Part shown: piece by piece, positions 1-64,000 of the stretch
Layout: the number at the start of each line of letters is the position of its first letter
Position numbering within the stretch: position 1 is the stretch's first letter
Assembly: GCA_025812035.1 (NCBI GenBank)
Contig: GCA_025812035.1_4719.1
Length of the DNA: 64,000 bases
Source of the DNA: a phage
Reading direction: 5' to 3' (one strand)
Notes under the pieces: model-generated
Seen by the model: the letters and a program-made list of their open reading frames with translations, nothing else
Told to the model about the DNA's origin: nothing
Database searches by the model: none
Program-made: the position numbers and the translations under genes

Positions 1-542
1 TGGATACGGTTTGCGGTGTAGTACGGGAAATTGAGACCAGCCATCACAGTGGTCTTCATCATTCCCGCAATATCGCGTGCGCCATCGAGGAGATAGAACG
101 TAACGCTCCCCGTCCAAGCCAATCCGGTTGTTTTCAATTCTACGACGTGCGGGAACGGGTACGTATCTCCTCGCACAATCGGAGAATCGACACAACTATC
201 CTGATCGATAACGATTCCGTACGTTGATTGGATCAGAGGGATAAGGTCATGTGTTGTTTTAACGCCAGCATCGATAGCGAGCTTCGGTTCCATCCCCAAG
301 AAGAAGTCTTGGATAGGAATACGGTCGTACCATACGTAGCTGCTTTCGCGATACAACGCTGGTGTGACTGTTGCTGAAGGTGATACCTTAGCACGAGTAT
401 TTCGGTTATACGCATGGTTTCCGTTTTCAGCAACATCCGTGATATCAAGCGCGTCGAAGTTAAAGTCGAAGTCAGGATTGGCGGCCTGAATAAGCTCGGC
501 GACCAGTACTTTAGGACTTTTGTTTAACAATTTCTGACTCAT
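1..542 (-). CDS. hypothetical protein, N-terminal part only (gene runs off the left edge)
   Basis: ATG at 540-542 (minus) with AAGGAA SD 6 nt upstream, overlapping the stop of the upstream gene; hand translation stays open for >120 codons (MSQKLLNKSPKVLVAELIQAANPDFDF...); absent from ORF track, presumably because edge-truncated. Confidence 0.5.
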   Translation of the reverse strand, partial: MSQKLLNKSPKVLVAELIQAANPDFDFNFDALDITDVAENGNHAYNRNTRAKVSPSATVTPALYRESSYVWYDRIPIQDFFLGMEPKLAIDAGVKTTHDLIPLIQSTYGIVIDQDSCVDSPIVRGDTYPFPHVVELKTTGLAWTGSVTFYLLDGARDIAGMMKTTVMAGLNFPYYTANRI

Positions 543-552
543 TGTTTATTCC

Positions 553-1488
553 TTAGCCTTGTTCTTCAGGAGAACGACCCTGGAGGCTTGCGGTATGTCC
601 GTCGACATTGTAATAGAAAATCAATGGACCACCGACAGCAGTGCAGTAGTTTTCATCCAGACCGATTTCGATACCGTATTGGTAACCAGCTCGTGCTGGA
701 ATGCGCCCGCCTAATTCACCGTTGAAATCCACTCTAGCGTTATACAAGTTGTACGGTGCTGTGTTGTCGTCGAGTACCCAACGATCGGCAGTCATTTCAG
801 CCAGAAGATCGGCGACCATCACATCACTAATAACGGTACCCGTTACCAGCGAAGCCAACAATTCGCCGTAATTAGACGTATCGCGACTGTAACTATAGAT
901 CTCACCGCTAGCACGTACACCTTGCCCGAAGAACTTAAGACCGTCCAGCTCTTTGATCGCGATAATATCATCAAGATTCGGTACACGCGATTTCATCAAG
1001 ATGCGAACGCTCCCCGTCCAAGCCAGACAGTTAGATACGACACGAAGCAACTGCCCGTTAACGGTATCCCAGTTAAGTTCGTCATTGACGATTTCTTCGG
1101 CGGTAAGACCAAGACCGAAACGTTCCTTGATGATAGGCCAGATATCACGCATCTTGGTGGCGTCTGGCGCATCAATAAGAATAGGTGCTACGTTACGCAG
1201 ATATGCACCGATGTTAATACGATCGTAATACAGCGTCGTTGAACCTTCATAATCGTCTAACTCGGTAAGCTTAGCGGTTGCCGTTGCTGTAATCTGGGTG
1301 TCGCGCTCGTAGGCGCTTTGGTTGGTGGTTGGTGTTCCTAAAACCAATAATTCAGGTGTTAGAACATGTTCTCCGTTCTGAGGTGGGTTATCATGGTTGA
1401 TAAGACCATACACGAGATCGGATGAGGGTAAAGAGACGTCGACCGGGTAAAGTTCGGTGTCGTCAATAGTTGTTACCGTATCACTCAC
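553..1488 (-). CDS. hypothetical protein (311 aa)
   Basis: ORF track; GTG start preceded by GAGGAGG SD; same strand as neighbours. Confidence 0.6.
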   Translation of the reverse strand: MSDTVTTIDDTELYPVDVSLPSSDLVYGLINHDNPPQNGEHVLTPELLVLGTPTTNQSAYERDTQITATATAKLTELDDYEGSTTLYYDRINIGAYLRNVAPILIDAPDATKMRDIWPIIKERFGLGLTAEEIVNDELNWDTVNGQLLRVVSNCLAWTGSVRILMKSRVPNLDDIIAIKELDGLKFFGQGVRASGEIYSYSRDTSNYGELLASLVTGTVISDVMVADLLAEMTADRWVLDDNTAPYNLYNARVDFNGELGGRIPARAGYQYGIEIGLDENYCTAVGGPLIFYYNVDGHTASLQGRSPEEQG

Positions 1489-1547
1489 GGTGGCCTCCTC
1501 GCCAGGAAATAGTTAAAAAAGACATTACGATTTGCTGCGCTATCACG

Positions 1548-3959
1548 TTAAGCGTCCTTGGTAGGCAAAGGTTTAACAATCAAACGATTGAGCGTATTCG
1601 ATAAACGCATGCCAATAGGCTTGTACGCAACATGATTCGTTTCACTTAGAACCGCGGATTTGAAACGACCATTCAACTGTTTGTAAATCGGCTCTATCCA
1701 GAGACCCTGAAGATCACGTTTACGGAAACGTTGCTCAAACGGTTTGATTGGGTTTACGGTCAGACCATGCAACGATTCTGATAGCAGACGTTCACGAAGA
1801 TCACGCGGTGCTCTACCTGGGAACGGTGCAAGCCACAACCCGTTGAGCGGGTTTTTACGGAAACGCAACGAGACAGGATCGGTAATAACTTGCGCCCAAT
1901 ATTGCGTACTGAATCGTACGGTTTGAGTATTCTCGTAACCGCTACAATCACACCAGGTTGGTTTTGGAGGCGCTTCCAAACTTTCAACCGCCGATTCACG
2001 CCAGTTCGTCATCGGGTTGTTATCGTGTACGAATTTGATAACTTCCGTAGCCTGGTTATCCGTATCATGAACGCATGCTTGTGCCCAGTCCTCCCACAGT
2101 TCTTCACTACCGCTTACTAAACTCGAACCAAGACGGATGGCAATTTTGTTCAGCGGTTTGATAGGATCGCTGTTGATTGTCTGGATAAAATGGATGGTGT
2201 AACTACTCAATGTCTTGAGCAATTGCAACATTCCGTATTGAATATCCTTAAGGCTGGTGACATCTTCCAAGTCTTGACCGGTGGCCTTTGTGAAGATATC
2301 GAGAGCCAGAATTCCCGCCTCTTCTTGACTGATTGCGTCAAGCTCCCAATCCATCGCTAAGAACCATTCCTTGTAAAGCTGTCCAATACCGAAGTCGACA
2401 CCAACATCCATGTAGAAATTCTCAACGATCGCTTCAGCCATACCTCGAGCTTGATAATGCTCTTGGAGCTGATACATGAATTGATGGCGACGCCAGCCCT
2501 GGTAGATCTCGGTAACGACGTTGAGAAACTCTTCAGTACTGACGACCGGACGCAATGTTACTTGCTTATCTAAACACCACCAGATCAGTTTATCGGGAAT
2601 GATAACAGGATCGGTAATACTGCGGAGATGGTCGAATGTCGGTAACGTTAACACCCGGACATGATTGGCATGTATCTTAGGTACTTCAATCAGCGTCATG
2701 CCCATCGAATAGTTCAGCAAATACAAGAACAGCTTGTAGGCATCTTTCATCGACATCGTCATGGTATCACCCGTCACCGGGTTGGTTGTCGTCAACCGTG
2801 ACTGATACATGCCTATCGCGCTAAGATGGATCCACTCATTCAGCAGGAAATCATACTTAGGATACAATTCACTGTCTGTAAGGTCTTCTGCTTCACTTTC
2901 CAATACCTTGGTCGTTAAGGTATTGTTGTCGTGCATCGACATCTTCTCTATCGTGCGGTTAAGCTCGGTATAATACTCTGCTTCGTTATCCCGCGCTAAA
3001 GGGAACTGTTGCTGCATGACGGTGGTGACCTTACGTCTAACCGTACCGTTGCCGACGATCTCTTGAAGGTTCAGCGGTTTACGCTCCATGTAAACGGTAG
3101 GTTTTAACGTCTGAGGTATCTCGGAAGCGTCTTGTTTGATTGAGAACGCACCGATTGGAATTCCACGATCGGTTAATACCTTTTGAATGAGCTTATCGTA
3201 GTTTTCCGTTCTACCCATGTTTCTTTCAACGTAAGCGATGTTACGATAGAACCAGAGCATCTGGGATTCCGTCATGTATCGCTCGAATCGATCAAGACCC
3301 TGATGGCTTGCCAGATAACTCCAGATATGGAAGCTATGGGCATAATGGGTATGACAGTTTTCCCAACGAATACCTTTTATCATCTCAGGTATTTGTGTGA
3401 ATAGAATGGCGTATAACGCAGGCCAATGAAGCATATCGACGCTTTCATACGCCGGATGTTCCCAACGTCTAAAGTAATCGTCGATTTCCTGCTGTAATCG
3501 CGGGATAAGGTTGGCCTCGCGTGACTCAACCTCTCGTGTATCGTACCAGAGAATCTCATGATTGCGAGCCGCAATTGCTTTCTCGATATCGATGGGGTTA
3601 AGGATACCCAAAATCAACATACGTTGTTCTGGGTACCGCGCAATTAAACGATTGAAATAATCTCCGCCGTACGCGTATTCTCTTGCGGTCATGCGATGCC
3701 GTAGCATGTTTTCCTTGGTGAACTCGATCTCCTCGAGCGTATCCAGGGAATTTACGGTCATCATTGTCTGACAAGGATGATACTCGCCAGCGAGATTCAT
3801 GTAGTATAACCACGTGCGTGGGTCGTCCCCGACGGCCATCTGGTAGACTTCGGAAACCTTGAGGTTTAACCGTTCTGCCGTGATGTCACTTTTAATAATC
3901 AGGGTGTCCGTTAGACGCTGCACGCTTTCCGAATAAAGCTGATAGTCAGTGTTGGACAC
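1548..3959 (-). CDS. hypothetical large protein (~803 aa; track ORF extends to 4028 with a TTG)
   Basis: ORF track 1548..4028; first start with a good SD is the in-frame GTG at 3957-3959 (GGAGGA 6 nt upstream); C-terminal tandem peptide repeat RFRKNPLNGLWLAPF / RFRKRDLQGLWIEPI; no Walker A seen, so not called terminase. Confidence 0.5.
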   Translation of the reverse strand: MSNTDYQLYSESVQRLTDTLIIKSDITAERLNLKVSEVYQMAVGDDPRTWLYYMNLAGEYHPCQTMMTVNSLDTLEEIEFTKENMLRHRMTAREYAYGGDYFNRLIARYPEQRMLILGILNPIDIEKAIAARNHEILWYDTREVESREANLIPRLQQEIDDYFRRWEHPAYESVDMLHWPALYAILFTQIPEMIKGIRWENCHTHYAHSFHIWSYLASHQGLDRFERYMTESQMLWFYRNIAYVERNMGRTENYDKLIQKVLTDRGIPIGAFSIKQDASEIPQTLKPTVYMERKPLNLQEIVGNGTVRRKVTTVMQQQFPLARDNEAEYYTELNRTIEKMSMHDNNTLTTKVLESEAEDLTDSELYPKYDFLLNEWIHLSAIGMYQSRLTTTNPVTGDTMTMSMKDAYKLFLYLLNYSMGMTLIEVPKIHANHVRVLTLPTFDHLRSITDPVIIPDKLIWWCLDKQVTLRPVVSTEEFLNVVTEIYQGWRRHQFMYQLQEHYQARGMAEAIVENFYMDVGVDFGIGQLYKEWFLAMDWELDAISQEEAGILALDIFTKATGQDLEDVTSLKDIQYGMLQLLKTLSSYTIHFIQTINSDPIKPLNKIAIRLGSSLVSGSEELWEDWAQACVHDTDNQATEVIKFVHDNNPMTNWRESAVESLEAPPKPTWCDCSGYENTQTVRFSTQYWAQVITDPVSLRFRKNPLNGLWLAPFPGRAPRDLRERLLSESLHGLTVNPIKPFEQRFRKRDLQGLWIEPIYKQLNGRFKSAVLSETNHVAYKPIGMRLSNTLNRLIVKPLPTKDA

Positions 3960-3986
3960 GATCGGTCCTCCAAGGAGCCAGTGTAA
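3960..3986. promoter_or_regulatory. 27-bp divergent intergenic region with back-to-back Shine-Dalgarno sequences
   Basis: GGTCCTCCAAGGAGCC reads AAGGAG on plus (for 3987 ATG) and GGAGGA on minus (for 3959 GTG). Confidence 0.4.
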
Positions 3987-6893
3987 ATGAACGATATAAA
4001 TAAAGGGCGCGTCGCCCTCGAACGTCAAATGAGCAATAATGACGTTGCGAAGGCACTCATGAACAAATTTGTCGCTCCTGCCCCGCAGTCACGTCTTTAT
4101 AATACACGTGAGGCGGAAGGAGGGAACGGTCGTTTCGGGTTAGTTGTTCCCGACCAGATGACGATGAACACGGTTACGCGTGCGACAGCGACAAACATCG
4201 AGGATAATAAAAACATTCTCGAGTTGTTCCCTGAACTTAAACGCGTGATGCAGATCTATGTTGCCGCGTTGACGAACCCTAACGATCTTAAGACGGTCGA
4301 GATGTTTATCGATAGCGAAGATTTCCCCGGCAGAGTCGCAGAAATCGTTCAGCCGATGATCGATACCATCGACACGCATTTTAAGAATATCTATAAAATA
4401 AAGACGCTTATCCCTCGTATCATCGAAGACGTCTTCTTTATCAAGGGTAGTTATAACTTCGTTGTTCTGCCCGAAAGTACGCTCGATCGTGCTATTAACG
4501 GTAACGGCCAACTGAAACTTGAAGAATACGGATTCAGAGATAACCATTTTGCAAGTTGGGGGCTTTTAGGTAACGATAGTCGCAAGCGTCAAGAAAACCA
4601 ACTGCCCGCGACGGTTTCGATGGAAGATTATTTCTCAGGCGTTAACGAAACCTTATCGTACGATCCGGTTGTTCGTATAGACAGCATTAAGTTTACCAAT
4701 ACCCTGCTTCGTGATAAGGATGGTAAATTCATTGAAGCGAAGATCGATATTCCGGATATGGTTACGGTTGTCGATAACCCGGATATCCTCCGCATGCCCA
4801 TTTTGCATCAGCGTCGAGCAGCGACAGCGGTGCAACGTGCGTTACGTGCAAACACATTAGGAGGTAGTGGTCTGGTAACGCTGTCTGGTGATCCGACTCA
4901 AACCGCAAACCGGCGTGAGCTGACGCAAGAACAGGTTAACGAGATCTGGAATAAACTCAACATCCAGCGTCATACCAAGGTATCTCCCGTTTACGCGTTG
5001 GCAACCCCAGATACGCTTGACCGTCAAAGCGTTGGTCACCCCGGCGTGATGCATGTACCGCCTGAGGCATTAGAACCAGTACATGCGCCAGGTGATCCGG
5101 AGAACCATATCGGGTATTTAGTTCAGTTGGATGAGTTTGGTTATCCGGTGCGTTTGGTTGAAGATGCGGCGTATTACAAGCAGTTGGAAGGTCGGTTGTC
5201 GAAGATCACCGCGGATATCGCAGGTACTTCAAGCAATGGCATGGCGAGCGAGATGATTGGTGCGGCCAAGAACATGGTCCAAGGTACGTCATGTAATCAG
5301 GTAGACATGTCGGCCTTCGTATCATCGTACGAATCACTGATGCAACGCTACATCGTTGAACGTATTGTCAACGGTTATCTAGGTAGTGCAGTGGAGATCG
5401 GTGCGACATCATCGTTTTACCTATCGATGCTTGCTCGTAGTCTCGCCCACAAGCAGACTCGTGTTTTGTTTATTCCTCGAGAGATGGTTACATACATCGC
5501 TTATGAATACAACAAATACGGTATCGGCCGTTCGTTGCTTGAAAGCACGAAGATGATCTCGTCACAACGCGCCATGCTCATGGTTCAGGAACTGATGGCG
5601 AAAATCAAGAGTTCGTTGAACTACACAACGCTAAGTGTAATGCTTGAAGACACCGACAGAAACCCGGTCGATACCGTCGAACAAGCGTTACATAGCTTCG
5701 CTCGTGTTTACCAGTCTGGTTTCCCACTGGGTGAAACTAACCCAATGGATATCATCAATGCGTACGAACGAAGCTCGATTCGATTGAAGGTCGAGGGGAA
5801 TAACCCACGTTTCCCGAAATTGAATACCGATGTTAGCGTCGAGCAGCGTAACTATCAGTCCCCTGATAATGAATTGATGGATCGTTACCGTCGTGACCAT
5901 TTCATGGGTCTGGGTGTTTCTCCAGAGATCGTTGATACTTCTTACCAATCTGAATTCGCAGCTTCTGTGATTACAGCTAACGCGATGCAAGAGAAACAGT
6001 TCACGGTTTGTCGTGAGGTTATCGTGAATGGGTTAACCGATCACATCAAGAAGTACACGGCTTACAGTCCTGTACTGCTGACGTCGCTGCGAAACACGGT
6101 TCGTGCGAACATGTCTAAGCTCTCCCAAGCACAATTGAAGCAGCTTTTTGGTAGCGATTTCGAAAACGGTGTCATTCGTAACGTTAACGCTTACCAGGAG
6201 ATCGATGACCAGTCAGCAACGATGGATCTGGATTACTCTAAACCAGAAGTTCAGGAAGTTATTGCCGATGCTTACGTATCCATGTTCTTAAACAGTCTGC
6301 AGGTACGTTTACCGGATAGCAATGCTCGCCGCCTTGAAGATCAGGTGCGGGAATATAATCAGTACAAGGAAGCGATTACCGCACAACTTGATGATTATTT
6401 AACGCCTGATTACGTTATGGGTCTGGGTGGAGTCGATGAAACAACATTGCAGATGATTCGTGCGTGCATTATCGGTACTGCAATGCGTACTTGGGCAAAA
6501 GAGAACAACTTCAATCAGGAGTTAGCGGATCTCTTCAGTCTCGATGATAAGAAGAATGCCGTGCAAGATTGGAAACGTGCATCCATGGAACATATCGAAA
6601 TCATGGGTAAATGCATGGGTGATTTTGCACTGTATATTCAGAATCTGACGAAGAAGATTGAAGAGAAGATGGGAGATCAAGCGCAGGACGGTAGCGTTTC
6701 ATCTGATGGCTCTTGGTCGTCTGATTCAAGTAGCGATACAGGTTCTTCTGATGACTTCGGTGGTGATGATTTCGGGGATACCGATTTCGATACCGAAACG
6801 GTGGAGGAAACCTCAACAGAGGAGACAACTACGTCTGAGGATACGACTACCGACACAACGTCGGAAGACGAGACTTCAGGTGATATTGTCTAA
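3987..6893 (+). CDS. hypothetical large protein (968 aa) with acidic Ser/Thr/Asp/Glu-rich C-terminal tail
   Basis: ORF track; AAGGAG SD 9 nt upstream of ATG; last ~75 residues are low-complexity (SSDGSWSSDSSSDTGSSDDFGGDDFGDTDFDTETVEETSTEETTTSEDTTTDTTSEDETSGD). Confidence 0.65.
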   Translation: MNDINKGRVALERQMSNNDVAKALMNKFVAPAPQSRLYNTREAEGGNGRFGLVVPDQMTMNTVTRATATNIEDNKNILELFPELKRVMQIYVAALTNPNDLKTVEMFIDSEDFPGRVAEIVQPMIDTIDTHFKNIYKIKTLIPRIIEDVFFIKGSYNFVVLPESTLDRAINGNGQLKLEEYGFRDNHFASWGLLGNDSRKRQENQLPATVSMEDYFSGVNETLSYDPVVRIDSIKFTNTLLRDKDGKFIEAKIDIPDMVTVVDNPDILRMPILHQRRAATAVQRALRANTLGGSGLVTLSGDPTQTANRRELTQEQVNEIWNKLNIQRHTKVSPVYALATPDTLDRQSVGHPGVMHVPPEALEPVHAPGDPENHIGYLVQLDEFGYPVRLVEDAAYYKQLEGRLSKITADIAGTSSNGMASEMIGAAKNMVQGTSCNQVDMSAFVSSYESLMQRYIVERIVNGYLGSAVEIGATSSFYLSMLARSLAHKQTRVLFIPREMVTYIAYEYNKYGIGRSLLESTKMISSQRAMLMVQELMAKIKSSLNYTTLSVMLEDTDRNPVDTVEQALHSFARVYQSGFPLGETNPMDIINAYERSSIRLKVEGNNPRFPKLNTDVSVEQRNYQSPDNELMDRYRRDHFMGLGVSPEIVDTSYQSEFAASVITANAMQEKQFTVCREVIVNGLTDHIKKYTAYSPVLLTSLRNTVRANMSKLSQAQLKQLFGSDFENGVIRNVNAYQEIDDQSATMDLDYSKPEVQEVIADAYVSMFLNSLQVRLPDSNARRLEDQVREYNQYKEAITAQLDDYLTPDYVMGLGGVDETTLQMIRACIIGTAMRTWAKENNFNQELADLFSLDDKKNAVQDWKRASMEHIEIMGKCMGDFALYIQNLTKKIEEKMGDQAQDGSVSSDGSWSSDSSSDTGSSDDFGGDDFGDTDFDTETVEETSTEETTTSEDTTTDTTSEDETSGDIV

Positions 6894-6923
6894 ACGGATG
6901 TAAAAAAAATAACACATAGTTAA

Positions 6924-6958
6924 CCTTCTCCCCAACCCGATGAGGGAAGGGGAGAAGG
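6924..6958. terminator. bidirectional hairpin between convergent genes
   Basis: Perfect 10-bp stem CCTTCTCCCC/GGGGAGAAGG around inner CCC-GATGA-GGG; A8 tract upstream and T-rich downstream on plus. Confidence 0.6.
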
Positions 6959-6975
6959 GCTATGCGCTATTTAAT

Positions 6976-7251
6976 TTATTTCGAGGTTAACCACGATTCA
7001 ATTGCGGTGAGGTTGCATTTCAGTTCACGCCAACTAGGGTGTGGTGGGATCACAGCACCTTTGTCGATTATGGTTAGCTGAACCTGGTACTTCTGTTGCA
7101 TACGCGCTACCGTATCGCTTGCCGAGAGGAAAAGCTGGTAACGTTCGTACGCCGTCAGTTCGCGGTCCTGATAAACCGCGTAGGTGGCTAACGTAACTTC
7201 GCGTAAGTCCTTTGCGTCCACAGAGACGGTGATGAGTTTATATTGACTCAT
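6976..7251 (-). CDS. hypothetical small protein (~91 aa)
   Basis: ORF track 6976..7281; internal ATG at 7249-7251 has AAGGAAA SD, first ATG does not. Confidence 0.5.
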   Translation of the reverse strand: MSQYKLITVSVDAKDLREVTLATYAVYQDRELTAYERYQLFLSASDTVARMQQKYQVQLTIIDKGAVIPPHPSWRELKCNLTAIESWLTSK

Positions 7252-7313
7252 ACGGTTTCCTTTGCAACTAGGGTATTGCAAACGACAATACCCATCATCG
7301 GATGATAACTTAA

Positions 7314-9857
7314 TTACTGCTCTTCACGTTCCAACAGATACTCGGAAGCGGTAATACCATTTACCGTACGTACTGCTTTCAGACGAGTATCATCGTTCAG
7401 AATCACGGTAACAGACTGTAGACCTTTTACTTTGGTCTCGAAGGTCTTGAACACCTGATCCAGCATACGAGCAATGCTTGGGTTGGTTGCAGCTGACGCG
7501 TGAGTGTAACCGCTCTGGTTCAGATTCAGAATCTTGGCATTGGTCGGTACGCGAACAACAACATGCGGACGCATAGCGAACACGCTGTGATTGAACCAGT
7601 AAGCATCGTTGCTGTCTTCGTCAGTGACGATGTCTGGATTAACACGCATATCCTCAACAGCCGCATCAGCCAAACGACGTTCGATTTCGTCAGCGTCCAG
7701 AGAGCCATCTTTCTCCAGTTCTGCACGATACTCACTCATGGCAACCAAATGACGTTCACGATTCACCGTAGATTTTTCGTGAGCGACTTTCAGGTAGTCA
7801 TGCATGTTGTACAGTTCTGCCATAGACAGACGAATGTTCCACTGACCATCACCGTCACGGTTGCAGTAGAGACACTTCAGCATGTTGACCCAGGTATGGT
7901 AGCAATTGGAGAACTCATCTTCAATAAACTTCTGATCCATTTTAAGATCGTGAATCAGCCAGCCGGACAGTTCTCCGATATCATCAACGAAGCTAGAGAT
8001 GGTGGTTTCAGAGAAGTCCTTCGGTACGATACGTTTGATCAACTTGTTGACGTCTTTGGTCATGCTATCGTTCAGGAAATGCCAAATACGCAGAGGAATG
8101 ACATCTCGATACTGTTGCATGATCTGACGATAAGCCGCAATATCGTCGCTACGACCTTTATCAATAGACAACGCATCCAGGAATTCATGGATAGCATCCA
8201 GCTCTTTGTCGGTATAAGTTCCCAGATAGGAATTGACCGTGGCAAGGAATGCTAATGCGTCGTTTTGGTTGACGTCGGTGTTGGTCTGCTGGATGATCGC
8301 CACAGCAGCTTTGGTTTCAGCATCCTCAACGCTCGATGCTGCGATCGCATCGGTAACGGTAAACAGTTTCATTTCGCGTTGTTCGCCGACAACGATTGGT
8401 TCACGTTGAACCGGTTTGTTGAGGCTAACGCGGACAACCTCCGATTGCGCGATGCGGTCCAGTTTTATCATTTCCTGCTCTGCCATACGACGAGCGGTTG
8501 GATCTGATTCAAGTTCGATGTATTCCACTTCTTCCTCCGTGAGGGATGTAATGTCAACAATGGTTTCATGAAGAATTCCGTTTTCGTCGATACGTGCTCG
8601 ACGAGCGAAGTGCCTGAAGTCATACAACGTTGGCCAGCGACAATTAGGTGCGTAGTCTTTGGCCTTCAGACGCATCTGCATAAATTCTTCATGTTGAACA
8701 ACACGACCGTAACGCTTAGCATCTTCGGTCGCATCAATGGGATTAACGGTCTTTGTTGCCGTAGCGGAACGAACCGTACGGATGGGTTCCGGTTTAGTCT
8801 GCACAGGTTCAGGTTGAACAGGTTTCTGCTGTCCAGACTTAACATGCCATTCGGGTTCTTCGTACCGTTCAGCGAACTGTTCGGCTGCTGCAAAGATATC
8901 GTTGATACCACCGACGTCTCCTTCGGGATTCGTCGAGTAGATACGTGGTTGTGGTGCCTCGTAACGCGGCGCTGTGGTAGCAGGTGCATCATCAACGATA
9001 GGATCATCACCAACATCATACAAACGGTTGAACGCACAATCCTTCGAATCAATGTACGATGGAGCTTGTGGTTGAACAACCGTCGGTCGAGGTTGTGCGC
9101 CGTATCCTGGCATCGTTGGAGCCATACCACGCATAACCGCTGGACTCGGTTGGTATTGCGGTTGCGGATAGGTTCCATATGCAGGTTGCTGCGGTTGACC
9201 GTACCCGGTGCTGGCCATCGCATTTGCTTGTGGTCCGCGATACGTCATTCCCATCTGCATCACCTGTTGCTTCAAACCACGCGATTTTTGCGCGATTTGC
9301 GCCAGGCTCCCGTTTTTATTGAGCTGTGTATACTTATTCGCGGCTTCCGGGTTAACGCGTGATAACTCAATCGCACGATAATACTCCGGGTATTGATTAG
9401 GTTCAAAGAGCCACGTTACAAGATGATACAGCGCAACCGTGCTCACGGCAGCAGTGACGATCTGGTCGGTGGACGCATTCTGCGGCATCGGGTTGATGTA
9501 AGAGAATACGTTCCAGCAGCAATCTTCAACAAGCGATTCCATCATCATATCGCTATTGGTATAACGCGCGACGAAATCGGTTTGTATCTTATCTTGCTGT
9601 GCGAAGTCTTTCAAGACGTTAAAGATAGCCTGACGGATTTTGACGATCGTTGCTTCTTGGGTGATGAAGTTATAGTTCTGCTGATACGCCGGTTGCTGGT
9701 ATTGTGGTGGTTGATAGGTGTTATTCGGGTATGGGTTGTACGGCGGTTGCTGGTATTGTTGCTGACGTACCTGCTCCGCGGCATAATTAATCGTGCTCGC
9801 ATAAGGGTTTTCGCTATAGCCCATTTGCTGGTACATGTTGTTACTACCATTATACAT
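7314..9857 (-). CDS. hypothetical protein (847 aa) with Gln/Tyr/Pro/Asn-rich low-complexity regions
   Basis: ORF track; AAAGGAT SD; N-terminal ~70 aa (MYNGSNNMYQQMGYSENPY...QQQYQQPPYNPYPNNTYQPPQYQQPAYQQNYNF) and internal GYGQPQQPAYGTYPQPQYQPSP segment. Confidence 0.65.
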   Translation of the reverse strand: MYNGSNNMYQQMGYSENPYASTINYAAEQVRQQQYQQPPYNPYPNNTYQPPQYQQPAYQQNYNFITQEATIVKIRQAIFNVLKDFAQQDKIQTDFVARYTNSDMMMESLVEDCCWNVFSYINPMPQNASTDQIVTAAVSTVALYHLVTWLFEPNQYPEYYRAIELSRVNPEAANKYTQLNKNGSLAQIAQKSRGLKQQVMQMGMTYRGPQANAMASTGYGQPQQPAYGTYPQPQYQPSPAVMRGMAPTMPGYGAQPRPTVVQPQAPSYIDSKDCAFNRLYDVGDDPIVDDAPATTAPRYEAPQPRIYSTNPEGDVGGINDIFAAAEQFAERYEEPEWHVKSGQQKPVQPEPVQTKPEPIRTVRSATATKTVNPIDATEDAKRYGRVVQHEEFMQMRLKAKDYAPNCRWPTLYDFRHFARRARIDENGILHETIVDITSLTEEEVEYIELESDPTARRMAEQEMIKLDRIAQSEVVRVSLNKPVQREPIVVGEQREMKLFTVTDAIAASSVEDAETKAAVAIIQQTNTDVNQNDALAFLATVNSYLGTYTDKELDAIHEFLDALSIDKGRSDDIAAYRQIMQQYRDVIPLRIWHFLNDSMTKDVNKLIKRIVPKDFSETTISSFVDDIGELSGWLIHDLKMDQKFIEDEFSNCYHTWVNMLKCLYCNRDGDGQWNIRLSMAELYNMHDYLKVAHEKSTVNRERHLVAMSEYRAELEKDGSLDADEIERRLADAAVEDMRVNPDIVTDEDSNDAYWFNHSVFAMRPHVVVRVPTNAKILNLNQSGYTHASAATNPSIARMLDQVFKTFETKVKGLQSVTVILNDDTRLKAVRTVNGITASEYLLEREEQ

Positions 9858-9891
9858 TTCTTACGATCCTTTTTATTTATTCGGTTATGTG

Positions 9892-11688
9892 TCAATCGAT
9901 TATGTCACGATCGTTAATTTCTACAATTTCTTCATCGAATCGACCGACGTCTTTCTTCAAGCCTGCATTTGTTGCTGCAACGTCATTTGCAATTTGTGGG
10001 GTAACGATTAACCGACCACGCTCGTCGATAGGTGCGTACATACTGAACTTCTGACGTCCGGTTGGTTCGGAGTGTGGAAGATTCAGATAGCTCGCACAGA
10101 ACGGGATGGAACCACTAACCAAACGACTCTCGTCAGCCAACGCAGCACCGCCTGCGTTTTGGCTCTGGAGAACAACATGCGTGCTCACTTTGAACAGCAT
10201 GCAATCACCCGGTGACTGAATCGATGTTGCCACTTTCTCACGCTTATCACGATTGCTCTGGATATTGAGAATCGCTTCTGTTGCAACTTGATTTCGCAAC
10301 GCCTTCTGTACATCGCGATTGGTCATCTCTTTACGGTTGTTCTGTCGTTTACCACGTTCTGTGGTTTTAAGATGGAACCCCAGTTTAAAGATGCTCTTAC
10401 GCACATCCTCCATGACATATTCCAACACCATCAATTCCTTACCGAACATCGTCGTGGTATCAACACGACTCATTTCGATAGTAACATTGTCAATCAGATA
10501 CGCCATAAATTCGTAGAAGTCATCGCAAGGAATATTTTCCTGTTTGAACTTCTTCTGCTGAATTTCGTCGACGTAAAGATCAAGGCTATCGATGTGGTGG
10601 TTTACATCACGCAACAAACGCGCATCCGCGTTGTTGTTATTAAAGATAATCAAACCGAGTAATGTACGCCAATGGTCTGGCGCATTAGCGAACTCTTCAA
10701 CCGGATAGTCTTCCGGAAAACGATCGTAATAGCGGTCGATGAGATACAAGAACGCACCGACAAGGCCAAGAACAATACGTTCCGTGCCTCCACGTCTTAC
10801 AGCAATTTGAATATCAGGATGTTTATAACGTACAGCGTTAGCGCTACGGCTTTTACCGCTCTTACTAATACTAAAGCCTTTAGGAATAACCCCCATGGTG
10901 CGATAGATTACCCATTGGTCGCGCGGAAAATCGCGTTCAGCAAGATTCCGTCCGGTTACCGCTTCGACACCCGCGAAACGTCGGAAACATTCACCTACCC
11001 CGTACTTCGCAAAGAGATAGTGACCCAATGTGGTTACACTGGTGTGGTTGATGTTGTCACCGTTCACTTTACTTTGTTTGGTAAGATGATAGATTTGCGA
11101 CCAGGGTAACGATAGATAGTGACGATAATCGACACCGGTTGGAGTATCATTACTCAGGAACTGATACGGCGTACGTTTAACTGTGATTTTGTCACGCGGA
11201 AGCATGATGAACGCCATGTCTTTCGTGTAACTGATTACAGGGTCAGCGAGTACCGCACTGAGAATAAAGTTTGCACCACGTAGACGCATTTTACCACCCT
11301 GCCCTACTGCGGGTAATAGGAGAGGGTGTCGGATAATGCAGTAGTCCTTTCCTGGTTCACGACGGTCACCTGATTCCATCGCGCCATACCAGCGGAATTC
11401 TAACATCACCATAAACACATCGGACGGCGCAAGGTCAAAGGTCAGCTTACCGCTATCCTTCCCTTTGGTTTTCTTTCCTCCGCTTAAGTAGTGAAACTGT
11501 TCGCGGGCCACACAACGACGTAGGCCATGATACACCAGATCCTTAGGTAAACTATCTTTGCTGTTCCGCCAAAGACGATCAACATAGGACTCAACATCTT
11601 GCATCTTATCGACGACGATGTTGCGCGCTATCTTCTCGTTCATCTTCGGTGCAAGCCCAGCGACAGCTTTGCAGAATCTAGGATCCAT
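9892..11688 (-). CDS. hypothetical protein (~598 aa)
   Basis: ORF track 9892..11691; ATG at 11686-11688 preceded by AAAGGAG SD; no polymerase or terminase motifs recognised. Confidence 0.6.
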   Translation of the reverse strand: MDPRFCKAVAGLAPKMNEKIARNIVVDKMQDVESYVDRLWRNSKDSLPKDLVYHGLRRCVAREQFHYLSGGKKTKGKDSGKLTFDLAPSDVFMVMLEFRWYGAMESGDRREPGKDYCIIRHPLLLPAVGQGGKMRLRGANFILSAVLADPVISYTKDMAFIMLPRDKITVKRTPYQFLSNDTPTGVDYRHYLSLPWSQIYHLTKQSKVNGDNINHTSVTTLGHYLFAKYGVGECFRRFAGVEAVTGRNLAERDFPRDQWVIYRTMGVIPKGFSISKSGKSRSANAVRYKHPDIQIAVRRGGTERIVLGLVGAFLYLIDRYYDRFPEDYPVEEFANAPDHWRTLLGLIIFNNNNADARLLRDVNHHIDSLDLYVDEIQQKKFKQENIPCDDFYEFMAYLIDNVTIEMSRVDTTTMFGKELMVLEYVMEDVRKSIFKLGFHLKTTERGKRQNNRKEMTNRDVQKALRNQVATEAILNIQSNRDKREKVATSIQSPGDCMLFKVSTHVVLQSQNAGGAALADESRLVSGSIPFCASYLNLPHSEPTGRQKFSMYAPIDERGRLIVTPQIANDVAATNAGLKKDVGRFDEEIVEINDRDIID

Positions 11689-11727
11689 CACACACTCCTT
11701 TCAGAAAGTTGCTTAAGCAGATTAAAG

Positions 11728-13197
11728 TTACTTTTTCGATGAAGCTTTCTCAAGAATCTTGAAAAAGGTCATACCTATACCAACAACGGCCGCGGTTATA
11801 CTCGCAGCGGCTTTCCAGACATCGACGTTACGTTGACGTCGCGCTTCTTCCGCTTCGCGTTGTCTTTTTGCTTCATCATCACGACGGCGTAGCTCAGTTG
11901 TGAATTCATCGTGCTTACGTTTCGCGTCCTCGTCTCGGCGACGCATTTCAGCGATAAGCTCATCATGCTTACGTTTTGCCTCTTCATCACGACGTTTAAG
12001 TTCAGCTTGATGTTCTTCTCGTATTTGTTTACGAAGATCATCTTGACGTTTCATTTCGGCTTGGTGGTGTTCCATCCTACGTTCAGTATCGTCTTTAAGC
12101 TGTTTAACAATTTCCGCATGTTGCTTATTTTGTCGTTCCGCATCGGTTTTATACAATTCGTGTAATTGCTTTATTTCCGATGCGTGAGCGTCAGCCTGTC
12201 GTTTCATTTCGTTGGTATGATCGACCTGCAGTTGCTTTATTTCAGCCATCAGCCCTTTAAGGGTTTCTTCTGTTGACTTACGTTCATAGCTACGTTGGTC
12301 GAAATCATTTTTGTAGGCTTCTTTTTGGATGGGGTCGCGCCAATGCAATGCCGATTCACGTGTCGGAAAAACATTGTACTTCCACATCTCTTTTTCCAAA
12401 TCTTCGACCGGTACGAAGACGGAGTCATTATTCCCGAAGGTAACCAACATACCTGGCGCGCCTGCTCCATTCGTTGGTTTTATTTCGAACGCTTTTCCCA
12501 GAACGTTAACCCATAAGCTATACGGATTATGAAAGTCTGGTGGCGTCCAATGGATAGTGAGTTGCGTTCCGAGAATCCGGAAACCCTCTGTTTTTCCCGT
12601 CAAGCTTCGCGCACACGTTGCGATGTAGGGGTGATCAATCCCTTTCGTAACGTGGTCTGCGCTTTTGTATTCTCCTTTAACTTTTACGACTGCCACGTTG
12701 ATTTGCGCGACATAAATAGGTTGATTAAAGTTCAACGTGTTGAGGTCAATTTGGCATACTTCATCCAGCGTATCGTACCAGTCTTGCTGGTCTAATAGAC
12801 GCGGTATTTTCTCCGTGTTAACGATGCGACGGATATGCGGTTTCCTTATCGCGTAACCTGTGCCGTTTTTAACACGAAGTATATCCCGACGTCTACCCGC
12901 GTAGACGAAGTTTCTGAATGCACCATTCGCATTAGATACGTCATGGCTGTCAACTATTACAGGACTACGAAATTTTGAACGCCTTACGATCCTGAATGTA
13001 TTGCCGTCCTCAACCCTACCAGGAATGTACTGGAACATATTGTCGGAGGTGATAACCAACACGGTATGGTTGGATTCATTAATACACGCCCATCCTAATT
13101 CCAGGTCATATAACGGTTCAGCATAACCGTCAATGCGATATGCGTGCGTACCATCCCACGGTTCGAACGCGGTATCACATATTGGCATGGAGGGCAT
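11728..13197 (-). CDS. hypothetical protein with C-terminal charged coiled-coil repeats and C-terminal transmembrane anchor
   Basis: ORF track 11728..13203 (TTG); ATG at 13195-13197 with GGAGG SD; C-terminal ~150 aa are K/R/E/D-rich heptad-like repeats (ELKRRDEEAKRKHDE / RRRDEDAKRKHDE / RRRDDEAKRQRE) followed by hydrophobic AAASITAAVVGIGMTFFKIL and KK end. Confidence 0.6.
   Translation of the reverse strand: MPSMPICDTAFEPWDGTHAYRIDGYAEPLYDLELGWACINESNHTVLVITSDNMFQYIPGRVEDGNTFRIVRRSKFRSPVIVDSHDVSNANGAFRNFVYAGRRRDILRVKNGTGYAIRKPHIRRIVNTEKIPRLLDQQDWYDTLDEVCQIDLNTLNFNQPIYVAQINVAVVKVKGEYKSADHVTKGIDHPYIATCARSLTGKTEGFRILGTQLTIHWTPPDFHNPYSLWVNVLGKAFEIKPTNGAGAPGMLVTFGNNDSVFVPVEDLEKEMWKYNVFPTRESALHWRDPIQKEAYKNDFDQRSYERKSTEETLKGLMAEIKQLQVDHTNEMKRQADAHASEIKQLHELYKTDAERQNKQHAEIVKQLKDDTERRMEHHQAEMKRQDDLRKQIREEHQAELKRRDEEAKRKHDELIAEMRRRDEDAKRKHDEFTTELRRRDDEAKRQREAEEARRQRNVDVWKAAASITAAVVGIGMTFFKILEKASSKK
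11830..12010 (-). repeat. imperfect tandem DNA repeats (~54-63 bp) encoding the charged coiled-coil repeats
   Basis: Plus-strand units such as TCATCGTGCTTACGTTTCGCGTCCTCGTCTCGGCGACG / TCATCATGCTTACGTTTTGCCTCTTCATCACGACG; in-frame within gene 11728..13197. Confidence 0.5.
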
Positions 13198-13346
13198 CGT
13201 CAACCTCCATCAGATTGAAAACTATCACGCATAATGCATTTCCCTTTTCTTGTTCTTATCGAGCCGACAGCCGACGGTTTCAGCATCGTTCCTAGCGCGA
13301 GAACGACCTTACGTGTTGTCTATGCCTTATTCATCGCAGGCGTCTG

Positions 13347-13403
13347 TCACCTAGGTAATGTAAGCGTCAAATTTTTTCTATTTGCAACGATAAACAGCAT
13401 AGA
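13347..13403 (-). promoter_or_regulatory. conserved intergenic element, copy 1 (candidate promoter, partly diverged)
   Basis: Shares TCACCTAGGTAAT(G/A)TA and ACAGCATAGAA ends with the copies at 21507 and 59630; sits between a terminator hairpin and the next minus-strand gene. Confidence 0.35.
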
Positions 13404-13437
13404 AGCCTCCCCCAACCCTTGCGGGCTGAGGGAGGCT
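13404..13437 (-). terminator. hairpin terminator downstream of the capsid-candidate gene
   Basis: Stem AGCCTCCC/GGGAGGCT with inner CCC-TTGC-GGG; on minus strand followed by TTCTATGCTGTTTATCG. Confidence 0.55.
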
Positions 13438-13534
13438 GACTTATGTATCACGGTGCCGGATGAATGTCCGGTGCAATGAAACCATCTGCAACGTTGTCGT
13501 CAAGAATATCATCCAACGAAGCAGCTACGGTAGT

Positions 13535-15757
13535 TCAGTTAGTCTGAACCGGCAGCTTGATGTTTTCAGTGTAGACCTTACGCAGGTTCACGACGTTAAT
13601 CAGACCCAGCAGCGGGCAGTTGTTAACGAAGCGGCAGCGCGGCTGAACCATGGTTTCTTTAGAAACCTGACCGTTACGGGTAACCTGAGCAACAGATACC
13701 AGTTCCGGTACATACAGGAACATACCGAAGGTCAGCGGATCCGGAGAACCCTGGATACCACGAGACAGGGTCACGAAGATCTTATCACGCAGCAGGACGT
13801 TCGGGTTATCTACAACCACGAAGTTGAAGCTTACACCAACGGTACGGAAATCACCATCGGTCTGCAGGAACTGCGGGATGTAGTTGTCGGTTGCTACTAC
13901 GCAACGCGGTTTCTCATCAGCGTTGGAAGACAGCAGCTGCAGAGCTGGCTGATAACCAGACTCAGAGTACATGCGGTATGCCATCTCACGAATCACGTTC
14001 ATGATCGCAGCGGACACTTCAGCACGACGTTCTGCAGTGGTGGTACCCTGAACGGATTTCGCCAGGTCCAGGTTGATTTCTTCGAACCACGGACGGATCA
14101 GGTAACGACCGAAACCTTCGATCTGGATGTCACCGAACTGACGGAAGCGAGAGGTCGCAACTGCTTTCAGTGCGTCTTTGTAGCTGAACAGTTTCTCAAC
14201 CATCAGGTTGTCGAAACGTGCGTTAGCCGCTTGGATCAGAACGTCCAGGTCAGCAGCGTTTTCTTCCCAATCAAGCGGACGAGGAATGGAGAACGGAGCC
14301 AGCAGACCGATTGCGTAACGCTCTTGCTTCATGTTGAAGTCAAGGTGCTTACCACGTTCACGACGGTTGCTGTTGTTACGACGGATACGCAGTTCGTAAC
14401 CAACCAGTTTGAAGCTCAGGTCGTCAGCCAGGTCTTTGAATTCTTGGCTCTTACGCGGCTGTTCGATGTTGTCCTGATCAACCAGGCGATACAGTTCAGC
14501 GTTAGCGCCGTTAACACGCAGACCCGCTTTCTCTACGTTGGAAGAACCGTAAACTTCGATAGCCAGCTGAGCAGCGGATTTCGCATCGATGATGTCCTGC
14601 AGCGCTTCGGCTTTCGCACCTTTAACGTCAACGGTGTTCTCATCAACGAAGATGGAGTGAGTGTCGAACGCCAGGGTCATTTTGCGGAAGTCGCCTTCCA
14701 GAGATTTCTGGAAACCGTTGGTGATCAGACCGGATACGTCGAACGGAACGTAAGAGGTTTTGCTGTGCTTAGCGGATTTGATTTCCACCAGGATTTTGGT
14801 CAGCGTGATCTGAGCATCCAGCGCGTCGGTGTTGTCGCTGTAACCGTTAGCCAGAATGCTATCGTCTTCAGCGATACCGATCATGTCGATCAGTTTATCA
14901 ACAGCCAGGTAAGACGTTTTATAAGTTACGCCTTTAATTTCGATGTCACGCGGAGCAACGATAGCTTTGTCAACGAAGTACTGCGCGTTAGCATCGTCAG
15001 CACGATAGATCGGGTGCAGGTCGGTCACGTCGTTGGACAGAACGTCGTTGTACATGAACGCGTCCAGCAGCGGACGACGTACCCAATCAGCCGGAGTACC
15101 GTCAGCGTTACGACGCAGATGGTTGAATACCAGCGGACGACGGAAAGATACGTCATAACCGATCTGGTTCGGAGCCAGAACGATGGTGTTGTACAGTTCG
15201 TTACCCATGCGGCTCAGACGAGAAGCCTTCACGTTGAACACAACGGAGTACGGCATCATGTCGCGCAGTTCTTTCTGGTCGTAGGACAGCTGAACCAGTT
15301 CTTCAGATTCGCAACCGCAGGAATCAGCAGCCATCATGACGAAGTTAGAGCTGTCAACTTCACGACCTGACGGAGTGGTGCTGATGTTCATGGAACGTGC
15401 TTGTTTAGCGTATTCCACCGGGTTACCATGAGCCAGCATGATCAGTGCTGCTGCACGAGCCTGCTGTGCGTTCATGGTGAACAGCTGTTCTTCAATACGC
15501 TGCTTCTCTTCCGGAGTGGTGGTTTCGAAGCCCAGCATAGACAGAACCGGTTCTTCTGCTTTACGGATGTCGCTGCTGAAGCTCTTAACATCCATATCGT
15601 TAACCAGTTTGTCCATGGATTTGAAATCAACCTTAGAAGCAGATTCCATAGACAGGAAGGTGTTTTCCAGACCTTTGTCTGCTGGTTTGCTACCATTAGC
15701 GGTCAGGAACTGGCGAGTGGCCGCGACCTGCTGGCTAAGAAGGGTTTTATCATTCAT
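13535..15757 (-). CDS. candidate major capsid protein (740 aa); tail sheath not excluded
   Basis: Strongest codon bias in the window (CGT/CTG/ACC/GGT-rich), implying very high expression; length matches the ~740-750 aa major capsid proteins I recall for phiKZ-like phages; AAAGGA SD; acidic N-terminal region with S-x-E motifs; no homology search run. Confidence 0.5.
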   Translation of the reverse strand: MNDKTLLSQQVAATRQFLTANGSKPADKGLENTFLSMESASKVDFKSMDKLVNDMDVKSFSSDIRKAEEPVLSMLGFETTTPEEKQRIEEQLFTMNAQQARAAALIMLAHGNPVEYAKQARSMNISTTPSGREVDSSNFVMMAADSCGCESEELVQLSYDQKELRDMMPYSVVFNVKASRLSRMGNELYNTIVLAPNQIGYDVSFRRPLVFNHLRRNADGTPADWVRRPLLDAFMYNDVLSNDVTDLHPIYRADDANAQYFVDKAIVAPRDIEIKGVTYKTSYLAVDKLIDMIGIAEDDSILANGYSDNTDALDAQITLTKILVEIKSAKHSKTSYVPFDVSGLITNGFQKSLEGDFRKMTLAFDTHSIFVDENTVDVKGAKAEALQDIIDAKSAAQLAIEVYGSSNVEKAGLRVNGANAELYRLVDQDNIEQPRKSQEFKDLADDLSFKLVGYELRIRRNNSNRRERGKHLDFNMKQERYAIGLLAPFSIPRPLDWEENAADLDVLIQAANARFDNLMVEKLFSYKDALKAVATSRFRQFGDIQIEGFGRYLIRPWFEEINLDLAKSVQGTTTAERRAEVSAAIMNVIREMAYRMYSESGYQPALQLLSSNADEKPRCVVATDNYIPQFLQTDGDFRTVGVSFNFVVVDNPNVLLRDKIFVTLSRGIQGSPDPLTFGMFLYVPELVSVAQVTRNGQVSKETMVQPRCRFVNNCPLLGLINVVNLRKVYTENIKLPVQTN

Positions 15758-15906
15758 TGAAAGTATCCTTTACAGAATTAACTTATATAAGTCGGTCGAT
15801 AGACCATAGCGTACACGCGTGCATGCGCCACTATAGTATCAGTAAACACTTACCGTTGTTTAGGCTGTGATACAACACTAAAAATGCCGCATAACTTTTT
15901 CCTACG

Positions 15907-16527
15907 TCACAAACGACGCAGGCGATAATGGATGGAACGATTGGTGCAATATGAACGGAACAGCGGCAATTGCGCAACTTCCGCAAGACTCATATTAATT
16001 CGCAGGTGTTCAATAACGGCGCTGTAGTTATCAGCAATACGATCGCTCAATAACTCTTCTGCCAATAAAGGAAGACAATCGACAACAATCGCGATCATAT
16101 CCTCATTAACATAACGCACCCGAACACTCAACGGACGTTTGTCTGGGCTGTAAGTTGGATCCGCCAAACGACGTTCAATATCACGCGGATAGCTCGTCAG
16201 TAAATGGTAGTAACCATTATCATAACGATTGATGTACTCACACAGCACATCAACATTCTTTTCTGGCGGCAAACCTGTTTCGTCATAGTGATACGCAAAC
16301 ATACCACCAAGCAGGTTGTTAAGATGAACTGCAGGGTTCGCTTGTTCGTGTTCTTTCGTGATGAAGAAAGGCACGTTCTGAGCTGCGAAATAAAAACCTA
16401 CATCATTGGGCGATAGTATGCCGAAAAGACTTTTAGGATCCAACAGCACCTGTAAGTCATCACGCGCATTTCGAATGATTGCGTGTTCTACCCAATTCGG
16501 AACGACGAGATATCGGAGTTCCTTCAT
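15907..16527 (-). CDS. hypothetical protein (206 aa)
   Basis: ORF track; AGAGGT SD 8 nt upstream of ATG; divergent from the helicase gene. Confidence 0.55.
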   Translation of the reverse strand: MKELRYLVVPNWVEHAIIRNARDDLQVLLDPKSLFGILSPNDVGFYFAAQNVPFFITKEHEQANPAVHLNNLLGGMFAYHYDETGLPPEKNVDVLCEYINRYDNGYYHLLTSYPRDIERRLADPTYSPDKRPLSVRVRYVNEDMIAIVVDCLPLLAEELLSDRIADNYSAVIEHLRINMSLAEVAQLPLFRSYCTNRSIHYRLRRL

Positions 16528-16566
16528 TATGATTACCTCTTTGTAAGTATCGAAAGGATTGAGTCG

Positions 16567-18177
16567 ATGGACCCAAAACAGATAGCCATTAAGATTATTA
16601 CGTTACTGTTTCGTAACGCACAATTGAACCATCCAGATCCCAGTACGATCGACCATGTTAAATCCGTCTTAGATAAAGTCGAACCCCCGAAAAACCATCT
16701 CGCTACGGACATAGATAGAGAGGTTTTCAACAACCTGATGAATACCATTCATTGGATGTTGGAACAACCATTATCGGAACCTTTCGATAAACAACAGTTG
16801 TTACAAAGGATACGTTTGGATTGTCTTGAGCAAAGCAATCTTTACGAGATTCTTGCCGACGGACTGTACGATATCGAAGACGATGCTCATATCAGTAAGG
16901 TCTGTTCGCTTTATTACAACGAATTGCGTAACTTGGTTACCCGTCGTCGTGTTTTCGAAACCTTTAAAAACACATACATGGATATCAGTAATGGGCGTCT
17001 TGGGGATAAAGAATTTTTCGACGCGATGGCGAATTTGAAACTCTCGCTAGACAGTATCGAAATGGATACCGAAAATCCCGAAGAGATGTCGTGTATGATT
17101 GACGGTTTTATCGCCGACAGTGAAGACGATATCGAGAAAGTCGAACGTATGTTCATCAAAGCGATGGAACGTAACAGTCCTGAAGGTGGATTTGTAACCG
17201 GCTGGCAAGGTTTTAATAAAATGCTAGGGTCGGTCGGTGTTTTACGTCGCGGTACCTTAGGACTGATTGGTGCGATGCAGCACAGGAACAAGTCGGGCGT
17301 GCTGTTAAAACTGTTCACACATCTGGCGTTGTACAATAAACCTCATTTCTTTTTTCCGGAGCGAGCAAAGAAAGCATTACTGATTCATTTGTCAACAGAA
17401 AACGAAGTAGAAGAAAACACGCTTCAGATATACAAAAACATGCGAGAACAGGAAACAGGCGAATATGTCGATATTCGTAAGATTGACCCTCGCGAGGCAT
17501 CACGTTATGTGTTGAAGGTTTTCAATGACGCGGGTTTCTCTGTGTGTATGCGTCGTGTTGATGGGATGAGCTATAAACAACTTGCGAACCTCATCGACCA
17601 TTTTGAACGCATGGGCTATGAAGTCATGGCGTTGTTCATCGACTATCTGAAAATGTTCTCATCGGAAGGGCTGGATAGAAACGGACCAACCGGCGCATGG
17701 CTACAAGAACTCTTCAACAAAGTCCGTAACCTCTGCAGCGTTAAACGTATTTTAGGTATGACCGTACACCAGCTATCATCCGACGCGAAGATGCGTGCGC
17801 GTGACGGTAACGATGAAGAGTTTGTTGACCAGGTCGCAGGCTTAAGTTACTGGGATGGCTGTAAAGGGATTGACCGTGAGATCGATCTTGAAGTGATTGT
17901 TGATATCGTTAAGGAACCGGGTAAACGTCAAAGCTGGCAAGTCTTTGCATTAGGGAAAGACCGTCAACCGGATAACGGTTCAACGAAACCTGAGGATAAA
18001 CATTTCACGATGCCGTTCCAAACCATCGGGATGCTTCCTGATGATTACGGTAAGAAAGCAGTATACTGCCGCAAGGTTGGCGGACAACCTGTCTCTGAGG
18101 GAGGCAAAGGTCCGTGGAACAAGTTCGATGAAAACGCAGCGCCGAGCAATGAATTACAATTTGATTTAGAATTTTAA
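16567..18177 (+). CDS. DnaB-like (SF4) replicative DNA helicase
   Basis: ORF track 16483..18177; start moved to ATG 16567 (AAGGA SD) to avoid overlap with the divergent gene. In DnaB order and spacing: GFVTGWQGFNKMLGSVGVLRRGTLGLIGAMQHRNKSG (H1/Walker A region), ALFIDYLKMF (Walker B, cf. DnaB VDYLQLM), MTVHQLSSDAKMRAR (H3, cf. SQLNR..E.R). Confidence 0.6.
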   Translation: MDPKQIAIKIITLLFRNAQLNHPDPSTIDHVKSVLDKVEPPKNHLATDIDREVFNNLMNTIHWMLEQPLSEPFDKQQLLQRIRLDCLEQSNLYEILADGLYDIEDDAHISKVCSLYYNELRNLVTRRRVFETFKNTYMDISNGRLGDKEFFDAMANLKLSLDSIEMDTENPEEMSCMIDGFIADSEDDIEKVERMFIKAMERNSPEGGFVTGWQGFNKMLGSVGVLRRGTLGLIGAMQHRNKSGVLLKLFTHLALYNKPHFFFPERAKKALLIHLSTENEVEENTLQIYKNMREQETGEYVDIRKIDPREASRYVLKVFNDAGFSVCMRRVDGMSYKQLANLIDHFERMGYEVMALFIDYLKMFSSEGLDRNGPTGAWLQELFNKVRNLCSVKRILGMTVHQLSSDAKMRARDGNDEEFVDQVAGLSYWDGCKGIDREIDLEVIVDIVKEPGKRQSWQVFALGKDRQPDNGSTKPEDKHFTMPFQTIGMLPDDYGKKAVYCRKVGGQPVSEGGKGPWNKFDENAAPSNELQFDLEF

Positions 18178-18202
18178 ACGCAAAAAAAAAGAATGTACGG
18201 TT

Positions 18203-18234
18203 CCCTCCTCCAACCCGTAAGGGAAGGAGGAGGG
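18203..18234. terminator. bidirectional intrinsic terminator
   Basis: CCCTCCTCC-AA-CCC-GTAA-GGG-AA-GGAGGAGGG hairpin (GNRA-type loop); A9 tract on plus = U9 after the hairpin on minus; between convergent genes. Confidence 0.7.
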
Positions 18235-18249
18235 TTATGACCGTGTTGG

Positions 18250-18576
18250 CTAACTTATCGTCATGAATTCACTCGGTGAGAATTTCCAACCATTCTCATT
18301 GAGAAGTGTGTTGAGTTTCGCTGCAACGATAAGCCATGCATGCATAGCCGTTACGTCGTATTGGCGATTTACCCGACGTTGGTTTTCGATATTGATTTGC
18401 TCCTGTTCAGTGATGTTTGGATAAAGTGCGATAGCGCTGGGCTTACCCAAAGCGCTAGTCATCACCGCGGTACATTCACTGATAATGTTGTTTAAGTGGT
18501 AGTTGTACACCGTTCCACGCATGACACGATGACGGCATTCGATAATAGCGTCGTAAATGATTTCTCGAGTAATCAT
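18250..18576 (-). CDS. hypothetical small protein (108 aa)
   Basis: ORF track; follows a bidirectional terminator; weak SD. Confidence 0.5.
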   Translation of the reverse strand: MITREIIYDAIIECRHRVMRGTVYNYHLNNIISECTAVMTSALGKPSAIALYPNITEQEQINIENQRRVNRQYDVTAMHAWLIVAAKLNTLLNENGWKFSPSEFMTIS

Positions 18577-18582
18577 GATAAC

Positions 18583-18984
18583 TTAAAACATGCGGTCGTT
18601 TTTAGCACGGGCGTCCATTACGAGATCGTAGATACCTGCGGTTCGTAAACATTCTTCGTAATAACGATGTGTGCCTTCCTCAGCCATCCACGATAATCCT
18701 CGGTTATCCGCAACAATAACCAGTTTGTTATTGTTGAACGCGCACACCACACGGTAGGTCGCGTTGTTATTCGGATCGCGAGTGATAAGCTCGTAGACGC
18801 CATTGACAGGTTTACTGAATTCACCGTTTAACGGGACAAGTTCAGTAGTACCTTCAGCGAACGTCGCGTTGATTGGTGATGGATCTTTAGCGATAACTGT
18901 ATATTCCACGTTATGTTCTTTACTGGTCATAATGCCGAAGTAAGAACTAATAGGGGAACGTGGTACACTAAGAATATTAAACAT
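18583..18984 (-). CDS. hypothetical small protein (~133 aa)
   Basis: ORF track 18583..19086; internal ATG at 18982-18984 has AAGAGGA SD. Confidence 0.5.
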   Translation of the reverse strand: MFNILSVPRSPISSYFGIMTSKEHNVEYTVIAKDPSPINATFAEGTTELVPLNGEFSKPVNGVYELITRDPNNNATYRVVCAFNNNKLVIVADNRGLSWMAEEGTHRYYEECLRTAGIYDLVMDARAKNDRMF

Positions 18985-19039
18985 GAATGTTGTCCTCTTA
19001 TTTGGATTTAGATTGTTGGGTTTGTCATTGAGAAATGAA

Positions 19040-19609
19040 TTAGACGATGAGCGCCCAGGTAGTAAGCACACCGCTTGCGAATTCAAGCTTAAGACGTTTG
19101 CCGATAAGTTGTTGTTGGATCATCTTCTCAGTGGTACGACGATCTTGCTGAACAGCTTTATCGAACGCTTCTTTCGCTTCGGCCTGGTAGAAGTTCGTTT
19201 CTTCGTTTTCATCGATCTCCTCGAGCGTACCCTCGTCGATGTCGGCAAGTTTTACTCGACCGTTCTCATCGGGTTGTTCTGCAGGTTCATTGTCATAAGG
19301 CGTGTCTTTTGTTGGTGCGACACGATGCTGCAACTCGACCTGTGTTAACATGATCTCCATCTCACCATCGATAGGAATGATTTCGTCGGCGCAGCCGTTT
19401 TCGGTCAGCTCTCGACTTTCCAGTAACGTCGTGGTAACAGAGAACACCTCTTCAACAGGAACCTCATCATCGTCGATGGTGTTAACCGTATTGCTGGTAA
19501 CTTCGGCAACAACCATCAAATCGAACGCGTGAGGATCGCCTGGCATTTTGATTCCTGGAAGTTTGTTGAGATACCAAGGATCAAGAATCATGATTTCTGG
19601 ATTGAACAT
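19040..19609 (-). CDS. hypothetical acidic protein (189 aa)
   Basis: ORF track; GAAAGG SD; highly acidic (DDDEVPVEE..., EEIDENEE). Confidence 0.55.
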   Translation of the reverse strand: MFNPEIMILDPWYLNKLPGIKMPGDPHAFDLMVVAEVTSNTVNTIDDDEVPVEEVFSVTTTLLESRELTENGCADEIIPIDGEMEIMLTQVELQHRVAPTKDTPYDNEPAEQPDENGRVKLADIDEGTLEEIDENEETNFYQAEAKEAFDKAVQQDRRTTEKMIQQQLIGKRLKLEFASGVLTTWALIV

Positions 19610-19683
19610 CGTTTTACCTTTCTATGTTAGGTGGGTTGCGGATAGAAGAATCAATGCATAGACTGATTTAAGTTTGTTAAGGT

Positions 19684-20586
19684 TTACTTAGTCTTCGAGT
19701 TACAAGGACTGACCTGTTGTTGTACTCGTTGAATTGTGTCGTAGTACGGGTTAGATTGGTTGAACATGTTGTTGTGTGGATGATAGCCGTATGGCGCATT
19801 TTGCCTTGTTGATGAGAAACCTTGTTGAGAAGGACGATTTGAATTAACCGCGAGTACGTAGTAAACCAAATTTTGACGGTCGAACGTTCCTTCGTTTTTG
19901 AAGGTGTCGGCGTAGGTGCTTATCGCTGGAGCGAGTCTATCACCATCGGCGGTAATAATTGTACCGTCTGGGTAAACTTCACGAACGACGCACCATGTTC
20001 CGATAAGAACGTCTTTGGGTGGCGTATTGCCGTATCCGGTTGTAACGGTAAGGTAAGTATCGAACCCTTCAGAACAACAAGGATGACGATAGATAGGTCC
20101 TGTCATTTCCGTTCTATCGGTATCATCGCATTTCTCTATTGAGAGCGATGATGTGTCGGTTTTGAAATTGTCAAATTCTTTCTTTAAGTCGATTACAGGT
20201 TCTTTCGTATAGTACTTCTTGATTGCTTTGACGTAAAGATCAGGAACGGTTGTCAGCATTCCGTTATACCTGATTCTCAGGTTTTCGAGTAATCCAAAGA
20301 TACTCGCGCATGCTTGTTCGCGAGGTTTTGTAAGATAAGAGATCCCCCCAGGAACGCTGGGATCTTTGAGAAAGAAGATTGCGTTATTGTCGTTGTGTGG
20401 TGCATTGAAGAAAACGATTGATTCGATATATACGGAGCATAGGCTGTCGTTGGCGTCGTCAGATAACACCCAGATGCACTCATCGGTCGTCTTGTTTAAA
20501 AGTTCTGTTTTGTCCACCAAACGTTGTTTCATTGCGAGGAAATGTGCCTGTTGTTCAGCGGATAATTCACGATAAATAGTGGTCAT
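19684..20586 (-). CDS. hypothetical protein, paralog A of a tandem pair (~300 aa)
   Basis: ORF track 19684..20664; ATG 20584-20586 with AAGGAG SD; shares IYRHPCCSEGFDTYLTVTTGY...REVYPDGTI core with the next gene. Confidence 0.6.
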   Translation of the reverse strand: MTTIYRELSAEQQAHFLAMKQRLVDKTELLNKTTDECIWVLSDDANDSLCSVYIESIVFFNAPHNDNNAIFFLKDPSVPGGISYLTKPREQACASIFGLLENLRIRYNGMLTTVPDLYVKAIKKYYTKEPVIDLKKEFDNFKTDTSSLSIEKCDDTDRTEMTGPIYRHPCCSEGFDTYLTVTTGYGNTPPKDVLIGTWCVVREVYPDGTIITADGDRLAPAISTYADTFKNEGTFDRQNLVYYVLAVNSNRPSQQGFSSTRQNAPYGYHPHNNMFNQSNPYYDTIQRVQQQVSPCNSKTK

Positions 20587-20671
20587 ACTCGGCTCCTTGA
20601 TTACGATAAGGATGATTGCGGTTTTGTGATGCTGGTAGGGCCCTAAACAAAGGAGCCCTACCAATATTGGG

Positions 20672-21451
20672 TTACTCAGGATCGGCGTAGAAATGATGGG
20701 GATAGCCGGAGTACGATCCCGCGTTACCGGCTATGGATTTTTTCTGGGAATCGACGACGAGCGCATAGAACTGTCGGGAATTTGTTAGCGTTGAGAAATA
20801 AGAGGAAAGGACTTTTTCATTCAACGCATCGCAAGGTAGACAGGTGCGACCGCAAAACGTCACAATACGACCGTCAGGATAGATCTCACGAATCATTCTC
20901 CATTCGCCGATATCAACCGGCGATGGCGCTGCTACAGCACCCGTTATTGTTAAGTAACGATCGTACGTGGTGTGGCATTCTGGATGAATGTAGATCGGTT
21001 GGGTATCAGTGCTTTCGTTTTCTACCTGATCTTTGCTTACGTATACCTCAAGATAAATCGTTGGTAGTCCGGTTAGAACGCCGGTATCGCGACGTTTTTT
21101 GGTAATCCGGGGACGGATATTATCGAGCACACCTTCCAGTTTTTCTGCGATTTCGTCAGCCGGTAATATATACCCGTATGTTGGTTCTAGATCATCATCG
21201 TGACTGAATAAGATACGACAGTCGTTGTTATTTTCTGGTGCTTCAGGCGGAAAGATGATGGCTTGAACCGTATGACGTTCTGCGATATAAAATCCTTCAG
21301 GTCCCTCAGTTTTGGTAAGTGTAAAGGACCAGGATGAATGATCTTCAAGTGATGTGCCTTCCAGGAAAAAGTTCGTCCGGATTGGTGCGTCCCATTTTGT
21401 GATCATATTGGCGTGACCGATAGCGCCTAACTTTTGATAAATATCTGTCAT
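20672..21451 (-). CDS. hypothetical protein, paralog B of a tandem pair (~260 aa)
   Basis: ORF track 20672..21547; ATG 21449-21451 with GAGGA SD; core IYIHPECHTTYDRYLTITG...REIYPDGRI matches the upstream gene. Confidence 0.6.
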   Translation of the reverse strand: MTDIYQKLGAIGHANMITKWDAPIRTNFFLEGTSLEDHSSWSFTLTKTEGPEGFYIAERHTVQAIIFPPEAPENNNDCRILFSHDDDLEPTYGYILPADEIAEKLEGVLDNIRPRITKKRRDTGVLTGLPTIYLEVYVSKDQVENESTDTQPIYIHPECHTTYDRYLTITGAVAAPSPVDIGEWRMIREIYPDGRIVTFCGRTCLPCDALNEKVLSSYFSTLTNSRQFYALVVDSQKKSIAGNAGSYSGYPHHFYADPE

Positions 21452-21506
21452 GATTGTATCCTCGGTTGTTAAGAGAAATTTACAGCGATAACAGTAACCG
21501 TTGTTA

Positions 21507-21565
21507 TCACCTAGGTAATATAGTCGTGAAATAAACTGGATTAACAAGAATAAGACAGCATAGAA
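21507..21565 (-). promoter_or_regulatory. conserved intergenic element, copy 2 (candidate promoter)
   Basis: ~85% identical over ~59 nt to the copy at 59630-59690 (plus strand TCACCTAGGTAATATAGTCGTGAAATAAACTGGATTAACAAGAATAAGACAGCATAGAA); on minus reads …TTGTTAATCCAGTTTATTTCACGACTATATTACCTAGGTGA, upstream of the gene starting at 21451. Confidence 0.4.
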
Positions 21566-21597
21566 CCCTCTCCCAACCCATCAGGGAAGGGAGAGGG
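21566..21597 (-). terminator. hairpin terminator of the CCCTCC family
   Basis: CCCTCTCCC…GGGAGAGGG with inner CCC-ATCA-GGG; followed on minus by TTCTATGCTGTCTTATTC. Confidence 0.55.
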
Positions 21598-21601
21598 AAT
21601 A

Positions 21602-22969
21602 TTAAACGGTTGGACGAACGGTATTGTCTTTTTCTGGTGCAATCCATAACGTGACTGTGCCATGGCATGTCCACTGTGGTTCGCGTACAGATGAACCTGC
21701 CATTGTGACAGCGCAATCGGTGCGCATGATGACCCCGTACGCTTCGCAGAGGTTGTTATCCTGCATCCACACAACTTTAGCGGGCATACCGGGATACAAC
21801 AGATCCATGTTTGCATACTCCCACACCAACTGCATTGTCCTGCCGCGTAATCCAGCAGTATTACTTAATTCACGCCATCGGTTATCGGTTACGCGCCCCA
21901 TCCCTTTCGCCACCTTCACGTTATCGCTACGTTCTTCAGTTACGTACTCGCTGACGTTTACGGTACGACTGATTATCGTATCGCCTCCTTTTGATAATGT
22001 CATTCCCTGACTCATCTGACTTGCCGAAACAAAACGTCCGCCAGCATTACCTAATAGCGAAGACGCGTTATTGATGTCGCTTACCGACGCCCCTCTCGTA
22101 CATGCAATTTCCACGTATTTATCACGATTGATCCAGGTTTTGTCCATACCTGGAAACATATCGGCAGGATAGTTGTAAAAGATAGCTGTACGTCGACCGT
22201 CAGAGAAACGGGTTTCGTCGTATAACGGATAGATATACAGATACGGAGATTGATAATAACAACCGACATCCGCTGAATAAATACCAACCTGGTTCTGGAT
22301 TTTATCTACGAGATCCATTGCGTTGGTACCGTGGGGGAGAATAAGCAATTTGAATGGGTTGTCGTTATTCGGTGCAACGATATCCACACCCTGCATTTTG
22401 AATCCGGTGTCAGCTTCAACCGCAGAAAGTATCTTACTGAATTCGAGTCGCAATACATCCAGAACTTTCGATCCGGTATAGTTTTCACCGGTTTCTGATT
22501 GCATGAAGCTTTCAAGAACAGGATCGAACAGTTGAAATTGAAGATCGACCATTTGTTCGTAGTCTTTCTTCGAAGAATCGGTTGCGGTGCGTTCATCGGT
22601 AGCAGACATACGGCTGTCTACGGTTGTTAAACAAACCGCCCGATAGACATAGGCTTGTGTAGCATCGTCTACGGTTTGGCGTTGTCCACGCATCAGGCTG
22701 TATGCCTGTACGATGACACGCATCTTAAGTTGTTGTTGATACGGTAAAATGTATTTTCCGTAATTGCCTGGTGGGAACTTTACAGAGATATAAAGTTCAT
22801 CTCCTGCGTTACGTTCGTAGTCCCGATACGTGTGGACTTGAGTCACTAAAGGAACAGACACCGTCATTGACGGCGTGATTAATTCCGCGGTGACTTTATA
22901 CGCAACAGCAACTGCCTCCTGCGCAAACGTACCGATATACCGTCCTAACGGCGTCTGTTTGTAATCCAT
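21602..22969 (-). CDS. hypothetical protein (455 aa); last gene of an overlapping five-gene operon
   Basis: ORF track; start 5 nt from the stop of the upstream gene. Confidence 0.6.
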   Translation of the reverse strand: MDYKQTPLGRYIGTFAQEAVAVAYKVTAELITPSMTVSVPLVTQVHTYRDYERNAGDELYISVKFPPGNYGKYILPYQQQLKMRVIVQAYSLMRGQRQTVDDATQAYVYRAVCLTTVDSRMSATDERTATDSSKKDYEQMVDLQFQLFDPVLESFMQSETGENYTGSKVLDVLRLEFSKILSAVEADTGFKMQGVDIVAPNNDNPFKLLILPHGTNAMDLVDKIQNQVGIYSADVGCYYQSPYLYIYPLYDETRFSDGRRTAIFYNYPADMFPGMDKTWINRDKYVEIACTRGASVSDINNASSLLGNAGGRFVSASQMSQGMTLSKGGDTIISRTVNVSEYVTEERSDNVKVAKGMGRVTDNRWRELSNTAGLRGRTMQLVWEYANMDLLYPGMPAKVVWMQDNNLCEAYGVIMRTDCAVTMAGSSVREPQWTCHGTVTLWIAPEKDNTVRPTV

Positions 22970-22971
22970 GT

Positions 22972-23577
22972 TTAACGACTCCGTTGCTGTTGTTGAATGA
23001 TGAACTCTTCGATCTTCGTACCACGGAATTCGCTGTGACGAACCGCTTGCAGTTGTTCTTCAACGGTTGGGCCAGCATTGAGACCGCCACGACGTGCGCG
23101 GTTGATACCGATTCGGCGACGTTGACCGATCTCACGTAAACGTGAAGATAATCCGCTCATCTCAGTAGGGTCTTTAATACGACCACGTGCGACGTTCCAT
23201 AAACCACCCATGAACTCTTCGAGAATACGGCTGGCTTCGAGGGACGGTACTCGCGCGTTAGGATCGTTTTCAAGATTGTATTTAACGTATTCCGTGTGTT
23301 CCAGAAGAAGCATGAACATCTTCATGGCGTTCACGTCAGGATTTGCGATACGCATAGGGACACCACGAGAATGTTTTTCAGCAGCCTGCGGTACAGTGAG
23401 CTGTGCGGGCACCTCTTCGTTCATGGCCATATCGTCGATTTCTGCAACACCTGAAGAGTAGACACCGCTGACTTCGTTGGTGTAATTATCCACCATGAAT
23501 TTACGGGGGATCCAGAATTCGAATTTACGTTCAAATAGACGTTTGGTTGGGGTATCTTTAACGTGTTGTAGACTCAT
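22972..23577 (-). CDS. hypothetical protein (201 aa)
   Basis: ORF track; overlaps upstream gene by 4 nt. Confidence 0.6.
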   Translation of the reverse strand: MSLQHVKDTPTKRLFERKFEFWIPRKFMVDNYTNEVSGVYSSGVAEIDDMAMNEEVPAQLTVPQAAEKHSRGVPMRIANPDVNAMKMFMLLLEHTEYVKYNLENDPNARVPSLEASRILEEFMGGLWNVARGRIKDPTEMSGLSSRLREIGQRRRIGINRARRGGLNAGPTVEEQLQAVRHSEFRGTKIEEFIIQQQQRSR

Positions 23578-24890
23578 GGTTCAATAGCTCCTGCTCGTAA
23601 CAGCATAATAACGAACGGTGTGAAATAGTAACGATCCAGCGGAGAAAGCAATGGCACTGCGTCAACCATCTGCTTCAGTGCCGGATGGCTGATCGCTTTC
23701 TCATCGACCATATCACGTACCATACTCTCAATGATTGTCATCGGGGGTTGGTTGCGATAGAACGCCTCTGTGAAAACATAGTACGGATCGTCTGTTATTG
23801 ATGGAAACAATGGAACACCGTCATACTCCATCGATGTAAGGTTGGTCACCAACGGGTTTGTTGGGGGCGTGATTTCAGGTACAGCCAATTCTTTACCCAC
23901 ATCTTCGCCGAGTGACGTGGTCGCAGGCCACATACAGAATCGCGCACCACTAAAACGAATCCCGCCTGCAGCCGGGTATTGATAGAAACGCTTGGTTGAC
24001 AGCAGTTTGAATTTCACCGTCATCCGCGCTTCGTCTTCCCGACGTCCTTCCATTACCCATTCAAAGACAGAAATCGCATTCGCTTCCTGGTTGTCATCTA
24101 CGTTAAGGCGTCCGAAGTTCCATGATGGTTTTCCTTCAAGTGCCGACCATAATTTCGTAAACGCGTTAACACACCAGGGATCGTAGGTTGCGGCATCTTG
24201 ACCAGGAACCAGCAACGTGTTTAGTTCACGGCTGTAGAATTCATGGTAGTACGCATAACAAAGTCCCAGCGCGCGACGGAGATAATCATACTTACGATTG
24301 TATTTCTCCGTTGCCATTACGGGATGTTTCCCGTGCTTTAACTGGTCTTGGTCGTACAGTGTATCCTCAACGATTTTCGCTTCCAGTTCGATAAGCTGCT
24401 TTTCATCAAGAATACGCTGGAAGGAAATATCGCATTCGTAAGCCGGTGCTAAGCTGATGTTCTTCGGCGTGATTCTGGTGATCGTGTAAACAGCAATACG
24501 ATGATCGAGACCGGAGATTAACAGCATGTTACCTAAAAGGGGAACCGACACCGCCGGAAGTATACATGTACCCTCGGATTGAAAACGTGCGGTGCCGTTG
24601 TCGTACGACGGTGTCAATGACGACATTAACTTGATAGGGTAATGTCGGATACGACGGTATTGTTGTTCAGCGATATCACGGTTAGCTTGAAAACTGCTTT
24701 GTTCATCATCACGACCGAGAATCTGTTCGTAATAATCACATTCTACGGAATAACCGGATGCGTAATTCACCAACCCGATTTGACTGTTGTATTGCTCATC
24801 CACCACCGCAGAACGATAAACATCATCGCGAGCCTTCGCGGGTTGTTGGGGGTTGATGATAGGTTTCGCGGGCTTCTTAGCGAGCGCCAT
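23574..24890 (-). CDS. hypothetical protein (438 aa)
   Basis: ORF track; overlaps upstream gene by 14 nt. Confidence 0.6.
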   Translation of the reverse strand: MALAKKPAKPIINPQQPAKARDDVYRSAVVDEQYNSQIGLVNYASGYSVECDYYEQILGRDDEQSSFQANRDIAEQQYRRIRHYPIKLMSSLTPSYDNGTARFQSEGTCILPAVSVPLLGNMLLISGLDHRIAVYTITRITPKNISLAPAYECDISFQRILDEKQLIELEAKIVEDTLYDQDQLKHGKHPVMATEKYNRKYDYLRRALGLCYAYYHEFYSRELNTLLVPGQDAATYDPWCVNAFTKLWSALEGKPSWNFGRLNVDDNQEANAISVFEWVMEGRREDEARMTVKFKLLSTKRFYQYPAAGGIRFSGARFCMWPATTSLGEDVGKELAVPEITPPTNPLVTNLTSMEYDGVPLFPSITDDPYYVFTEAFYRNQPPMTIIESMVRDMVDEKAISHPALKQMVDAVPLLSPLDRYYFTPFVIMLLRAGAIEP

Positions 24891-26469
24891 AACGTTTCAC
24901 TCCTACGATGGTACCGACAAGAATTCTCGGCACAAATAAACTACGATGTTTGAACCATGAAGCTGTTGTTGGGATACGTTTGATGGCTTCGATAAGCCCA
25001 GTCAACGTATAGCACCCACGGCTGTTCTTCTTAGGCCAGTATTTCTTATCTAAACCTAATACCGCGAACAGTTCATCCACCAGATCGGGATAACAACATA
25101 ATGCTTCAAGCGTCTCAACCTGTAATTGACTTAAGTCTAACAATATCGCCAGACGAACATGGTAATCACTGCGTAAGTCTAACGGATCTTTCGCTTCAAG
25201 ATCACCAACGTCGGTTAACGTCCACGCGTCTCGTGCGTAACGGTATTTACCCTTCCAAACCTCAAGGAAAAACGGAGATTGGTAATGGCATTTTGACCAT
25301 TCTGGATACTCACGAAACCATCGAACAAGATCGGGATGGAACTCGCCTTCTTCGGCTAACGAATCCAACGTCACCAACAGGTTAGGTTGTTCAGGATCGA
25401 TAGCAAGTAATGCAGTGAAAAGCGTGCTTGATGGAAGCTCGGTCTCTACGCTCGATGGAGGCAACCATTCATCCAGATCAGGATACCGATACGCTTGAAT
25501 CGTCGCACCCTGTTCGGGCAAGAACGAATCGCGAAGAATGTCCTGATACTGTACTACCATACCACCACGACGCACGCGGGATTTATCGCGCACCGAGAGG
25601 CTCGGTTTGTAGAGGTACTCTTCGGGGAGTACCTGCTGGTGCACTTGAACGGGATACCGCGCTACGATGTGTGTTGGTGTGTCGTAGGTGTAACGGTAAG
25701 AGAATGTTGCGTTGTACGATGAACTGTTCTCGTTCTTCTCGGGTTTCGGTGCGTCGGTGAAATCAAATTGACCAGAGATCTCTTCCTGCATTTCCCTGAT
25801 AACCAGTTTAACGCTTTTACCATCACCTGCGACTGTCGTCATGGTGGTTGCACGGTTGTCGAATCCGTCTCTAAGATACTCACTGAATTTATCCCCATAT
25901 CCCGCGATTGCTTCTCGGTGCGTGTGAATAACCTTTAACAGCATGAGAAACTGCGTGGGGATCGCATAGCTGTATTCAGCACTGAGAAACGCTGCAACAT
26001 GCTGACTTGTCAACAAGCGTTTCATGTCGTACCACCAACGTTCGGCGGTGACCTGATCCTCGAAACGTTTGGTGATCTGCATGGTCGCAACCATCGTGCT
26101 GTACGCGGGCACTAACGATACGCCAAGGTTACGGTCTTCGAATACGGGAAGACTGTTTCGTTTATAAACGGTGTCGTACATTGATGCCTGTTCTTCAGGC
26201 ACGATATTGAGTTCAATTTGAATAAACCCGTCTGCTGGACCTTTTACATCTTGGTTGACGACCTGCGGTGGTTGCTCGTTTGCGGCGCTCATTTTAGCGT
26301 GAATCGCTTCGCCACGGAAAAGAATATTTTCGCGATTATAATCCCACCCACAAAGCTCGCTAATCTGTCGCAATACTGCGATCGCGATAGGTCGCGTTAC
26401 TGTCGCATACACGTCATTGATTTTTCGATCAAGTTTAGGCATCGGTGTCGTCCTCGCTAAATTCCTCAT
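24877..26469 (-). CDS. hypothetical protein (530 aa)
   Basis: ORF track; overlaps upstream gene. Confidence 0.6.
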   Translation of the reverse strand: MRNLARTTPMPKLDRKINDVYATVTRPIAIAVLRQISELCGWDYNRENILFRGEAIHAKMSAANEQPPQVVNQDVKGPADGFIQIELNIVPEEQASMYDTVYKRNSLPVFEDRNLGVSLVPAYSTMVATMQITKRFEDQVTAERWWYDMKRLLTSQHVAAFLSAEYSYAIPTQFLMLLKVIHTHREAIAGYGDKFSEYLRDGFDNRATTMTTVAGDGKSVKLVIREMQEEISGQFDFTDAPKPEKNENSSSYNATFSYRYTYDTPTHIVARYPVQVHQQVLPEEYLYKPSLSVRDKSRVRRGGMVVQYQDILRDSFLPEQGATIQAYRYPDLDEWLPPSSVETELPSSTLFTALLAIDPEQPNLLVTLDSLAEEGEFHPDLVRWFREYPEWSKCHYQSPFFLEVWKGKYRYARDAWTLTDVGDLEAKDPLDLRSDYHVRLAILLDLSQLQVETLEALCCYPDLVDELFAVLGLDKKYWPKKNSRGCYTLTGLIEAIKRIPTTASWFKHRSLFVPRILVGTIVGVKRYGAR

Positions 26470-26818
26470 CTCCTTGTTGCCGGTATCCAGTATAATGAAT
26501 CAAACTGCTCTGTAAAAGCTCTTTAACGAGCCCTAGACGCGTTTTATCTACGTCGTTAGCCGTTCCTATTAATGTTTCGATTTCGTTGTTTAAAACGGCG
26601 TATAGCGCTTCTAATGGCAATCCCTGAATGATCGGTTTGTTGATACCTTCTGGTAGGGCCGCAACAGGAATCTGCACGACGGTCTCATGCGCGGTATGTG
26701 GGTTAATACGGCAAATATACATACCCGGTAACGAATGTCGCGGACACGCCGCTACCAAACATGTCTGTTGTTGCGCACCGTTAAGTGCGAGTGGAAGAAA
26801 TTTTGCTTCACGTGTCAT
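26435..26818 (-). CDS. hypothetical protein (127 aa)
   Basis: ORF track; first gene after terminator hairpin at ~26871-26890. Confidence 0.55.
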   Translation of the reverse strand: MTREAKFLPLALNGAQQQTCLVAACPRHSLPGMYICRINPHTAHETVVQIPVAALPEGINKPIIQGLPLEALYAVLNNEIETLIGTANDVDKTRLGLVKELLQSSLIHYTGYRQQGDEEFSEDDTDA

Positions 26819-26870
26819 CGCAGATTCCTGTTTGAAAGATAAGATATCACATGATGGTTGACAGCATAAA

Positions 26871-26890
26871 GCCCACCCCGAAGGGCGGGC
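26871..26890 (-). terminator. hairpin terminator
   Basis: GCCCACCC-CGAA-GGGCGGGC (one mismatch); followed on minus by TTTATGCTGTCAACC. Confidence 0.5.
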
Positions 26891-26906
26891 TGTTTATGCG
26901 TACTGG

Positions 26907-29900
26907 TTACTTGTAGGCACCGCAATGTGCTTTGATGAGGAAAAGCACCGCTTGCATCGGCTTATTGAACTGCTGCCATAACGTCAATGCAGGATGGAAC
27001 AACCAATCTTCCAGGCCAAGAACAATACCATAGTTAACGACATTATTAACATCGTTCTCAACGTTGAGTTCGCTATCCAGGAATTTATCGATTGAACGCA
27101 GGGTCTGCATGGCGTTGTCAGCGATGAGCCAAGCCTCATGCGCTTCACGAGCCGCACGTAGCAACGCATCCAGCTCGCTGACGCTGGCTACCGGTAATTC
27201 CTCGCTGGTGAGGTCGTCAGAAACCGTGAAGCTGCGGTTGATACCGGTATAGATCCACTGCATCAGTTTCGCTGCTTCCTCGTTCGGGTTGTTACGCGTT
27301 GTCGCATAGGTTGCGCTCACCTTCACGATATGCGTTTCACCGAGATACGCTTTGGAACCAACACCTTTACGATCGCTGTCTTTCCATGGCTGTACGGTAG
27401 CAACCATAAGCTTATCCCATTTCTGGATAGGAATACGCTTCAGACCAACAACCGAGCCAGTGGACGTGTCGGACTGGTTGCTCTTCCGCACTTCGCTGAG
27501 CTCACGATCGATAGCGACGATTAATTCGCGTGCCATGTTACCGAGCATTTTGATTTCACCCAACGCAGCGATGAGTTTCTTCACATCGGTAACAGGCTCA
27601 CCACCGATGGTAAGATGACGGATGAATCGTTTCAGAATAATCCGTTCCGCAGCTGGGTTACCGTGACGCGCTTTAGCTAGTGCTTGCTGTGTTTCGGCGA
27701 ACAGCTTATCCCATGGAGCCGTAGCAGCAGTGTAGTAACGGTGATTGGTTTCGATCCAATTCCCGATACGGTTAACCGCGTTCTTAACGGTATCCATGAA
27801 TCCTTCCATCGCGATTTCGGTAGCTTCAACGTTACCCCGGAAGTTATCAGGACCGATCTCGCGTGCCGCTACCAGAATACCTTCCACCGCACTTACCGCA
27901 TGGCGACCGATAGCCAGATTTCGCTGTGCTTCTTCAGCACGCTCAACGAATTCCACCACAGCCGGATCGTCAACGATTTCCGCTTCGGCAACAGCACGTG
28001 TACCTGCATCGCCTTCCAACGTCTCGATGGTGACAACAGGATCGTTTTCACCAGCAACGTCCTGATACTCTTCCTGTTTGAGATCGCCGTTATCAGCCGC
28101 TGCGACAGCGGTGAGTATACGGACAGTAACATCGCCGAGTTCTTTCGCTGCGAATCCGTAGACGGTGCATGCTGTTGTCGCAAAGTTCATCAGCGTACGT
28201 GTACGTTTAACGATGTAACCAACACCATAATCGCTACCGCTCTTATCGATGTCGCGGATTAACTGTTCAGCCGTCTCCTGAAGTTGAGTAGCTGCTTTCA
28301 GAAGGTTTTCGTCAAACAGTTTCGTTGATGCACTGATCAGCATTTCAACGCTGACATTGGACGGCACAGCATCGTCCTGCTGTTTCATGGCGCTAAGTTC
28401 GTCACGGAACTTACGAATACCGTCTAAAGCGGCATCGGCGTTATGTCCGAATGCGGCTACGCCCGACATTGTTGTTGCTGACAACATATCCGAATCGGCG
28501 TTTGGACTTTCGCCTTCTTTAAGATCCTTCAATTGGTCGAAGAATTTACGGGACGCGTCGGCAATACGTTTACTGTCTTTGACTGCGTTTACGATTTTAT
28601 CGACCGATTTAGCATCGTTCGCAAGCAGCGTATCGAGCTTGTTCCATTCGACGTCGACTTTCTTCGCATCCGCAGTATTACTCGGCGGAGGAAGCAGTTT
28701 CATCACTGGCGTTGTGCGTTGTTCTTTGGTGAGCTTACCAGCCTTCTCATCGATTTTCTTTTTACTAACACCGAAGAGCTTTCTTAGGCGTGCTACGAGG
28801 GCTTTTAAGAACTTCACAACCGCTTCGTAAACCGACTTCAGGATCTGCTTAAAGCGACCTGGCTGTTTTTCCCCGTCTTCCAGATTGAGATCGCTGTTCA
28901 ATGCGATATCAAGCTGTTTGTACGATTCCATGATGTATTCGTCTTTGATTTCAGGACGAATCTCGAAGCTTTCCATCGGACCTTCAGCCGGACGGAATTC
29001 CATTTTCAGTTCGCCTTGCAGGGTAGGGTCGACAATAGCGATAGCTTCGCCCTGGCCATCCGCATTAAAACGTTCAGCGTAACGAGTACGACGAACGATA
29101 ACGCTCTTATCCCCTTCAAAACGACGTACCACCATGGTGCCTGGAATGTACGGTTGTTCTGTTTCGATAACGGTAACGCCTGTTTCACCTTCACCGAGAA
29201 TAACGGAGGCCTGCTGCTCAACAACAGGAACATCTAAAACACCACGTGCTTCCAGCTCTTGACGAATTTCGAACGACTCTTGTTTCAGATCTTCATCTTC
29301 TTCGTTTTCGTCGTCTTCATCGTCGTCACCTTCGGTGTTTTCATTACCCTCGGTGGTTGTGGTGTCTGTGTTGGTAGGTTCTTCGGACGCAGGTTCGGTG
29401 GTGCTGTCTTCGGCAGGCGTTTCGTCAGCGTTATCGACGTCAACATCACCTTGCAGCTCCGTTTCTTGAGCAACTGCTTCGGCTTTCTGCTCGCCGGTAT
29501 TGCCGTCATTAGCGTCAACAACCGGTTGTTCGTCAGCGACGGTATCTTCAACCTTTTCTACTTTCTCCACGACGCGTTTAATCACGGTGACTTTGATGGG
29601 TTCTTCCGTCGTTTTGGTTTCTGGTGTTACATCGGCTGCCGTGGCTGTTGTTTCAGCTGCAGGTTCTTCTTTTTCCGGTTCGACGACATTACCTTTAACC
29701 CCTTGGGTGGTTTCTGCCGGTTGCGCAGCCTGTTCGATTTGTGCCGGGTTGGTTGGATCGATGGCGTTAGCCGCATCCTGAATCTTGTTCTTCAGGTTGT
29801 CGCGGTCAGCGCTGATGGTCGGGTCATTGGTCACTTTCGGTGCCGGTGTTTCGGTCGGTGCGTTTGCCGGATACGGGTTCTTCGGTTCTTCGCCTGGTGC

Positions 29901-30272
29901 GGTCGGTACCGCGATCAGAACGAACGGCTGAACATCGTTACCGTCTTCCATGGTTACACCGCCGTTACTTGGTGTGAAACGAATGCGCAAACTCCCATCA
30001 ATAGGACGGGTTACAATAACAGCACGTACGACGTCTTCACCGTTCTCATCCGTGCTACGAATCACACGAACGGCATCATCAACGGTGGTCCCTTCCTCGA
30101 GCGTATCTGATTCGATCGTCGCTTCGATGCTGTCTGGCCGTGCCGCGGTAGGTAACGCGATCACTTGCTCTTCTTTATCGGTAGAAAGCGTTGCTTTGAC
30201 TTCGATAGGGGTATCGCCGCTTTCCAGGTTAAGATGCGACTTACGCATCAGATCAGCTAACGATTTTTTCAT
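26907..30272 (-). CDS. large virion-type protein (1121 aa) with internal acidic Thr/Glu/Asp-rich linker; member of the EGF-helix paralog family
   Basis: ORF track; AAGAGGAA SD; ~120-aa low-complexity acidic segment (…TEPASEEPTNTDTTTTEGNENTEGDDDEDDENEEDEDLK…); core ESFEIRPEIKDEYIMESYKQLDIAL…VYEAVVKFLKALVARLRKLFG resembles the paralogs at 30.3-36.9 kb. Confidence 0.6.
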   Translation of the reverse strand: MKKSLADLMRKSHLNLESGDTPIEVKATLSTDKEEQVIALPTAARPDSIEATIESDTLEEGTTVDDAVRVIRSTDENGEDVVRAVIVTRPIDGSLRIRFTPSNGGVTMEDGNDVQPFVLIAVPTAPGEEPKNPYPANAPTETPAPKVTNDPTISADRDNLKNKIQDAANAIDPTNPAQIEQAAQPAETTQGVKGNVVEPEKEEPAAETTATAADVTPETKTTEEPIKVTVIKRVVEKVEKVEDTVADEQPVVDANDGNTGEQKAEAVAQETELQGDVDVDNADETPAEDSTTEPASEEPTNTDTTTTEGNENTEGDDDEDDENEEDEDLKQESFEIRQELEARGVLDVPVVEQQASVILGEGETGVTVIETEQPYIPGTMVVRRFEGDKSVIVRRTRYAERFNADGQGEAIAIVDPTLQGELKMEFRPAEGPMESFEIRPEIKDEYIMESYKQLDIALNSDLNLEDGEKQPGRFKQILKSVYEAVVKFLKALVARLRKLFGVSKKKIDEKAGKLTKEQRTTPVMKLLPPPSNTADAKKVDVEWNKLDTLLANDAKSVDKIVNAVKDSKRIADASRKFFDQLKDLKEGESPNADSDMLSATTMSGVAAFGHNADAALDGIRKFRDELSAMKQQDDAVPSNVSVEMLISASTKLFDENLLKAATQLQETAEQLIRDIDKSGSDYGVGYIVKRTRTLMNFATTACTVYGFAAKELGDVTVRILTAVAAADNGDLKQEEYQDVAGENDPVVTIETLEGDAGTRAVAEAEIVDDPAVVEFVERAEEAQRNLAIGRHAVSAVEGILVAAREIGPDNFRGNVEATEIAMEGFMDTVKNAVNRIGNWIETNHRYYTAATAPWDKLFAETQQALAKARHGNPAAERIILKRFIRHLTIGGEPVTDVKKLIAALGEIKMLGNMARELIVAIDRELSEVRKSNQSDTSTGSVVGLKRIPIQKWDKLMVATVQPWKDSDRKGVGSKAYLGETHIVKVSATYATTRNNPNEEAAKLMQWIYTGINRSFTVSDDLTSEELPVASVSELDALLRAAREAHEAWLIADNAMQTLRSIDKFLDSELNVENDVNNVVNYGIVLGLEDWLFHPALTLWQQFNKPMQAVLFLIKAHCGAYK

Positions 30273-30287
30273 AAAGCGTTATTCCTC

Positions 30288-31394
30288 TTAAAAGTAGTAT
30301 TTCAGCGCCTCGCGAGAGACCTCAAGCATAGCCGCCGTTGAATTCGTAAAGAACTCGGCATAGCCCACAAGCGGCACCTTGATCCACGCGGTATACGCTG
30401 TAAGGTATCGAGAAAGGGCTACCATAGCATCATCAGAAGCAGTAGCAACTGACAACTGACCTTGTTGACGATAAACGTCGTTAAGTTTTGCTTGTAGATT
30501 CCCTGCAATTTCGAGTAACTCGTTGGCGTACTTTTTACGGTGGTAAGCAACCAGCAAATCAACGCCCGTATTTACCGACTCGAGTAGAACACCAACTTGT
30601 TCTAATGATGGCATCGTAACCACCATATCTCGTTCAACGGATGGTATATCCTGAACTTCAAACCGCGCCGATTGAATAGCGAGGGATTGTTGAATTGAAC
30701 CAGAACCCGAGGTGGTAACCTGATCGAGTCGCAACATACGGTTACCCAGTAACGTGACGTTGACGAGTCTCGATTCGTTCAGTGTGTTGTAGACTTTATA
30801 CAGTAACGTATACGCATCACGGTTAATCACATCGATTAATGCGGTATCCGTCTGTTTTAAGATAATGTCGAGTGCTCTATCTAACGTATTAGCGAACTGC
30901 TTGAAATCGTCACGGAACGACGAAGACAAGAGATATTCAGCGATTGCTAAATTCTGCTTGTATAACGTATTCCCGGTTGTGAAGTCGAACCCAAAACTGT
31001 TTCCATACCGTAGGTGCGGAGCCAGCGTCGACGATGCTTCGAAGCTTTGCGCGATGGGTTTACGACCAACGGCTTTTGTATAATGGCGACGGATGTTACT
31101 GAGTTCGAGCTGTAGTGCGCGACTACGATCGATAAACCGTGCGATAAAAGCAGTAATATTCCGCAACGTTGTCCAGATTGCATCAATGATGGCTTTGATG
31201 ATTTTCATCGCAAGTTGACTGTGCGATTCCATCGTGAGGAGATCAGCACTTTCTGTGGTGTAACCGGTTACCTGGATACCACCTGCTTGCTGATAAATAA
31301 GCTGGTGAATTTCTCGTTGCGTTGCTGTCTCTGGTACAGGTAATGTCTTTAACAAGCTTAACGCTTGAATCTGTCCGTCATAGGTCTGCAGCAT
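30288..31394 (-). CDS. paralogous virion (inner-body/ejection-like) protein 1 (~368 aa)
   Basis: ORF track 30288..31457; ATG 31392-31394 with GAGGAAA SD; amphipathic KIIKAIIDAIWTTLRNITAFIARFIDR segment as in neighbours. Confidence 0.55.
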   Translation of the reverse strand: MLQTYDGQIQALSLLKTLPVPETATQREIHQLIYQQAGGIQVTGYTTESADLLTMESHSQLAMKIIKAIIDAIWTTLRNITAFIARFIDRSRALQLELSNIRRHYTKAVGRKPIAQSFEASSTLAPHLRYGNSFGFDFTTGNTLYKQNLAIAEYLLSSSFRDDFKQFANTLDRALDIILKQTDTALIDVINRDAYTLLYKVYNTLNESRLVNVTLLGNRMLRLDQVTTSGSGSIQQSLAIQSARFEVQDIPSVERDMVVTMPSLEQVGVLLESVNTGVDLLVAYHRKKYANELLEIAGNLQAKLNDVYRQQGQLSVATASDDAMVALSRYLTAYTAWIKVPLVGYAEFFTNSTAAMLEVSREALKYYF

Positions 31395-32679
31395 TGCTGG
31401 TTTCCTCAAGTTCGAGATGCGCGTCAAGATAATCATTAAGACCATCGATGACGTCACAGACAGTTAACAGGAATCGGGCAAAAGCGACCGCCTGGAAGCC
31501 GACGACGTTACGCGCGATACCCACACGTTGAACGATGGCGGATGATGCGGTATCGCTGCTGTCCATCTGTTGTAGCAAACGCTCGTAAGGTTGAATCCAT
31601 TCGTCCTGGTCGGCAAGGCTTGCTTCAAGACAACGTTTGAATTCCAACTGTCGTAGCGTAGACCATAACGTACTTAGTGCGTTGATTATCGCGTTGGTTC
31701 CGTCGATAACATCGTTTAACGGTAAGAAACGGAATCCGTCTTTTGCTGATTGGAACGGTGCAGCTTCCCACACAACGCTGAACTGCGTTCCTGTTGCGTC
31801 TTCGATGTTGTGTAATTTAAGATAGGAAGCACCGACGGGTACGTCAACGACGATATCGTCTGTTCCGATAGACGTTAACGGCTTCTCGCATAACGCATCG
31901 TTGATGACCTCGAGAATATTCTCCCAGCACGCTTCGTTCTCCGCTGCGATACCTTCTTTGTTATCCGCTGACGGCGCTTTTAGTAGCTTCATTAATAACG
32001 GATCAAGTTGACGGTGCCATGTTGCGAGTATTCCCGTGTTCGTTACGATGTTTTCTGCTGTTTGCTGTAAATCAGCAATACTGCTTACCGCACCCCCTTT
32101 CGGATGAAGATATCGCCAGTTGTAAGGAAAGTTCTCCCAGAATGCGTTATCTTCATTAACGTCGTATTCGGTAATGCTTTTCAGCTTAGCCGCTTTCTTT
32201 AATAACGGCTTCACCTGACGAACGAATCGACGGTAACAGCGATTACAGATATCGATCGCGTAGCGGTATAGCTCATTCATGTAAAGCCATAACGCTCGGG
32301 TTGCTTCTTTTGCGGTCTGGTCAAAACTTTCCATGTTCAGACTCATTCCGTTGGAAGTCTCCTCTTCCATACCCTCGATGATTTGGTTTGGATCCATTCC
32401 CATCCCAGCCGCTGCGGTTGATGCGATATGCTTGATGGTGTTGATATCGCGTTCTTCAACCTCAGTCATGTTTGGGACAATATCCAGCCTGAGTTTATTT
32501 AGTGTTTGAAGATGTTGTTCACCTTCTTTCATCACCGTGTTTGTTTCGTCGATTGAGTGAAACTGATTCTCAATATTACCGGCGTCGAGAATATTGCCAG
32601 CGATACCGAACGATTCTACAGGTTCATCATCAATCCCTTGAAACAACGATGACATGGGTTGTTGCATCACGTTTTCCAT
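31378..32679 (-). CDS. paralogous virion (inner-body/ejection-like) protein 2 (433 aa)
   Basis: ORF track; GGAG SD; shared core HIASTAAAGMGMDPNQII…MESFDQTAKEATRALWLYMNELYRYAIDI. Confidence 0.6.
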   Translation of the reverse strand: MENVMQQPMSSLFQGIDDEPVESFGIAGNILDAGNIENQFHSIDETNTVMKEGEQHLQTLNKLRLDIVPNMTEVEERDINTIKHIASTAAAGMGMDPNQIIEGMEEETSNGMSLNMESFDQTAKEATRALWLYMNELYRYAIDICNRCYRRFVRQVKPLLKKAAKLKSITEYDVNEDNAFWENFPYNWRYLHPKGGAVSSIADLQQTAENIVTNTGILATWHRQLDPLLMKLLKAPSADNKEGIAAENEACWENILEVINDALCEKPLTSIGTDDIVVDVPVGASYLKLHNIEDATGTQFSVVWEAAPFQSAKDGFRFLPLNDVIDGTNAIINALSTLWSTLRQLEFKRCLEASLADQDEWIQPYERLLQQMDSSDTASSAIVQRVGIARNVVGFQAVAFARFLLTVCDVIDGLNDYLDAHLELEETSNAADL

Positions 32680-32699
32680 TTGGGACTCCTACGTAGGGA

Positions 32700-32780
32700 A
32701 ATCTTGGCGGGTGATCATGTCCGCCATTTACCTTCTGAATCATTAATTCAGAATGCGGAATATGAAGCAAGGCTTCATAC
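32700..32780 (-). promoter_or_regulatory. structured 5' leader with three consecutive stem-loops upstream of gene 31378..32679
   Basis: GGCGG-GTGATCATGT-CCGCC; TTCTGAAT-CATTA-ATTCAGAA; TGAAGC-AAG-GCTTCA, between the terminator hairpin and the SD. Confidence 0.35.
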
Positions 32781-32818
32781 CCAAGTCAAAAGATAACCGG
32801 ATGTTAACAGCATAATCA

Positions 32819-32850
32819 CCTCCTCCAACCCGTAAGGGAAGGAGGAGGGT
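32819..32850 (-). terminator. hairpin terminator of the CCCTCC family
   Basis: CCTCCTCC-AACCCGTAAGGGAA-GGAGGAGGG; followed on minus by GATTATGCTGTTAACATCC. Confidence 0.55.
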
Positions 32851-32858
32851 TATGGTGG

Positions 32859-34148
32859 TTATGCTTTTTCGGTCACAGCGTTGAAGTATTTCTCTGCAGC
32901 AAATACAGCATCCGCATATTGACGTACGGAGGCACGAAGGATCTTGGTTGACAGTACGGTACTTAAACGCGCCATTTCAGAAACCGCACCCACATAAGGA
33001 CGGATGGTTTCACGATCGGCTTCAGGCAGCTTGTCAAGCATGTCGCCCCACTTCGTTTTGATTTTCATACCGTTGAGTTTAGCGGTACGCTCCACAGAAC
33101 CAGCTAAAGCTTCAACCATGTGGAAATAAGAGGGGTCGATCGTACGGAACACGTTAAGATAGGAAGTTAACGCACCTTTCAGTTCGTTATCATCTTTGAA
33201 AATGTTTGCGTTCTCTATCTCACCGGCCACCGTCATCTCGGCTTCAACACGAATATTTTTCACCAACGCATAGGCTTTAATCGCGTCACGTTCGTTTTCA
33301 ACAGCATCGAGACCTTGAATAACGAATTCCTTCCCACCGCTCTCTGGAAAAACAACTTTATTCAGCGCGGATTTGATCGCCAGCAGGTATTTGTCTAAGA
33401 TAGATGGAAGCAGTGTGATGTCGGTGAGGTCTGCGACCTTTTTATTGATATCAGCTACTTGCTTAAACAATGAATCTACACCGCTTGCGCTTCCAGCGAG
33501 TTGTTCGATATGCTTGCTTGCGAACATGGCATTCGCTGACTTCGCATTAGGGAACATATTGACCATATTTTCAGTGGGCTTATCCAGTTGTTTGATATGG
33601 CGTTCACCTTTATTCACGGCGGTTGCGATGCCGACAATTTTGTTGTATGCGACGACCAGGTTCTTGAACAGTACCTGGAGCAGTTTGAACAGCTGCTCAG
33701 CGATATTTGCAATGATTACCCAAACCGCATATAACGCTTGTGCTGCGCGTTCTTTAAAGCCTTCCAATACAATGGCTTGCCCTTCCACTAACTTATCATT
33801 AGCCTGGAACATGTCTTCATCGGACATCCCCAGGTTTGCTGCTGACGTCGAAGCAATCTGACGGATAAGTGCGACGTCGCTAGGACGCGCTTCCGAGATC
33901 GTTGGTGCGATCATGTACGCTGTATCTTCCAGCGTTGCTGAGGTACGCACTGCGATTTCAGCCAGTTCGCTGGATTCATCGATTGTTTCGTCGGTACGTT
34001 GAATCACCAACTCAACTTCGTCCTCTTCGATTTCTGCGTTAGGGTCGTTCTGCTCCGCCGGAATCGCTGCGAGGAGATCTTCAGCACTCAGTAGAGAGAG
34101 TTCGAATGCGTTTTTATTGATGTTATCAAAAAGAGAAATACGAGCCAT
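32859..34148 (-). CDS. paralogous virion (inner-body/ejection-like) protein 3 (429 aa)
   Basis: ORF track; AAGGAA SD; core APTISEARPSDVALIRQIASTSAANLGM…VLEGFKERAAQALYAVWVIIANIAEQLFKLL. Confidence 0.65.
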   Translation of the reverse strand: MARISLFDNINKNAFELSLLSAEDLLAAIPAEQNDPNAEIEEDEVELVIQRTDETIDESSELAEIAVRTSATLEDTAYMIAPTISEARPSDVALIRQIASTSAANLGMSDEDMFQANDKLVEGQAIVLEGFKERAAQALYAVWVIIANIAEQLFKLLQVLFKNLVVAYNKIVGIATAVNKGERHIKQLDKPTENMVNMFPNAKSANAMFASKHIEQLAGSASGVDSLFKQVADINKKVADLTDITLLPSILDKYLLAIKSALNKVVFPESGGKEFVIQGLDAVENERDAIKAYALVKNIRVEAEMTVAGEIENANIFKDDNELKGALTSYLNVFRTIDPSYFHMVEALAGSVERTAKLNGMKIKTKWGDMLDKLPEADRETIRPYVGAVSEMARLSTVLSTKILRASVRQYADAVFAAEKYFNAVTEKA

Positions 34149-34157
34149 GTTAGTTCC

Positions 34158-35474
34158 TTAACCTTTGGTATAAGCGTTAACGAGAGTGTTGATGAATGAA
34201 GTCAATGCACGAAGATATTGATAAGCGAATTGGTTTTCAAGGCGGTTCTCTTTACCACAAAGTAGAATCGCGCGTTTAACGAGCTTAGGATAGATCTCGA
34301 CGTACGGTTGATAGCTTGTATCAAAATTCTGCTCGTTGAAGCGTTTCATGGTGATTTCCTGGATACGCTCCATGGTGCGAATTTTATTGCGAGAGAACAT
34401 CTCAGAGAAAGCACGTCCACGTTTTGTTACCATCAGCAAATCTTTCGCGAACGTAAGTTGTCGAACACTACGTAATTCGTCAGGTGTTGGCAGGACGTAT
34501 GTTTCTGGATCGCTATCCCATTCAACATCTTCAACGACGATATCCAAGTCAAGGTAGTGTTTAACCGCATCGATGATATTGTCTTTTGACGCATCGAATT
34601 CTTTCAGGAAGACCGCCCCGTTGATGTAACGGATGCGTTTCCCGGAAACCGTTGGAGTGATAACGTCAGCACCTTCCACGGAACCGCGATTTTCCAGTGT
34701 CGATTTGACAGCGTTTAAGAAAGACAGATAATCAACGGGAAGTTTTTCAACCTTATCTAAATGGAAGTCGATGATGTTTAATCCTAACCCATCAATAACC
34801 GAATAGCCGTCCGATTTAAGGAACATCTGATTGAAGGTTTCGATGTTGCTTTTCAGCGCGTCTACACCCCCAACTTTGTTACGGTTAGGGAAAAGCGTCC
34901 GCCACCCCGCTTTAAACGCAACCTCTTTATTTTCCTTGTATTTGCCTTTGGGCATCTGTTCGAGGGCCGCAACGGCTTTCTGAAAATTGCGTGTTTCGTC
35001 GTAAACAAGATGGGTAAGCTTCTCGAAGGCCGCTGCCAGGGTCAGGGCAATATCAACTATGATATCCCAGATCTTTTTCATGGCTTTTACAACGGTGTCC
35101 TTAAACCCTTCAACAACCAAAGCTTCTCCAACTTCAACACGATCGGTTGGAGCTAACAGTGTTTCAGAGGGTAGACCCAAGGCAATCGATGCGGATTCTT
35201 GAACGTTACGAACCAATGCAACGTCGCTGTAATTGGCCGATTCGATCGTCGGGGCAACATCAAAACTGATTTCCCGTAACGCCTCAACAGCAGGGAAAGC
35301 ACGATCAAGCGCATCCTCATGTTCGTCGATTGTCACCAAACGTAATTCAACGCCGTCCGCGTCGATGACTTCAGCTGTCGGTTCCACAGCAAGTGCTTCG
35401 GCAACGACGGGATCTTTTTCAAAAGCTTCAAGGCTAATATCGCCTTGTGTTTTAAATAGTGGTATACGTACCAT
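34158..35474 (-). CDS. paralogous virion (inner-body/ejection-like) protein 4 (~438 aa)
   Basis: ORF track 34158..35498; ATG 35472-35474 with GGAGA SD; N-terminus MVRIPLF parallels MARISLF of protein 3; core APTIESANYSDVALVRNVQESASIALGL…VVEGFKDTVVKAMKKIWDIIVDIALTL. Confidence 0.65.
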   Translation of the reverse strand: MVRIPLFKTQGDISLEAFEKDPVVAEALAVEPTAEVIDADGVELRLVTIDEHEDALDRAFPAVEALREISFDVAPTIESANYSDVALVRNVQESASIALGLPSETLLAPTDRVEVGEALVVEGFKDTVVKAMKKIWDIIVDIALTLAAAFEKLTHLVYDETRNFQKAVAALEQMPKGKYKENKEVAFKAGWRTLFPNRNKVGGVDALKSNIETFNQMFLKSDGYSVIDGLGLNIIDFHLDKVEKLPVDYLSFLNAVKSTLENRGSVEGADVITPTVSGKRIRYINGAVFLKEFDASKDNIIDAVKHYLDLDIVVEDVEWDSDPETYVLPTPDELRSVRQLTFAKDLLMVTKRGRAFSEMFSRNKIRTMERIQEITMKRFNEQNFDTSYQPYVEIYPKLVKRAILLCGKENRLENQFAYQYLRALTSFINTLVNAYTKG

Positions 35475-35521
35475 GTGTTGTCTCCAGTAACAATTCAAAA
35501 GATAAACCAGAACGGCATAAA

Positions 35522-35553
35522 CCCCTCTCCCAACCCGTAAGGGAAGGGAGAGG
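35522..35553 (-). terminator. hairpin terminator of the CCCTCC family
   Basis: CCCTCTCCC-AACCCGTAAGGGAA-GGGAGAGGG; followed on minus by U-rich TTTATGCCGTTCTGGTTTATCTTTTG. Confidence 0.6.
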
Positions 35554-35576
35554 GAATATATCAGTTTATTAACCGA

Positions 35577-36905
35577 TTATTGCTGTGCTGCGTCAGCCGG
35601 TTTCTCAGCCGCCTGGCCGCCGTACTCTTTCAGCATTTTAGCAGCGCCATCCAGTACAGCATTACCTGCCTGAACACCGTACTTCATCAGGCCGGTCTGC
35701 GGATTCACGTAGCAGGAACGTGCGTCTTTCAGAGCAGACAGTACAGCTTGAACACGCTGTTTTTCCTGAGCGGAAACTTCGCCTTTCTTAGACAGATCAG
35801 CTTCCATATCGTCGCCGAATTTAACAGCGTCTTTGAAGCCCTGGGATTTCTTACCGATGTTGCCTTTCAGCGCCAGCAGTTTGTCAGCCAGTACTTCAAC
35901 ACTGCTAACTGCGGCAGCCAGCTGATTCAGAGACAGTACAGTTGCTTCAACTTCTTTCGCTTCACCGGAACGTTCCCAGGTTACTTTACCGTCGTTGGTT
36001 TTGAAACCCCAACCCGCCGGGCCAGCAACGTCAGCAATCGCCGGTGCGTTCAGTTTATCTGCGTACTCGGTGTGGGACTTAGCAACAACGGTGTTGACGA
36101 ATTTATCAGCACGGTCGTCAGCAGCCTTCATTGCTTTCTCGAAGGTGTCAGCGATTTTAGTTGCACCGGTAACCAGATCGTCACCGCCGATATAACCTGA
36201 AACGCCGCTACCCAGTTTAACTTTGGCATTTTTAGCAGCGCCTTTACGTTTGGCGATCATTTCTTTCAGTTTAGCGGCACGTGCTTTCAGTTTGGTTGCG
36301 CCGTCGAAGATACGATCCATGAACTTCACGAAGGTTTCCCAGGAAGTTTTCAGGAAGTTCTTGATGGTTGCCCACAGTTTCTGCCACCATTTTTGTTCTT
36401 CCAGGAAGATCATGTTGGTTGCATCGTAACGGGAAGCGGAGCCACCGAAGCTTTCGAAGGACGGCATGGTTTCCGGCAGTTTGAAACCGATAGTACCACA
36501 CAGGCGTTTCAGGTTACGCATGTGTTCCTGAGCGGTTTGTGCAGACATACCACCGTCTTTCAGGTAGCTTTCGGTTGCAACAACGGTTTCCGTCAGTTCG
36601 TCCATGGCTTCGTCCATGGCTTCTGCGGTTTCGTCGTCTTTTGCAATTTCGATAACAACAGCATCAACCTGCTCGATATCGCCACGAACTTCGATAGCCA
36701 GTTCGGTTTCAGCTGCGGTATCTTCAGCGATTTCAGCGCGTTCGGTCAGTTCAGCTACAACGGTTTCATCATCTGCTGCTGCTGCGGCATCAGCTGCCGG
36801 TTCTGCTTCAACGGTTGCCGCTGCATCCGGATCGATCTCAGCAGCCAGTTGAACCAGCTGTGCGTTAGATGGATTTGCGACAAGACGATCAAAAATAGAA
36901 GGCAT
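35577..36905 (-). CDS. paralogous virion protein 5 (442 aa), very highly expressed by codon usage, Ala/Glu-rich N-terminal region
   Basis: ORF track; AAAGGAAA SD; codon bias like the capsid candidate; core ESFGGSASRY…WWQKLWATIKNFLKTSWETFVKFMDRIF. Confidence 0.65.
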   Translation of the reverse strand: MPSIFDRLVANPSNAQLVQLAAEIDPDAAATVEAEPAADAAAAADDETVVAELTERAEIAEDTAAETELAIEVRGDIEQVDAVVIEIAKDDETAEAMDEAMDELTETVVATESYLKDGGMSAQTAQEHMRNLKRLCGTIGFKLPETMPSFESFGGSASRYDATNMIFLEEQKWWQKLWATIKNFLKTSWETFVKFMDRIFDGATKLKARAAKLKEMIAKRKGAAKNAKVKLGSGVSGYIGGDDLVTGATKIADTFEKAMKAADDRADKFVNTVVAKSHTEYADKLNAPAIADVAGPAGWGFKTNDGKVTWERSGEAKEVEATVLSLNQLAAAVSSVEVLADKLLALKGNIGKKSQGFKDAVKFGDDMEADLSKKGEVSAQEKQRVQAVLSALKDARSCYVNPQTGLMKYGVQAGNAVLDGAAKMLKEYGGQAAEKPADAAQQ

Positions 36906-36948
36906 AATTTGTTTCCTTTACAATAAATTGCACATTAGCTAATGCGGC

Positions 36949-36973
36949 TTAAGTGAACCGTTAGCTCACTTAA
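36949..36973 (-). terminator. AT-rich hairpin overlapping the stop of gene 36970..37500
   Basis: TTAAGTGA-ACCGTTAGC-TCACTTAA, 8-bp stem; weaker than the G+C-rich family. Confidence 0.3.
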
Positions 36974-37500
36974 AAGCCCTTAAAACCCGGTGCCATAGGT
37001 TGCCCAAACACCGCATTCAAAGTACATATGATGTCCTGGATGCCATTGTCCCAATGGAGCCAAGTACGCACCATCTCTTCGTCTGACAACGTGATATAAC
37101 TCATAAGTTTACCGCTGCTTTCCAGACGTTGGTGGGAACTTAATGATTGACGATCTGACCAGTTATCAATCAATTGTCCAGCAATCTGTACGTTCGTGTC
37201 TCGTCTACCCGTATGAATAAACCGTAGCGTATCACGGATAAACTCCAGACTGGTGAAGTTCAGATTTGGGTTATGGCTGTTCATTTCCACCCAGTCGGTA
37301 ATGGGGTACATCAAACGATAAAGGGTGGAAAGAACCTGACGTTCATATTTCCAGTCGTCGAGAGGAGTACCGTCAACCAGACGCTGATACAGACTAACAA
37401 CGTCACGATCGAAGTTCTCTTGGCGTTTTACACCGTTAACAGGAAAACCAAAGAACCCGGTACCGTATAACGTTAAAGGGACGTCACGAAGTGCACTCAT
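36970..37500 (-). CDS. hypothetical protein (176 aa)
   Basis: ORF track; 4-nt overlap with upstream gene. Confidence 0.55.
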   Translation of the reverse strand: MSALRDVPLTLYGTGFFGFPVNGVKRQENFDRDVVSLYQRLVDGTPLDDWKYERQVLSTLYRLMYPITDWVEMNSHNPNLNFTSLEFIRDTLRFIHTGRRDTNVQIAGQLIDNWSDRQSLSSHQRLESSGKLMSYITLSDEEMVRTWLHWDNGIQDIICTLNAVFGQPMAPGFKGF

Positions 37501-38399
37501 ACAGCCGCCTCTTCTTTTCGTTTGATATCATAACGAAGTTTCTTCAGTCGGTCTTCGTGATATTCGATCTGCTGTTGGATTTTCGGATCGTTACCTGCAT
37601 TCTGTTGCTTTTGCTTCAGCGACAAAATCCAATACTCCAACGCCTGGGCTTCTTCTTTGGCTGCCTGTAACGATGCTTCTTCACGCTCGCTGCGCCAGAT
37701 ACGGAAACGGTAAACAAGCGTGTCGGTTACATCACCATTAGCCCATGAACCCATACGCATCGGGTCGGTGTTACCTGCATTATACAGACCGTTACCAACG
37801 CCGTCTTCATCAGAAACCACAACATCCGGGATTTTATCCAACCCAGCCAGGATCTGTTGTTTCTGCCCACACAACACTTCGGTGGCAACGGCGAAACCGT
37901 ACATATTGGCGGTCAGGTAAGCAATCTCATTTTTGGTGAAGAATTCACCAAGTGCTTTATCACCACCTGGCATGCTTTCACAGATGACTGTTGCACGAAG
38001 CAACGTACGGGCATAGCTAACGTAGAAGCCCAGGGACTCAACAAGACGTACCAGAGCGGCTTCTTTGAAACTTAGACCGTCAGCAGCGACATCGATTTCC
38101 AGGTTTTTATTAACACGTTTAACGATTTCTGGAATCAGGTCAACCGCATTACGTAGTGCTAAGTGAACATTTTCGACCCAGTTTCCAGAACGAACGCGGG
38201 TTAGGCGTTGATGTAGATCCTTATCAGCAAGTTTCCATAACGCGCTTTCTCCCTTCTGGAGAAGCGAAGCGGATGTCTCGTAGTAAGGAATCGCGGTGTT
38301 GTTGATTTCGTCGCGGATTGATTCAAGTGCGTCAGCAACACCGGTGCGTTTAAAAAGCGGTTTCAGACCGCGAATGAATTCTTTAAAATCAATTGCCAT
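37497..38399 (-). CDS. hypothetical protein (300 aa)
   Basis: ORF track. Confidence 0.55.
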   Translation of the reverse strand: MAIDFKEFIRGLKPLFKRTGVADALESIRDEINNTAIPYYETSASLLQKGESALWKLADKDLHQRLTRVRSGNWVENVHLALRNAVDLIPEIVKRVNKNLEIDVAADGLSFKEAALVRLVESLGFYVSYARTLLRATVICESMPGGDKALGEFFTKNEIAYLTANMYGFAVATEVLCGQKQQILAGLDKIPDVVVSDEDGVGNGLYNAGNTDPMRMGSWANGDVTDTLVYRFRIWRSEREEASLQAAKEEAQALEYWILSLKQKQQNAGNDPKIQQQIEYHEDRLKKLRYDIKRKEEAAV

Positions 38400-38438
38400 G
38401 AGTGAGCACCTATGCTATTTCGAAACAGGTTACGTGTA

Positions 38439-39545
38439 TTAACGAATCTGTGGGACGTTTCCGGTACGGAGCGCCTGGAGGATCGTCAGAAGATCGGAAC
38501 CCGAGGTTGACGAACTGTTTGATTTTTCCAGTTGTTTGAAGCTTACGGTGGTCCCTTGATCCAGACTGTGGAAATAGAAGGTCACCATCTCCTCAGCTTC
38601 GTCGATGATGATCAGTTGCATTGCAAGGGCTTCAGCCATGACTTTCTGGCGTGTATTGTAATCAGATAAACGACGTCCGATCTTACGCTCGATGGCTTCC
38701 TGGTTAGCCTTAGAGATGATATAGGTGGAGGCGATTGCTCCAGAAGAAGGGATCTTTGTGCTCGCTGCCGCTTTTGCAGCATTGATGCGCGCAGCATTCA
38801 CCGCTTTACGGATACCCTCTTTATCCATGCGTGAGATTCGTTTATGTTCACGAACCAAATCGCTAAGCAGGATCATATCACTCCAGAAAGATAGCTCACC
38901 GGCCATCATGCGATGCCAGCGTGCTCGCCAGGTGTTCTGTGGGCCACCGATTGCTAAAATCGATGCAAGCACTTCCGCTGGTGAACTTGCGATACGCATG
39001 CTGATGTTCAACGGCATTTTCATTGTTGCCTGACCGTCGGTCAGCGTCACCGTTAAGAACTTGCCGGTGACCGCGTTTGCATCTTTGTTCAGCAGTTCGA
39101 TCGCAGCGTCGCTGGCTCCAACATCGATGCTATTTTTTTGTTTCCCCTGCAGGTTGAATCCTTTGTCGTCAAGGAAAACAAGGCTTTTGCTATCCGCACT
39201 TTCCAGTGCTAATTTAACAGCCTTATCCATCAGGTTAGCGTTACGATTTGGGTTAACACGACCCAGCGTTTTATCTACACTGATGTTACCCACCTGCATG
39301 ATGGTGTTCAACGCCAGTAAATAGAACCCGGTATACATGTTTTCAGCGGTGCGCATGCAGTTGCCTAACGCATTGCGTGCGTCGCTATAATACAACTCAC
39401 GTTCAAAGATCAGCGGTGCGATAACGCGTGAAGGTTGTGAGAGTTCAACCAGCGAACCTGGTTGGATAAGTTTATTGACTTCGTAGACTTTAGCGATACC
39501 GGACGCAACAACGTTAACAGCGTCGGCAATTTCTGATGCTACCAT
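38439..39545 (-). CDS. hypothetical protein (368 aa)
   Basis: ORF track; AAGGA SD 8 nt upstream of ATG; divergent from the gene at 39580. Confidence 0.6.
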   Translation of the reverse strand: MVASEIADAVNVVASGIAKVYEVNKLIQPGSLVELSQPSRVIAPLIFERELYYSDARNALGNCMRTAENMYTGFYLLALNTIMQVGNISVDKTLGRVNPNRNANLMDKAVKLALESADSKSLVFLDDKGFNLQGKQKNSIDVGASDAAIELLNKDANAVTGKFLTVTLTDGQATMKMPLNISMRIASSPAEVLASILAIGGPQNTWRARWHRMMAGELSFWSDMILLSDLVREHKRISRMDKEGIRKAVNAARINAAKAAASTKIPSSGAIASTYIISKANQEAIERKIGRRLSDYNTRQKVMAEALAMQLIIIDEAEEMVTFYFHSLDQGTTVSFKQLEKSNSSSTSGSDLLTILQALRTGNVPQIR

Positions 39546-39579
39546 ATTGAAATCCTTATTTACAAATAAAGGAAAGAAA

Positions 39580-40785
39580 ATGTCTAATTACTACGACCAA
39601 GCTATTCAAACCATTCAGGAGAATAATGCGTCGTTAACACCCGAAGCTGTGGAGGCAGCGGGTAACGCGGCGTTATTCACCGATTCGGATTGGGCAATAG
39701 CGCGGAAGAATATTCGTACCAGTGTCGGTCAAGGGACATACGAGGACAGTATCGCCAGACGGTATCGGAATGTGTCACCTATTCCGGGTAACAGCCCGAT
39801 TCCGATTAACCGCGATCATGCCGGTATTACCTTCTTCACACGACCTAATTTACATCTTACCGACGCGAACTTAAAACGAGATCGACGTTTGTGGTCGTTA
39901 CGCACGGATAACCCTAACAGCATTCAGGCTGTTGTCCGTGACTACTTGGACCCTGTGGGTGCCAGAAAGCGAAACCATCGAGGACGTGCCATCGTCGATG
40001 AGCGCAATCCATTCATAAGTATACTGACGGATAACCTGACGGATATCAGTGGTTTCAACGACATGGAAATGCAGGTCTATCAGGGTAAACCAGGATTACG
40101 CCAAGAAACCGTTGTGATGGCCGACGGTTCGGTGGATATGTTCCAGCCATATAACCTGAACGCGACGTTCAAGAACATCATGGGTAACCCCATCATGTTC
40201 CTTCATTATATTTGGTTAATTTACATCGCAGGTGTGCATAACGGTGAACTGACACCAAGCCCTCAGGCCATCGTTGATAATGAAATGGATTACTGGACAA
40301 GATGCTATCGCATCATCCTGGATCCGACCGGGATGTATGTTCGTTATATCTTCGCACCGACCGCGATGTTTCCTGTTGGGCTACCGATTGGTAATATGGC
40401 TAACTACAGCGTTGACAAACCCTTCACGCAAGATAACGAACGTATCACTATTCCATATCAAGCGGTTGGCAACAACGCGTTCGATGAGATTCTGAAGGAT
40501 GAATTCAATCGACTTGTCCTGATGTTCTATTACGGTGAGAACGATACCCGTACGTTCCTTGAAGATGAGGAGCTGGTACCTATCTCACCCTACGAGCGTC
40601 GAATCATGTCTTATCGTGTTGATATGTATCCGTTCATTCATCCGTTAACCTCAGAGCTTCTCTGGTTCGTACCCGCTGATGATTACAACGAATTCTATCT
40701 GGACCTTGAACCGTCAGCGTTACCACCGGATACGTTCAGTCGCGATCTTGTCCGTACCACCATTCCGCAAAATTACGAGGGATAA
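39580..40785 (+). CDS. hypothetical protein (~401 aa)
   Basis: ORF track 39547..40785; ATG at 39580 has AAGGAAA SD and avoids overlap with the divergent gene. Confidence 0.55.
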   Translation: MSNYYDQAIQTIQENNASLTPEAVEAAGNAALFTDSDWAIARKNIRTSVGQGTYEDSIARRYRNVSPIPGNSPIPINRDHAGITFFTRPNLHLTDANLKRDRRLWSLRTDNPNSIQAVVRDYLDPVGARKRNHRGRAIVDERNPFISILTDNLTDISGFNDMEMQVYQGKPGLRQETVVMADGSVDMFQPYNLNATFKNIMGNPIMFLHYIWLIYIAGVHNGELTPSPQAIVDNEMDYWTRCYRIILDPTGMYVRYIFAPTAMFPVGLPIGNMANYSVDKPFTQDNERITIPYQAVGNNAFDEILKDEFNRLVLMFYYGENDTRTFLEDEELVPISPYERRIMSYRVDMYPFIHPLTSELLWFVPADDYNEFYLDLEPSALPPDTFSRDLVRTTIPQNYEG

Positions 40786-40788
40786 TAA

Positions 40789-43782
40789 ATGAGCGTAACC
40801 AACAAAGATCTTGCTGAACAGCTCAATCGCTACATGCTTTCACCTATTGAAATGCAGGCTGTTGCAAGCGATATGATCCGTTTGGCTTCTGACGGCGAGT
40901 TAACCTTGGTTGATCCCAGCTGTCCGTTTGTCTATCTGCTGGAGGTTGCAACGGCAACGGCGGCGAACCAGAATGCACGGGATGAATCACGTGTTCGCGA
41001 ACTGTATCCGAAACTTGCAACGAACTGGAGCCAGCTCTATCGTTGGATGTATGACGAGTCGTACGTCGGTCGTTTCGCGATGCCGGGTAAAACAGAAATC
41101 ATTTATTCGTTAGGGTACCAGGAAATCCTTGATCGCGCTGTAGAAATTCCAAACACCGCTGCCTCCGACGATTTAAGTCGTTCCTACAGCCGTAAGTTAG
41201 TGATACCGCGTACAACGGCGTTTACGGTAGCCGGAATGGATTTCGGATTGCATTACCCTATCGAAATCCAAGTGCAAGCGCACGATCAGATACGTGCTGT
41301 TTATAACACCGACAACATCAGCCCGTTACAAACCTTGGAGAGTAACCAGGTCGAATACGGGGTTGTTCGCGTAAAAGCGGGTAAGGTGTTGGTTATGCGT
41401 ATCCCGCTGTTCCAGTTTAAAACGCTGGTAAAAGATGTGCCGTTTAACAGCATTCACGGGATGAACAGCAGCATTACCTTCGAAGATCAGTTTTACCATT
41501 GCCGTGCGTATATGTCGTCGGATAACGATACCTGGACGGAGATAGCGACAACACACAGCCAGCAGATCTATGATCCGTTAACACCAACCATCGCGTTACA
41601 AGTAGAAGGGAATAAACTTAACTGGCGTGTTCCTGAAATTTATTTGTCTCAAGGTACGATGGATAAAAGCACCATTCGACTTGAGGTGTTGACGACGAAA
41701 GGGAAAATCAGCGTCGACCCATCCGATTACGATGTGACCGATTGGAAAGATAACTACATCGATTTGTCGCCAAAAGCTGAACAGAAATACAGTGCGCCGT
41801 TAAGTGCGTTCAACATTAAAGGGATTTATAGTGAAGGAGCGTTGTCGGGTGGACGATCCGCGTTAACGTTCGAGGAACAACGTGAGCGTGTTATGGCGGG
41901 CGTGAACAAAACCAAGATACCTATCACGGGTACGCAGGTAGAGCTGGTGCTTCAAGATGCGGGTTACGGGATGGTGACCACCATCGACAACGTAACCAAT
42001 CGTTCGTTCCTGGCAACCCGAGATTTACCGCAACTGAGCGATAGCGTGCCTCAAGCCGGTTCGTTGATGGGGTCTTTCTATACGTCAGCTGCAGCATTGG
42101 TGAAAAGTAAGTTTGTCGCTGATAACGGCGATCGCATTACGATTAAACCGGATTGTTTGTATCGCGATAGTAACGGAAGCATTACGTTGTTACCGGACGA
42201 TGAAATCGATCGAATTAACGCGAGTGATTCGGACACTAAGCTGAATGCGGTAAACAATGCCATGCTTTGCTATAGTCCGTTTCATTACGTATTAGACACA
42301 TCTGGTGATTTTGACATCCATGCTTATTACTTGGATAATCCTAAAATCGGCACGCAGGCTTTCCTCGACGCGAACGAGACAATCCCGTTAACCGCCATGG
42401 TAACCGGATACCGTCTGGATCGTATTGCTGAAGGATATCGCCTGAGCCTCATTGTAGAGGGTAACGACGCATGGAAAGCGCTCGACGATAAAAACGTGCA
42501 CGTACAGCTGGGGTTCAATCCGCGGGGTGAGGGTGACTACGCTACGATGTTAGCGTCACCTACAACCGATGAGCAGGGTCGTCGTTTGTTCACCTTCGAC
42601 ATCACCACGAACTATGATTTTACGCGTATCCTGTCTGACGATTCCACGGCGTATGAACCGTATATCGCGTTGACTTCGTTCTCGATGTATGAATCAACGC
42701 CACGGGATTATTGGGCATCGCTGCAGCAGTATCTGGAAATCTTCCACGTGGTGACGGATTATGCGCCAGAAGACGTCGATGGTATTTTACACAGTGCTTC
42801 CGATAATTACCTGGTTAAGAAACTCACGCTTCAAAACGGGTATTGTTTCTACCGTGAACGTCTTACCGCAACCTTTGGTTATGATCTGGATGGTCTCTGG
42901 ATGCGTTCTCGTACGGTGGCCTCGGAGATTACGTATAAGCGTTATACCGAGAACATTCCGTGGTTATACGAAGAAGATATTCCAGCAACCGATGAGACCG
43001 GTTCTGTTATCATTGAACAAGGTGATGATGGTACATTATCGGTTAAATATCTACACCGTAAGGGAGATCCGAAATTAAACAGTGATGGAAGCCAAGCCTA
43101 TCGCTACCTGAAAGGCGACATCATGAAAGATAATTACGGTAATCCGATCCCTGTCGATGAGCGTGAGGTTCTGCGTAACCTGGACATGTTCTTTATTGAT
43201 GCGTCGTATCTGTTAGCGAACGATACAGACGTGATTGCGTATCGTAATGCGATCCCTACGCAACTTATCGAGTGGATCCAGAATGATATCAGCACGTTCA
43301 GGAATTTCTGTTATGAAGAAACAGAGATTTCGCTGTATCCTAAACAATCGCTGGGGTATGTGGATGTTATTGTGGAAAACGGATTGGAAACAACGCTTCC
43401 TGCTGCCCTATCGTTCAACGTGACGCTTTACTTACCGGCTAAGCAATACGCTGACTTGGATTTACGTCAAGTCCTTCAAGCGATGGTGTCGAGAGTCATT
43501 AATGAATGCTTAACATCCCGTACAGTGGCTAAAGCAGAAATGATCGCGATGATTCGTGAGGAAGGAGGTGACGATATCCTGAACGTTGAAATCGATGATT
43601 TTGGACCAGGTAAGAACCTCAGTGTTTATACGGCGAAGAACGATGGCGTTCGTTGTGCTGTGAAGAAAGAGCTTTATGTGAAAGCGGATGGTATCTTGTC
43701 CGTACGCGAAGCGATTGATGTGAGTTTTGTGAAACACGCACAAAGCAACAGCACCGCGTTAGCGCAAGGTCTTCGGATCTAA
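40789..43782 (+). CDS. hypothetical large protein (997 aa), probably structural
   Basis: ORF track; starts 4 nt after the upstream stop; ends at a bidirectional terminator. Confidence 0.6.
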   Translation: MSVTNKDLAEQLNRYMLSPIEMQAVASDMIRLASDGELTLVDPSCPFVYLLEVATATAANQNARDESRVRELYPKLATNWSQLYRWMYDESYVGRFAMPGKTEIIYSLGYQEILDRAVEIPNTAASDDLSRSYSRKLVIPRTTAFTVAGMDFGLHYPIEIQVQAHDQIRAVYNTDNISPLQTLESNQVEYGVVRVKAGKVLVMRIPLFQFKTLVKDVPFNSIHGMNSSITFEDQFYHCRAYMSSDNDTWTEIATTHSQQIYDPLTPTIALQVEGNKLNWRVPEIYLSQGTMDKSTIRLEVLTTKGKISVDPSDYDVTDWKDNYIDLSPKAEQKYSAPLSAFNIKGIYSEGALSGGRSALTFEEQRERVMAGVNKTKIPITGTQVELVLQDAGYGMVTTIDNVTNRSFLATRDLPQLSDSVPQAGSLMGSFYTSAAALVKSKFVADNGDRITIKPDCLYRDSNGSITLLPDDEIDRINASDSDTKLNAVNNAMLCYSPFHYVLDTSGDFDIHAYYLDNPKIGTQAFLDANETIPLTAMVTGYRLDRIAEGYRLSLIVEGNDAWKALDDKNVHVQLGFNPRGEGDYATMLASPTTDEQGRRLFTFDITTNYDFTRILSDDSTAYEPYIALTSFSMYESTPRDYWASLQQYLEIFHVVTDYAPEDVDGILHSASDNYLVKKLTLQNGYCFYRERLTATFGYDLDGLWMRSRTVASEITYKRYTENIPWLYEEDIPATDETGSVIIEQGDDGTLSVKYLHRKGDPKLNSDGSQAYRYLKGDIMKDNYGNPIPVDEREVLRNLDMFFIDASYLLANDTDVIAYRNAIPTQLIEWIQNDISTFRNFCYEETEISLYPKQSLGYVDVIVENGLETTLPAALSFNVTLYLPAKQYADLDLRQVLQAMVSRVINECLTSRTVAKAEMIAMIREEGGDDILNVEIDDFGPGKNLSVYTAKNDGVRCAVKKELYVKADGILSVREAIDVSFVKHAQSNSTALAQGLRI

Positions 43783-43803
43783 AACAAAATAGCAAGTACA
43801 TAA

Positions 43804-43835
43804 CCCTCCTCCAACCCGTAAGGGAAGGAGGAGGG
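43804..43835. terminator. bidirectional hairpin between convergent large genes
   Basis: CCCTCCTCC-AACCCGTAAGGGAA-GGAGGAGGG, same inner loop as the 18203 copy. Confidence 0.65.
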
Positions 43836-43844
43836 AATATGTTG

Positions 43845-46800
43845 TTATCTTACGTTAGTACTATTCTGCTGTTCGCTGAACCAACCATAAACCTTGAGAT
43901 CGGTACCGTATTTCAGTGCGATATACGCATTCAGTGCTGCACAGAACAAAGACGCGAATGCCCATACCAGCGAAGGATCGACATCTTCCGTTACCGCCAC
44001 CAGGGTAGCCTCTGGTTCCCATGACGGAGAACTGTCTGTAAACGTCGTGAACCATGCCCGACGTTGTTCTTCAGTGGTAAAGTCGCTATGTGGCTCCAAC
44101 GCTTCTTTTGCCAAACGTCGATATTCGGTCATATGAATCGCGAGAGCCGCTGAGCTATCATATTTGCATTCATAGTTCGGATCAACAGCACAACAGAGTT
44201 CTGCGGAATCCAACAAAGCAAGCGCTTGTTTGATGCTGTCGGTGGTGCCTGCACTATAAAGCTCGATAGACTGCGAAAGCTTTTCACAGAACGCATTTAA
44301 CGCGGCAGGATCGGATACCTGAAGGTCAAGACCTAATGTCCACGGATAGTTACTGAACACACCCGTAAACTGCGGCATAACACCCAACAGATGTTGTCCG
44401 ATTACAGCGCGGTTATAAGTAGCCCGATTATAGACTTGAAACGCGGCCTCCAATGCTTGGTTATAATGACGACGAAGTTCGTCACGCGTGTTGCGGAATC
44501 TGTTCGCCGCGAGACTCGTAGCTGCGACGCTACAAACATCGTAACCAGTGGACGAGAGCACAACGTCGTTAAGATCGAACGCTTCCTGTTTCAACGATCC
44601 ATTAACAGCTACCGCTTCGCTGTTCGCTTTATCGACAACCGTACTCAACGCGTTGATATAACGTTTAGCGCGGACTTCCAACCATTGTGCAATACCGAGA
44701 ATATCTACCGCGGCTTTAGCAAGATCGCGTGCGTTCACGATTTCGTTCTTCAAGGCACCCAACCCTTTATTCTCAGGCGAAGAGGCTTGTTGACGAATCA
44801 TGCTGTTTAACATGGTAAGCAGATTATCCAACTCATGTCCGCTGACCTTGTTACGCGCATCGGTAATCGGCCCTTGCAGGAATTTACGGCAACCATCGTT
44901 GTATCGAATCAGTTTATCCACATCGATCGACTCGTTAGCGGATTCCTTGAACTGATTCTTCAATTCTTCACGGTAATCATGAATTTCACTTGCAAGATTG
45001 TCGACAGTGATACCATCATGTTCGAGAAGAACTTTATTGAAGTTACCTTTCTCGAATGCAAGAGCAAGACCTTCGCGAATCTTAGCGAGTTTATCCTGAT
45101 CGAGTTCACGACCGTTTGATAACTCTTTCACTTCCGAGCTGATTAATGCTGCAACGTTACCCAGATTGTCGGTAACCCCTTTGAATGTCCCCGACCAAAT
45201 CGTTCCCGCTTCAGCATATTTCGCAATGGTCTGAATACCGACGGTATGCAATGACGCTAAACGTTTCTTCGTGCCTTCGGTAAGCAGTGCGTCTTTAGCT
45301 CGCGTAAGCTGGCTGTTATTAGCTTCCGCTTGCTGAATCGCTGCTTTCGCATTTCCATTACGCCAGCTCTTAACCAACCAATCAACCAGACGTTTTAGGA
45401 TGTTGACGGTATATTCCATCGTCCGCCGTAACGTCTCCCACGCGCTTTCAGCGGTATAAATGCCGTACCCTTCCATCGTCAACGCTTTCAAGCTTGTTTG
45501 ACGTGCCAGCCATTCTACCGTTGCAGAGCAAACGTTTACTAATGCTTCCAGGTAGTTGTAATAGACGTCTGTTGCCGACGTTTCGTTGAACTTTGAATGC
45601 AGATAGAACTGATCGTAAAGTTCGTCGTCATCACCGAAGGCATCATAGTTCCACAGTTCTGTATCACAACCTGTGCCGCAGAAGACGTCAGCTGTCGTAA
45701 ACTCTTTAAGCGCTTTAGCGGCGTCATTTGTCAGGAATTTACCTGTTTCAACTACATCGTCGACATTAAGTTTGGGGAGTTCGTCGGTGACCGGCTCTTC
45801 CAACATCAGCATATTGAAGAATGTGCTATACTTGTATCCGAGCCATTTTGGATAGCTGCTTTCAGGGATCGTAGACAGCGGCTTGATTTTCTTGGCTTCA
45901 GCCAACGTGTCTTTTGCGACCTGATATTGGTTTTCCCCAGCCTTGACGCGACGTAATGCTTTTTCTTCCAACTGCTTGAGTTTGGTATGTCGTGCTTGTG
46001 CTGGAGCTTCAACAAGTTTTTGTACGGACCGCATTGCTGATATCGCTTCTTTTAATACGATCATCGGCATACGAACTTTACCGTCGTCGAAACTAAGAGC
46101 GCGAGCGACACGTTTACTTACGACAGGCTTATCATGGATATTTCGTTCCACCCACGATTTGTTTGCGTAAGTTTGAGCGATCTGCTGTTGGATATTTTCA
46201 AGGTATTTCCAGCCGTTGGAAGCTTTGTTATCCAGAAGCGGATTCGGTCCCTTCTTATCGAAAAGTTTCAGAATCGGACCAAAGAAACCTTCCTGTACGA
46301 GTTCGATACGCGTGTATCCGTCAGCCGCTTCGATTTCTTCTTGGGTTTTGTCCCAGAGCTGTTCACTACGGACAGCAGTAGCTGTTTCAGATACCGACAT
46401 AACAAGCTCGGCAACAACTTCAGCGCAGGTCAGTACGGTACGCACGCATTGCAGTAGCATACGCTGGTAAACGATACGTGCGTTTTGTAGACGTGCGATA
46501 ACCGCTAAATAACCGATATTGTCAAGACGTTCGTCGGCTTGAGCAGAGTCAACACGTTCTATCAGTTGTTTCACCAACGCGGCTGTTTCCGGATAATCGT
46601 TCACGACGTCACGCATAATTCGTGATGCGAAAACCGCGGTACCTAAAACGTTAAGAAGTGTTTTACCGTCCCATTCTTTTGGTGTCGCTACCGATTCGGT
46701 AGGGATGAGATTTCCCGCTTGGTCGAAGTACGGCATAAGGACATTGATATCCGTAGACGGTACTGCGGTGACTGCGTTGTACTCTTCATCCGCACCATCG

Positions 46801-47450
46801 TCGCCGGATGGTTGTATAGCGAGTGCCTGTTCAAGGATTTTGCGGTCAACAGCATAAAGCGCTGATAGGGCCTGTGTTACCGCAACCAGATCAACAACCG
46901 GTGACCAGAGCTGTGCGAGTTTATCCTTGTATTTCTGTACAGCAATAACGAGGTCTTCTTTTACGTCAGGATGATTGATTAAACCACCCAACGCTTCATG
47001 GACTGCAGAAAAACGTTCAGAATGCGCTTGAGTTAATGCGACAAAATCGTCAACGTACGATGCATTTTCTTCAAGGCGTGCAAGTTCCTGCTCCAGGAGA
47101 TCTTTTACTTGCGTGGCGGATGCGTTTCTCAACTGTTCCCCGATAATCGCGATGGCTTTATCGACAACACGACAAGCTTCATTGAACCCGGTCGTTGATG
47201 GTAACTCGGTCCATAATGCCAGCGGCTTACCTTCCATTGCGTCAGGAAGGGAGTACGACAGCATTGTTAGTTGCTGACGCGATACCTGTTTATCACGATG
47301 TAGCGTTTCTTTCAACGCCAGAAGCTCATCAAGACCCACACTGCTGGGGATCGTGGGATGTGATACAGCGTTGATGTTTTCTGCTAATGACTCAAGAACC
47401 AATAAACCATTTTCAGCGGTAGAGAAACCTGCTTTAAGGTATTTGTTCAT
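43845..47450 (-). CDS. hypothetical very large protein (1201 aa), probably virion-associated
   Basis: ORF track; GGAG SD; start immediately follows a 12-bp-stem hairpin. Confidence 0.6.
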   Translation of the reverse strand: MNKYLKAGFSTAENGLLVLESLAENINAVSHPTIPSSVGLDELLALKETLHRDKQVSRQQLTMLSYSLPDAMEGKPLALWTELPSTTGFNEACRVVDKAIAIIGEQLRNASATQVKDLLEQELARLEENASYVDDFVALTQAHSERFSAVHEALGGLINHPDVKEDLVIAVQKYKDKLAQLWSPVVDLVAVTQALSALYAVDRKILEQALAIQPSGDDGADEEYNAVTAVPSTDINVLMPYFDQAGNLIPTESVATPKEWDGKTLLNVLGTAVFASRIMRDVVNDYPETAALVKQLIERVDSAQADERLDNIGYLAVIARLQNARIVYQRMLLQCVRTVLTCAEVVAELVMSVSETATAVRSEQLWDKTQEEIEAADGYTRIELVQEGFFGPILKLFDKKGPNPLLDNKASNGWKYLENIQQQIAQTYANKSWVERNIHDKPVVSKRVARALSFDDGKVRMPMIVLKEAISAMRSVQKLVEAPAQARHTKLKQLEEKALRRVKAGENQYQVAKDTLAEAKKIKPLSTIPESSYPKWLGYKYSTFFNMLMLEEPVTDELPKLNVDDVVETGKFLTNDAAKALKEFTTADVFCGTGCDTELWNYDAFGDDDELYDQFYLHSKFNETSATDVYYNYLEALVNVCSATVEWLARQTSLKALTMEGYGIYTAESAWETLRRTMEYTVNILKRLVDWLVKSWRNGNAKAAIQQAEANNSQLTRAKDALLTEGTKKRLASLHTVGIQTIAKYAEAGTIWSGTFKGVTDNLGNVAALISSEVKELSNGRELDQDKLAKIREGLALAFEKGNFNKVLLEHDGITVDNLASEIHDYREELKNQFKESANESIDVDKLIRYNDGCRKFLQGPITDARNKVSGHELDNLLTMLNSMIRQQASSPENKGLGALKNEIVNARDLAKAAVDILGIAQWLEVRAKRYINALSTVVDKANSEAVAVNGSLKQEAFDLNDVVLSSTGYDVCSVAATSLAANRFRNTRDELRRHYNQALEAAFQVYNRATYNRAVIGQHLLGVMPQFTGVFSNYPWTLGLDLQVSDPAALNAFCEKLSQSIELYSAGTTDSIKQALALLDSAELCCAVDPNYECKYDSSAALAIHMTEYRRLAKEALEPHSDFTTEEQRRAWFTTFTDSSPSWEPEATLVAVTEDVDPSLVWAFASLFCAALNAYIALKYGTDLKVYGWFSEQQNSTNVR

Positions 47451-47465
47451 AAAACACTCCGTTGA

Positions 47466-47496
47466 CCTAGGTGGAGGTTATTGGCCTCCACCTAGG
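47466..47496 (-). terminator. hairpin with perfect 12-bp stem, immediately upstream of the 1201-aa gene
   Basis: CCTAGGTGGAGG-TTATTGG-CCTCCACCTAGG; on minus followed by CAACGGAGTGTTTTATG (SD and start of next gene). Confidence 0.5.
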
Positions 47497-47531
47497 GTTG
47501 AACAACACGTACGGTTATACGGTACGCACGA

Positions 47532-50336
47532 TTACGCTAATTTACCGAAACCGGCTTTCTGTAGTTTCTCGTTGATCAGTTTTGCTTCAGCGAAAACATA
47601 ATCACGATATGCGGTAACTAACCCATCCACCCGTGAACGCAAGGCTTCTTCGAAGCTATACCACGCAGCGATTTCACGAATCTGAGCGTTGATATAATCA
47701 ACGGTTGAGCGAAGCTCGGTTGCATTTTCTTGCGGGATGGCTTTCACCTGGCGAGCAACGTCATTTAAACGACGGAACTGTGTTTCGATTTCTTTAAACT
47801 TACTGTCAGCAAGTTTGCTGAATTCGTCACCGGAACGAGTAAATAACAGATAGCTGTTGCCATCAAGTGCGGTCGCTAACTGCTGAAGTACATTGGTGTC
47901 CGGATACACAGGAGTACCGCTTTGCAGTACTTTCTCACCGAATTCCGCGAAGTCCTTCGGCGGTAAGTGTGCAGACGTTGTCAATTCGTTGAAACGGAAA
48001 GTCAGCGAACTATCATACAACATCCGGTACGCTTCCATACCCTGTTTCATGGTACCAGCCAGGTTAGCCAGACGCGGAGCAATTTCACCCTCTTTAGCGC
48101 GCTTCTGGTCTTCTAACGCCCCTTCCAGTTCTTTACACTGGTCGTTCAGATACACGATACGATCGGGACGCAGACGACGCATCTCACGAAGAATAGTATC
48201 CAGCTTACCTTCCTGGAAATAACCTAGCGTTAAAGACGTACACGCTTGTTGAAGACGATCGAACACTGGTAAGGTTACCATCTCTTTACGGATACCATCA
48301 ACAATCGCAGAAACAGCCGAAAGTTTCTGTTCTGTGGTTAATGGAACGTCAGAGACCGACTTGCTGGGCGCACCAACAACGTTACGCATTGCGTCGGTAT
48401 CCTCGGTTTTATCAACCTCTTTACGAACATTCTCGTCGGGAACATAAACGTTCGCATTACGTTTTGCCTGTTTGATGGCATCGCTGGCCGCTTTTTCGGT
48501 GGCCGCTACGCTATCGGCACGTTTCTTCAAGAGTTCAATAATCCAAAGCAACAGACGACGAATCGCAGTGTAGGCTGTCGTGATGATGACGCCGATAACA
48601 GCCATCTTCATGATACCGAACGATTCCATGGTCGGCTCTAACGCCTGGTCAGGCATATACCGTTCACGCAGCTCCAGATAGATCTGCTCATCCGGTTTGC
48701 TGATCTCACCACGATGCGAAGTCCGATAGATGGCTTCGTCAATCTCAACAAGATCTTTACGTGCTTGACGGTCTGTTTCGGTCAAATAAGCGCAGCCGGA
48801 TACGTCGTCTTCAAAACTTTCGAACTTAAAGAAATCGACAACCATCTTGGCAAGCGCCTCTTTCTTAGCAGGATCGAGCGTCTTCGCATCTTCTTTTTGC
48901 TTATCCATTTTTTCCTTGAATTTCTCTTTGTAGTCATTCAAGGGTTTTACCGCTCTTGCCCTCAACGCGTTATAGATAGTTTTCCAACTTTCTTCGCGTT
49001 CTAAGATAAGGAAGTAGTTTTTGAGTTCGAAAGCACGGTAACGTGCAACGAGCTGTTCTACCTGAGCATGAGCGAGTTGTACATCCATCAACCAGCGGGA
49101 CAATGCTGAAACCAAACGACTATAAGCAAGCAGCGTTTGATATGTCAGCTTCATGTGTTTCTCGTAGAGTTCAATATCTCCGCCCCGGATATCAGCTGTC
49201 GGGTTCATCTCCTTAGTTGCTTTGAAGACTTGTTCAGCTTCATTCAACACTTGCTCGAACTTGACTTCATTGAACGCGTTGAATGGTTCGGCCAGTTCAT
49301 CCATCTGTTCGTGAAGCTCGCGAACCCAAGCTTCTTTGTGATTACGAATGACCGCATCAGCGTGGAGCACGGTTTGATGTTTCTGTACCCATTCTTCGAC
49401 GATATCTGCCGCTGCAACAACACCCATGTTGTCGGAAATCAACGGAATAACATTGGAGAGCATACCAGCACACGCTGGTGTTTTCCAATGATCGTTTAAC
49501 GCGTTACGGAACGCAATAATGTCCGTCATAGACGTAGTGATATCGAGGAACGTGTTACCGTTACGACTCATGCTTGCGATATTTGCAGCAAACGTCTTTT
49601 GCTGATCTACAACGAATGGAATCAATAGCATCAACCATTCAGCAACGCATTTTGCTTTGTCTTTCAGGTTTTTGTCGGCTATTTCTTTGAGATTGATTGC
49701 GCTACCATAACCCGCAAGTTCGTTATATACGTCGTTCAAGGTCATCTGCTTATCCAGCATTTCTCTGAAACGCGGATAATCTTCCCCTAACGCATCGATG
49801 ACATCTTGGATAACATCGTCAGTTGTGGCGATAAATTTCTTCGCGTCGACTTTAGATTTCCAGACGTGTCGTACCGCTTTCTTGATTCCTTCAAAGATAA
49901 ACGCCCAGATACGCTTGATGAGTTCCCAGACTTTCTTCGCACCATCGACAAACAGTTTAGAGACTTTGGCAACGAATCCTTCCTGCACCAACTCAACGCC
50001 GTTACGTGATGGAATTTCGGTGAAGAAAGCATCCGGCAGTTGTTTCGGGAACGCATCACCAAGACGCATACGCAATTCGGGTACATCGGCACGAGAAATA
50101 CCACGCGTCGTTAGCTGCTCGTGAAGACGAACGTTTTCTTCACCAGAGGCTACGAATTCGTTAACGTCAAATGAAACCAGTTCTTGATCTTCGGTGGTAA
50201 CGACGCTTGAACCATCACTGGTTTGGATGTCTTCGTCAGGGAATGCCATGAGCATACCGTGACGCATTTCAACCACCCCGTAATCGGTTGCTAAACCGAA
50301 TTCGTTGTGATCGGGGGTAATAACTGGGATACTCAT
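47532..50336 (-). CDS. large virion-type protein (934 aa) with two copies of the EGF/ESF + amphipathic-helix motif
   Basis: ORF track; motifs VQEGFVAKVSKLFVDGAKKVWELIKRIWAFIFEGIKK and MESFGIMKMAVIGVIITTAYTAIRRLLLWIIELLKK resemble the paralog family. Confidence 0.6.
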   Translation of the reverse strand: MSIPVITPDHNEFGLATDYGVVEMRHGMLMAFPDEDIQTSDGSSVVTTEDQELVSFDVNEFVASGEENVRLHEQLTTRGISRADVPELRMRLGDAFPKQLPDAFFTEIPSRNGVELVQEGFVAKVSKLFVDGAKKVWELIKRIWAFIFEGIKKAVRHVWKSKVDAKKFIATTDDVIQDVIDALGEDYPRFREMLDKQMTLNDVYNELAGYGSAINLKEIADKNLKDKAKCVAEWLMLLIPFVVDQQKTFAANIASMSRNGNTFLDITTSMTDIIAFRNALNDHWKTPACAGMLSNVIPLISDNMGVVAAADIVEEWVQKHQTVLHADAVIRNHKEAWVRELHEQMDELAEPFNAFNEVKFEQVLNEAEQVFKATKEMNPTADIRGGDIELYEKHMKLTYQTLLAYSRLVSALSRWLMDVQLAHAQVEQLVARYRAFELKNYFLILEREESWKTIYNALRARAVKPLNDYKEKFKEKMDKQKEDAKTLDPAKKEALAKMVVDFFKFESFEDDVSGCAYLTETDRQARKDLVEIDEAIYRTSHRGEISKPDEQIYLELRERYMPDQALEPTMESFGIMKMAVIGVIITTAYTAIRRLLLWIIELLKKRADSVAATEKAASDAIKQAKRNANVYVPDENVRKEVDKTEDTDAMRNVVGAPSKSVSDVPLTTEQKLSAVSAIVDGIRKEMVTLPVFDRLQQACTSLTLGYFQEGKLDTILREMRRLRPDRIVYLNDQCKELEGALEDQKRAKEGEIAPRLANLAGTMKQGMEAYRMLYDSSLTFRFNELTTSAHLPPKDFAEFGEKVLQSGTPVYPDTNVLQQLATALDGNSYLLFTRSGDEFSKLADSKFKEIETQFRRLNDVARQVKAIPQENATELRSTVDYINAQIREIAAWYSFEEALRSRVDGLVTAYRDYVFAEAKLINEKLQKAGFGKLA

Positions 50337-50773
50337 GCATTCTCTCCTTGCAGTGCGTTAGCGAAAGCCGTTGCGAGTTGCGCAACCAGCTTAGGATCAA
50401 CACCTTCGATAACGTCAGGCAGCCCTGCGGTTTCTTGGTCACGAACAGCGGAGGCTAATAACAGCATGGTTTCAGGTGCGGTTGGCTCATGCACCATGCG
50501 GTAACGCAGGCACCAGAAGTAGCGGGCAACGTCTAACGCATCAGTCAGCCCAATAACCAGTACCTTGTTCAGCTTATCCAACCCGTCACGGATTTTAGGG
50601 AGATGTTCACGAACGAAGATGCTATCCGCAGTCAGATCTTCTTTTTCAGCGAATACTGGCATGCTGTAACCGGCGATGTAACCTGCAGCAATACTTAATG
50701 CGCGGGTCTGTTGTTCGGCTGGGAAGTCACGTACCAGGTCTTTCAGCTGAACGGCGAAATCAGAAATATTCAT
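50333..50773 (-). CDS. hypothetical protein (146 aa)
   Basis: ORF track; 4-nt overlap with downstream gene. Confidence 0.55.
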   Translation of the reverse strand: MNISDFAVQLKDLVRDFPAEQQTRALSIAAGYIAGYSMPVFAEKEDLTADSIFVREHLPKIRDGLDKLNKVLVIGLTDALDVARYFWCLRYRMVHEPTAPETMLLLASAVRDQETAGLPDVIEGVDPKLVAQLATAFANALQGENA

Positions 50774-50806
50774 GTTAAATTCCTTTATAGTAGAAGGTGA
50801 ATTAGG

Positions 50807-52117
50807 TTACGCGACGACAGAGTCGAGTTTCGCTGACACTTTGAACAGATCGTTGTTCATTGTGGAAGAAAGGACTTGTTGAATTTCTTCCTGTTTAACG
50901 GCTTTACGAACCCCAGGGCGAAGGATAAGCGTAACCATCTGTGAGAAGGTACGGTTATTGTTCATCACACTCAGTGTTTCATCGATTGTTTTGATGGTAT
51001 CCAACGTCATGGAACGAACGTCGCTTGGGACATCACGATCTTTCAGACGTATGATTAAATCTTGTTTGATTTTACGGAATCGTTCCATGTCGTTATCGTA
51101 AATGCTGTATGTTGGATCTAACCAAACAGAAAGCGCGGTTACGGCTACAACAACGAACACACCGATAGCGCCAACAGAAGCTAAACCTATCGCCATCATA
51201 GAGGCTATAGTAGCATCCATGATGAAGGAGAGCCAGAACATCGTTTTAGACTTCATGGAGTTGGTACCATAAAGCCGAAACATTTTAGCAAGCCCGCTAA
51301 CAAGATACTCCCCACCACCATGACGCGTAGCGAACTGATCAGCCATGAATTCGGAAGCAACGTCAGTGTATCGTCCAGCATTGTTTACGTTTCTTAACTG
51401 CATTGCTTTGTTAGAAACATAAACCGTATACCAGACACTACCGTCGTCTGAGTCGCTGATTTTGTTTACATCAACGTTAGTATCCAGCGTTTTGTTTAAC
51501 GCTTTAGCCAGTTCGATACGTTTTACTTTATCGGTTGTTCCCAACAGTTCACGCTGTACGGTCATGATCGAGGCTTCGACACGAACCGTTTCCGATAATG
51601 TTTCAAGGAAAGTAAATGCGTGACCGATTTCATGCAGCATTATGGCTGCTTTTTCTTCCGGAAGAAAGGGTTCTGTCGCTGTTAGCAGTTCATACGTGAT
51701 GGCAGAACGAATCTTCAACTCTTCAAAGATCCCGTAAACACGACCTTTTTCTAAATCGACATAACCGACAGGCGTATCTTTAATCTTCTTAAGGAGCGCA
51801 ATACCATCGACACCACGCATCCATAATCGATGATAGTCTGCCATGATTGTGTTGTTTGTCGAAATATCCGGTGGGTATACGTAGGCATTCATCTGACCCA
51901 TTTTCACGTCAACCGAAAATTCGATGTTCAACCCAGTATAGCGTTTAACCATCTCGGTTAAATGGCCGTCCTTGAAAACGTTTAAAACATCTTTTTTATC
52001 CAGTCCCTGTTTGCTTCTGAAGAACTCGGTCATCTCCTTGAACAAAGAGCCATCTTGAAAATTGATGGCCTCCATCTTTAATTCATCATGACCATACACA
52101 CGTTGTAATAATGACAT
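50807..52117 (-). CDS. membrane-associated Zn metalloprotease, M48 (HtpX/Ste24)-like
   Basis: ORF track; HEIGH (HExxH) followed ~95 aa later by SEFMADQFA (E-x-x-A-D-x-x-A type third ligand motif as I recall for M48), then a ~40-aa hydrophobic stretch (MFWLSFIMDATIASMMAIGLASVGAIGVFVVVAVTALSVWL). Confidence 0.55.
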   Translation of the reverse strand: MSLLQRVYGHDELKMEAINFQDGSLFKEMTEFFRSKQGLDKKDVLNVFKDGHLTEMVKRYTGLNIEFSVDVKMGQMNAYVYPPDISTNNTIMADYHRLWMRGVDGIALLKKIKDTPVGYVDLEKGRVYGIFEELKIRSAITYELLTATEPFLPEEKAAIMLHEIGHAFTFLETLSETVRVEASIMTVQRELLGTTDKVKRIELAKALNKTLDTNVDVNKISDSDDGSVWYTVYVSNKAMQLRNVNNAGRYTDVASEFMADQFATRHGGGEYLVSGLAKMFRLYGTNSMKSKTMFWLSFIMDATIASMMAIGLASVGAIGVFVVVAVTALSVWLDPTYSIYDNDMERFRKIKQDLIIRLKDRDVPSDVRSMTLDTIKTIDETLSVMNNNRTFSQMVTLILRPGVRKAVKQEEIQQVLSSTMNNDLFKVSAKLDSVVA

Positions 52118-52338
52118 TGTACACTCTCTAAATTTACGTAAATTTAAGGGCTAACGGATCGGCTGGCCGCACCAATCACAATGTGTTCGTTGCTATGCAA
52201 CGGCATTCATAGAAATACCTTTTGACGGTAACATCACCTTTCACACCCCAAGCAATAAGAGTGGTCGGTTAAAAACAACAGAACGTGAGGATGATATAGA
52301 AATTCACCTTTTAACACCTATTACGAGTTTATCAAGCC

Positions 52339-54090
52339 ATGAGCGAACAAGAACGAAAACCTAAGAAGAAACTGCTCGGTATTCAATGTCGACACATCAG
52401 TTATAACGAAGCGAACGATGGCAGTAAGAACGATCTCATGATTGCAAAAGAGATCATGTTCTTTGATGATAATACGCAGGCAACGAACCTTCGATTCTTC
52501 GAGAATTACAAACGTCCATTTTGGGTGACGGTAGAGAGTAAACGTAAGAACAAATATAAAAAGGAAAGCGAGAAGCTCTCGCATGTACGTCGCTATGATG
52601 TCCGTCAAAGTGAACTGGTCGATAAAATCAGTTCGGTGCTTTATAAAAGACGTGCTGATGATAACACCCGCTTACAACAGCTCGCACGGAGTCCATACCT
52701 CTATGGAACGGACGTTAGCGCTAGCTGTTATTTAAAAACCCAATACAATACAAAATGGCCGGAATACGCCGATAAATTACCTGCCACCATCGCATGTTTC
52801 GATATCGAAACCGACGTTGTTCATGGGCACGGTAAGATCGTTTGTATGTCTATTACAATGGGCTACAATGCGATACTTTGCTATACCAAGGACTTCGTTG
52901 GTCATATTCCGAATGCGATCGAGAAAACCCACGAGAAGATTCGATATTACCTGGCCGAACGTCTGAACACCAAAGAGGATCCTCACGCGTTCGAAAAATA
53001 TCATTACGATGTTCGAATCGTAGAAAGCCCAGCACAAGCGGTCATCCAATGCATGCAGAAGGTTCACGAATGGCAGCCGGATTATCTCCTTGGCTGGAAT
53101 ATCGCGTTCGATATTCCACGTATGCTCCAGGCGCTGAACGAGGAAGGGTATCGTCCCGAGGATGTTTTCTCCGATCCTCGCGTACCCCCTAAGTATCGCA
53201 TTGCTCGCTGGGTACCACCGAAGACCGACAAGGTATCTGCTTCAGGTCGTAAAACCAACCTTACCCTTGAGCAGACCTGGCCGATGTTTTATACGATGGC
53301 TACATACCAGGTTATGGATGCGATGTGTGGTTATAAGTTCGTTCGTTTAGGAAGACCGGATGAAGGACGTTATTCACTCGATGCGGTGTTAGAGCGTAAT
53401 AAATGTCATACGAAACTAAAAGCGATTCCTGGTACAGAAGGGTTCACGGAGCTCGCCTGGCACGAAGAGATGCAAACGAACCATCAAATCGACTACGGCG
53501 TATATAACCTTTGGGATAACCAAGGTATTGAGGCATTGGACCAGAAAACAAAAGACTATTCGATGACCATCCCTATTCGTTTAGCGGCGTCGGATTTGAA
53601 AGATTTCAGTTCCAACCCTAAACGTATCTGTGATAAACTTTTCTTCGTTTATCTTAACCGTGGGGAAGTCATGGGATGCACCGCCGACGACATGACCCAG
53701 GAAGAAGATAAATGGGTTATCTCACGAGCAGGACATATCGTCACATTACCATGCGATCTCATGGCAGACAACGGCATACATCTCTTCTGGGATATGCCGA
53801 ACTTGAGAAGTTATATCCGTCTATTCGTTGCAGACCTTGACATAAGCAGTTCATACCCGAATGGGCAGATCCTGCTCAATCTATCCAGGGCGTGTGTTTT
53901 TCGTGAGCTCTCACGTATTGAGGGCGTCTCTGACTATCAATTCAGGAAGCTAGGTATCAACTTTATTACCGGAGGTAAAACGAACGCGGTAGACTTCTGT
54001 AGAATCGTTTATAAAGCACCATCGATGTTCGAACTCTTAGAACATTTCGATGCGACGCGTCCGAAAGAGGAAGCGCGAACCATCGAATGA
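52339..54090 (+). CDS. family B DNA polymerase, N-terminal part (3'-5' exonuclease domain plus palm motif A); motifs B and C not encoded here
   Basis: ORF track; Exo I ACFDIETD, Exo II LGWNIAFDIPRM, Exo III YGVYNLWD, motif A-like DLDISSSYPNG (cf. DxxSLYPS); ORF ends ~70 aa after motif A with no YGDTDS-type motif; followed by a hairpin and T-rich tract. Confidence 0.6.
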   Translation: MSEQERKPKKKLLGIQCRHISYNEANDGSKNDLMIAKEIMFFDDNTQATNLRFFENYKRPFWVTVESKRKNKYKKESEKLSHVRRYDVRQSELVDKISSVLYKRRADDNTRLQQLARSPYLYGTDVSASCYLKTQYNTKWPEYADKLPATIACFDIETDVVHGHGKIVCMSITMGYNAILCYTKDFVGHIPNAIEKTHEKIRYYLAERLNTKEDPHAFEKYHYDVRIVESPAQAVIQCMQKVHEWQPDYLLGWNIAFDIPRMLQALNEEGYRPEDVFSDPRVPPKYRIARWVPPKTDKVSASGRKTNLTLEQTWPMFYTMATYQVMDAMCGYKFVRLGRPDEGRYSLDAVLERNKCHTKLKAIPGTEGFTELAWHEEMQTNHQIDYGVYNLWDNQGIEALDQKTKDYSMTIPIRLAASDLKDFSSNPKRICDKLFFVYLNRGEVMGCTADDMTQEEDKWVISRAGHIVTLPCDLMADNGIHLFWDMPNLRSYIRLFVADLDISSSYPNGQILLNLSRACVFRELSRIEGVSDYQFRKLGINFITGGKTNAVDFCRIVYKAPSMFELLEHFDATRPKEEARTIE

Positions 54091-54138
54091 TTAAAGTATG
54101 TTGATCCTCGTTTAACAAAAAAGAAAACGCATGCGAAG

Positions 54139-54170
54139 CCCCTCCCCCTGGCGGAAGCCGGAGGGAGGGG
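54139..54170. terminator. hairpin terminator after the polymerase gene
   Basis: CCCCTCCC…CGG-AAG-CCG…GGGAGGGG imperfect nested stem, then TGGAGGTTTTATGTGTTTTTAATT on plus; convergent with the first gene of the small-paralog array. Confidence 0.6.
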
Positions 54171-54188
54171 TGGAGGTTTTATGTGTTT

Positions 54189-54638
54189 TTAATTATTATT
54201 GGTGGGGTTATCGTCCGGTTTATATTCAATGCCGTAGGCGACGTAACGGTCTGTTGTATGGACGACAAGCGAGATAGGGAAATCATAATGCATAGTTTTG
54301 TCTCGAACGAGCTGAGTAAAGAGATCCATATAACGTATTAAGTCTTCACTGGTGTAATCAGAAGGGAAGAAGACATCGATGGTTATTGAATCTTCATAGA
54401 GGCGTACGACCAACTTATCCAGAAGGTCGGCATATTGGTTAGCCGGGGTGACGTCCATCTGACAGATGCCACGATCTCCTTCGTCTCGCGATACCCACAT
54501 CGTGGTATCCTGTAATGAGGTTTCAAGGATCTCGAAAATACATTTTGCTGTAAGTCTTAGTTTATTTGTTACGTCATGGTTAGGTGAATAATGGTCACGG
54601 ATGTTTTTCACTGCGTCTTTGATAGAGAAAGTCATCAT
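54189..54638 (-). CDS. small acidic protein, member 1 of tandem paralog array (149 aa)
   Basis: ORF track; C-terminal signature HYDFPISLVVHTTDRYVAYGIEYKPDDNP shared with neighbours. Confidence 0.6.
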   Translation of the reverse strand: MMTFSIKDAVKNIRDHYSPNHDVTNKLRLTAKCIFEILETSLQDTTMWVSRDEGDRGICQMDVTPANQYADLLDKLVVRLYEDSITIDVFFPSDYTSEDLIRYMDLFTQLVRDKTMHYDFPISLVVHTTDRYVAYGIEYKPDDNPTNNN

Positions 54639-54648
54639 TGATGCTCCT

Positions 54649-55158
54649 TCAAATGAAATTAATACGTGCGGCTGTCGAAACGAGTTCGCTTGTAAAGCAA
54701 TGCTTACCGTCGGGATTTACCGTGTGGGTAAGTTTACAAACCTTAGCGGCAGGGTTAGCGCCGATGACAAGGACGGTCGTCATATCGAACAGTTCCACAC
54801 GTTGAAGAAATGCCGTATCGGCTACCTTCTGTAAACCGGTTGCTTCAAAATCGATGTGGTCGTTAAGAGGCACCAATTGGATTTCAATACGTTCTTTGAA
54901 AAGTTTAAACGTTACTGAAAACCGATGAGGTTCGGCATTAAGCCATAAAGGTCCGCGTTGGAAGTGCTGATATGCTTCATTCGCGGTGTTCTCGAAAACC
55001 CAGCAGTCGTGGACAAGAGAAGCCTCTTGTAACGATGATTCCAGGTAGTCAAATACCTTGTTTATCGTTTTCTCAAGCATAGGTGCTAGTGAACCAGGGT
55101 ATCCAGCAAATGCTGCTTCGGCAATCGATTTTATTGATACGATGTTGTTCTGACTCAT
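54649..55158 (-). CDS. small protein, member 2 of tandem paralog array (~169 aa)
   Basis: ORF track 54649..55185; ATG 55156-55158 with AAGGAA SD; N-terminal helix LEKTINKVFDYLESSL and FDMTTVLVIG…VNPDG weak family signature. Confidence 0.5.
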   Translation of the reverse strand: MSQNNIVSIKSIAEAAFAGYPGSLAPMLEKTINKVFDYLESSLQEASLVHDCWVFENTANEAYQHFQRGPLWLNAEPHRFSVTFKLFKERIEIQLVPLNDHIDFEATGLQKVADTAFLQRVELFDMTTVLVIGANPAAKVCKLTHTVNPDGKHCFTSELVSTAARINFI

Positions 55159-55162
55159 TTCT

Positions 55163-55615
55163 TTATTCCTTGTTGGCTTCTTCAATGTACTTGGTGTCGT
55201 AAGACAAATGCTGAATTAATTTTCTAGGCTCGATGAAAATACGACACGTGATAAACACATCAGGGTTGTATTGTTCCACGCAACGTCCGAAGGCTTGTTT
55301 TGCGGCGTGACGCATCAACACTAATTCCCGATCGTTCATCTCATCATCAAATTCGATATGTATCGTGATTTTATCGGGAAATAAATAGATAGAGTAATCG
55401 CTACCAATACCGTCGTCGTCAAAGCGATAATCGTTGTGGTAATGGTGAAGTTTACCTTCGTGTACCGTCTGGTACCACCCGACGATACTATCAAGACCCA
55501 TACCCAGGCGTCCGAATGCCTGATTAATAATATCCTCGACGACGGATGCGGGGGTGGGACCATTGAACAATCTATCCAGACGTTTTTTCATCGATTTGTC
55601 TGTTTTCACATTCAT
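55163..55615 (-). CDS. small protein, member 3 of tandem paralog array (~150 aa)
   Basis: ORF track 55163..55666; ATG 55613-55615 with AGGAA SD avoids the hairpin at ~55646-55681; C-terminal FITCRIFIEP…. Confidence 0.5.
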   Translation of the reverse strand: MNVKTDKSMKKRLDRLFNGPTPASVVEDIINQAFGRLGMGLDSIVGWYQTVHEGKLHHYHNDYRFDDDGIGSDYSIYLFPDKITIHIEFDDEMNDRELVLMRHAAKQAFGRCVEQYNPDVFITCRIFIEPRKLIQHLSYDTKYIEEANKE

Positions 55616-55645
55616 CGATTCTGTTCCTGTTATAGTCAGTATAAA

Positions 55646-55681
55646 CCCTCCTTCCCTAGCCATCAAGGCCGGGGAAGGGGG
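55646..55681 (-). terminator. imperfect hairpin inside the small-paralog array
   Basis: CCCTCCTTCCC…GGGGAAGGGGG with mismatches; lies between members 3 and 4. Confidence 0.4.
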
Positions 55682-55693
55682 TATGTGCGTTAT

Positions 55694-56101
55694 TTATGCT
55701 TCGTTGTCAACTAAAGGTGCTGTATGTTTCTTACCGTCGATGTGCCAAATGAGACACGCTGGATAGAGGTTAACATCTAGAGAGCAGGGGAGGCCATATT
55801 TCTCTTCCAGTTCGTAAAGACGTTCAGCGAGCTGCTTCCGTCCATCATCATCGTTTTGCAATGCATGATGGCCGAATCGTTGCTGGTCGTTCTTTACATA
55901 CGCCTCGAAAAGTATATGTTGTTGAAAAACGATGATTCTTACACCTTCAAGTATGTCGGTGTCGAGCATGCGAGAAAAACTCATACATGCCTCTGATGCC
56001 GAAGACGAGTTTTCCTCTTTAACAATATCAATCATCGCGGTGATACGTGGCTGATCGATGTTGTCGTTAACCGCTTTAACGATGGAATCTACAATACTCA
56101 T
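55694..56101 (-). CDS. small protein, member 4 of tandem paralog array (135 aa)
   Basis: ORF track; N-terminal helix SIVDSIVKAVNDNI; weak C-terminal signature LPCSLDVNLYP. Confidence 0.5.
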   Translation of the reverse strand: MSIVDSIVKAVNDNIDQPRITAMIDIVKEENSSSASEACMSFSRMLDTDILEGVRIIVFQQHILFEAYVKNDQQRFGHHALQNDDDGRKQLAERLYELEEKYGLPCSLDVNLYPACLIWHIDGKKHTAPLVDNEA

Positions 56102-56138
56102 TTTTTATCCTTAATGTTACCGGTTTAGAAATATTATT

Positions 56139-56903
56139 TTATTTACTGTTATCCTTATCGACAGTTGTTACCCATGATGGGAAAGCCGGATGGAAACAGA
56201 GCGTGAACGTAACCTTCGCATCGTATTTAAGCGCGTGGTTCACTAACCGGGTATCGAACGTTTTCCTTAGCCCGTCATCATCATTATCGATGATAGTCAT
56301 ATCCCTTAATATCCCAAGCACGTTAACGCCATCGGGTGTCTGGGTTACGACGACTCGTCGTAACGGCCCATGTGTATAGTCACGTACGTATCCTTTCTTC
56401 GGGTCCGATACTCTGTTTAACGCATCGCGATTTTCGATGAGTTCATCAGCAATACGATAGATGTGTTCCCTTGCTTTATCGTGATCGTATTCTGCTAATA
56501 GTTCCTTTGTATCGAACGATATCGCGTTACTATCATTCGATTCAGAAGGGAAATAAAGAACTAAACGAACAGGGTATTCGTATTGATCCGTTCTCGTTTC
56601 GAAAACACCGGCTAAACATGGTTTATATGCCTTTGCGTCGACGTTGTCTAAACACGGATGCAATAATGCGTGAATAACGACACCATCGTCAGTTAAACCG
56701 AATTCCAGAAATTGTGTTTCATCGGTATCTGTTACCGTTTTCTGAAGATACGCTTTACCGTTAACGATATCGGTATCCCATATATCGTCGTTTAATGATT
56801 CTTCAAACTTATCGAATATAAGGTTTACGGTATCGATGAGTCCATCGATACGCCACTGCTGATTGCTCTCAATTAATTGCTGAACCTTATCTTTGATAGA
56901 CAT
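56139..56903 (-). CDS. member 5 of tandem paralog array, apparently duplicated-domain form (254 aa)
   Basis: ORF track; two signature-like segments (EYPVRLVLYFPSESNDSNAISFD and KVTFTLCFHP). Confidence 0.55.
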   Translation of the reverse strand: MSIKDKVQQLIESNQQWRIDGLIDTVNLIFDKFEESLNDDIWDTDIVNGKAYLQKTVTDTDETQFLEFGLTDDGVVIHALLHPCLDNVDAKAYKPCLAGVFETRTDQYEYPVRLVLYFPSESNDSNAISFDTKELLAEYDHDKAREHIYRIADELIENRDALNRVSDPKKGYVRDYTHGPLRRVVVTQTPDGVNVLGILRDMTIIDNDDDGLRKTFDTRLVNHALKYDAKVTFTLCFHPAFPSWVTTVDKDNSK

Positions 56904-56905
56904 GA

Positions 56906-57364
56906 TTACTCCTTAGTTCCTTCTTCGTCAGGTGTATACGCCAATGTGAAGAATTCATAACCATCAACAAACTTGAATGTTACTGTAATAGGGAAATCGC
57001 ACGGCATGACGGATTTCATAAATGCATCATTAGCAACCTCAGATAACCGACGTATGACATCTCCCCTGCTGGCGTTGAATGGTAGTTTTATGTCGATAAG
57101 GATGCGGTGCTTGTAAACATAGAAAACAACGGTACTGTCAAGATAAATACCAGAGAGCTGCGTTGTTGGGATGCGTTCCACAATGGAAAAATACGTCCCA
57201 TCAGTATCGCTATTTCCCACCGACCATTTATCGGATTTGCGTAGATTTTCTTTGAGGGATTCGACACTTCGAGTGATGACCTCAACGATAGGCGTGACGT
57301 AAGCGTCTTTATGCGTGTCGAAAAGTTCGTTAACAGTAGACTTGAATGAATATTCTGTTGTCAT
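56906..57364 (-). CDS. small acidic protein, member 6 of tandem paralog array (152 aa)
   Basis: ORF track; signature CDFPITVTFKFVDGYEFFTLAYTPDEEG. Confidence 0.6.
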   Translation of the reverse strand: MTTEYSFKSTVNELFDTHKDAYVTPIVEVITRSVESLKENLRKSDKWSVGNSDTDGTYFSIVERIPTTQLSGIYLDSTVVFYVYKHRILIDIKLPFNASRGDVIRRLSEVANDAFMKSVMPCDFPITVTFKFVDGYEFFTLAYTPDEEGTKE

Positions 57365-57825
57365 TATTCTACCTCTTTCTTCATCTTCATCGGAACAGAG
57401 AGTGTTGTTACCTCTGTTCCATTATCCGGCTCATATTCCAATGTAACGAGATCGTAACCATCCGATAATTCATAATCGATCGCTAGGGGGAACGAGATAC
57501 CGTGCGACTTTATGCATTTACCAAATGTCTCATTGGCCGTATACATTAGAAGTTGCTTTGCGGCAAGCCCGTTTACGCTGAAAGGTAATCGTGCTGTCGC
57601 AGCGATACGATTATTGTAAACTCTGATATCGGTGATATCTACAATCGTAGCATTGCTATGTTGTAATGTTGGAACGGATAGGCTGTAGAAGTAAGGTTTA
57701 GATCCGGAATCGGGTTCATTAAATAATTCCCAACATCCGTCCTCCTGCAATCTTACCTCGAGTATTTCAAAGCTTTTAATTATCGATTCTACCAGCTGCT
57801 CACCGTAAGAATCCCATGTCGTCAT
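57364..57825 (-). CDS. small acidic protein, member 7 of tandem paralog array (~153 aa)
   Basis: ORF track 57364..57879; ATG 57823-57825 with GAAGGTG SD; signature ISFPLAIDYELSDGYDLVTLEYEPDNG. Confidence 0.6.
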   Translation of the reverse strand: MTTWDSYGEQLVESIIKSFEILEVRLQEDGCWELFNEPDSGSKPYFYSLSVPTLQHSNATIVDITDIRVYNNRIAATARLPFSVNGLAAKQLLMYTANETFGKCIKSHGISFPLAIDYELSDGYDLVTLEYEPDNGTEVTTLSVPMKMKKEVE

Positions 57826-57894
57826 TTTAGCACCTTCGATACCTTTTAACCGACACGTGCCCCACTTAACAAGGGACACGAAGTCGTTGATTAA

Positions 57895-58389
57895 TTACTC
57901 TTCTGTGTTTTCATTGTCAGGATCGTAGTGGAATTCGAACAGCCCTGAACCGTCATGCCCATTGATTGTTAGTATAACGGGCATATCGAATCCTCGGACG
58001 CGCGAATGAAAACACTGTGCTAATTTTAGTTTGGCGTATGCCGCTATTTCATTGATGGCAATACACGACTCACCTGTTATACTCAGTATAACGTCGATAC
58101 TAACAATGTTGTTGTGCAACGCAAAACGCCAACGATCGATATGATTATTATCTTTAGCGGTTGTCTCGTTTACGAGATAGACTTTATCGTCAGCCGACAA
58201 AGCGGGGCTCCAGCAACGTTCGTTTATTAAATTCGCCTGGAGTTTTAGTATCGTCTGATCAATAATATCCCAACACGTAACCAGCGTGGCGTCAGACACT
58301 GAATTGAGAAGGGCGAGCACTTTATCCTTTATTTTAAGTGCTTCCGCAGGACGCCCGCAAATACCATGCATTTCAACTTTCTTATTCAT
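57895..58389 (-). CDS. small acidic protein, member 8 of tandem paralog array (~164 aa)
   Basis: ORF track 57895..58395 (GTG); ATG 58387-58389 with AAAAGAGG SD; signature FDMPVILTINGHDGSGLFEFHYDPDNENTEE. Confidence 0.6.
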   Translation of the reverse strand: MNKKVEMHGICGRPAEALKIKDKVLALLNSVSDATLVTCWDIIDQTILKLQANLINERCWSPALSADDKVYLVNETTAKDNNHIDRWRFALHNNIVSIDVILSITGESCIAINEIAAYAKLKLAQCFHSRVRGFDMPVILTINGHDGSGLFEFHYDPDNENTEE

Positions 58390-58432
58390 ATTCACCTCTT
58401 TTTTAATCTAAATGTTAGTTGGGATAGGGCGA

Positions 58433-59065
58433 TCACATGCTTTCTAACATATTGACGATCATGGAACCCATACCGAAACTCGGTCTCTCGCCGATGTACT
58501 CAGCAAGCTGACGATGAACGTCTTTTGGATTCCCTTCTTCACCGTCGGCATCGATGTAAACCGAAAAAGAAAATGAATCGGAATCCACGCTGATAACCAG
58601 ACGACGTTCATTGCGTTCCTTGAGTGTATCGACAATAGCTGCTTTCAGTACTGTGATCGCGTTCATCGCGTGCAAGATATCTCCATCAGGTCTCGCCAGA
58701 TCGATCTTTTCTTTCAGGTCGATATTGATGTTGGTTACAATTGGATTGAGATCGACTTTGACATAATCGTTAGGGGACACGCGAATAATTGCACGATCGA
58801 TATCTGAACCGTAAAAGTCGATACGTGGCTTTAACACTTCTTTGTTTGGATCCATGTTTTCATCCATACCCGCCTGTAGAAAGCGTTCTACGTTATCCAG
58901 TTCACGATAAACTGACGCTTCGATTTCTTTCAGATAGTTGGCTGCGGTTTCATGTTCTTTGCGTAGCTCGTCTTTAAGGAGCTGTACGGTGACTTCACTG
59001 GAACGAATGCTGTTCGCGAATTGTGTAATTGACATATCGAATTCCTTAAGTTCTCTTGAGTTCAA
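58433..59065 (-). CDS. hypothetical protein (210 aa), possibly a distant member of the array
   Basis: ORF track; C-terminal LVISVDSDSFSFSVYIDADGEEG loosely fits the family pattern. Confidence 0.5.
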   Translation of the reverse strand: MNSRELKEFDMSITQFANSIRSSEVTVQLLKDELRKEHETAANYLKEIEASVYRELDNVERFLQAGMDENMDPNKEVLKPRIDFYGSDIDRAIIRVSPNDYVKVDLNPIVTNINIDLKEKIDLARPDGDILHAMNAITVLKAAIVDTLKERNERRLVISVDSDSFSFSVYIDADGEEGNPKDVHRQLAEYIGERPSFGMGSMIVNMLESM

Positions 59066-59094
59066 TTAATGATGAAATGCTGTAAAAAAAAAAT

Positions 59095-59112
59095 GGTGGG
59101 GCGAACCCCACC
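59095..59112 (-). terminator. intrinsic terminator downstream of gene 59137..59562
   Basis: On minus: GGTGGGG-UUCG-CCCCACC followed by U10. Confidence 0.75.
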
Positions 59113-59136
59113 GAAACGTCAGACACACGCAGAAAA

Positions 59137-59562
59137 TCAATTCAGTGATGCATACAACGCATAACGACTGTAGATCTCAACCGCTGGCCCGTTATGCGTT
59201 AACAGACCATCTCGGTTGTAATACTGGAAAAAGGAATAGCGTTTGTCGAAGTGATAAACGAAAGCAATGTCTTTACCGTTAAGACCCGTGATGCGTGGTC
59301 TGTTTTTATCTAGCAATGCTTTGACTTTTAACAGTGTTGCCGCACGTGCTTTAACATTAGGGATTAATCCATCACAGTCGATATAAACCGTGTAACCTGT
59401 TTCAGATGTTGCGACGGTTGTATTGCGATTGACGCGGAAGATTTTTGTTTTGTATGTATTATCTTCAAGGATTGGGTTTTGTTTTTCGTATTTTCGTTTA
59501 TGCAGAAATCCTACAACGGTAATATAGTTAGCGGTAATATGTCCGGTTATAGCCTGTAACAT
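59137..59562 (-). CDS. hypothetical protein (141 aa)
   Basis: ORF track; followed on the minus strand by a hairpin with UUCG loop and a U10 tract. Confidence 0.55.
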   Translation of the reverse strand: MLQAITGHITANYITVVGFLHKRKYEKQNPILEDNTYKTKIFRVNRNTTVATSETGYTVYIDCDGLIPNVKARAATLLKVKALLDKNRPRITGLNGKDIAFVYHFDKRYSFFQYYNRDGLLTHNGPAVEIYSRYALYASLN

Positions 59563-59629
59563 TTTGACATCCTCTTATATTGGATTGATTACAGTTATCT
59601 TAAATAGGCGATAAGATATCTTGCTCTTA

Positions 59630-59690
59630 TCACCTTAGTAATATAGCCGTGAAATAAATTGTGTTAACAAGAAATAAAACAGCATAGAAC
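59630..59690 (-). promoter_or_regulatory. conserved intergenic element, copy 3 (candidate promoter)
   Basis: Plus strand TCACCTTAGTAATATAGCCGTGAAATAAATTGTGTTAACAAGAAATAAAACAGCATAGAA; between a hairpin and the gene starting at 59562. Confidence 0.4.
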
Positions 59691-59730
59691 CCTCCTCCCC
59701 CATCCTTCAAGAGGACGGTGGGAAGAGGGA
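59690..59730 (-). terminator. imperfect nested hairpin of the CCCTCC family
   Basis: CCCTCCTCC…CCATCCT-TCAAG-AGGACGG…GGAAGAGGG; followed on minus by TTCTATGCTGTTTTATTTC. Confidence 0.45.
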
Positions 59731-59736
59731 GAGAGA

Positions 59737-60138
59737 TTAAATGTCGTGGACGGCAACGCTGTTTAACCAGCAATACAGCTTAACGCGACACGGATACCGC
59801 TTCATTGCAGCAACCATTTCATCGCGTAAACGCTGGTAGATTTCATCCTGGTGTTCACGTTCAATGGGGTAATCAGCCCAACATTCGATCATGACGTCAC
59901 CATTAGTCAGAATCGTCGTACGCATCCTGTCCTGGACACGACGATCTTTCCCAGCATTAGGGAAATACATCCCTTCAGTACGAATAAGGTCGCCGCAGGG
60001 CATGACTAACCATTCGTTCGTTTTGCCGGTATTCTTATAATCCATTACAGCTTGCATTGCGGTGTCAACGCTAAAAGAAACATAATTCCAAACGGGTGTC
60101 CAACGATAGATTGCAGGTTGTTCAAGTGTTTCGTTCAT
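59737..60138 (-). CDS. hypothetical protein (133 aa)
   Basis: ORF track; AGGAAAAG SD. Confidence 0.55.
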   Translation of the reverse strand: MNETLEQPAIYRWTPVWNYVSFSVDTAMQAVMDYKNTGKTNEWLVMPCGDLIRTEGMYFPNAGKDRRVQDRMRTTILTNGDVMIECWADYPIEREHQDEIYQRLRDEMVAAMKRYPCRVKLYCWLNSVAVHDI

Positions 60139-60193
60139 GAGGCGCTTTTCCTATTTTTTATTTTCTGCACAGGATAAATTCAACGGCATAAAG

Positions 60194-60225
60194 CCCTTCC
60201 CTGCCCTTATATGGGGCGGGAAGAG
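60194..60225 (-). terminator. imperfect hairpin in a 215-bp noncoding gap
   Basis: CCCTTCCCTGCCC-TTATAT-GGGGCGGGAAGAG; followed on minus by CTTTATGCCGTTGAATTT. Confidence 0.4.
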
Positions 60226-60353
60226 TTTATGACCGCAATGAGAATCTCTCACGACAAGCTCACGACGATTATCGCATCACCCCGCGAGTGAGGGAGATCA
60301 GGATCACCTCCTACGTCGTAATGACAGCAATCCTGTTAACGCCGCCTTAGACG

Positions 60354-60992
60354 TTATGCAAAGCGACGCATGTAACCTGCCAGGTAGTTACGTGTATCGA
60401 AGTAGGCAATTTCAGGAATTGCGATATTAAGGTCGATAGCACGGATTTCAACCTGGCGACGGCTTTCATCATAGATCGCATCCATCAGACGCAGTACTGT
60501 CAGGAAAGCCATGCGGGTATGGTAGTCCAGCGGCATGTTATCGATGCCACGATACAGGTAACGATTTGCGTTGAATGCCCCTTCGCTGTTATCTTTCCAG
60601 ATCTTCAGAATATCAGCAAAGGCGGTGCGGAAAACCTCAGGATTATCCACATCCAGTAACGCACGGAAAGCAGACATTAAAGATCGCTGATGACGGATCA
60701 AGGACTGCGGCGTTTGCGGCATGGTCGGACCCATTTCTTCCGCATATTTCTGGAACGGGGCAACCAGGGTTGCGGCGCGAGAAGCAACGATAGAAATAGC
60801 AGGCGATTCATTCACCGCTGGTTTCGCAGGCTTTTCTTCAACTGCGGTTTCCTTCTTCTCAACAACGACCGTTTTCGGTTGTGCTACAACGTTGTTGGTC
60901 GGAGCAGCAGCCGCACCATTTTCCACGGCGGTCTCTACTGCTGTAATCTTTTCGTCCATTTGTGCGGAACGTTGGTCTTTATTCTTGCTCAT
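60354..60992 (-). CDS. hypothetical protein (212 aa), highly expressed by codon usage, Lys/Glu/Ala/Pro-rich N-terminal region
   Basis: ORF track; AAAGGAAA SD; codon bias similar to the capsid candidate. Confidence 0.6.
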   Translation of the reverse strand: MSKNKDQRSAQMDEKITAVETAVENGAAAAPTNNVVAQPKTVVVEKKETAVEEKPAKPAVNESPAISIVASRAATLVAPFQKYAEEMGPTMPQTPQSLIRHQRSLMSAFRALLDVDNPEVFRTAFADILKIWKDNSEGAFNANRYLYRGIDNMPLDYHTRMAFLTVLRLMDAIYDESRRQVEIRAIDLNIAIPEIAYFDTRNYLAGYMRRFA

Positions 60993-61017
60993 GTTTATTT
61001 CCTTTCATTTAACAAGG

Positions 61018-62319
61018 TTAACTAATATAAAGTTCAGGATCGTAAGGCGCTAACGATACACTGGCGTTATGCATTGCTTTCATCATAGTGTTCATGAAAA
61101 CGTTGTTTACACCGGTGATCTCTGCCCCGATCGCGTCTGGGGTTGGAGCCATCGCGTTACCGCAACAGGTAGCACAGTATTCCAACGGACCCGCTTTACA
61201 GCGCTGAGGATCGCGTAACTTGATGGTCTGTCCTTCCAAGGAAGCAAGTAAGTCAGCATCAATAAGTTTAAGCGCTGCACCGTCGATCATATAACGTCCG
61301 ACAAGCAGCTTATCTTTGATGTGATCACGGTTCACCGTGAACAGGATATGTTCTTGGGTACCGCAGTCGTCCATCGTGATTTTAAGGTTCTGTGTCGCAC
61401 GTTGTGATTCCTTAGCTGTTTGTCCAGCTAAAGCGGTCAACGCACCACGTGAGAACGAACCAGCACGCGCACTGTTGTTATACTCTGCCCAATGGTCGAC
61501 ACGCATCCCTTCAGCCAGGCTGTGTGTGATAACGTTACGTTTACCAGGGTCAACGAAGTCAGCTTCAACCCCCATCATGATGTGCGTTTTCTTTCGAGTA
61601 TTACCGAAACTCTTGCCAGGGTTAATATAGAACCCTTCCGACTCATCACCCTTAAAGGATTCCTTATCCATTTTGGTTAGCGTGGCCTCGAGTTTGATCA
61701 GTTCTTCAGGTGTGAACTTACCTTCTTCTTGTAGACGTGCTAACTCTTTATCACGATAGGCGATAATATCGTCATCGACCGTTAACGCTTTATCGCTCAT
61801 CGATGGAACAATTAAACGGTTGATGGCGGTTAATGCGCTGATATTGTTGGTGAATTTCTTCACCTCGCTCGCATACAACGGACCAATCGGACGTTCGTTA
61901 GGATCAGGTATCCCCTCTTCAGGATCATCCGCTACGCGTGGTGCAATCAATGATTCCAATGTACCGCTGGTCAACCGTCCCGCCTGGTATTCAATCTGAA
62001 TCCCGAAAGCGTCATAAAGGACGTACATATTGAACAACGCTTCACCGAAGGTTGTGGTGGTTGTGTTCTTAACCGACGGTAGATCACCAGGCGCAAGCTC
62101 CAACGGATCCCAGAAATTCAACAAGGGTTTTGTTGGCTCTGTTTCCCATTGATGTTCTTCACCGTCGATGGTAACCGTAACGATGTTTCCCTGACGACGT
62201 AATTTAGGCTGATACTTCTCAGCGCCACCTTCCGTAAAAGCAAATGCGTCGTTAATCCACTCAAGATAACGGTAGTGCCCTTCACGCAACGCGTAAAGGA
62301 AATAATCACGAGGTGTCAT
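61018..62319 (-). CDS. multisubunit RNA polymerase beta' subunit fragment (region F bridge helix to start of trigger loop)
   Basis: ORF track; AAAGGAG SD. Segment order and wording parallel E. coli beta': PDG…ARxG…ALTALAGQTAK (bridge helix, cf. GARKGLADTALKTANSG), TMDDCGTQEHIL (cf. TEDDCGTHEGIM), RCKAGPLEYCATCCGN (cf. CDTDFGVCAHCYGR Zn motif), PDAIGAEITG…TMMKAMH (cf. [25 protein letters not shown]). No NADFDGD, and the protein ends just after the trigger-loop start. Confidence 0.5.
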   Translation of the reverse strand: MTPRDYFLYALREGHYRYLEWINDAFAFTEGGAEKYQPKLRRQGNIVTVTIDGEEHQWETEPTKPLLNFWDPLELAPGDLPSVKNTTTTTFGEALFNMYVLYDAFGIQIEYQAGRLTSGTLESLIAPRVADDPEEGIPDPNERPIGPLYASEVKKFTNNISALTAINRLIVPSMSDKALTVDDDIIAYRDKELARLQEEGKFTPEELIKLEATLTKMDKESFKGDESEGFYINPGKSFGNTRKKTHIMMGVEADFVDPGKRNVITHSLAEGMRVDHWAEYNNSARAGSFSRGALTALAGQTAKESQRATQNLKITMDDCGTQEHILFTVNRDHIKDKLLVGRYMIDGAALKLIDADLLASLEGQTIKLRDPQRCKAGPLEYCATCCGNAMAPTPDAIGAEITGVNNVFMNTMMKAMHNASVSLAPYDPELYIS

Positions 62320-62332
62320 GTAGTAACTCCTT

Positions 62333-63205
62333 TTAAACGTGGGTCAGGTCACCGTGACGTGAAACGAACTCTGATAACGCTCGGATTGCTTCTTTGGATT
62401 CTTCAGCCATCGGGAAGTTGACGGTAACAAGTTCTCGTAAGACAGGAATGATTTCATTGTCTTCGAGATCGGAAGCTAAGGCGAACGCGATCAGTTCTTG
62501 GGCGTATGCGTACGGTTGCTGGCGTAAAGCAGCAAGCTGATTCCGACACTGCGCTATCAGCAGGTCCAGCGGAACCGCTATCGTACCCCCTTCGTCAACA
62601 TATTGGCTGAATACCGGTGGGAATGCATCACTGATTACACGAATTCGTCTGCGAATGCGATCAGGGATCTGGATGTTTTCTTCATCGGCTACGTTTTCGC
62701 TATCTTTCTCCAGCTTCTTGGTCAGCACCTGCTGGATGCGTGGAAGCAGACTTGAATGCACGAAACTGATCAATGGGGTTACGTTAACAGCGTCGACGCC
62801 GTAAATATGTCGTGCGCATTCTGCTAACGCTTCAGCTGCGGTGTAGTCTTCGTCTTCAACGATAGCGAGTAGAAAATCGGTATCGTCATGTGTTTCCAGG
62901 TCTAATAACGTAGACGCTAACGCATGAAGATACTTCAGGCTATCCAGAGATAGTTGCCCTTCGTTAACTCGGATCCCGAAGGCAAGCAATTGTTGTTTAT
63001 AAAGTTCGATACACCCGTTTGTTAAAATGACATCTAATTCGTTTAAATCGTACTGTTCTCCAGCACCTGACAACATTGTACTACAAAACGTTTCCAGTTG
63101 CTCGCATTTAAAATCTTGGTATAAACGATACATGCAGTGCTGTAACAGCGTACGCCTTGTTTCAGGGATTTTACCTTCTAACAAAGCCAAGACGGAATCA
63201 ATCAT
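62333..63205 (-). CDS. hypothetical protein (~291 aa)
   Basis: ORF track 62333..63211 (GTG); ATG 63203-63205 with GGAG SD. Confidence 0.55.
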   Translation of the reverse strand: MIDSVLALLEGKIPETRRTLLQHCMYRLYQDFKCEQLETFCSTMLSGAGEQYDLNELDVILTNGCIELYKQQLLAFGIRVNEGQLSLDSLKYLHALASTLLDLETHDDTDFLLAIVEDEDYTAAEALAECARHIYGVDAVNVTPLISFVHSSLLPRIQQVLTKKLEKDSENVADEENIQIPDRIRRRIRVISDAFPPVFSQYVDEGGTIAVPLDLLIAQCRNQLAALRQQPYAYAQELIAFALASDLEDNEIIPVLRELVTVNFPMAEESKEAIRALSEFVSRHGDLTHV

Positions 63206-63301
63206 ATCCACTCCGATGCGGTAAATGTCTACTAGCTCTCATAATCTATTGAAGAAACTACCGGCTGACGCCAACTTAGATCAATCAGGAGTAACCATCC
63301 C

Positions 63302-63775
63302 ATGCCAGTTTCATCCAAACCAAGAAAAAAATCAGTAGGAAAACCTAAAGCTCAGGAAACAACAGCAATTCGTTGGGACGAGTTACGCGAACCTATCGAA
63401 AACTGCGAATTGTTATTGAGCACCCTGGGTGCGGCTATTTACCAAGCAACGCAACCCTGCCGTTTACGATTAACCCAAAACAAGCGCGATGAGTTCGTTG
63501 CGTTATCAACAAGCACGAATAAAGATCTTACCGAACTTCAAACCGAATTGACGACGATCAAGAACTCCGTCACGCCGATGTACGGTAAAGAAGTTGATGA
63601 ACAAAGTATTCTGTTACAGTACAACTACGGGATGTCGTTAATGAACATCCTGGAACGCGCATCCGATATTCTACGTCCTGACGTCGCACGCCTGAGTCAA
63701 CTGCGTGTTGAAGGGATGGAGAACCAGATCCGATTCGCTAACAGTGTTAAATCTCAAGGAGCCACCGAAGCATGA
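63302..63775 (+). CDS. hypothetical protein (157 aa)
   Basis: ORF track; AGGAGTAA SD 7 nt upstream. Confidence 0.6.
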   Translation: MPVSSKPRKKSVGKPKAQETTAIRWDELREPIENCELLLSTLGAAIYQATQPCRLRLTQNKRDEFVALSTSTNKDLTELQTELTTIKNSVTPMYGKEVDEQSILLQYNYGMSLMNILERASDILRPDVARLSQLRVEGMENQIRFANSVKSQGATEA

Positions 63776-64000
63776 GCGAACAAGAAAAAGAAATTGTGAC
63801 GAGCCAGGAAGATAAGGTTGAGGTAACGGCTCAACCTGTTCATGAAGGTAATACTTCTACGCAGCAGGAAAGTAAAGAAGTTGCTGACGCTCCAGAAGCA
63901 ACCCATGAAGAAGAACCGTCACATCCGCCGCTGATCGATTTCTCAAAAGCAACGATACGTTTCCAGTGCGAAGATATTCGCCCTAAGAGCCCAAAGAAAA
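63772..64000 (+). CDS. hypothetical protein, N-terminal part only (runs off the right edge)
   Basis: ATG overlapping the upstream stop (ATGA); open to the window end (MSEQEKEIVTSQEDKVEVTAQPVHEG…); absent from track because edge-truncated. Confidence 0.5.
   Translation, partial: MSEQEKEIVTSQEDKVEVTAQPVHEGNTSTQQESKEVADAPEATHEEEPSHPPLIDFSKATIRFQCEDIRPKSPKK

Follow-up and report, generated by a model that had tools for sequence, protein, structure and literature searches.

The PF12699 proteins ('phiKZ-like internal head protein') are among the most abundant virion components of chimalliviruses and are injected with the genome. In phiKZ, these internal head proteins are present in high copy, proteolysed by the head protease and injected. 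Six of them (gp92–gp97) are encoded in a row after gp91, the last being enlarged, and two further members (gp162 and gp163) lie elsewhere in the genome; gp92, gp93, gp95 and gp97 become associated with the early vesicle after co-injection, and gp93 is cut at LSLE13|S14. Phage SPN3US encodes two PF12699 paralogues, gp53 and gp54 (PMC5694885). These ejection proteins of paralogue family A are highly abundant in the head and carry long N-terminal propeptides (125 and 137 aa), which are removed by cleavage at (E)|GWKETLKDLFER and (E)|SLWDDIK (PMC10052503), with propeptide peptides remaining partly detectable in virions. The six paralogues of phage Goslar (gp53–gp58), catalogued in 2026, were described as virion proteins of similar structure, among which gp58 predominates and is injected. 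All six were detected in virions by mass spectrometry, with ~2150 copies of gp58, ~330 of gp53 and ~50 of gp57 per virion (bioRxiv 10.64898/2026.04.21.720040). Abundance in phiKZ, by contrast, is spread over several paralogues (~100–200 copies each). The Goslar preprint leaves propeptides, a junction motif and processing of gp53–gp58 undiscussed, and no inner body was seen in the capsids (bioRxiv 10.64898/2026.04.21.720040), which casts doubt on the structural role that the name 'inner body' suggests. A gp58-sfGFP fusion was packaged and injected (bioRxiv 10.1101/2023.09.20.558163); evidence for injection among the Goslar orthologues concerns gp58 only.

The internal proteins of T4 (IPI–III, Alt) follow the same logic, with an N-terminal targeting peptide that is cut after Glu by the prohead protease gp21 and mature, often basic proteins that are packaged alongside the DNA and then injected. 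They differ from the PF12699 proteins in having known functions (anti-restriction, ADP-ribosylation), show no sequence or fold relationship to them and have a targeting sequence of ~10–20 aa, compared with N-regions of 56–151 aa (or 823 aa) at the locus described here.

The 64,000-nucleotide stretch of phage DNA analysed (the window) is 92% identical to Goslar at the nucleotide level and was assigned to an E. coli chimallivirus that is a close variant of this phage. Genes are labelled with g and the lower coordinate of the ORF in the window (g35577 = 35577–36905). Six tandem ORFs at 26907–36905 on the minus strand were confirmed as orthologues of Goslar gp53–gp58 (76–97% aa identity), in the same order and on the same strand. 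Comparison with Goslar gave starts shorter than the maximal ORF for two genes, at 30288–31394 (368 aa) and 34158–35474 (438 aa). The row stands directly after g36970 (36970–37500, minus strand), a homologue of phiKZ gp91 and Goslar gp59 (99% identical to the latter; E 3.4e-46 to PF25618 PhiKZ_gp91), which is predicted to be a component of the vertex-binding complex and serves as a synteny anchor immediately upstream of the paralogues. The order gp86-(gp64)-gp87-gp88-gp89-gp90-gp91, followed by six paralogues of which the last is large, is common to the window and phiKZ; SPN3US has two paralogues where the window has six. The number and arrangement of the genes, which a sequence-only reading had marked as deserving a look, are thus those of phiKZ, and the cluster is an already described system correctly read rather than a new kind of element. 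A gene for the head-maturation protease was not found in the window.

All six genes were assigned to the PF12699 family of internal head (inner-body/ejection) proteins, in agreement with the kinship to such proteins of phiKZ-like phages that had been proposed; this assignment rests on the Goslar orthology and the Pfam profile, together with the virion mass spectrometry and the injection of gp58 in Goslar. The gathering cut-off of PF12699 (27 bits) was passed by g35577 (68.2 bits) and by the C-terminal ~320 aa of g26907 (residues 800–1121; 29.1 bits). The match of g34158 was borderline (26.8 bits), those of g30288 (20.5 bits, profile positions 89–384) and g32859 (weak, 12.6 bits, positions 88–203) fell below the cut-off, and g31378 gave no direct match in the Pfam profile search. 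BLASTP related g31378, g32859 and g34158 to one another (E 1e-8 to 3e-19), with E 3e-19 between g34158 and g32859, and E 1e-8 and 3e-8 from g31378 to g34158 and g32859, respectively. Because of these matches to g34158 and the published fold of their orthologues, g31378 and g32859 are tied to the family, as is g30288 through the shared fold of the Goslar orthologues and the BLASTP ties; the paralogy of the six genes claimed earlier was thereby borne out. Against PHROG, g35577 matched phrog_5750 'internal head protein'. An AF2 model of its domain, the only member modelled, was of low confidence (pLDDT 57); in Foldseek searches of BFVD it matched structural proteins from the virions of phiPA3, 201phi2-1, Psa21, Noxifer, Eowyn, Ea35-70 and RAY (probability 1.0, TMq 0.45–0.66). 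The phiKZ proteins gp92–gp97, gp162 and gp163 scored weak to moderate against the family and share ~10–20% sequence identity with the window proteins. They have the same layout of propeptide, one or more x-L/M-E-S/G junctions, Trp/amphipathic helix and ~300-aa helical domain.

The N-regions of the paralogues are acidic, as had been noticed before (pI 4.0–4.5, 19–24% D+E), and the C-terminal domains are basic (pI 8.0–9.3) except in g31378. A junction motif lies at the boundary between the acidic and basic parts, ahead of a Trp-containing amphipathic helix; all sequence strings quoted for this core were present in the proteins. In the gp58 orthologue g35577 (35577–36905, minus strand; 97.5% aa identity), the predicted dominant internal head and injected protein, an acidic N-region (residues 1–151, pI 4.05) leads to the motifs SFE151|SF (codon 36453–36455) and IFLE169|EQKWW (codon 36399–36401) and to the Trp helix KLWATIKNFLKTSW. 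The gp57 orthologue g34158 (34158–35474, minus strand; 94.7%), whose start was taken from Goslar, has the junction VVE|GFKDT (Glu codon 35109–35111) before the helix KIWDIIVDIALTL. In g32859 (32859–34148, minus strand), which is only 76% identical to gp56 and shows small indels, the propeptide helix APTISEARPSDVALIRQIASTSAANLGM precedes the junction VLE|GFKER (Glu codon 33762–33764). The gp55 orthologue g31378 (31378–32679, minus strand; 94%), a paralogue with the PF12699 fold in its Goslar counterpart, has the junction NME|SFDQT (Glu codon 32329–32331) and, unlike the other paralogues, an acidic C-domain (pI 4.7). The gp54 orthologue g30288 (30288–31394, minus strand; 95%) has a short N-region of 56 aa and the junction TME|SHSQL (Glu codon 31227–31229); its maximal ORF extends to a GTG at 31457, and the start derived from Goslar overlaps the upstream gene by 17 nt.

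The gp53 orthologue g26907 (26907–30272, minus strand; 95%, 1121 aa) consists of a 724-aa N-terminal extension and a complete PF12699 unit (residues 725–1121, DNA 26907–28100), the same architecture as that of phiKZ gp97. The extension includes a low-complexity stretch of acidic character, a helical domain and a pair of small repeated modules, each with ME(D/S) at its end, and motifs were found at QE332|SF, ME434|SF, ME449|SY and AME823|GF (Glu codon 27804–27806). Its proposed membership in the family holds for the last ~400 aa, while the middle region gave no independent match in the searches.

The motif [LVMIQF]E[GS][FYH] occurred 15 times in eight head proteins compared with 1.0 +/- 1.0 times in composition-preserving shuffles, and none of 2000 shuffles reached 15 copies. 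In the remaining 31 long ORFs of the window it was counted 3 times, with 3.5 expected. The shared core with its Trp-containing amphipathic helix, as first described from the letters, is therefore more than composition, and its junction motif is kept in distant family members.

The acidic front parts, previously likened to propeptides, are very probably cut off at this conserved junction; the precise points of cleavage and the propeptide's function are deduced from relatives, with homologous sites known from mass spectrometry of SPN3US and phiKZ. In SPN3US, cleavage occurs after Glu, directly before G-W-K-E-T or S-L-W, which is the same junction as VVE|GFKDT...IW of the window. Among the peptides listed in Goslar Table S4, the gp53 peptide across AME|GF reached an area of 541 compared with 179,000 for a C-domain peptide. 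Propeptide-region peptides were detectable for gp58 (areas 4,880 and 9,180) and gp65 (451), and N-terminal peptides of gp53 were abundant (79,000), so that removal is incomplete or fragments are retained. A gp53 peptide across IME|SY was also present (17,600), and cleavage therefore does not take place at every copy of the motif. In line with propeptide removal, residues 1–157 are missing from the Goslar major capsid protein, and no peptides of its propeptide appear among those listed. Goslar gp212, annotated as head maturation protease, was detected in virions (Table S4).

The codon usage of g35577 is capsid-like, as had been noted (CAI against the major capsid gene 0.66, Nc 32), with all 24 other genes tested reaching CAI values of at most 0.39 and Nc values of 43–56; this bias fits the abundance of its product. 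The best explanation of the locus, and a highly probable one, is that the six genes encode PF12699 internal head proteins of a Goslar-like chimallivirus that are made as precursors, cut by a protease, packaged and injected. Each precursor would consist of an acidic N-region with a conserved helix, a junction x-[M/L/V/Q/F]-E | [G/S]-[F/Y/H] and a ~300-aa helical, mostly basic domain, whose first helix is amphipathic with an invariant Trp. Precursors would enter the prohead, with the propeptide probably acting as targeting element and charge mask, and an S80-family head-maturation protease (the counterpart of Goslar gp212, encoded outside the window) would cleave after the junction Glu. After cleavage, the mature basic domains would stay alongside the DNA in the head, with thousands of copies for the gp58 orthologue and tens to hundreds for the other paralogues. 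They would then be injected with the genome and take up a position at the early infection vesicle. The presence of the six products in virions, and injection for the gp58 orthologue only, are expected by analogy with the 76–97% identical Goslar proteins. The gp65 orthologue and the gp64 homologue would represent other types of head protein with the same propeptide-junction-helix module.

The first of these, g47532 (47532–50336, minus strand; 934 aa), is 89% identical to Goslar gp65 and the counterpart of phiKZ gp86; it matched PDB chains 11fg/11mk 'gp65' over residues 1–934 (1874 bits). Goslar gp65, whose structure has been solved, belongs to the vertex-binding complex and was equated with phiKZ gp86 (bioRxiv 10.64898/2026.04.21.720040). 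Accordingly classed by homology as a capsid vertex-binding-complex protein, g47532 is not accepted as a PF12699 member, and its earlier inclusion among the paralogues was not upheld over the full length. The match to the PF12699 paralogues covers ~75–90 residues around the junction (window HMM E 7e-5; hhalign P 2.8e-4, probability 41%), with HMM and hhalign matches lying within residues ~75–203. Here VQE119|GF (codon 49980–49982) is followed by the helix KKVWELIKRIWAFIF. The second copy noticed earlier corresponds to the site TME571|SFG (codon 48624–48626), which precedes a TM-like helix, and gave a weak match (hhalign P 1.7e-3, probability 16%). For g47532 itself, AF2 yielded a model too poor for use (pLDDT 38.7). 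In 16 Goslar-like variants the junction residues are invariant and residues 145–500 vary. In phiKZ gp86, a mass-spectrometry-verified cut at SQE-122 (ISQE|AVMATIINTLKTW) lies immediately before a Trp helix; g47532 likewise has a predicted N-terminal propeptide, and the deposited chain matching Goslar gp65 (in 36za) begins at K134, 14 residues past E119. At the syntenic locus of SPN3US, the mature form of gp47, an 'ejection' protein, starts with a predicted transmembrane helix. Goslar gp65 has a second domain of ~360 aa that phiKZ gp86 lacks, and both are bound to the capsid instead of lying free in the head.

The gp64 homologue g43845 (43845–47450, minus strand) has 1201 aa compared with 930 aa in Goslar and carries the motifs VQE387|GF (codon 46290–46292) and TME660|GY (codon 45471–45473); its match to the motif HMM is marginal (E 0.09). 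In BLASTP against gp064, residues 659–1201 are 92% and residues 1–392 47% identical, and residues 393–658 are absent from Goslar. This 266-aa inserted domain (45477–46274), for which homologues occur in jumbo phages of Erwinia, Klebsiella and Serratia, lies exactly between the two junction motifs, which are 9 aa apart in Goslar gp64. Such a precise natural insertion suggests that the sites mark exchangeable modules.

The junction module of gp65 and gp64 might have arisen by convergence, with unrelated head proteins having independently acquired the same short signal of cleavage site and helix as substrates of one protease or one targeting system; this is a possibility of some weight, if rather doubtful. 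It would agree with the restriction of the similarity to about 52–90 residues, with the lack of a PF12699 Pfam match in g47532 and the gp64 homologue, searched whole or as separate segments, with the fact that the structural papers on Goslar and phiKZ do not count gp65 or gp86 among proteins of the PF12699 fold, and with an Erwinia phage protein in which unrelated domains are bounded by the same motif. However, the match extends beyond the scissile site into a pre-motif helix (G-I/V-S-x-x-D/A...), and phiKZ gp86 gives such a match independently (hhalign P 1.1e-4, probability 57%); this phiKZ protein is also sized and laid out like a PF12699 protein, with a ~120-aa propeptide before a ~300-aa helical domain. 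The vertex-binding protein gp65/gp86 may, as a tentative suggestion, be a diverged PF12699 relative, fold searches hinting at deeper kinship.

The six paralogues could also act mainly as capsid-lining or assembly proteins, similar to scaffold or cement, rather than as a DNA-organising 'inner body'; pieces of them would then attach to the inside of the capsid shell and direct its assembly, with injection being incidental. N-terminal fragments of phiKZ gp93 (residues 14–84) and gp162 (19–134) are indeed ordered on the inner capsid surface, where they form fibre-like minor capsid proteins, maps of Goslar and recent maps of phiKZ are without inner-body density, and both the abundance of gp53 N-terminal peptides in Goslar virions and the related module in capsid-bound gp65 are in line with such a role. 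This reading is nevertheless unlikely: the ordered proteins of the Goslar capsid model include no fragments of gp53–gp58, the ~2150 copies of gp58 are unmodelled while gp58 is injected, the phiKZ proteins reach the early vesicle, and basic C-domains are in keeping with DNA contact.

An extension of the favoured precursor–cleavage–injection scheme, which is more speculative still and improbable as a whole, would treat the junction as a switch. The acidic propeptide may cover the strongly amphipathic, sometimes transmembrane-like Trp helix. Cleavage by the head protease may leave this helix as the new N-terminus in all of these proteins, whether PF12699 paralogue, gp65 or gp64, and after ejection the unmasked helices may bind host lipid or insert into it and thereby contribute to building or anchoring the early infection (EPI) vesicle. 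As corollaries, junction-flanked domains such as the insert of g43845 may be exchangeable protease-delimited cargo cassettes, and capsid-bound gp86/gp65 may belong to the same superfamily as a diverged member.

That the core is only acidic, Ala/Glu-rich sequence producing chance x-E-x strings can be dismissed, even though [SAG]-x-E sites in the N-regions are no commoner than composition predicts (41 compared with 46.8 expected), since the shuffle test, the position of the motif always at the acidic/basic boundary before the Trp helix, its retention in distant relatives and the full-length BLAST, Pfam and HMM homology of the six genes refute it. The many S/A-x-E sites once taken as a signal are thus compositional. 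The published S/A/G-x-E rule fits the junctions only loosely, with V, T, N and I besides A and S at P3. The cleavage rule mapped in SPN3US is A-x-E with a preference for Ser at P1', whereas the junctions of the window vary more at P3 and have a conspicuous aromatic residue at P2'. The junction motif provides testable cleavage-site predictions for each Goslar-type paralogue.

Between 26907 and 36905 the sequence matched Escherichia phage vB_EcoM_Goslar only (92% identity, megablast), and the minus-strand ORF row was found at the positions given in the sequence-only reading. Goslar, a member of the Chimalliviridae, is a jumbo phage that forms a nucleus. The genes, referred to below by their left coordinates, are all on the minus strand and encode orthologues of gp53 (26907-30272, 95% amino acid identity to Goslar), gp54 (30288-31394, 95%), gp55 (31378-32679, 94%), gp56 (32859-34148, 76%), gp57 (34158-35474, 95%) and gp58 (35577-36905, 97.5%). 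By comparison with Goslar, the starts of 30288-31394 and 34158-35474 are shorter than the maximal ORFs. With 76% identity to gp56, versus 94-97.5% for its five sister genes, g32859 is a member of the row that either evolves fast locally or has recombined. A scan of 26300-39700 for sigma-70 promoters and terminators was uninformative, with fewer promoter-like sites than in shuffles.

On sequence comparison, the five genes in tandem are true, very divergent paralogues of one another and of the last ~400 aa encoded by the 1121-aa gene g26907, with pairwise identities of 17-20%. This assignment was made because g31378, g32859 and g34158 matched one another in BLASTP (E 1e-8 to 3e-19), because PF12699 (phiKZ-like phage internal head proteins, cut-off 27 bits) was recovered in Pfam scans with 68.2 bits for g35577, 26.8 for g34158, 20.5 for g30288 and 29.1 for the final 322 residues of the 1121-aa protein scanned alone, and because an HMM from the six C-terminal domains recovered all six and nothing else strongly. 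An exhaustive search of 1.84 billion representatives with the six domains yielded only 15 matches at E <= 1e-3, so the family is very divergent and the reach of the profile limited; distant members found there bear the same strings (PALESF... and ...AMEGIKET...IW). Non-Goslar PF12699 seeds used as a profile returned 6 proteins only, too few for a deeper structure-prediction alignment, and tblastn of g35577 against phage genomes, which is too insensitive for the PF12699 family, returned nothing beyond Goslar except one weak match, to a Pseudomonas phage.

The number and arrangement of these genes, said in the sequence-only reading to deserve a look, are not unusual, the phiKZ layout being the same: gp91 is followed there by six PF12699-type genes, the last enlarged, as the gp91 homologue g36970 (36970-37500; PF25618, E 3e-46) is followed here by six genes, the last enlarged. 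The genes were thus identified correctly, and the system they form had been described before. Differences in pfam12699 paralogue number between giant phages were remarked on in 2017 (PMC5694885). Goslar virions contain all six proteins, gp53-gp58, at ~330, 70, 50, 60, 50 and 2150 copies, respectively (bioRxiv 10.64898/2026.04.21.720040), and gp58-sfGFP is packaged, injected and remains with the early infection vesicle (bioRxiv 10.1101/2023.09.20.558163). The phiKZ homologues are proteolysed in packaging, co-injected, and associated with host membrane and lipid proteins. Since Goslar capsids showed no inner body (bioRxiv 10.64898/2026.04.21.720040), "inner body" is used as a family label, not as a demonstrated structure. 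The capsid-like codon bias ascribed to g35577 was borne out (CAI 0.66 versus the capsid gene, Nc 32; other genes tested, CAI <= 0.39, Nc 43-56). Added here are an explicit junction consensus with a predicted scissile bond per gene, the recognition that the homologues of gp65 and gp64 carry the junction module too, and an insert between two junction motifs in the 1201-aa gene g43845.

The junction motif, [LVMIQF]-E-[GS]-[FYH], was present in every paralogue with one of its copies at the boundary between the acidic N-terminal region and the C-terminal domain. In the eight head proteins, the motif quoted in the sequence-only reading was counted 15 times, versus 1.0 +/- 1.0 in shuffles (0 of 2000 reached 15), and three times in the other 31 long ORFs of the window, where 3.5 were expected. 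The N-terminal regions proved acidic as described (pI 4.05-4.5), the C-terminal domains of the paralogues have a pI of 8.0-9.3 (exception, g31378), and the boundary motif leads into a helix that is strongly amphipathic (maximum hydrophobic moment 0.57-0.85) and contains an invariant Trp. The supposed wealth of S/A-x-E sites was not found, with 41 [SAG]-x-E in the N-terminal regions versus 46.8 by composition and thus no excess.

Cleavage after the junction Glu (↓) is probable at the individual sites of each paralogue, because of mapped sites in relatives and supporting data from Goslar. Compared by sequence, three cleavage sites mapped in the literature coincide with this junction. In SPN3US, gp53 and gp54, both assigned to pfam12699 (PMC5694885), are cut by the prohead protease at (E)↓GWKETLKDLFER and (E)↓SLWDDIK, with loss of 125 and 137 residues (PMC10052503). 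The cut site of phiKZ gp86 is SQE-122 (PMC5694885), which reads ISQE↓AVMATIINTLKTW in the sequence when a 6-residue numbering offset is allowed for, and the cut in phiKZ gp93 lies at LSLE13↓S14 (PMC11297242). The first 157 residues are missing from the Goslar major capsid protein; in the available part of the Goslar peptide table (Table S4), which runs up to peptides starting "ELK", capsid propeptide peptides are absent and gp212, annotated as head maturation protease, is detected in virions. No protease homologue was found within the window. The deposited chain matching gp65 starts at K134, 14 residues past E119, and in the same part of the table the gp53 peptide across AME↓GF has an area of 541, barely detectable next to the 179,000 of a C-domain peptide (such area comparisons being inconclusive). 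A simple picture of discarded propeptides is opposed by several entries in this part of the table, namely detectable, low-level peptides from the propeptide regions of gp58 and gp65, abundant N-terminal peptides of gp53, and one motif copy, IME↓SY, found uncut; propeptide clearance is likewise incomplete in SPN3US (PMC10052503). Cleavage after the junction Glu would generate the Goslar neo-N-termini (E)GFKDTVVK in gp57, (E)GFKER... in gp56, (E)SFDKTAK in gp55, (E)SYDQLAMK in gp54, (E)GFMDTVK in gp53, (E)GFVAK in gp65, (E)GYGIYTAESAWETLR in gp64, and either (E)SFGGSASR or (E)EQKWWQK in gp58, whose mature form would then have a mass of about 31 kDa instead of 47 kDa.

The first 724 aa of g26907 are an extension, likewise present in phiKZ gp97. 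Its middle part produced no family match of its own, and hhalign of the family against residues 330-830 matched only the portion already in the profile, so that a second PF12699 unit in the middle domain was not supported. A semi-tryptic peptide of Goslar gp53 in the available part of the table, EIRPEIKDEYIMESYK, begins 3 residues past E441 of PMESF (the second ME), which points to processing nearby, not at the predicted bond. The extension also carries two similar small modules at residues ~60-110 (...VIVTRPIDGSLRIRFTPSNGGVTME↓DG) and ~365-436 (...GELKMEFRPAEGPME↓SF), both ending in an M-E motif, with an acidic low-complexity stretch rich in Pro, Thr, Glu and Ala between them.

The proposed paralogy was not confirmed over the full length of the 934-aa gene g47532 (47532-50336), which matched in a local module only and is not an ordinary PF12699 family member. 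It is 89% identical to Goslar gp65, matched PDB chains 11fg/11mk ("gp65") at 1874 bits, and gave no match to PF12699, whole or as halves. The module common with the family (~75-90 residues) consists of a pre-motif helix, VQE↓GF and the helix KKVWELIKRIW; it was the best non-family match of the window HMMs among 202 ORFs (E 1.3e-3 and 7e-5) and was aligned to the family by hhalign with P 2.8e-4 and a probability of 41%, the equivalent local match of phiKZ gp86 to the family profile giving P 1.1e-4 and 57%. The "second copy" reported in g47532 (TME571↓SFG plus a hydrophobic helix) was weak (P 1.7e-3, probability 16%). Among at least 120 homologues listed, all were Goslar-like and 88-100% identical, so that no diverse profile was possible, and the full-length AF2 model had a pLDDT of 38.7, too low for a fold search. 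Nearly all substitutions among 16 Goslar-like variants fell within residues 145-500; the stretch 1-145, which comprises propeptide, junction and Trp helix, and the stretch 500-934 hardly varied. PDB 36za chain C7 is identical to Goslar gp65 residues 134-934 and is labelled "Inner-peripheral baseplate spoke gp32", a name that does not suit this sequence and may have been assigned by mistake in the entry or the local table.

Between the gp58 row and g47532 lies g43845 (43845-47450), a rearranged gp64 of 1201 aa versus 930 aa in Goslar. Its N-terminal 392 aa are 47% identical to gp64; the flanking genes are 89-99% identical. Two E↓G(F/Y) motifs of this gene, which in Goslar lie 9 residues from each other, have a 266-aa insert (45477-46274, minus strand) placed precisely between them. 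Homologues of the insert (23-30% identity) were found in Erwinia phage pEa_SNUABM_54, as the C-terminal end of an 805-aa protein (L004:3462-5879), Klebsiella phage Eowyn and Serratia phage KpGz_1, and in these jumbo phages they are again preceded by an STE↓GFF motif. The placement of the insert and the motif ahead of its homologues suggest that junctions mark exchangeable modules. The nearby Goslar gp67 orthologue (50807-52117, minus strand; phrog_2767, E 1e-81) carries a zinc-metalloprotease-like LHEIGHAF (HExxH) motif and hydrophobic C-terminal segments, with no Pfam match; its syntenic phiKZ counterpart, gp84, is annotated "structural head protein" and bears LHEIGHC.

Elsewhere in the window, just 6.3 kb of Goslar corresponds to 16000-24000 (78% coverage), and ~1.7 kb at ~19684-21547 (minus strand) has no counterpart there, containing two ORFs of 326 and 291 aa without PHROG match. 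The window belongs to a contig of 238,607 bp from an E. coli assembly, and this contig carries the exact gp65 sequence. The matches listed include over 100 protein clusters, 88-100% identical, on ~234-247 kb contigs of assemblies made from E. coli and Salmonella enterica isolates, so Goslar-like phages seem often to be carried along in enterobacterial isolates that are sequenced.

Follow-up and report, generated by a model that had tools for sequence, protein, structure and literature searches.

A tandem-hairpin cassette and a locus-specific stem-loop are conserved in the untranslated leader of a virion-paralog gene in Goslar-like phages

Three consecutive stem-loops, here called HP1, HP2, and HP3, occupy the untranslated leader of a virion-protein gene in a phage closely related to Escherichia phage vB_EcoM_Goslar (Goslar), a nucleus-forming chimallivirus. 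They are real, conserved RNA-type stem-loops. HP1 and HP2, with a CGCA linker between them and a GGTA 3′ flank, make up a tandem-hairpin cassette that recurs at other intergenic sites of the Goslar genome, and HP3 belongs to this locus only. Our leading explanation, held tentatively and with slightly less than even confidence, is that the hairpins are a cis-acting RNA element that would act on the fate of the mRNA, that is, on its stability, its processing, or its recognition. The DNA analyzed, called the window, is a 64,000-nt stretch of phage contig GCA_025812035.1_4719.1 (GenBank assembly GCA_025812035.1). It is ~91% identical to Goslar, and nearly all of its genes are encoded on the minus strand, to which all features described below belong unless otherwise stated.

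The hairpins lie in a 179-nt spacer (32858..32680) that extends from the stop codon of the ORF at 32859..34148, encoding the gp56 homolog, to the ATG at 32679 of the ORF at 31378..32679. The latter gene, which the leader serves, encodes the homolog of Goslar gp55 (94% amino acid identity), a PF12699-fold internal head or injected protein paralog. It resides in a run of genes, from 36905 down to 26907, that specify homologs of gp58 to gp53. A sequence-only reading of this DNA had called the served gene a virion paralog, and rightly so. Specifically, the gp55 and gp56 homologs are distant paralogs (23% identity, E 2e-9), and PF12699 scores are 68 bits for the gp58 homolog, 26.9 bits for the gp57 homolog (against a cut-off of 27), and 20.8 bits for the gp54 homolog. 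The gp55 homolog itself returned no match in the Pfam search. Related neighbors and PF12699 matches place the gene in a PF12699 paralog array. Work on the Goslar virion finds the PF12699 fold common to gp53–gp58 and reports ~2150 copies of gp58, ~330 of gp53, and only 50–70 each of gp54–gp57; gp55, at ~50 copies per virion, is a low-copy “inner body” paralog (bioRxiv 10.64898/2026.04.21.720040). The reading had also stated that other genes of the array possess short, unstructured leaders, and this holds. The gp57 homolog has a 42-nt leader with no hairpin. The gp56 homolog begins 9 nt from the preceding gene, the gp54 homolog overlaps its predecessor, and the gp53 homolog follows at 15 nt. The gp58 homolog has a 64-nt spacer with a weak fold (−12 kcal/mol).

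In the direction of transcription, the spacer begins with a terminator-like hairpin, CCTCCTCC-TT-CCC-TTAC-GGG-TT-GGAGGAGG (32848..32819), located after the gp56-homolog stop and folding at −22.9 kcal/mol. It is succeeded by TATGCTGT (32814..32807), a motif resembling the phiKZ-type late promoter read by the non-virion RNA polymerase (nvRNAP), in which the G at 32811 is the putative transcription start. A 5′ box, GGTTATCTTTTGAC (32798..32785), stands at the end of an unpaired stretch and is invariant in 11 of 11 distinct leaders; a near copy, GTTTATCTTTTGAA, is present in the leader of the gp57 homolog (35507..35494). HP1 (32782..32758) has the core TATGAAGC-CTT-GCTTCATA, comprising 11 bp, two of them G·U pairs, and a 3-nt loop. 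The CGCA linker (32757..32754), which is kept in cassette copies, joins it to HP2 (32753..32733), TTCTGAAT-TAATG-ATTCAGAA. HP2 conforms to TTCTGA-N9-TCAGAA and has a 9-bp stem, made of eight Watson–Crick pairs and one U·G, closed by a 3-nt loop. Next come the GGTA flank of the cassette (32732..32729), present in each of the three genomic copies and in almost every leader (locus L023 has AGTA), and then AA. HP3 (32726..32705), TGGCGG-ACATGATCAC-CCGCCA, has a 6-bp stem and a 10-nt loop, ACAUGAUCAC, which is nearly invariant among relatives. Finally, an invariant palindrome, CCTACGTAGG (32697..32686), overlaps the Shine–Dalgarno (SD) sequence AGGAG (32690..32686), 6 nt before the ATG.

That three hairpins stand between the terminator and the SD had been read from the letters, and our analysis agrees on their coordinates, on stems of 5–8 perfect pairs, and on the position of the terminator. 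Folding of the leader, which had been suggested as a check, bore them out: each hairpin is better than its dinucleotide shuffles, with z scores of −4.5 for HP1 (−11.3 kcal/mol), −3.7 for HP2 (−6.9 kcal/mol), and −2.7 for HP3 (−9.0 kcal/mol). The 135-nt leader as a whole folds at −37.6 kcal/mol (z −2.55), a value equaled by 4 of 200 shuffles, and the leader together with the terminator reaches z −5.0. The window has 49 perfect hairpins with stems of 7 bp or more, versus 24 ± 6 in shuffles. Only about nine distinct ones touch the non-coding 5% of the window, among them HP1 and HP2, which are neighbors.

The case that these hairpins are transcribed comes from the motif at the start of the leader. 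In phiKZ, the late promoter is 5′-TATG-3′, transcription starts at the G, and the enzyme is the non-virion RNA polymerase (PMC4666361, PMC12809450). The longer motif TATGCYGT has 11 matches in the window, all on the minus strand, versus 3.6 expected. At seven of the sites, a strong G+C-rich hairpin (−19 to −32 kcal/mol) ends 2–4 nt before the motif; the gp56 terminator is a member of this repeated terminator family, the same architecture preceding all seven. The combination of terminator hairpin and TATGCYGT looks like a composite terminator–promoter module. Among relatives, TATG is invariant in every gp55 leader while the bases on both sides of it vary. No TATG exists downstream of HP3, and the sole other TATG of the spacer is inside the HP1 stem. 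Given an invariant TATG after the terminator, none beyond HP3, and the phiKZ rule, the leader is very probably transcribed, and HP1–HP3 would reside within a 132-nt 5′ UTR starting at 32811. Moreover, because gp55, gp54, and gp53 are found in Goslar virions, RNA must either cross the spacer or start in it. Like the phiKZ late promoter, the motif here has an invariant TATG that adjoins the putative start, stands before virion genes, and is overrepresented on the coding strand; it thereby stands, as phiKZ-type nvRNAP promoters do, at the beginning of a late or virion unit. It differs in being longer and fused to an upstream terminator hairpin, and its start is a predicted one. In the papers on Goslar transcription, we found no promoter or start-site analysis for Goslar-like phages. 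Our sequence-based prediction is that Goslar-type late promoters consist of TATGCYGT fused to the preceding terminator.

To follow the leader through evolution, homologous spacers were gathered from Goslar and from IMG/VR, metagenome, and Logan/ENA/NCBI contigs, more than 30 loci that reduce to 11 distinct leaders. These come in three versions. HP1, HP2, and HP3 are all present in the window and in loci L005, L018, L021, and L023. Goslar and six other contigs carry HP2 and HP3 without HP1 (type B), and the leader is identical in all seven of these independent contigs. A sister group, at ~87% amino acid identity, carries HP1 and HP3 without HP2 (type C). Thus, the description of the leader as three consecutive hairpins is accurate for the window and not as a general form. 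HP3 accompanied by HP1, HP2, or both is a property of 11 of 11 distinct leaders; none of the 11 lacks HP3, and none lacks both HP1 and HP2. Because no leader is without both, HP1 and HP2 may be redundant.

Conservation with covariation, another check that had been put forward, turned out in favor of the hairpins: they are retained far beyond neutral expectation, and the changes within them are compensatory or wobble changes that favor sense-strand RNA. In our alignment (A4), standard pairs fill 98.2% of pair cells versus 42–52% when the partners are slid by 1–3 columns, a slide/shuffle control on pairing that is not a probability. Within the gp55 leaders, two pairs have changed in a compensatory manner (A–U to G–C in HP1 and C–G to U–A in HP3), and with about 10 distinct, closely related sequences the covariation statistics are weak. 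The HP3 change, GGCGG/CCGCC to GGTGG/CCACC, occurs in 4 of 10 leaders. Loops are freer to vary in the other two hairpins: the HP1 loop is hypervariable, with five versions (CUU, CGU, CAU, CAC, and GUG), and the HP2 loop has three. Between clades, third-codon identity of the flanking genes is 37–71% versus 87–100% for the HP3 block. Since the HP3 block is better preserved than flanking third-codon positions, the leader is under purifying selection. It is also a recombination junction: in loci L031 and L016, the 5′ coding sequence of gp55 is identical, the leader types differ, and the upstream genes are 66% identical. The terminator upstream of gp55 has its inner part flipped in L018, L021, L023, and L025.

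Beyond this group, the trail ends quickly. A blastn search of the leader against 50,697 phage records returned Goslar as the sole match. Tblastn and word-indexed searches with the gp55 homolog gave nothing beyond relatives of at least 86% identity, so the leader is not traceable into other genera. A contig pattern scan and a protein scan yielded no matches. The exact HP1 core was not found in IMG/VR, and the pattern CCTACGTAGGAGTCC retrieved four chance matches there besides three Goslar-like contigs.

The cassette, by contrast with the leader as a whole, is not confined to gp55. HP1, HP3, and the whole leader are single copy as repeats within the window. However, a covariance model of the leader (R1) identified two further sites in Goslar, both outside the part of the genome that matches the window. 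One is in the 5′ UTR of gp12, an SbcC-like gene (Goslar 10029..9958; 25.2 bits, E 0.0015). The other (Goslar ~160,860..160,957; 22.3 bits) follows directly after the stop codon of gp176, upstream of gp175. Gp176 is ChmC, the chimallivirus RNA-binding protein. Goslar has exactly three occurrences of the string TTCTGA-N9-TCAGAA, one each in the leaders of gp55 and gp12 and one after chmC, always between genes, where by our own arithmetic ~0.03 are expected. GGTA follows each of the Goslar copies, and CGCA precedes HP2 wherever HP1 is present. With several similar intergenic copies per genome, the cassette is a dispersed intergenic repeat. The gp12 copy has a full HP1 counterpart, GCTGAAG-TATGG-CTTCAGC, which supplies two more compensatory HP1 pairs and brings their number to three when paralogous copies are included. 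Across copies, the outer 6 bp of HP2 are invariant, and the three inner pairs vary while being paired in 23 of 24 cells. No second copy of HP3 was found in the window or in Goslar, which marks HP3 as locus-specific.

The distribution of the cassette is narrow. A relaxed HP2 pattern matched 43 stretches in IMG/VR, and only those of the Goslar group have a paired inner stem. In a relative with a 51%-identical gp12, the homologous gp12 leader is shorter (67 versus 114 nt) and devoid of the cassette. Because the paired motif is restricted to Goslar-group contigs in IMG/VR and is missing from that relative, the cassette is specific to the Goslar-group lineage. The same relative, with no cassette in its gp12 leader, shows that the cassette is dispensable for gp12 elsewhere. 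The proposal that the gp55-homolog leader is under a control of its own does not survive for HP1–HP2, which are not gene-specific, given their counterparts upstream of gp12 and after chmC in Goslar.

In the explanation that we favor, a late transcript would begin just past the gp56 terminator, at the G of TATG (32811), and would encode the gp55, gp54, and gp53 homologs behind a 5′ UTR of ~132 nt that carries the hairpins. HP1-CGCA-HP2-GGTA would be a tandem-hairpin cassette at three transcribed intergenic sites per genome, and HP3 a locus-specific hairpin with a sequence-constrained loop. Their action would be post-transcriptional: they may protect the mRNA or define its processing, or they may be recognized in a way that sets half-life and yield. 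A protective role is disfavored by the predicted 5′ end of the RNA, which has 29 unpaired nucleotides, unlike classic 5′-terminal protective hairpins. The outer six pairs of HP2 and the flanks, invariant even between paralogous copies, point to sequence-specific recognition rather than a purely structural role. The flipped copy in locus L043, with an A·C mismatch on the sense strand, also counts against our reading.

The hairpins probably do not act by masking the ribosome-binding site (RBS). Translational control had been suggested, and modeling does not support simple masking as its form. Specifically, the modeled energy needed to open positions −15..+6 is alike with and without HP1–HP3: 7.4 kcal/mol for the intact leader, 7.7 once the hairpins are taken out, and 7.4 for the last 26 nt only. 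HP1–HP3 end at least 14 nt before the SD. With SD and start codon outside the hairpins and the opening energy unchanged, an RBS-sequestering riboregulator or RNA thermometer operating through HP1–HP3 was set aside. The SD itself is predicted to be mostly paired, locally or at long range. RNAalifold proposes a helix between GACU (25–28) and AGUC (126–129), both sides of which are invariant and hence show no covariation, and the local SD hairpin is weak (−3.7 kcal/mol, z −1.0), no better than shuffles. As a separate observation on the array, RBS opening costs 3.35 kcal/mol for gp58 and 3.08 for gp53, the abundant proteins, versus 6.4–8.9 kcal/mol for the four low-copy ones, a correlation over n = 6 genes. 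On this basis, we predict that the very unequal virion copy numbers of the PF12699 paralogs are tied to how accessible their RBSs are.

Several other mechanisms were considered and dropped. The hairpins do not correspond to a known Rfam family: a cmscan of 32400..33100 with E ≤ 10 returned only three chance-level matches, none over the hairpins. A leader peptide is incompatible with indels of 31, 24, and 11 nt in relatives, by which every leader ORF is frame-shifted or truncated; only in the window’s version of the leader does a 12-codon ORF begin at the ATG of TATG. A T7-type RNase III site needs approximately two helical turns of near-continuous double-stranded RNA, and the stems here, of 11, 9, and 6 bp, are separate. 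Pseudoknot or kissing interactions of the HP3 loop (UGAUCA) with a downstream GAUY or with the start of the coding sequence are, in our reading, sterically implausible or not conserved. GAUCACC in HP3 resembles the 3′ end of 16S rRNA, which we take as coincidence.

Four other explanations have to be weighed against an element acting on mRNA fate. The pattern of constraint could mean that some phage factor acting in trans, whether a nuclease or an RNA-binding protein, recognizes the cassette and the HP3 loop by their sequence, in which case the gp12, gp55–gp53, and chmC/gp175 transcripts would form a small post-transcriptional regulon governed at translation, export, or cleavage. Neither TTCTGA/TCAGAA nor its flanks differ among the three copies or among genomes, in contrast to the variable inner stem and loop; in HP3, it is the stem that covaries and the 10-nt loop that is nearly invariant. 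One copy abuts the stop codon of ChmC, and the ChmC paper shows that the PhiPA3 protein binds near start codons and short non-coding regions. That paper, however, reports no sequence motif, and ChmC is a candidate factor only. In addition, nothing obvious connects gp12, gp55–gp53, and chmC/gp175 in function, the copies could be so similar through gene conversion or because they spread recently, and the gp12 leader of the related genus lacks the cassette. We consider such a regulon unlikely. The further step, that the cassette, possibly with the HP3 loop, is an RNA-handling recognition signal of nucleus-forming phages, read by ChmC or another factor for export, localization, or cleavage, and that it ties the low-copy internal head proteins and the SbcC-like nuclease gene to the chmC transcript, carries a smaller probability. 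Alternatively, the palindromes could matter as DNA, as a small intergenic cassette, selfish or recombinogenic, that would owe its spread and its flips to template switching and would mark the boundaries of modules without any role as RNA. Hairpin flips and clean deletions are DNA-level events, and they have occurred here. Between relatives, the inside of HP2 at the gp12 site has turned into its exact reverse complement, as has the inner part of the terminator upstream of gp55. In L043, after chmC, the whole hairpin is flipped, which leaves the A·C mismatch on the sense strand. Single hairpins have been cleanly lost between relatives. Three dispersed copies, their absence from the related genus at an otherwise homologous site, the recombination junction evident from L031 versus L016, and the comparable composite intergenic PeSLs of T4-like phages are in keeping with a DNA cassette. 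What makes it quite unlikely in our estimation is that conservation over the whole leader, with HP3, the SD region, and the 5′ box, far exceeds that of synonymous sites, that no genome examined is without both HP1 and HP2, and that neither target-site duplications nor an associated transposase or nuclease were seen around the cassette. G·U pairs and asymmetric flanks likewise favor sense RNA: 13 G·U cells in HP1 and HP2 become A·C mismatches on the plus strand, 14 of 15 variants fold no less stably as sense than as antisense RNA, and every copy, with its asymmetric CGCA and GGTA, is co-oriented with transcription. GATC, TGATCA, and TACGTA are neither avoided nor enriched in the window.

The remaining two explanations concern termination. 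The hairpins, HP3 above all, could pause or terminate the phage RNA polymerase, attenuating gp55–gp53 and releasing a short 5′ UTR-derived RNA. The Goslar record annotates HP3 as “putative terminator, −10.30”, gp55 is a low-copy protein, and in 201phi2-1 and phiKZ 8 of 11 sRNAs arise by premature termination in 5′ UTRs, one of them conserved by position (PMC11512511). Yet an intrinsic terminator or attenuator was rejected on the minus strand, where the terminator scan called none of HP1–HP3 and no U-run lies downstream: the sequences that follow HP1, HP2, and HP3 are AUUCCGCA, GGUAAAU, and AGAUUUCCC. The phage’s own terminators fold far more strongly (−19 to −32 kcal/mol), with TTTAT after them, and gp53, in the same putative unit, is fairly abundant at ~330 copies. 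We find attenuation improbable. The plus strand could instead be the functional one, with HP3 a terminator or structure of an antisense RNA. On that strand, HP3 gains three in-register G·U pairs, TTTACCTTCT comes next, and this is the only terminator-like call that the scan made here; the sole change in the HP3 loop (in L023) converts a plus-strand G·U into G–C, and the plus strand folds as well as the minus strand (z −2.57). Nonetheless, the plus-strand minimum free energy structure omits the G·U extension, HP1, HP2, and the SD hairpin lose 13+26 paired cells on that strand, and no plus-strand gene or promoter-like site feeds into HP3. An antisense role is, to our minds, highly improbable.

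The cassette is a conserved cis-acting hairpin motif in phage intergenic RNA that is not in Rfam, and it shares features with several known systems while matching none of them. The REP/BIME elements of enterobacteria occur in hundreds of copies and in both orientations, are accompanied in many genomes by a RAYT transposase, and are able to stabilize mRNA. Like them, the cassette consists of dispersed, often tandem intergenic hairpins that are transcribed with flanking genes and that undergo loop flips and deletions between strains; unlike them, it exists as three co-oriented phage copies, and no such enzyme was seen. In phage T7, RNase III sites are single, irregular helices of ~20 bp. They too are similar hairpins at several intergenic sites of one phage, and they act on mRNA processing and stability, whereas HP1 and HP2 are separate stems of 9–11 bp, too short for canonical RNase III substrates. 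The PeSLs of T4-like phages are short, repeated intergenic stem-loop cassettes at module boundaries, associated with indels and recombination (PMC2839356, PMC4122927), and the gp55 leader, as a recombination junction, resembles them. A PeSL combines a promoter with a terminator stem-loop. HP1–HP2 contain no recognizable promoter or terminator and occur in three copies inside transcribed leaders or a 3′ UTR. The neighboring terminator–TATGCYGT module does contain both, and the seven such modules of the window are the direct analogue of PeSLs, although their promoters are of the chimallivirus type, with TATG at the start, and not the sigma-70 early promoters of PeSLs. Closer in kind is the conserved 5′ UTR structure upstream of phiKZ gp182 homologs in 201phi2-1, phiKZ, EL, and PA3, reported together with 5′ UTR-derived sRNAs (PMC11512511). 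There, as here, a chimallivirus virion-protein gene has a conserved, structured leader RNA. The gene and the genus differ, however, and a short terminated RNA was observed in that case, whereas the hairpins described here come from sequence and have no terminator features.

Nucleus-forming jumbo phages separate transcription from translation by compartment, and the cis-acting signals of their mRNAs are little known. If the hairpins of the gp55 leader only stabilize mRNA, they would be an ordinary, though previously undescribed, phage leader element. They would weigh more should the cassette turn out to serve nucleus-forming phages as a recognition signal in their RNA biology. In either case, a motif present at three sites, one of them directly after chmC, provides a defined RNA bait and three deletion targets in Goslar, a phage for which RNA-seq, knock-down tools, and virion copy numbers are already in place.

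One composite module recurs in the window: a strong G+C-rich hairpin followed by TATGCYGT, which contains the phiKZ-type late promoter-like motif TATG. All seven copies lie on the - strand, at 13394-13445, 21555-21601, 26861-26906, 32807-32848 (the leader of the gp55 homolog), 35512-35555, 59679-59730, and 60183-60230. The hairpins have predicted energies of -19 to -32 kcal/mol, frequently take the form CCCTCYCC-NN-CCC-N4-GGG-NN-GGRGAGGG, and are separated from TATGCYGT by only 2-4 nt. From its sequence, the module looks like a terminator fused to a phiKZ-type late promoter. Similar hairpins also lie between convergent genes (6894-6975, 18178-18249, 43783-43844, and 54091-54188). Window-wide, the + strand has far fewer TATG sites than base composition predicts (125 versus 294 expected), and the - strand only slightly fewer (235 versus 270). 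The pattern could reflect avoidance of antisense promoters or an effect of codon usage.

The gp55-homolog and gp57-homolog leaders have a 5' part in common. Specifically, TATGCYGTT is followed by GGTT(T)ATCTTTTGA(C/A), a box at 32785-32798 and 35494-35507, respectively (both - strand). Comparable T-rich boxes (TTATCTTTC, TTATTTCTT, and TTTATCC) occur 3' of other TATGCYGT sites at variable spacing. Such a box might serve the promoter as a downstream element, or it might be a signal in the RNA. The distance from the start site to the 5' box is not fixed, because 11 nt between two GTTA repeats, immediately 3' of TATG, are deleted in some leaders of the sister group, the relatives carrying only the first and third gp55-leader hairpins (HP1 and HP3) (TATGCTGTTATCTTTTGAC; window reference 32799-32809; collected sequences L007, L022, L036, and L039). 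Only in the window's version does the 3' arm of the terminator ahead of the gp55 homolog (32811-32826, - strand) read GGAGGAGGTGAT, which is fully complementary to the 3' end of 16S rRNA. GGAGGAGGTGAT lies 2 nt ahead of the ATG of TATG, and that ATG begins a 12-codon ORF (MLLTSGYLLTWV). The ORF lies upstream of the inferred transcription start and is not kept in the relatives.

The gp55-leader cassette, HP1-CGCA-HP2-GGTA, has two more copies in phage Goslar (MK327938). One, at 10029..9958 (L034), lies within the 5' UTR of gp12, encoding an SbcC-like protein. The other, at about 160,957..160,860 (L041 18359-18457), has a degenerate HP1 and stands immediately 3' of the gp176 (ChmC) stop codon, before a terminator-like hairpin and gp175. 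A relative whose SbcC-like protein is 51% identical has a homologous gp12 leader (L083 9934-10000) that shares both ends with the Goslar type, GTAATCTCCTAC at one and GGAT..TCATAGCATG at the other; the hairpin cassette is absent from this leader (67 nt versus 114 nt).

Among close relatives, hairpin interiors are exact reverse complements of each other. In the terminator ahead of the gp55 homolog (window 32827-32840), TTCCCTTACGGGTT becomes AACCCGTAAGGGAA in L018, L021, L023, and L025; HP2 of the gp12 cassette has CCCGTGG in place of CCACGGG (L044/L045 versus Goslar 9988-9994); and the post-chmC hairpin is inverted in its entirety (L043 versus Goslar 160892-160912). This sequence pattern points to palindrome-mediated flipping. 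The L022 terminator is a hybrid (TT...AA), whereby its internal loop is closed.

Other - strand spacers are also long. The 149-nt spacer at 15758-15906 precedes the gene for the major capsid protein (13535..15757, Goslar gp41 homolog). This spacer has several predicted hairpins (-39.7 kcal/mol) and includes GTTATGCGGC; by its predicted folding, it is one more long structured leader. The spacers at 59563-59736 (174 nt) and 60139-60353 (215 nt), upstream of the Goslar gp75 and gp76 homologs, each contain a terminator-TATGCYGT module plus additional hairpins, for example GATAAGAGCAAGATATCTTATC at 59631..59610 (- strand).

Finally, RBS opening energies were computed over -15..+6 for the six genes of the PF12699 array of internal head protein paralogs (window starts 36905, 35474, 34148, 32679, 31394, and 30272). 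The lowest predicted values belong to the homologs of gp58 (3.35 kcal/mol) and gp53 (3.08 kcal/mol), abundant virion proteins in Goslar; the four low-copy homologs have predicted values of 6.4-8.9 kcal/mol. Over only six genes, the predicted energies fit the published virion copy numbers.

Follow-up and report, generated by a model that had tools for sequence, protein, structure and literature searches.

Results

The 436-residue product of chimallivirus core gene cg22 is, judged by its sequence, a putatively active protease distantly related to the zinc proteases of family M48 (HtpX/Ste24/BepA), and its orthologs are capsid-internal virion proteins. We examined the copy encoded in a 64,000-nucleotide stretch of phage DNA (GenBank assembly GCA_025812035.1, contig GCA_025812035.1_4719.1; the window). 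Our preferred reading is that the protein is an active zinc protease which is packaged in the head, ejected with the DNA and anchored in a membrane by a hydrophobic hairpin. To this reading as a whole we assign a probability of roughly 0.5, with the enzymatic activity, the ejection, the membrane insertion and the substrate as the parts that we infer.

The cg22 gene and its surroundings

The gene was recovered by open reading frame computation on the window, with an ATG start (Table 1), and the source of the window is a Goslar-like chimallivirus. Its product is 91-92% identical to Goslar gp67 and matches PHROG 2767 over residues 13-432 (E 1.1e-81), a family of which 201phi2-1 gp145 is a further member. 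A representative search with the protein as query gave 3,978 relatives, the best 150 of which are all true family members; the family is universal in chimalliviruses and reaches AR9-like phages. Synteny, length, motifs and hairpin are all shared with its orthologs (Goslar gp67, phiKZ gp84, SPN3US gp45, PhiPA3 gp086, 201phi2-1 gp145), with no difference in kind. What sets the window's copy apart from the cg22 orthologs is T14K and K19N, in an N-terminus that is otherwise invariant, and a strongly diverged hairpin.

Table 1 Features of the protease gene and its neighbours in the window
Feature	Position	Strand	Remarks
CDS, M48-like zinc metalloprotease, 436 aa (putative)	50807..52117	-	Ortholog of Goslar gp67 / phiKZ gp84 / SPN3US gp45 / PhiPA3 gp086; core gene cg22; PHROG 2767
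Putative N-terminal targeting propeptide, residues 1-16 (MSLLQRVYGHDELKME)	52070..52117	-	Ends at invariant Glu16, predicted prohead-protease site
N-terminal alpha/beta region, residues 17-150	51668..52069	-	Beta-sheet of zincin fold; AF2 secondary structure
HEIGH, residues 162-166	51620..51634	-	Predicted two zinc-ligand His and catalytic Glu, active-site helix; invariant
Family-specific helical insertion, residues 183-246	51380..51571	-	Between HExxH and ExxAD helices
EFMAD, residues 256-260	51338..51352	-	ExxAD motif; Glu256 is predicted third zinc ligand
Hydrophobic helical hairpin, residues 291-334	51116..51247	-	About 40-aa insertion into M48 core
YDNDMER, residues 340-346	51080..51100	-	Putative counterpart of M48 C-terminal HPxxxxR; Tyr for His
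C-terminal helical domain, residues 347-436	50810..51079	-	Ends in conserved NNDLF motif
Divergent intergenic region, protease gene / DNA polymerase gene	52118..52338	.	221 bp
Downstream gene 1, 146 aa	50333..50773	-	Ortholog of Goslar gp66 / phiKZ gp85, vertex-binding-complex protein
Downstream gene 2, 934 aa	47532..50336	-	Ortholog of Goslar gp65 / phiKZ gp86, vertex-binding-complex protein

The DNA polymerase gene, on the plus strand, begins at 52339 and is divergent from the protease gene; the intervening region has exactly the 221 bp given in the original prediction. This region contains a Shine-Dalgarno-like element, GAGAG, 5' of the protease ATG. Chimalliviruses transcribe with their own RNA polymerases. 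On the other side, the protease stop codon is separated by 33 bp from the gp85-like gene, which overlaps the gp86-like gene by 4 bp (ATGA), an overlap that indicates a tight operon of protease, gp85-like and gp86-like genes. The window thus has the cg22 gene order, with a divergent DNA polymerase and both vertex-binding genes downstream, and the same operon is conserved in Goslar, phiKZ-type KTN4, PhiPA3, SPN3US and PCH45.

Catalytic motifs and relationship to M48 proteases

The arrangement noted originally, HEIGH followed about 95 residues later by SEFMADQFA, is present: HEIGH forms residues 162-166, SEFMADQFA begins at residue 255, and H162 lies 94 residues from E256, a longer spacing than in BepA (65) or ZMPSTE24 (80). 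HEIGH aligns to H335-H339 of ZMPSTE24 and to H136-H140 of E. coli M48; E256 aligns to ZMPSTE24 E415 (SRRFEFQADAFA) and EFMAD to E201/A204/D205 of the E. coli M48 paralogs. All 40 homologs compared, with identities down to 21%, keep H162, E163, G165, H166, E256 and D260, so the motifs are not due to chance. HExxH is found in all 210 full-length relatives and E..[AS]D in 204 of them, and purifying selection is stronger in the catalytic region (dN/dS 0.01) than elsewhere in the gene, which together suggest that the protease is active. In the AF2 model the N-terminal region contains strands at residues 64-70, 78-81, 119-121, 126-128 and 135-141, the last of which is the hhalign counterpart of the M48 strand preceding HExxH.

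In M48 proteases the His and Arg of a C-terminal HPxxxxR motif lie close to the active site. Here R346 aligns to BepA R252, and the six-residue spacing from Y340 to R346 equals that between H246 and R252; R346 is invariant among the 40 homologs and Y340/D341 are kept at 90% or more. Of 203 relatives, 188 have Tyr at the His position and eight keep the His. This substitution could be taken as the mark of a catalytically dead structural protein that has kept the protease fold, as could the annotation as 'virion structural protein', from which only a few GenBank records depart (M48, BepA or peptidase). We consider such a protein very improbable, as 204-210 of the 210 divergent relatives keep all zinc ligands together with the catalytic Glu and selection is most stringent precisely in the catalytic region.

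Profile comparisons point the same way as the motifs. The protein scores 11.4 bits (E 0.28) against Pfam M48 (PF01435), below the gathering threshold of 20.3 bits; of its relatives, 23 of 40 match M48 at E<=1 (best E 2.5e-5). MPTase-PolyVal (PF18818) is matched by 1 of 40 members (E 0.083), and gave no profile match for the 436-residue protein. In hhalign, the strand and HExxH helix match the M48 profile from E. coli with 85% probability (E 6e-6). Without masking, alignments to HtpX or to four M48 paralogs of E. coli were confined to this strand and helix, and relaxing mact produced meaningless global alignments, whereas masking both insertions gave a continuous alignment to M48. The predicted fold is similar to solved M48 structures, BepA and ZMPSTE24 ranking first in a Foldseek search of the PDB, at an E of about 0.9 that is not significant; a single-sequence phmmer search of the PDB returned nothing useful. 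Structural comparison also gave significant matches (E 3e-6 and 8e-5) to proteins of the Bacillus jumbo phage AR9 that are labelled 'zincin protease'.

The protein thus shares HExxH and ExxAD with the M48 family (Ste24/ZMPSTE24, HtpX, BepA, LoiP, YcaL, Oma1; PF01435), but adds two large insertions, the helical one and the hairpin, and has in most cg22 family members a Tyr instead of the HPxxxxR His. It is also without the N-terminal TM helices of HtpX, the 7-TM chamber of Ste24 and the TPR domain of BepA, and its orthologs, unlike M48 proteases, are packaged in a virus capsid and have a propeptide cut off by the prohead protease. The M48 membrane protease originally proposed is borne out as M48-like by motif, profile and fold, but not as an integral protein of HtpX/Ste24 type, since it has a single C-terminal hairpin. 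With the MPTase-PolyVal modules and the AR9 zincins it has in common that all are phage-encoded zincin proteases; polyvalent proteins, however, are giant and multidomain, whereas the cg22 product is a stand-alone enzyme with a hydrophobic hairpin, and the sequence evidence for MPTase-PolyVal is negligible.

A hydrophobic hairpin with apparently relaxed constraint

The long hydrophobic segment on which membrane insertion had been predicted is real: it covers residues 292-334 approximately (43 residues), with a Kyte-Doolittle 19-residue mean that peaks at 2.52. It is the sole hydrophobic segment, located C-terminal to ExxAD, and by hydropathy the N-terminus of the protein has neither a TM helix nor a signal peptide. 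The AlphaFold model folds it into two helices (291-313 and 317-332), and the masked hhalign alignment and the motif spacings indicate that it is a probable insertion into the M48 core. The hairpin is present in 199 of 210 relatives, with its position kept and its composition conserved, while the sequence itself is free to vary; it contains 19 of the 35 differences from the Goslar-type ortholog (Fisher p=3e-12). Its dN/dS is 0.31, against 0.01 in the catalytic region. Positive selection is ruled out by this value together with a dS that is raised too, and the two point to relaxed constraint plus possible mosaicism. Such evolution resembles that of a lipid-facing segment and suggests insertion into a membrane. 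In published work phiKZ and PhiPA3 virions showed no staining by a membrane dye. Within the capsid the hairpin therefore has to be covered by protein, and could in that case simply be a protein-protein interface.

Virion packaging and N-terminal cleavage of the orthologs

The head-protein nature of the family had been missed in the original prediction. Goslar gp67 has been identified in virions by 19 peptides (47% coverage), at about 48 copies per virion by LFQ; phiKZ gp84 is a head protein, as is SPN3US gp45, from which the prohead protease gp245 removes a 20-residue propeptide. The end of this propeptide (...AVASE, followed by SIGFQ after the cut) was aligned to the region of residues 1-16, and a semi-tryptic peptide from Goslar virions (AIKFQDGSLFKEMTEFFR) starts at A17, directly after the invariant E16. 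At P3 of the cleavage site the window's phage has Lys and Goslar has Thr, with S/A/T/G in 173 of 186 relatives; Lys occurs in only 1 of 186 and is hence atypical, while E16 is present in the window's copy. By analogy with the Goslar and SPN3US orthologs, the protein of the window's phage would also be present in virions and lose its propeptide.

The protein is missing from the ordered models of both the Goslar and the phiKZ capsid, as expected of a free internal protein. In being head-internal and cut N-terminally at x-x-Glu, the cg22 orthologs resemble the injected phiKZ-like head proteins (PF12699 gp93/95/97 and Tad1, which is gp184), and their short propeptide has a length similar to that of the capsid-targeting sequences of T4 internal proteins. 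They differ from all of these in their fold, which is that of a protease and unrelated, and whereas many injected internal head proteins are dispensable, the cg22 gene appears essential (see below). Eight phiKZ proteins have been proven to be injected, and gp84 is not among them. Natural fusions carry an N-terminal extension of about 400 residues with a weak likeness to the N-termini by which internal head proteins and gp86 are anchored in the capsid (Pfam E 0.005-0.017; BLASTP E 0.001, from a very small database). They retain the Glu at the junction between extension and protease, an arrangement like the 'anchor, cut site, cargo' one of the injected proteins gp93 and Tad1. The C-terminal extension of protein P0203 had no match to anything searched.

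The strongest competitor of our reading is a protease that is never ejected and that, vertex-associated or prohead-resident, helps the head to mature, for instance by clearing away pieces of propeptide or scaffold that the main prohead protease leaves behind; in that case the hairpin would serve as a protein-protein anchor in or near the vertex-binding complex. We hold this possible, at appreciably lower odds than the preferred reading. The gene order, the operon and the copy number fit a vertex-associated capsid role equally well: the operon with the gp85-like and gp86-like genes is conserved across the phages listed above, and about 48 copies come near 55 (5 per vertex, 11 vertices), bearing in mind that LFQ values scatter from 16 to 194 for true 55-copy VBC proteins. 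The Goslar vertex also has helical density without assignment beside gp65, the fusions bear gp86/PF12699-like N-terminal regions, and the massive head proteolysis in these phages leaves many fragments. However, neither the C5 nor the icosahedral map of Goslar resolves the protein, gp84 is unmentioned in the phiKZ capsid-structure paper, and the authors of the Goslar structure call the extra vertex density PF12699-like. All 14 mapped SPN3US head cleavage sites (14/14) fit the A-X-E motif of gp245, so that no second specificity is visible. Finally, 43% of the hairpin residues differ between orthologs that are 92% identical, which is unexpected for a tight interface.

Transposon intolerance and the site of action

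In transposon mutagenesis of phiKZ, PHIKZ084 (1,242 bp) received 0 insertions, where the genome as a whole averages one per 42 bp, and the cg22 gene is apparently essential. The PCH45 ortholog (14th CDS) would be essential as well, judging from its absence from the non-essential core genes named by the authors. The lack of insertions in PHIKZ084 could stem from polar effects on the gp85 and gp86 genes, which lie downstream.

The behaviour of the gene bears on two further readings. A role in the host cytoplasmic membrane, with the protease made during infection and serving superinfection exclusion or envelope-protein processing, had been put forward in the original prediction and is consistent with the hydrophobic segment and the M48 relationship. 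Superinfection exclusion is usually an accessory, dispensable function. A core gene that is insertion-intolerant in phiKZ fits it poorly, which makes exclusion unlikely; core and essential behaviour is atypical of exclusion genes. Against the host-membrane role in general, purified virions contain the orthologs in abundance and the prohead protease trims them, the protein is without signal peptide or N-terminal TM helix, and the gene belongs to a late structural operon with capsid genes, so that we give this role very little credence.

MPTase-PolyVal modules of phage and plasmid polyvalent proteins are delivered into the recipient cell, and the cg22 product might, like these zincin modules, be an injected anti-defence protease that destroys host immunity or stress proteins right after ejection. 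Its packaging in the head would suit this function, injected head anti-defence proteins exist in the group (Tad1), and one family member has the faint MPTase-PolyVal match given above. We nevertheless find it unlikely, although slightly less so than the host-membrane role: the gene is a universal core gene that is insertion-intolerant in the laboratory host, where tad1 is dispensable, the membrane-type hairpin would be left unexplained, and the profiles favour M48 (23/40 members against 1/40).

Discussion

In the preferred reading, that of a packaged and ejected membrane-anchored protease, the protein would be synthesised as a precursor, targeted into the prohead and trimmed by the prohead protease after Glu16. 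About 50 free copies of the trimmed form would be carried inside the capsid, each with an M48 catalytic core that is probably decorated by two family-specific insertions, the helical one and the hairpin of about 40 residues. The protease would probably leave the capsid together with the DNA, and the hairpin may then anchor it in the early infection vesicle or the inner membrane; as the orthologs are capsid-internal, any membrane insertion must follow ejection. A more specific and quite tentative proposal is that the protease acts on the membrane of the early-infection (EPI) vesicle, where its hairpin would enter the bilayer and its active site would cleave host inner-membrane or co-injected PF12699 proteins. 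The vesicle would thereby be built, stabilised or opened, which would let the genome pass into the chimallin nucleus.

Nucleus-forming phages start infection within a lipid vesicle, and their capsids deliver dozens of proteins, a minority of them with known biochemistry. Few packaged proteins have a clear predicted enzymatic activity; the cg22 product appears to be one of these, and it has a membrane-type hairpin in addition. The accessible literature, two recent reviews included, refers to the family only as a 'virion structural protein' and discusses neither its protease identity nor its hairpin. Since the gene is universal and apparently essential, and its protease goes unmentioned, it offers a mutable handle (E163Q, hairpin swap) on early infection, and the protease is a possible target to block phages that are otherwise defence-resistant. 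If it acts only within the capsid, the assembly of giant-phage heads would involve two proteolytic activities and not one; if instead it acts on the EPI vesicle, it would be the first demonstrated case of a membrane protease that travels in the virion and controls a phage organelle.

Gene order and conservation

The original prediction placed a metalloprotease gene divergent to the DNA polymerase gene across 221 bp, which is exactly the gap found, and the ORF carries both HEIGH and a downstream ExxAD-type motif as described, E256 lying 94 residues after H162. Its product is the ortholog of Goslar gp067 (gp67), annotated as hypothetical, and belongs to PHROG 2767, which has no assigned function. 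By tblastn, the gene is present in 245 phage records of the phiKZ-like group, and the protein family comprises 3,978 representatives (50% identity clusters, E ≤ 1e-3). Annotated contexts equate the protease with phiKZ gp84, PhiPA3 gp086, 201phi2-1 gp145, EL gp052 and SPN3US gp45. At all five loci inspected (Goslar, phiKZ-type KTN4, PhiPA3, SPN3US and PCH45) the ortholog adjoins the DNA polymerase, upstream of gp85-like and gp86-like genes. In the window these downstream genes are orthologs of Goslar gp66/phiKZ gp85 and then Goslar gp65/phiKZ gp86; the first follows the protease gene after 33 bp, and the two overlap by 4 bp.

Features of the protease locus in the window
Feature	Position	Strand	Description
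Protease ORF	50807..52117	-	ATG start, 436 aa
HEIGH	residues 162-166 of protease		
EFMAD	residues 256-260 of protease		
DNA polymerase ORF	52339..54090	+	PHROG 3011 'DNA polymerase', E 4e-178; uninterrupted in the window, 583 aa
gp65-like vertex-binding protein	47532-50336		capsid-internal; hydrophobic segment, residues 574-592, KD 1.68, GIMKMAVIGVIITTAYTAI

The Goslar polymerase gene carries a 1,784-bp insertion with the NUMOD1/HNH homing-endonuclease gene gp069. At its junction (53831/53854 in the window) a gap of about 22 bp is left unaligned with Goslar, as expected around a homing site. For positions 54184-55140, blastn finds nothing similar in the equivalent part of Goslar, although both flanks match at 87-94%. 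The small ORFs 54189-54638 (-) and 54649-55185 (-) lie here, within a run of four in which no clear paralogy was found (best pairwise E 0.034). This is a variable accessory region adjoining the polymerase.

Prichard et al. count the protease ortholog among their core genes, as cg22, with the label 'putative virion structural protein'. Transposon mutagenesis of phiKZ left no insertions in the trimmed 1,242 bp of PHIKZ084, at a genome-wide density of one insertion per 42 bp; the raw table gives it 10 reads at 9 sites, against thousands of reads for dispensable genes. As gp85, gp86 and gp87 also have zero insertions, polarity is possible. Indirect evidence comes from PCH45, where the ortholog is the 14th CDS and the authors do not name it when they list core genes that are non-essential. 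Core-gene status and likely essentiality are strongly supported.

A divergent M48 catalytic core

Taken alone, the protein falls below the Pfam cutoff for Peptidase_M48 (11.4 bits, E 0.28, cutoff 20.3), whereas 23 of 40 family members match this profile, the best of them at E 2.5e-5; any other Pfam family is matched by three of the 40 at most. NCBIfam gives scattered HtpX and LoiP matches. H162, E163, G165, H166, E256 and D260 are among the residues that never vary in a set of 40 homologs, the most distant at 21% identity, and full-length relatives carry HExxH (210/210), E..[AS]D (204/210) and [Y/H]x5R (203/210). The family profile, searched against all PDB sequences, retrieved ZMPSTE24 (E 1.4e-3), aligning HExxH with H335-H339 and E256 with E415, positions that in ZMPSTE24 comprise the catalytic Glu and all three ligands of the zinc ion.

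Against a profile of E. coli BepA, LoiP, YcaL and HtpX, unmasked hhalign aligned only the strand and the HExxH helix (85% probability, E 6e-6). When the family-specific segments 183-246 and 286-334 were masked, one continuous block of 105 columns was obtained (88-92% probability, E 3e-6 to 8e-7), spanning the strand, HExxH, ExxAD, the next helix and the C-terminal motif, with the invariant R346 on BepA R252. The six residues from Y340 to R346 equal the M48 spacing from H246 to R252; position 340 is mostly Tyr in the relatives (Tyr in 188, His in 8). The distance from the Glu to this His/Tyr is 84 residues, compared with 45 in BepA, so that the hydrophobic hairpin (residues ~291-334) adds about 40 residues to an M48 core that is canonical in other respects.

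AlphaFold gives a model of good quality (pLDDT 79, pTM 0.81). BepA and ZMPSTE24 rank first, non-significantly, in Foldseek searches of the PDB, and the significant non-ortholog matches among viral predicted structures (BFVD) are 'zincin protease' proteins of phage AR9 (E 3e-6 and 8e-5), as well as 'Peptidase M48 domain-containing protein' and 'beta-barrel assembly-enhancing protease' entries. The AR9 matches are two proteins of a Bacillus phage (A0A172JHV9 and A0A172JI27), in which the family may have been duplicated; this structural match indicates that the family predates the chimallin-encoding phages. Motifs, family-level Pfam matches and both profile alignments agree with the predicted M48 kinship. 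The protein is a divergent M48-like gluzincin with a Tyr-for-His variant motif, outside the curated Pfam boundary, and is predicted, almost certainly correctly, to be active.

The hydrophobic hairpin

The predicted membrane segment corresponds to a hydrophobic stretch at ~292-334 (peak Kyte-Doolittle 19-residue mean 2.52), modelled by AlphaFold as two helices (291-313 and 317-332) and found between ExxAD and YDx4R in 199 of 210 relatives. Hydropathy reveals no signal peptide or N-terminal TM helix, so the architecture is not of the HtpX or Ste24 type.

Sequence conservation is lowest here within the protease. A Goslar-type ortholog of 92% identity differs from the window protein at 35 residues, 19 of them among the 44 of the hairpin; this is 43% of the hairpin positions, against 0% between residues 151 and 290 (Fisher p = 3e-12). 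The two genes are 67% identical in nucleotides over the hairpin and 93% over the remainder, and dN/dS drops from 0.31 in the hairpin to 0.01 in the catalytic region. A zinc-protease active site on an M48 core under strong purifying selection is strongly supported; a dead structural relic is unlikely. Synonymous divergence (dS) from Goslar is 0.33-0.41 over the 5' two-thirds of the gene and 0.78-1.0 over its final third, codons 291-436 (50807-51247), so a within-gene recombination mosaic is likely.

Free sequence with kept composition is typical of lipid-facing helices. The capsid-internal gp65-like protein also has a hydrophobic segment, so that hydrophobic helices in these head proteins need not imply membrane insertion. 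Residues 134-161 of the gp65-like protein form an amphipathic motif resembling one in the N-terminal extension of P0181, a fusion relative of the protease. Virions of phiKZ and PhiPA3 take up no membrane dye, and the hairpin must therefore be shielded by protein in the capsid, whether it later meets a membrane or not.

Virion packaging and N-terminal cleavage

Goslar gp067 was detected in CsCl-purified virions with 19 peptides (46.8% coverage), one of them the active-site helix itself, at an estimated 48 copies (range 32-76), and was left as a 'hypothetical protein' (Table S4 of the 2026 virion-structure preprint, bioRxiv 10.64898/2026.04.21.720040). SPN3US gp45 is a head protein from which the prohead protease gp245, specific for A-X-E, trims an N-terminal propeptide of 20 residues, and the KTN4 record labels the phiKZ-type ortholog 'putative structural head protein'. 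The SPN3US cut Glu (...AKAVASE|SIGFQD) aligns with the family-invariant E16 (...ELKME|AINFQD). The Goslar peptide list assigns AIKFQDGSLFKEMTEFFR to gp067; since ...LTME precedes it in Goslar, this peptide begins directly behind E16, at a site that trypsin does not cut, and no peptide from residues 1-16 is among those listed. The P3 position is S/A/T/G in 173 of 186 relatives, in agreement with the reported S/A/G-X-E specificity. Head packaging at tens of copies and N-terminal trimming at E16 in orthologs both have strong support. The original prediction was of a membrane protease that could process envelope proteins or act in superinfection exclusion; a late-expressed enzyme of this kind in the cell membrane is unlikely.

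Residues 1-30 (MSLLQRVYGHDELTMEAIKFQDGSLFKEMT, 52028-52117) are 100% identical in two relatives that are ~46% identical overall (P0007 and P0017). This suggests that a signal for targeting and cleavage is under unusual constraint here, or that the 5' end of the gene has recombined. T14K, at P3 of the cut site, and K19N are found in the window protease alone.

Among metagenomic relatives, some are of double length. P0181 (839 aa) and P0196 (825 aa) have an N-terminal extension of ~400 residues with weak matches to PhiKZ_gp86 (E 0.007-0.017) and to the N-terminal part of the internal head proteins of phiKZ (PF12699, E 0.005); phiKZ gp86 itself also weakly matches the PF12699 region. The conserved Glu lies exactly at the fusion junction (LGIE|GISFQ and ATTE|SISFQ). 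The layout of extension, cut Glu and cargo is that of gp93 and Tad1, whose N-terminus is wedged in the capsid until the head protease frees the C-terminal cargo, which is then injected; it hints that the protease may likewise be a 'released cargo'. A third such double-length relative, P0203, has a 540-aa C-terminal extension, for which no match was found.

The ortholog is absent from the Goslar and phiKZ capsid models, which fits a mobile internal component. With the LFQ method used for gp67, true 55-copy proteins of the vertex-binding complex (VBC) gave estimates ranging from 16 to 194, and given this scatter ~48 copies of gp67 are compatible with, though no proof of, one per VBC unit. Next to gp65, every vertex of the Goslar map shows helical density that has been assigned to no protein and is likened by the authors to the PF12699 fold (Fig. 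S8, bioRxiv 10.64898/2026.04.21.720040); with its shared operon and compatible copy number, gp67 is one candidate for it. The main rival reading, possible but less probable, is that the protease works only inside the capsid, in or close to the VBC, and that the hairpin serves as a protein interface.

Proposed role

The gene family is already known as a virion protein. A few GenBank/UniProt records are labelled 'M48 family lipoprotein protease', 'beta-barrel assembly-enhancing protease', 'peptidase' or 'zincin protease'; in the searchable literature we found no discussion of this identity and none linking jumbo phages with M48. The 2025 Annual Review on nucleus-forming phages and a 2026 jumbo-phage review mention neither protease, peptidase nor gp84, and gp84 does not appear in the EPI-vesicle, interaction-proteomics or antisense-screen papers. 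To the M48 core, this family adds the hairpin, the Tyr form of the C-terminal motif, a putative propeptide for capsid targeting, and packaging into the virion.

Injection has been demonstrated for eight phiKZ head proteins other than gp84. An injected protease directed against host defences is unlikely. We give roughly even odds (about 0.5) to a composite reading, in which the protease would leave the capsid together with the DNA, its hairpin would insert into a host-derived membrane, either the early-infection (EPI) vesicle or the inner membrane, and the enzyme would there cleave a host or co-injected substrate.

Follow-up and report, generated by a model that had tools for sequence, protein, structure and literature searches.

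The locus described here raises the question of what is encoded by a phage gene that carries the exonuclease motifs of a family B DNA polymerase (PolB), followed by a single polymerase motif, and then ends. It lies in a stretch of phage DNA of 64,000 nucleotides, referred to below as the window, and a preliminary description made from the letters of the sequence had read it as one part of a split polymerase, with an exonuclease-only protein offered as the alternative. Our analysis makes it highly probable that this gene specifies DNAP-N, which together with a second chain makes up the family B replicase of the nucleus-forming jumbo phages, the Chimalliviridae. In such an enzyme, DNAP-N would supply the PolB N-terminal domain, the 3'-5' proofreading exonuclease in full (Exo I-III) and the first palm segment, which bears the motif A aspartate D501. 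The second chain, DNAP-C (PF20286), would be the product of a distant gene and would contribute the fingers with motif B, the remainder of the palm with motif C (SDTDS), a KxY-like motif and the thumb. The two chains would associate non-covalently, in a 1:1 ratio.

In the ORF listing of the window, the gene is a single open reading frame with an ATG start, and the genes that flank it are on the minus strand on either side (Table 1). The motifs occur along the chain in the order Exo I, Exo II, Exo III, motif A, which is the PolB order; this had been claimed previously, and is confirmed by translation and residue indexing and by full conservation in the family alignment A1, which comprises 40 sequences with 34-66% identity to the query. 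Residues D155, E157, N254, D258, Y389, D393, D499, D501, Y506 and P507 are each present in 40/40 of these sequences, an invariance of the exonuclease and motif A residues that is far more than would be expected by chance. D155 and E157 are predicted to be metal ligands of the 3'-5' exonuclease. The pattern D.D....YP, moreover, was found in every one of the 99 family representatives that extend as far as motif A. The chain terminates 74 residues past G509, and a six-frame regular expression search of all 64 kb gave no match to motif B (K...NS.YG) or to motif C (DTDS), whether in this ORF or in any other credible one. The early end after motif A, without motifs B and C, is therefore as it was first reported. 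We suggest that the C-terminal tail forms the first palm segment, and that it would dock onto DNAP-C.

Table 1 Features of the polymerase locus, with positions counted from the first nucleotide of the window.
Feature	Position	Strand	Observations
DNAP-N coding sequence, 583 aa	52339..54090	+	PHROG 3011, E 3.6e-178; ortholog of Goslar gp068 (spliced), phiKZ gp82 and SPN3US gp44
Exo I, CFDIETDV, aa 153-160	52795..52818	+	D155 and E157 invariant (40/40); pLDDT >90
Exo II, GWNIAFDIP, aa 252-260 (N254, D258)	53092..53118	+	invariant (40/40); pairs with RB69 'WNVESFDIP' in profile search
Exo III, YGVYNLWDN, aa 386-394 (Y389, D393)	53494..53520	+	invariant (40/40); pairs with RB69 'YISYNIIDV'
Polymerase motif A (probable assignment), FVADLDISSSYPNGQ, aa 496-510	53824..53868	+	D499, D501, Y506 and P507 invariant (40/40)
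21 synonymous-only codon differences from Goslar, codons 487-518	53797..53893	+	comparison of alleles
Empty equivalent of the Goslar intron insertion site	53835..53836	+	codons D499/L500; no Rfam intron in the window
C-terminal 73 residues past motif A	53869..54087	+	N514, E523 and N549 invariant in the family alignment
GC-rich hairpin with convergent genes on both sides	54138..54171		-37.7 kcal/mol, z = -4.98 against shuffled sequences

The phage from which the window derives is closely related to Escherichia phage vB_EcoM_Goslar (Chimalliviridae). The window is collinear with Goslar gp029-gp078, and the same gene order flanks the polymerase gene in both phages. Among its other genes are those for a phiKZ-type major head protein, a divergent DnaB-like helicase and an RNA polymerase beta subunit, as well as a minus-strand gene at 9892-11691 for a homolog of phiKZ gp123 (PDB 7ogp_E, E 2.6e-40), which we take to be a subunit of the non-virion RNA polymerase. 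The same gene in the sister phage, Goslar gp068 (HOV27_gp068), shares 94.4% nucleotide identity over its first 1493 nt, and the spliced Goslar product and the window protein, at 583 aa each, differ at 4 residues. Identity falls to 39% across 95% of the query for phiKZ gp82, which at 638 aa is longer than the 583-aa protein studied here, and to 29% at 96% coverage for the DNAP-N homolog SPN3US gp44, whose partner is gp18.

Homologs of this protein are numerous, and their lengths bear directly on whether the gene is complete. The match to PHROG 3011, annotated as 'DNA polymerase', spans residues 8-576 of 583. By tblastn, DNAP-N was found in 291 phage records, all of them phiKZ-like jumbo phages, and 287 of these matches cover at least 80% of the query. 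A large protein collection gave 208 clusters, with a median length of 570 aa for the 99 representatives that reach motif A, and an exhaustive search of representatives drawn from 1.84 billion proteins gave 609 clusters at E<=1e-30, for which the best 150 of the 609 are 450-894 aa long. An identical 583-aa protein is found on three independent metagenomic contigs. Since a length of about 580 aa is kept in 291 phage genomes and in more than 600 metagenomic clusters, the gene is neither truncated nor frameshifted. Motif A was not found together with motifs B and C in one chain in any of 232 family members from two protein searches. The 894-aa protein P0234 was considered as a possible fused ancestor and was rejected, as its tail is acidic and helical and has no Pfam match and no polymerase motifs.

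It could be argued that the gene is a pseudogene, or was cut short by an assembly artefact or a sequencing frameshift, and that its polymerase C-terminus once lay directly downstream, given that the ORF stops mid-way through what most organisms encode as one gene and that the GenBank annotation of Goslar gp068 is shorter still, at 499 aa. The conserved length and the identical copies described above speak against this, as does the DNA that follows the gene. There, a convergent minus-strand gene and a hairpin lie directly downstream, the ORF listing has no plus-strand ORF downstream of the DNAP-N gene, and nothing resembling DNAP-C was found in the window. The hairpin, which had been mentioned before and is borne out by a fold computed within 54125-54190, separates the plus-strand DNAP-N gene from its convergent neighbour and is likely a two-way transcription terminator. 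It was recovered by folding and is absent from the list produced by a simple terminator scan, which missed it because its T-run starts more than 2 nt past the stem. The 499-aa Goslar coding sequence is itself an artefact, because a group I intron in the gene was left unannotated, and splicing gives 583 aa. We consider that truncation, including a frameshift that would join this ORF to a downstream polymerase C-terminus, has already been refuted, and we assign it next to no probability.

A second matter is whether the protein is a polymerase chain at all. Its match to the Pfam family DNA_pol_B_exo1 (PF03104) is below threshold, at 16.3 bits against a gathering score of 23, and motif A is the sole representative of the A/B/C motifs; a canonical single-chain PolB (PF03104 plus PF00136) was rejected on these grounds. 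A profile comparison with PolB, which the preliminary description had proposed, was more informative. The A1 profile matches RB69 gp43 with an E-value of 1.4e-6, in colinear blocks at Exo II, Exo III and motif A. The last of these blocks pairs the family consensus 'aDlDvsstYPntevvlNiskett' with RB69 'sfDLTSLYPSIIRQVNISPET', residues 404-431, and the correspondence continues past motif A, where the family consensus NISKETT is aligned to RB69 NISPETI. From this alignment, D501 would thus be the equivalent of RB69 D411. On its own, the motif A block scores just 1.8 bits against RB69. The assignment of motif A is accordingly a probable one, read from the sequence and grounded in colinearity, invariance and pattern.

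The predicted structure gives a PolB fold as well. An AlphaFold model of DNAP-N alone has a pLDDT of 83.6 and a pTM of 0.78, and is very confident for residues ~10-450. The tail of residues ~460-583, which holds motif A, is poorly modelled in the isolated chain, with pLDDT values of 40-67, and of 40-77 over the last 73 residues; low confidence in isolation is as expected if the segment folds against a second chain. When Foldseek was run with this model, the matches included RB69/T4 gp43, Pol epsilon, E. coli Pol II and archaeal PolB, with a best E-value of 1.6e-12, and the alignments between the model and PolB chains span 445-505 columns, more than the exonuclease domain alone. A stand-alone DnaQ-like 3'-5' exonuclease was rejected in view of the extent of these alignments and the invariant motif A, and the exonuclease-only alternative raised earlier is not supported for the same reasons. 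With RB69/T4 gp43, Pol delta and Pol II, the protein has in common the N-terminal/exonuclease fold, the order Exo I-II-III-motif A and a predicted two-metal chemistry. The difference is that a canonical PolB continues into motifs B and C and the thumb within one chain, whereas DNAP-N ends after the first palm segment.

The missing parts are found in a separate protein family of the same phages. PF20286, 'Divergent Family B DNA polymerase' (divDNApol), matches SPN3US gp18 (759 aa) with an E-value of 4.6e-284 and Goslar gp244 (717 aa) with an E-value of 2.4e-204; phiKZ gp50 is the PF20286 counterpart of Goslar gp244. In an alignment of 39 DNAP-C sequences (A2), the motif B residues K152, N156 and G160 (KLDNNSLSG) are invariant, as is motif C, S404-D405-T406-D407-S408. 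The A2 profile matches the fingers/motif B region of Pol delta (E 5.5e-5) and residues 706-755 of RB69. The motifs are partitioned cleanly between the two families: no motif A-like string was found in 112 DNAP-C representatives, and no DTDS in 120 DNAP-N representatives. The two genes also occur in equal counts in the phage collection, for phages of Pseudomonas (81), Erwinia (62), Vibrio (23), Serratia (21), Aeromonas (20), Klebsiella (16), Ralstonia (13) and Escherichia (4).

The location of the partner gene could be determined in relatives of the source phage. In Goslar, gp244 is at 174314-176467, ~95 kb from gp068, where it adjoins the SH3DP gene and the chimallin gene. The two halves are ~27 kb apart in SPN3US, and their orientation differs too. 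A PF20286 gene was also found on Goslar-like metagenomic contigs of ~235 kb. The preliminary description had proposed that an ORF with motifs B and C be sought elsewhere in the genome: such a gene does exist in relatives, as the separate PF20286 gene, but it does not lie within the 64-kb window, where tblastn with Goslar gp244 found no homolog (best E 4.2). Two ORFs in the window were considered as candidates for the C-terminal half and rejected. The minus-strand gene at 9892-11691, assigned to PHROG 2943 'polymerase', is the phiKZ gp123 homolog described above, and the plus-strand ORF at 13460-15370, which contains 'FSDTDH', matches no family and is the opposite-strand shadow of the major head gene. 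No same-sample link was found between the identical DNAP-N and a DNAP-C, the three DNAP-N contigs being at most 22.6 kb long and the DNAP-C contigs coming from other samples. From Goslar (94% nucleotide identity) and the Goslar-like contigs, we infer that the genome of the source phage probably contains a DNAP-C gene.

With the motif A aspartate contributed by DNAP-N and the motif C aspartates by DNAP-C, the polymerase active site would be a composite of both chains, and D501 would be expected to sit beside the DNAP-C motif C residues D405 and D407. A different division of labour has been published. Iyer et al. 2021 modelled PF20286 as a whole RRM palm, and treated the exonuclease as a separate stand-alone protein (PMC7824862). 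If that model is right, motif A in DNAP-N is not catalytic: DNAP-N would be merely a proofreading accessory, the active site would reside wholly in DNAP-C, and DLDISSSYPN would be a structural relic. The near absence of score from the motif A block in the RB69 alignment and the low AlphaFold confidence near motif A are in keeping with this idea. A relic would not, however, readily explain why D499, D501, Y506 and P507 are invariant among family sequences that are just ~35% identical, with D.D....YP retained throughout, or why the residues past motif A also match RB69. Furthermore, ahead of motif B no acidic position is conserved throughout the 39 DNAP-C sequences of alignment A2, and DNAP-C thus offers no replacement for the motif A aspartate. 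Homing introns, as detailed below, have also repeatedly targeted exactly the motif A codons, and such repeated targeting is typical of functionally constrained sites. Because motif A is invariant and DNAP-C has no substitute aspartate, we regard the accessory exonuclease as the less likely reading, and give it a small probability.

A two-chain polymerase of the kind we propose for the source phage is already known in this group of phages. The chimallivirus pair has been named 'split subunit DNA polymerase', and was first recognised in phage OBP in 2012 (PMC5694885, PMC5105663), so the earlier statement that split PolB genes are known in some large phages is correct. For phiKZ, a recent preprint describes DNAP-N and DNAP-C as a stable 1:1 complex with a B-family-like structure, solved by cryo-EM at 2.1 A (Basu et al., bioRxiv 2026, PMC13648687), and states that a third protein, the processivity subunit Rhc, raises polymerase activity (PMC13648687). 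No phiKZ polymerase structure was found when the sequences in the PDB were searched directly with DNAP-N or DNAP-C. The phiKZ pair gp82/gp50 shows the same division of labour as proposed here, and it is for phiKZ, a distant relative, that biochemistry and structure are reported (PMC13648687), not for a Goslar-like phage. Taken with the PF20286 partner, the invariant motifs and the distribution over host genera, this literature upholds the proposal that the palm is completed by another gene. The split arrangement is a known hallmark of chimalliviruses; since the split was recognised in 2012 and the phiKZ complex appears in a 2026 preprint, the first reading of the locus is supported, yet it is not new.

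Split family B polymerases also occur among T4-type phages. Aeromonas phages 25 and 44RR have a split gp43 (43A/43B), the halves of which are reported to co-purify and to be active together (Petrov et al. 2010, as cited in PMC2988022). According to that account, the 43A and 43B cistrons are adjacent, with a short untranslated spacer or a seg endonuclease gene between them, whereas the chimallivirus halves are tens of kb apart. The account also presents 43A/43B as recent derivatives of T4-type gp43, in contrast to the chimallivirus halves, which are highly divergent and split in every member seen.

We also considered that a split intein or trans-splicing might unite the two halves in one polymerase chain. 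There are precedents for PolB genes fractured by split inteins or intron endonucleases, in phage MIJ3 (PMC6892783) and among 'fractured genes' (PMC2677866), and a faint intein match was obtained for DNAP-N itself (6zgq, E 0.44). This match is non-significant and falls inside the exonuclease domain (aa 386-465), away from the C-terminus where a junction would be placed. Pfam detects no intein domain at E<=1, and a scan of the whole window against Rfam gave no match at or above the gathering score. Searches of Pfam, the PDB and Rfam therefore provide no sign of the intein or intron remnant at the junction that had been envisaged. The stable two-subunit complex reported for the phiKZ enzyme (PMC13648687) further argues against joining, which we judge to be very improbable. 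Non-covalent association of DNAP-N and DNAP-C is the arrangement that we favour.

In Goslar, the same gene is interrupted within motif A. Alignment of the window with Goslar covers L001 7662-9496 and picks up again at 11278. Reading of the junctions places an intron at L001 9498-11259 (1762 nt; Goslar nt 81186-82948), between codons D499 and L500 and two codons ahead of the catalytic Asp. Between the junctions lie a group I intron core (RF00028, E 1.3e-9), whose 44.7 bits fall short of the gathering score of 50, and a NUMOD1/HNH_3 endonuclease gene, gp069. Removal of the intron restores an ORF of 1752 nt. An origin of the polymerase split in an intron-fractured gene was considered and rejected, as the Goslar intron is 84 codons upstream of the gene end. 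In PhiPA3, gp085 ends '...HVADLD', and the group I intron that comes next (71.7 bits, E 6.6e-18) has no endonuclease gene. Among metagenomic DNAP-N representatives, 18 of 120 end exactly inside motif A. The motif A codons are a recurrent intron target site.

The Goslar allele carries the intron; the window allele does not, and uses different synonymous codons near the site. The divergence is concentrated there: a stretch of 30 nt holds 15 differences, compared with a background rate of 5.6% (binomial P ~1e-11, uncorrected for the scanning of ~1700 positions). The codon set of the window at this site is shared with four other intron-less Goslar-like alleles. We tentatively suggest, as a possibility that we hold to be less likely than its opposite, that the window allele is endonuclease-resistant or was never invaded, and that the synonymous recoding reflects an ongoing conflict between homing and resistance in the phage nucleus. 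The recoding may alternatively be merely a co-conversion tract that arrived with the intron. An endonuclease encoded in an intron of PhiPA3, gp210, interferes with phiKZ, which would be a parallel to the proposed Goslar intron conflict, if the latter is true.

For annotation, the gene in the window would be better described as 'DNA polymerase, N-terminal (exonuclease/motif A) subunit', and the 499-aa Goslar reference coding sequence needs correcting to the spliced 583-aa product. The locus also illustrates that a split replicase can be correctly recognised by reading raw sequence. The polymorphism of an intron and its endonuclease at a catalytic motif is the sole point here that is modestly new. 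If our suggestion about the window allele is true, a mobile group I intron and an HNH endonuclease that targets the motif A codons of DNAP-N would be present in some Goslar-like coliphages and absent from others. The intron polymorphism itself offers a small, testable case of homing-endonuclease conflict among the jumbo phages of E. coli.

DNAP-N, the N-terminal subunit of a split family B DNA polymerase, is encoded at 52339-54090 (+). When it was modelled alone, AlphaFold confidence fell from above 90 to 40-67 at residues 460-583 (window 53716-54087), a stretch that coincides exactly with the palm fragment bearing motif A. The prediction fits a segment that would fold only against a partner subunit.

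Other features of the window are collected in the table. The first carries just the label ‘polymerase’ in PHROGs and might be taken for the absent half of the DNA polymerase; it was set aside as a homolog of phiKZ gp123. The 636-aa ORF was rejected as a gene. It runs on the strand opposite the major head gene, matches no family and is a long shadow ORF. The 326- and 291-aa ORFs, neither with a Pfam match, occupy a place where Escherichia phage Goslar, a close relative, has just a gap of ~300 bp with the small gene gp047 in it; the two phages differ here by an insertion or deletion. Genes of the tandem array are paralogs that have diverged very strongly (14-24% identity); N-terminal ‘SIK’ and C-terminal ‘Y.PD’ are among the features they share. 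Neither Pfam nor PHROGs matched any of them, and blastn gave no alignment with Goslar for window 54180-55140.

Features of the window other than the DNAP-N gene
Feature	Coordinates	Strand	Remarks
Homolog of phiKZ gp123	9892-11691	-	PDB 7ogp_E, E 2.6e-40
636-aa ORF	13460-15370	+	Antisense to major head gene 13535-15757 (-)
Divergent DnaB-like replicative helicase	16483-18177	+	Typical of phiKZ-like phage group
Two ORFs, 326 and 291 aa	19684-21547	-	~1.9 kb
Tandem array of 7 or 8 small genes, 135-254 aa	54189-58395, possibly to 59065	-	Directly downstream of DNAP-N gene

The Goslar allele of DNAP-N is interrupted by a group I intron of 1762 nt (Goslar locus L001, 9498-11259; Rfam RF00028, E 1.3e-9), within which the NUMOD1/HNH endonuclease gp069 is encoded. 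Codons D499 and L500 flank the insertion point, which is two codons ahead of the catalytic Asp. Because the intron is unannotated, the GenBank CDS is cut to 499 aa, compared to 583 aa for the spliced product. The window allele has no intron at the equivalent site, 53835|53836.

Around this site, the window differs from Goslar at 21 codons (53797-53893), all synonymously, with 15 differences in 30 nt against a background of 5.6%. The window’s codons here are shared by four more intron-less Goslar-like alleles (L007, L008, L009 and L014). The cluster is either a co-conversion tract or a recoded homing site.

Introns recurrently target motif A of DNAP-N. PhiPA3 gp085 ends in ‘...HVADLD’ and is followed by a group I intron (PhiPA3 locus L006, 4294-4599; 71.7 bits) that carries no endonuclease gene. 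Among 120 metagenomic DNAP-N representatives, 18 end within motif A (among proteins P0042-P0118), at no fewer than three positions (...VAD, ...VADLD and ...ADLDV..).
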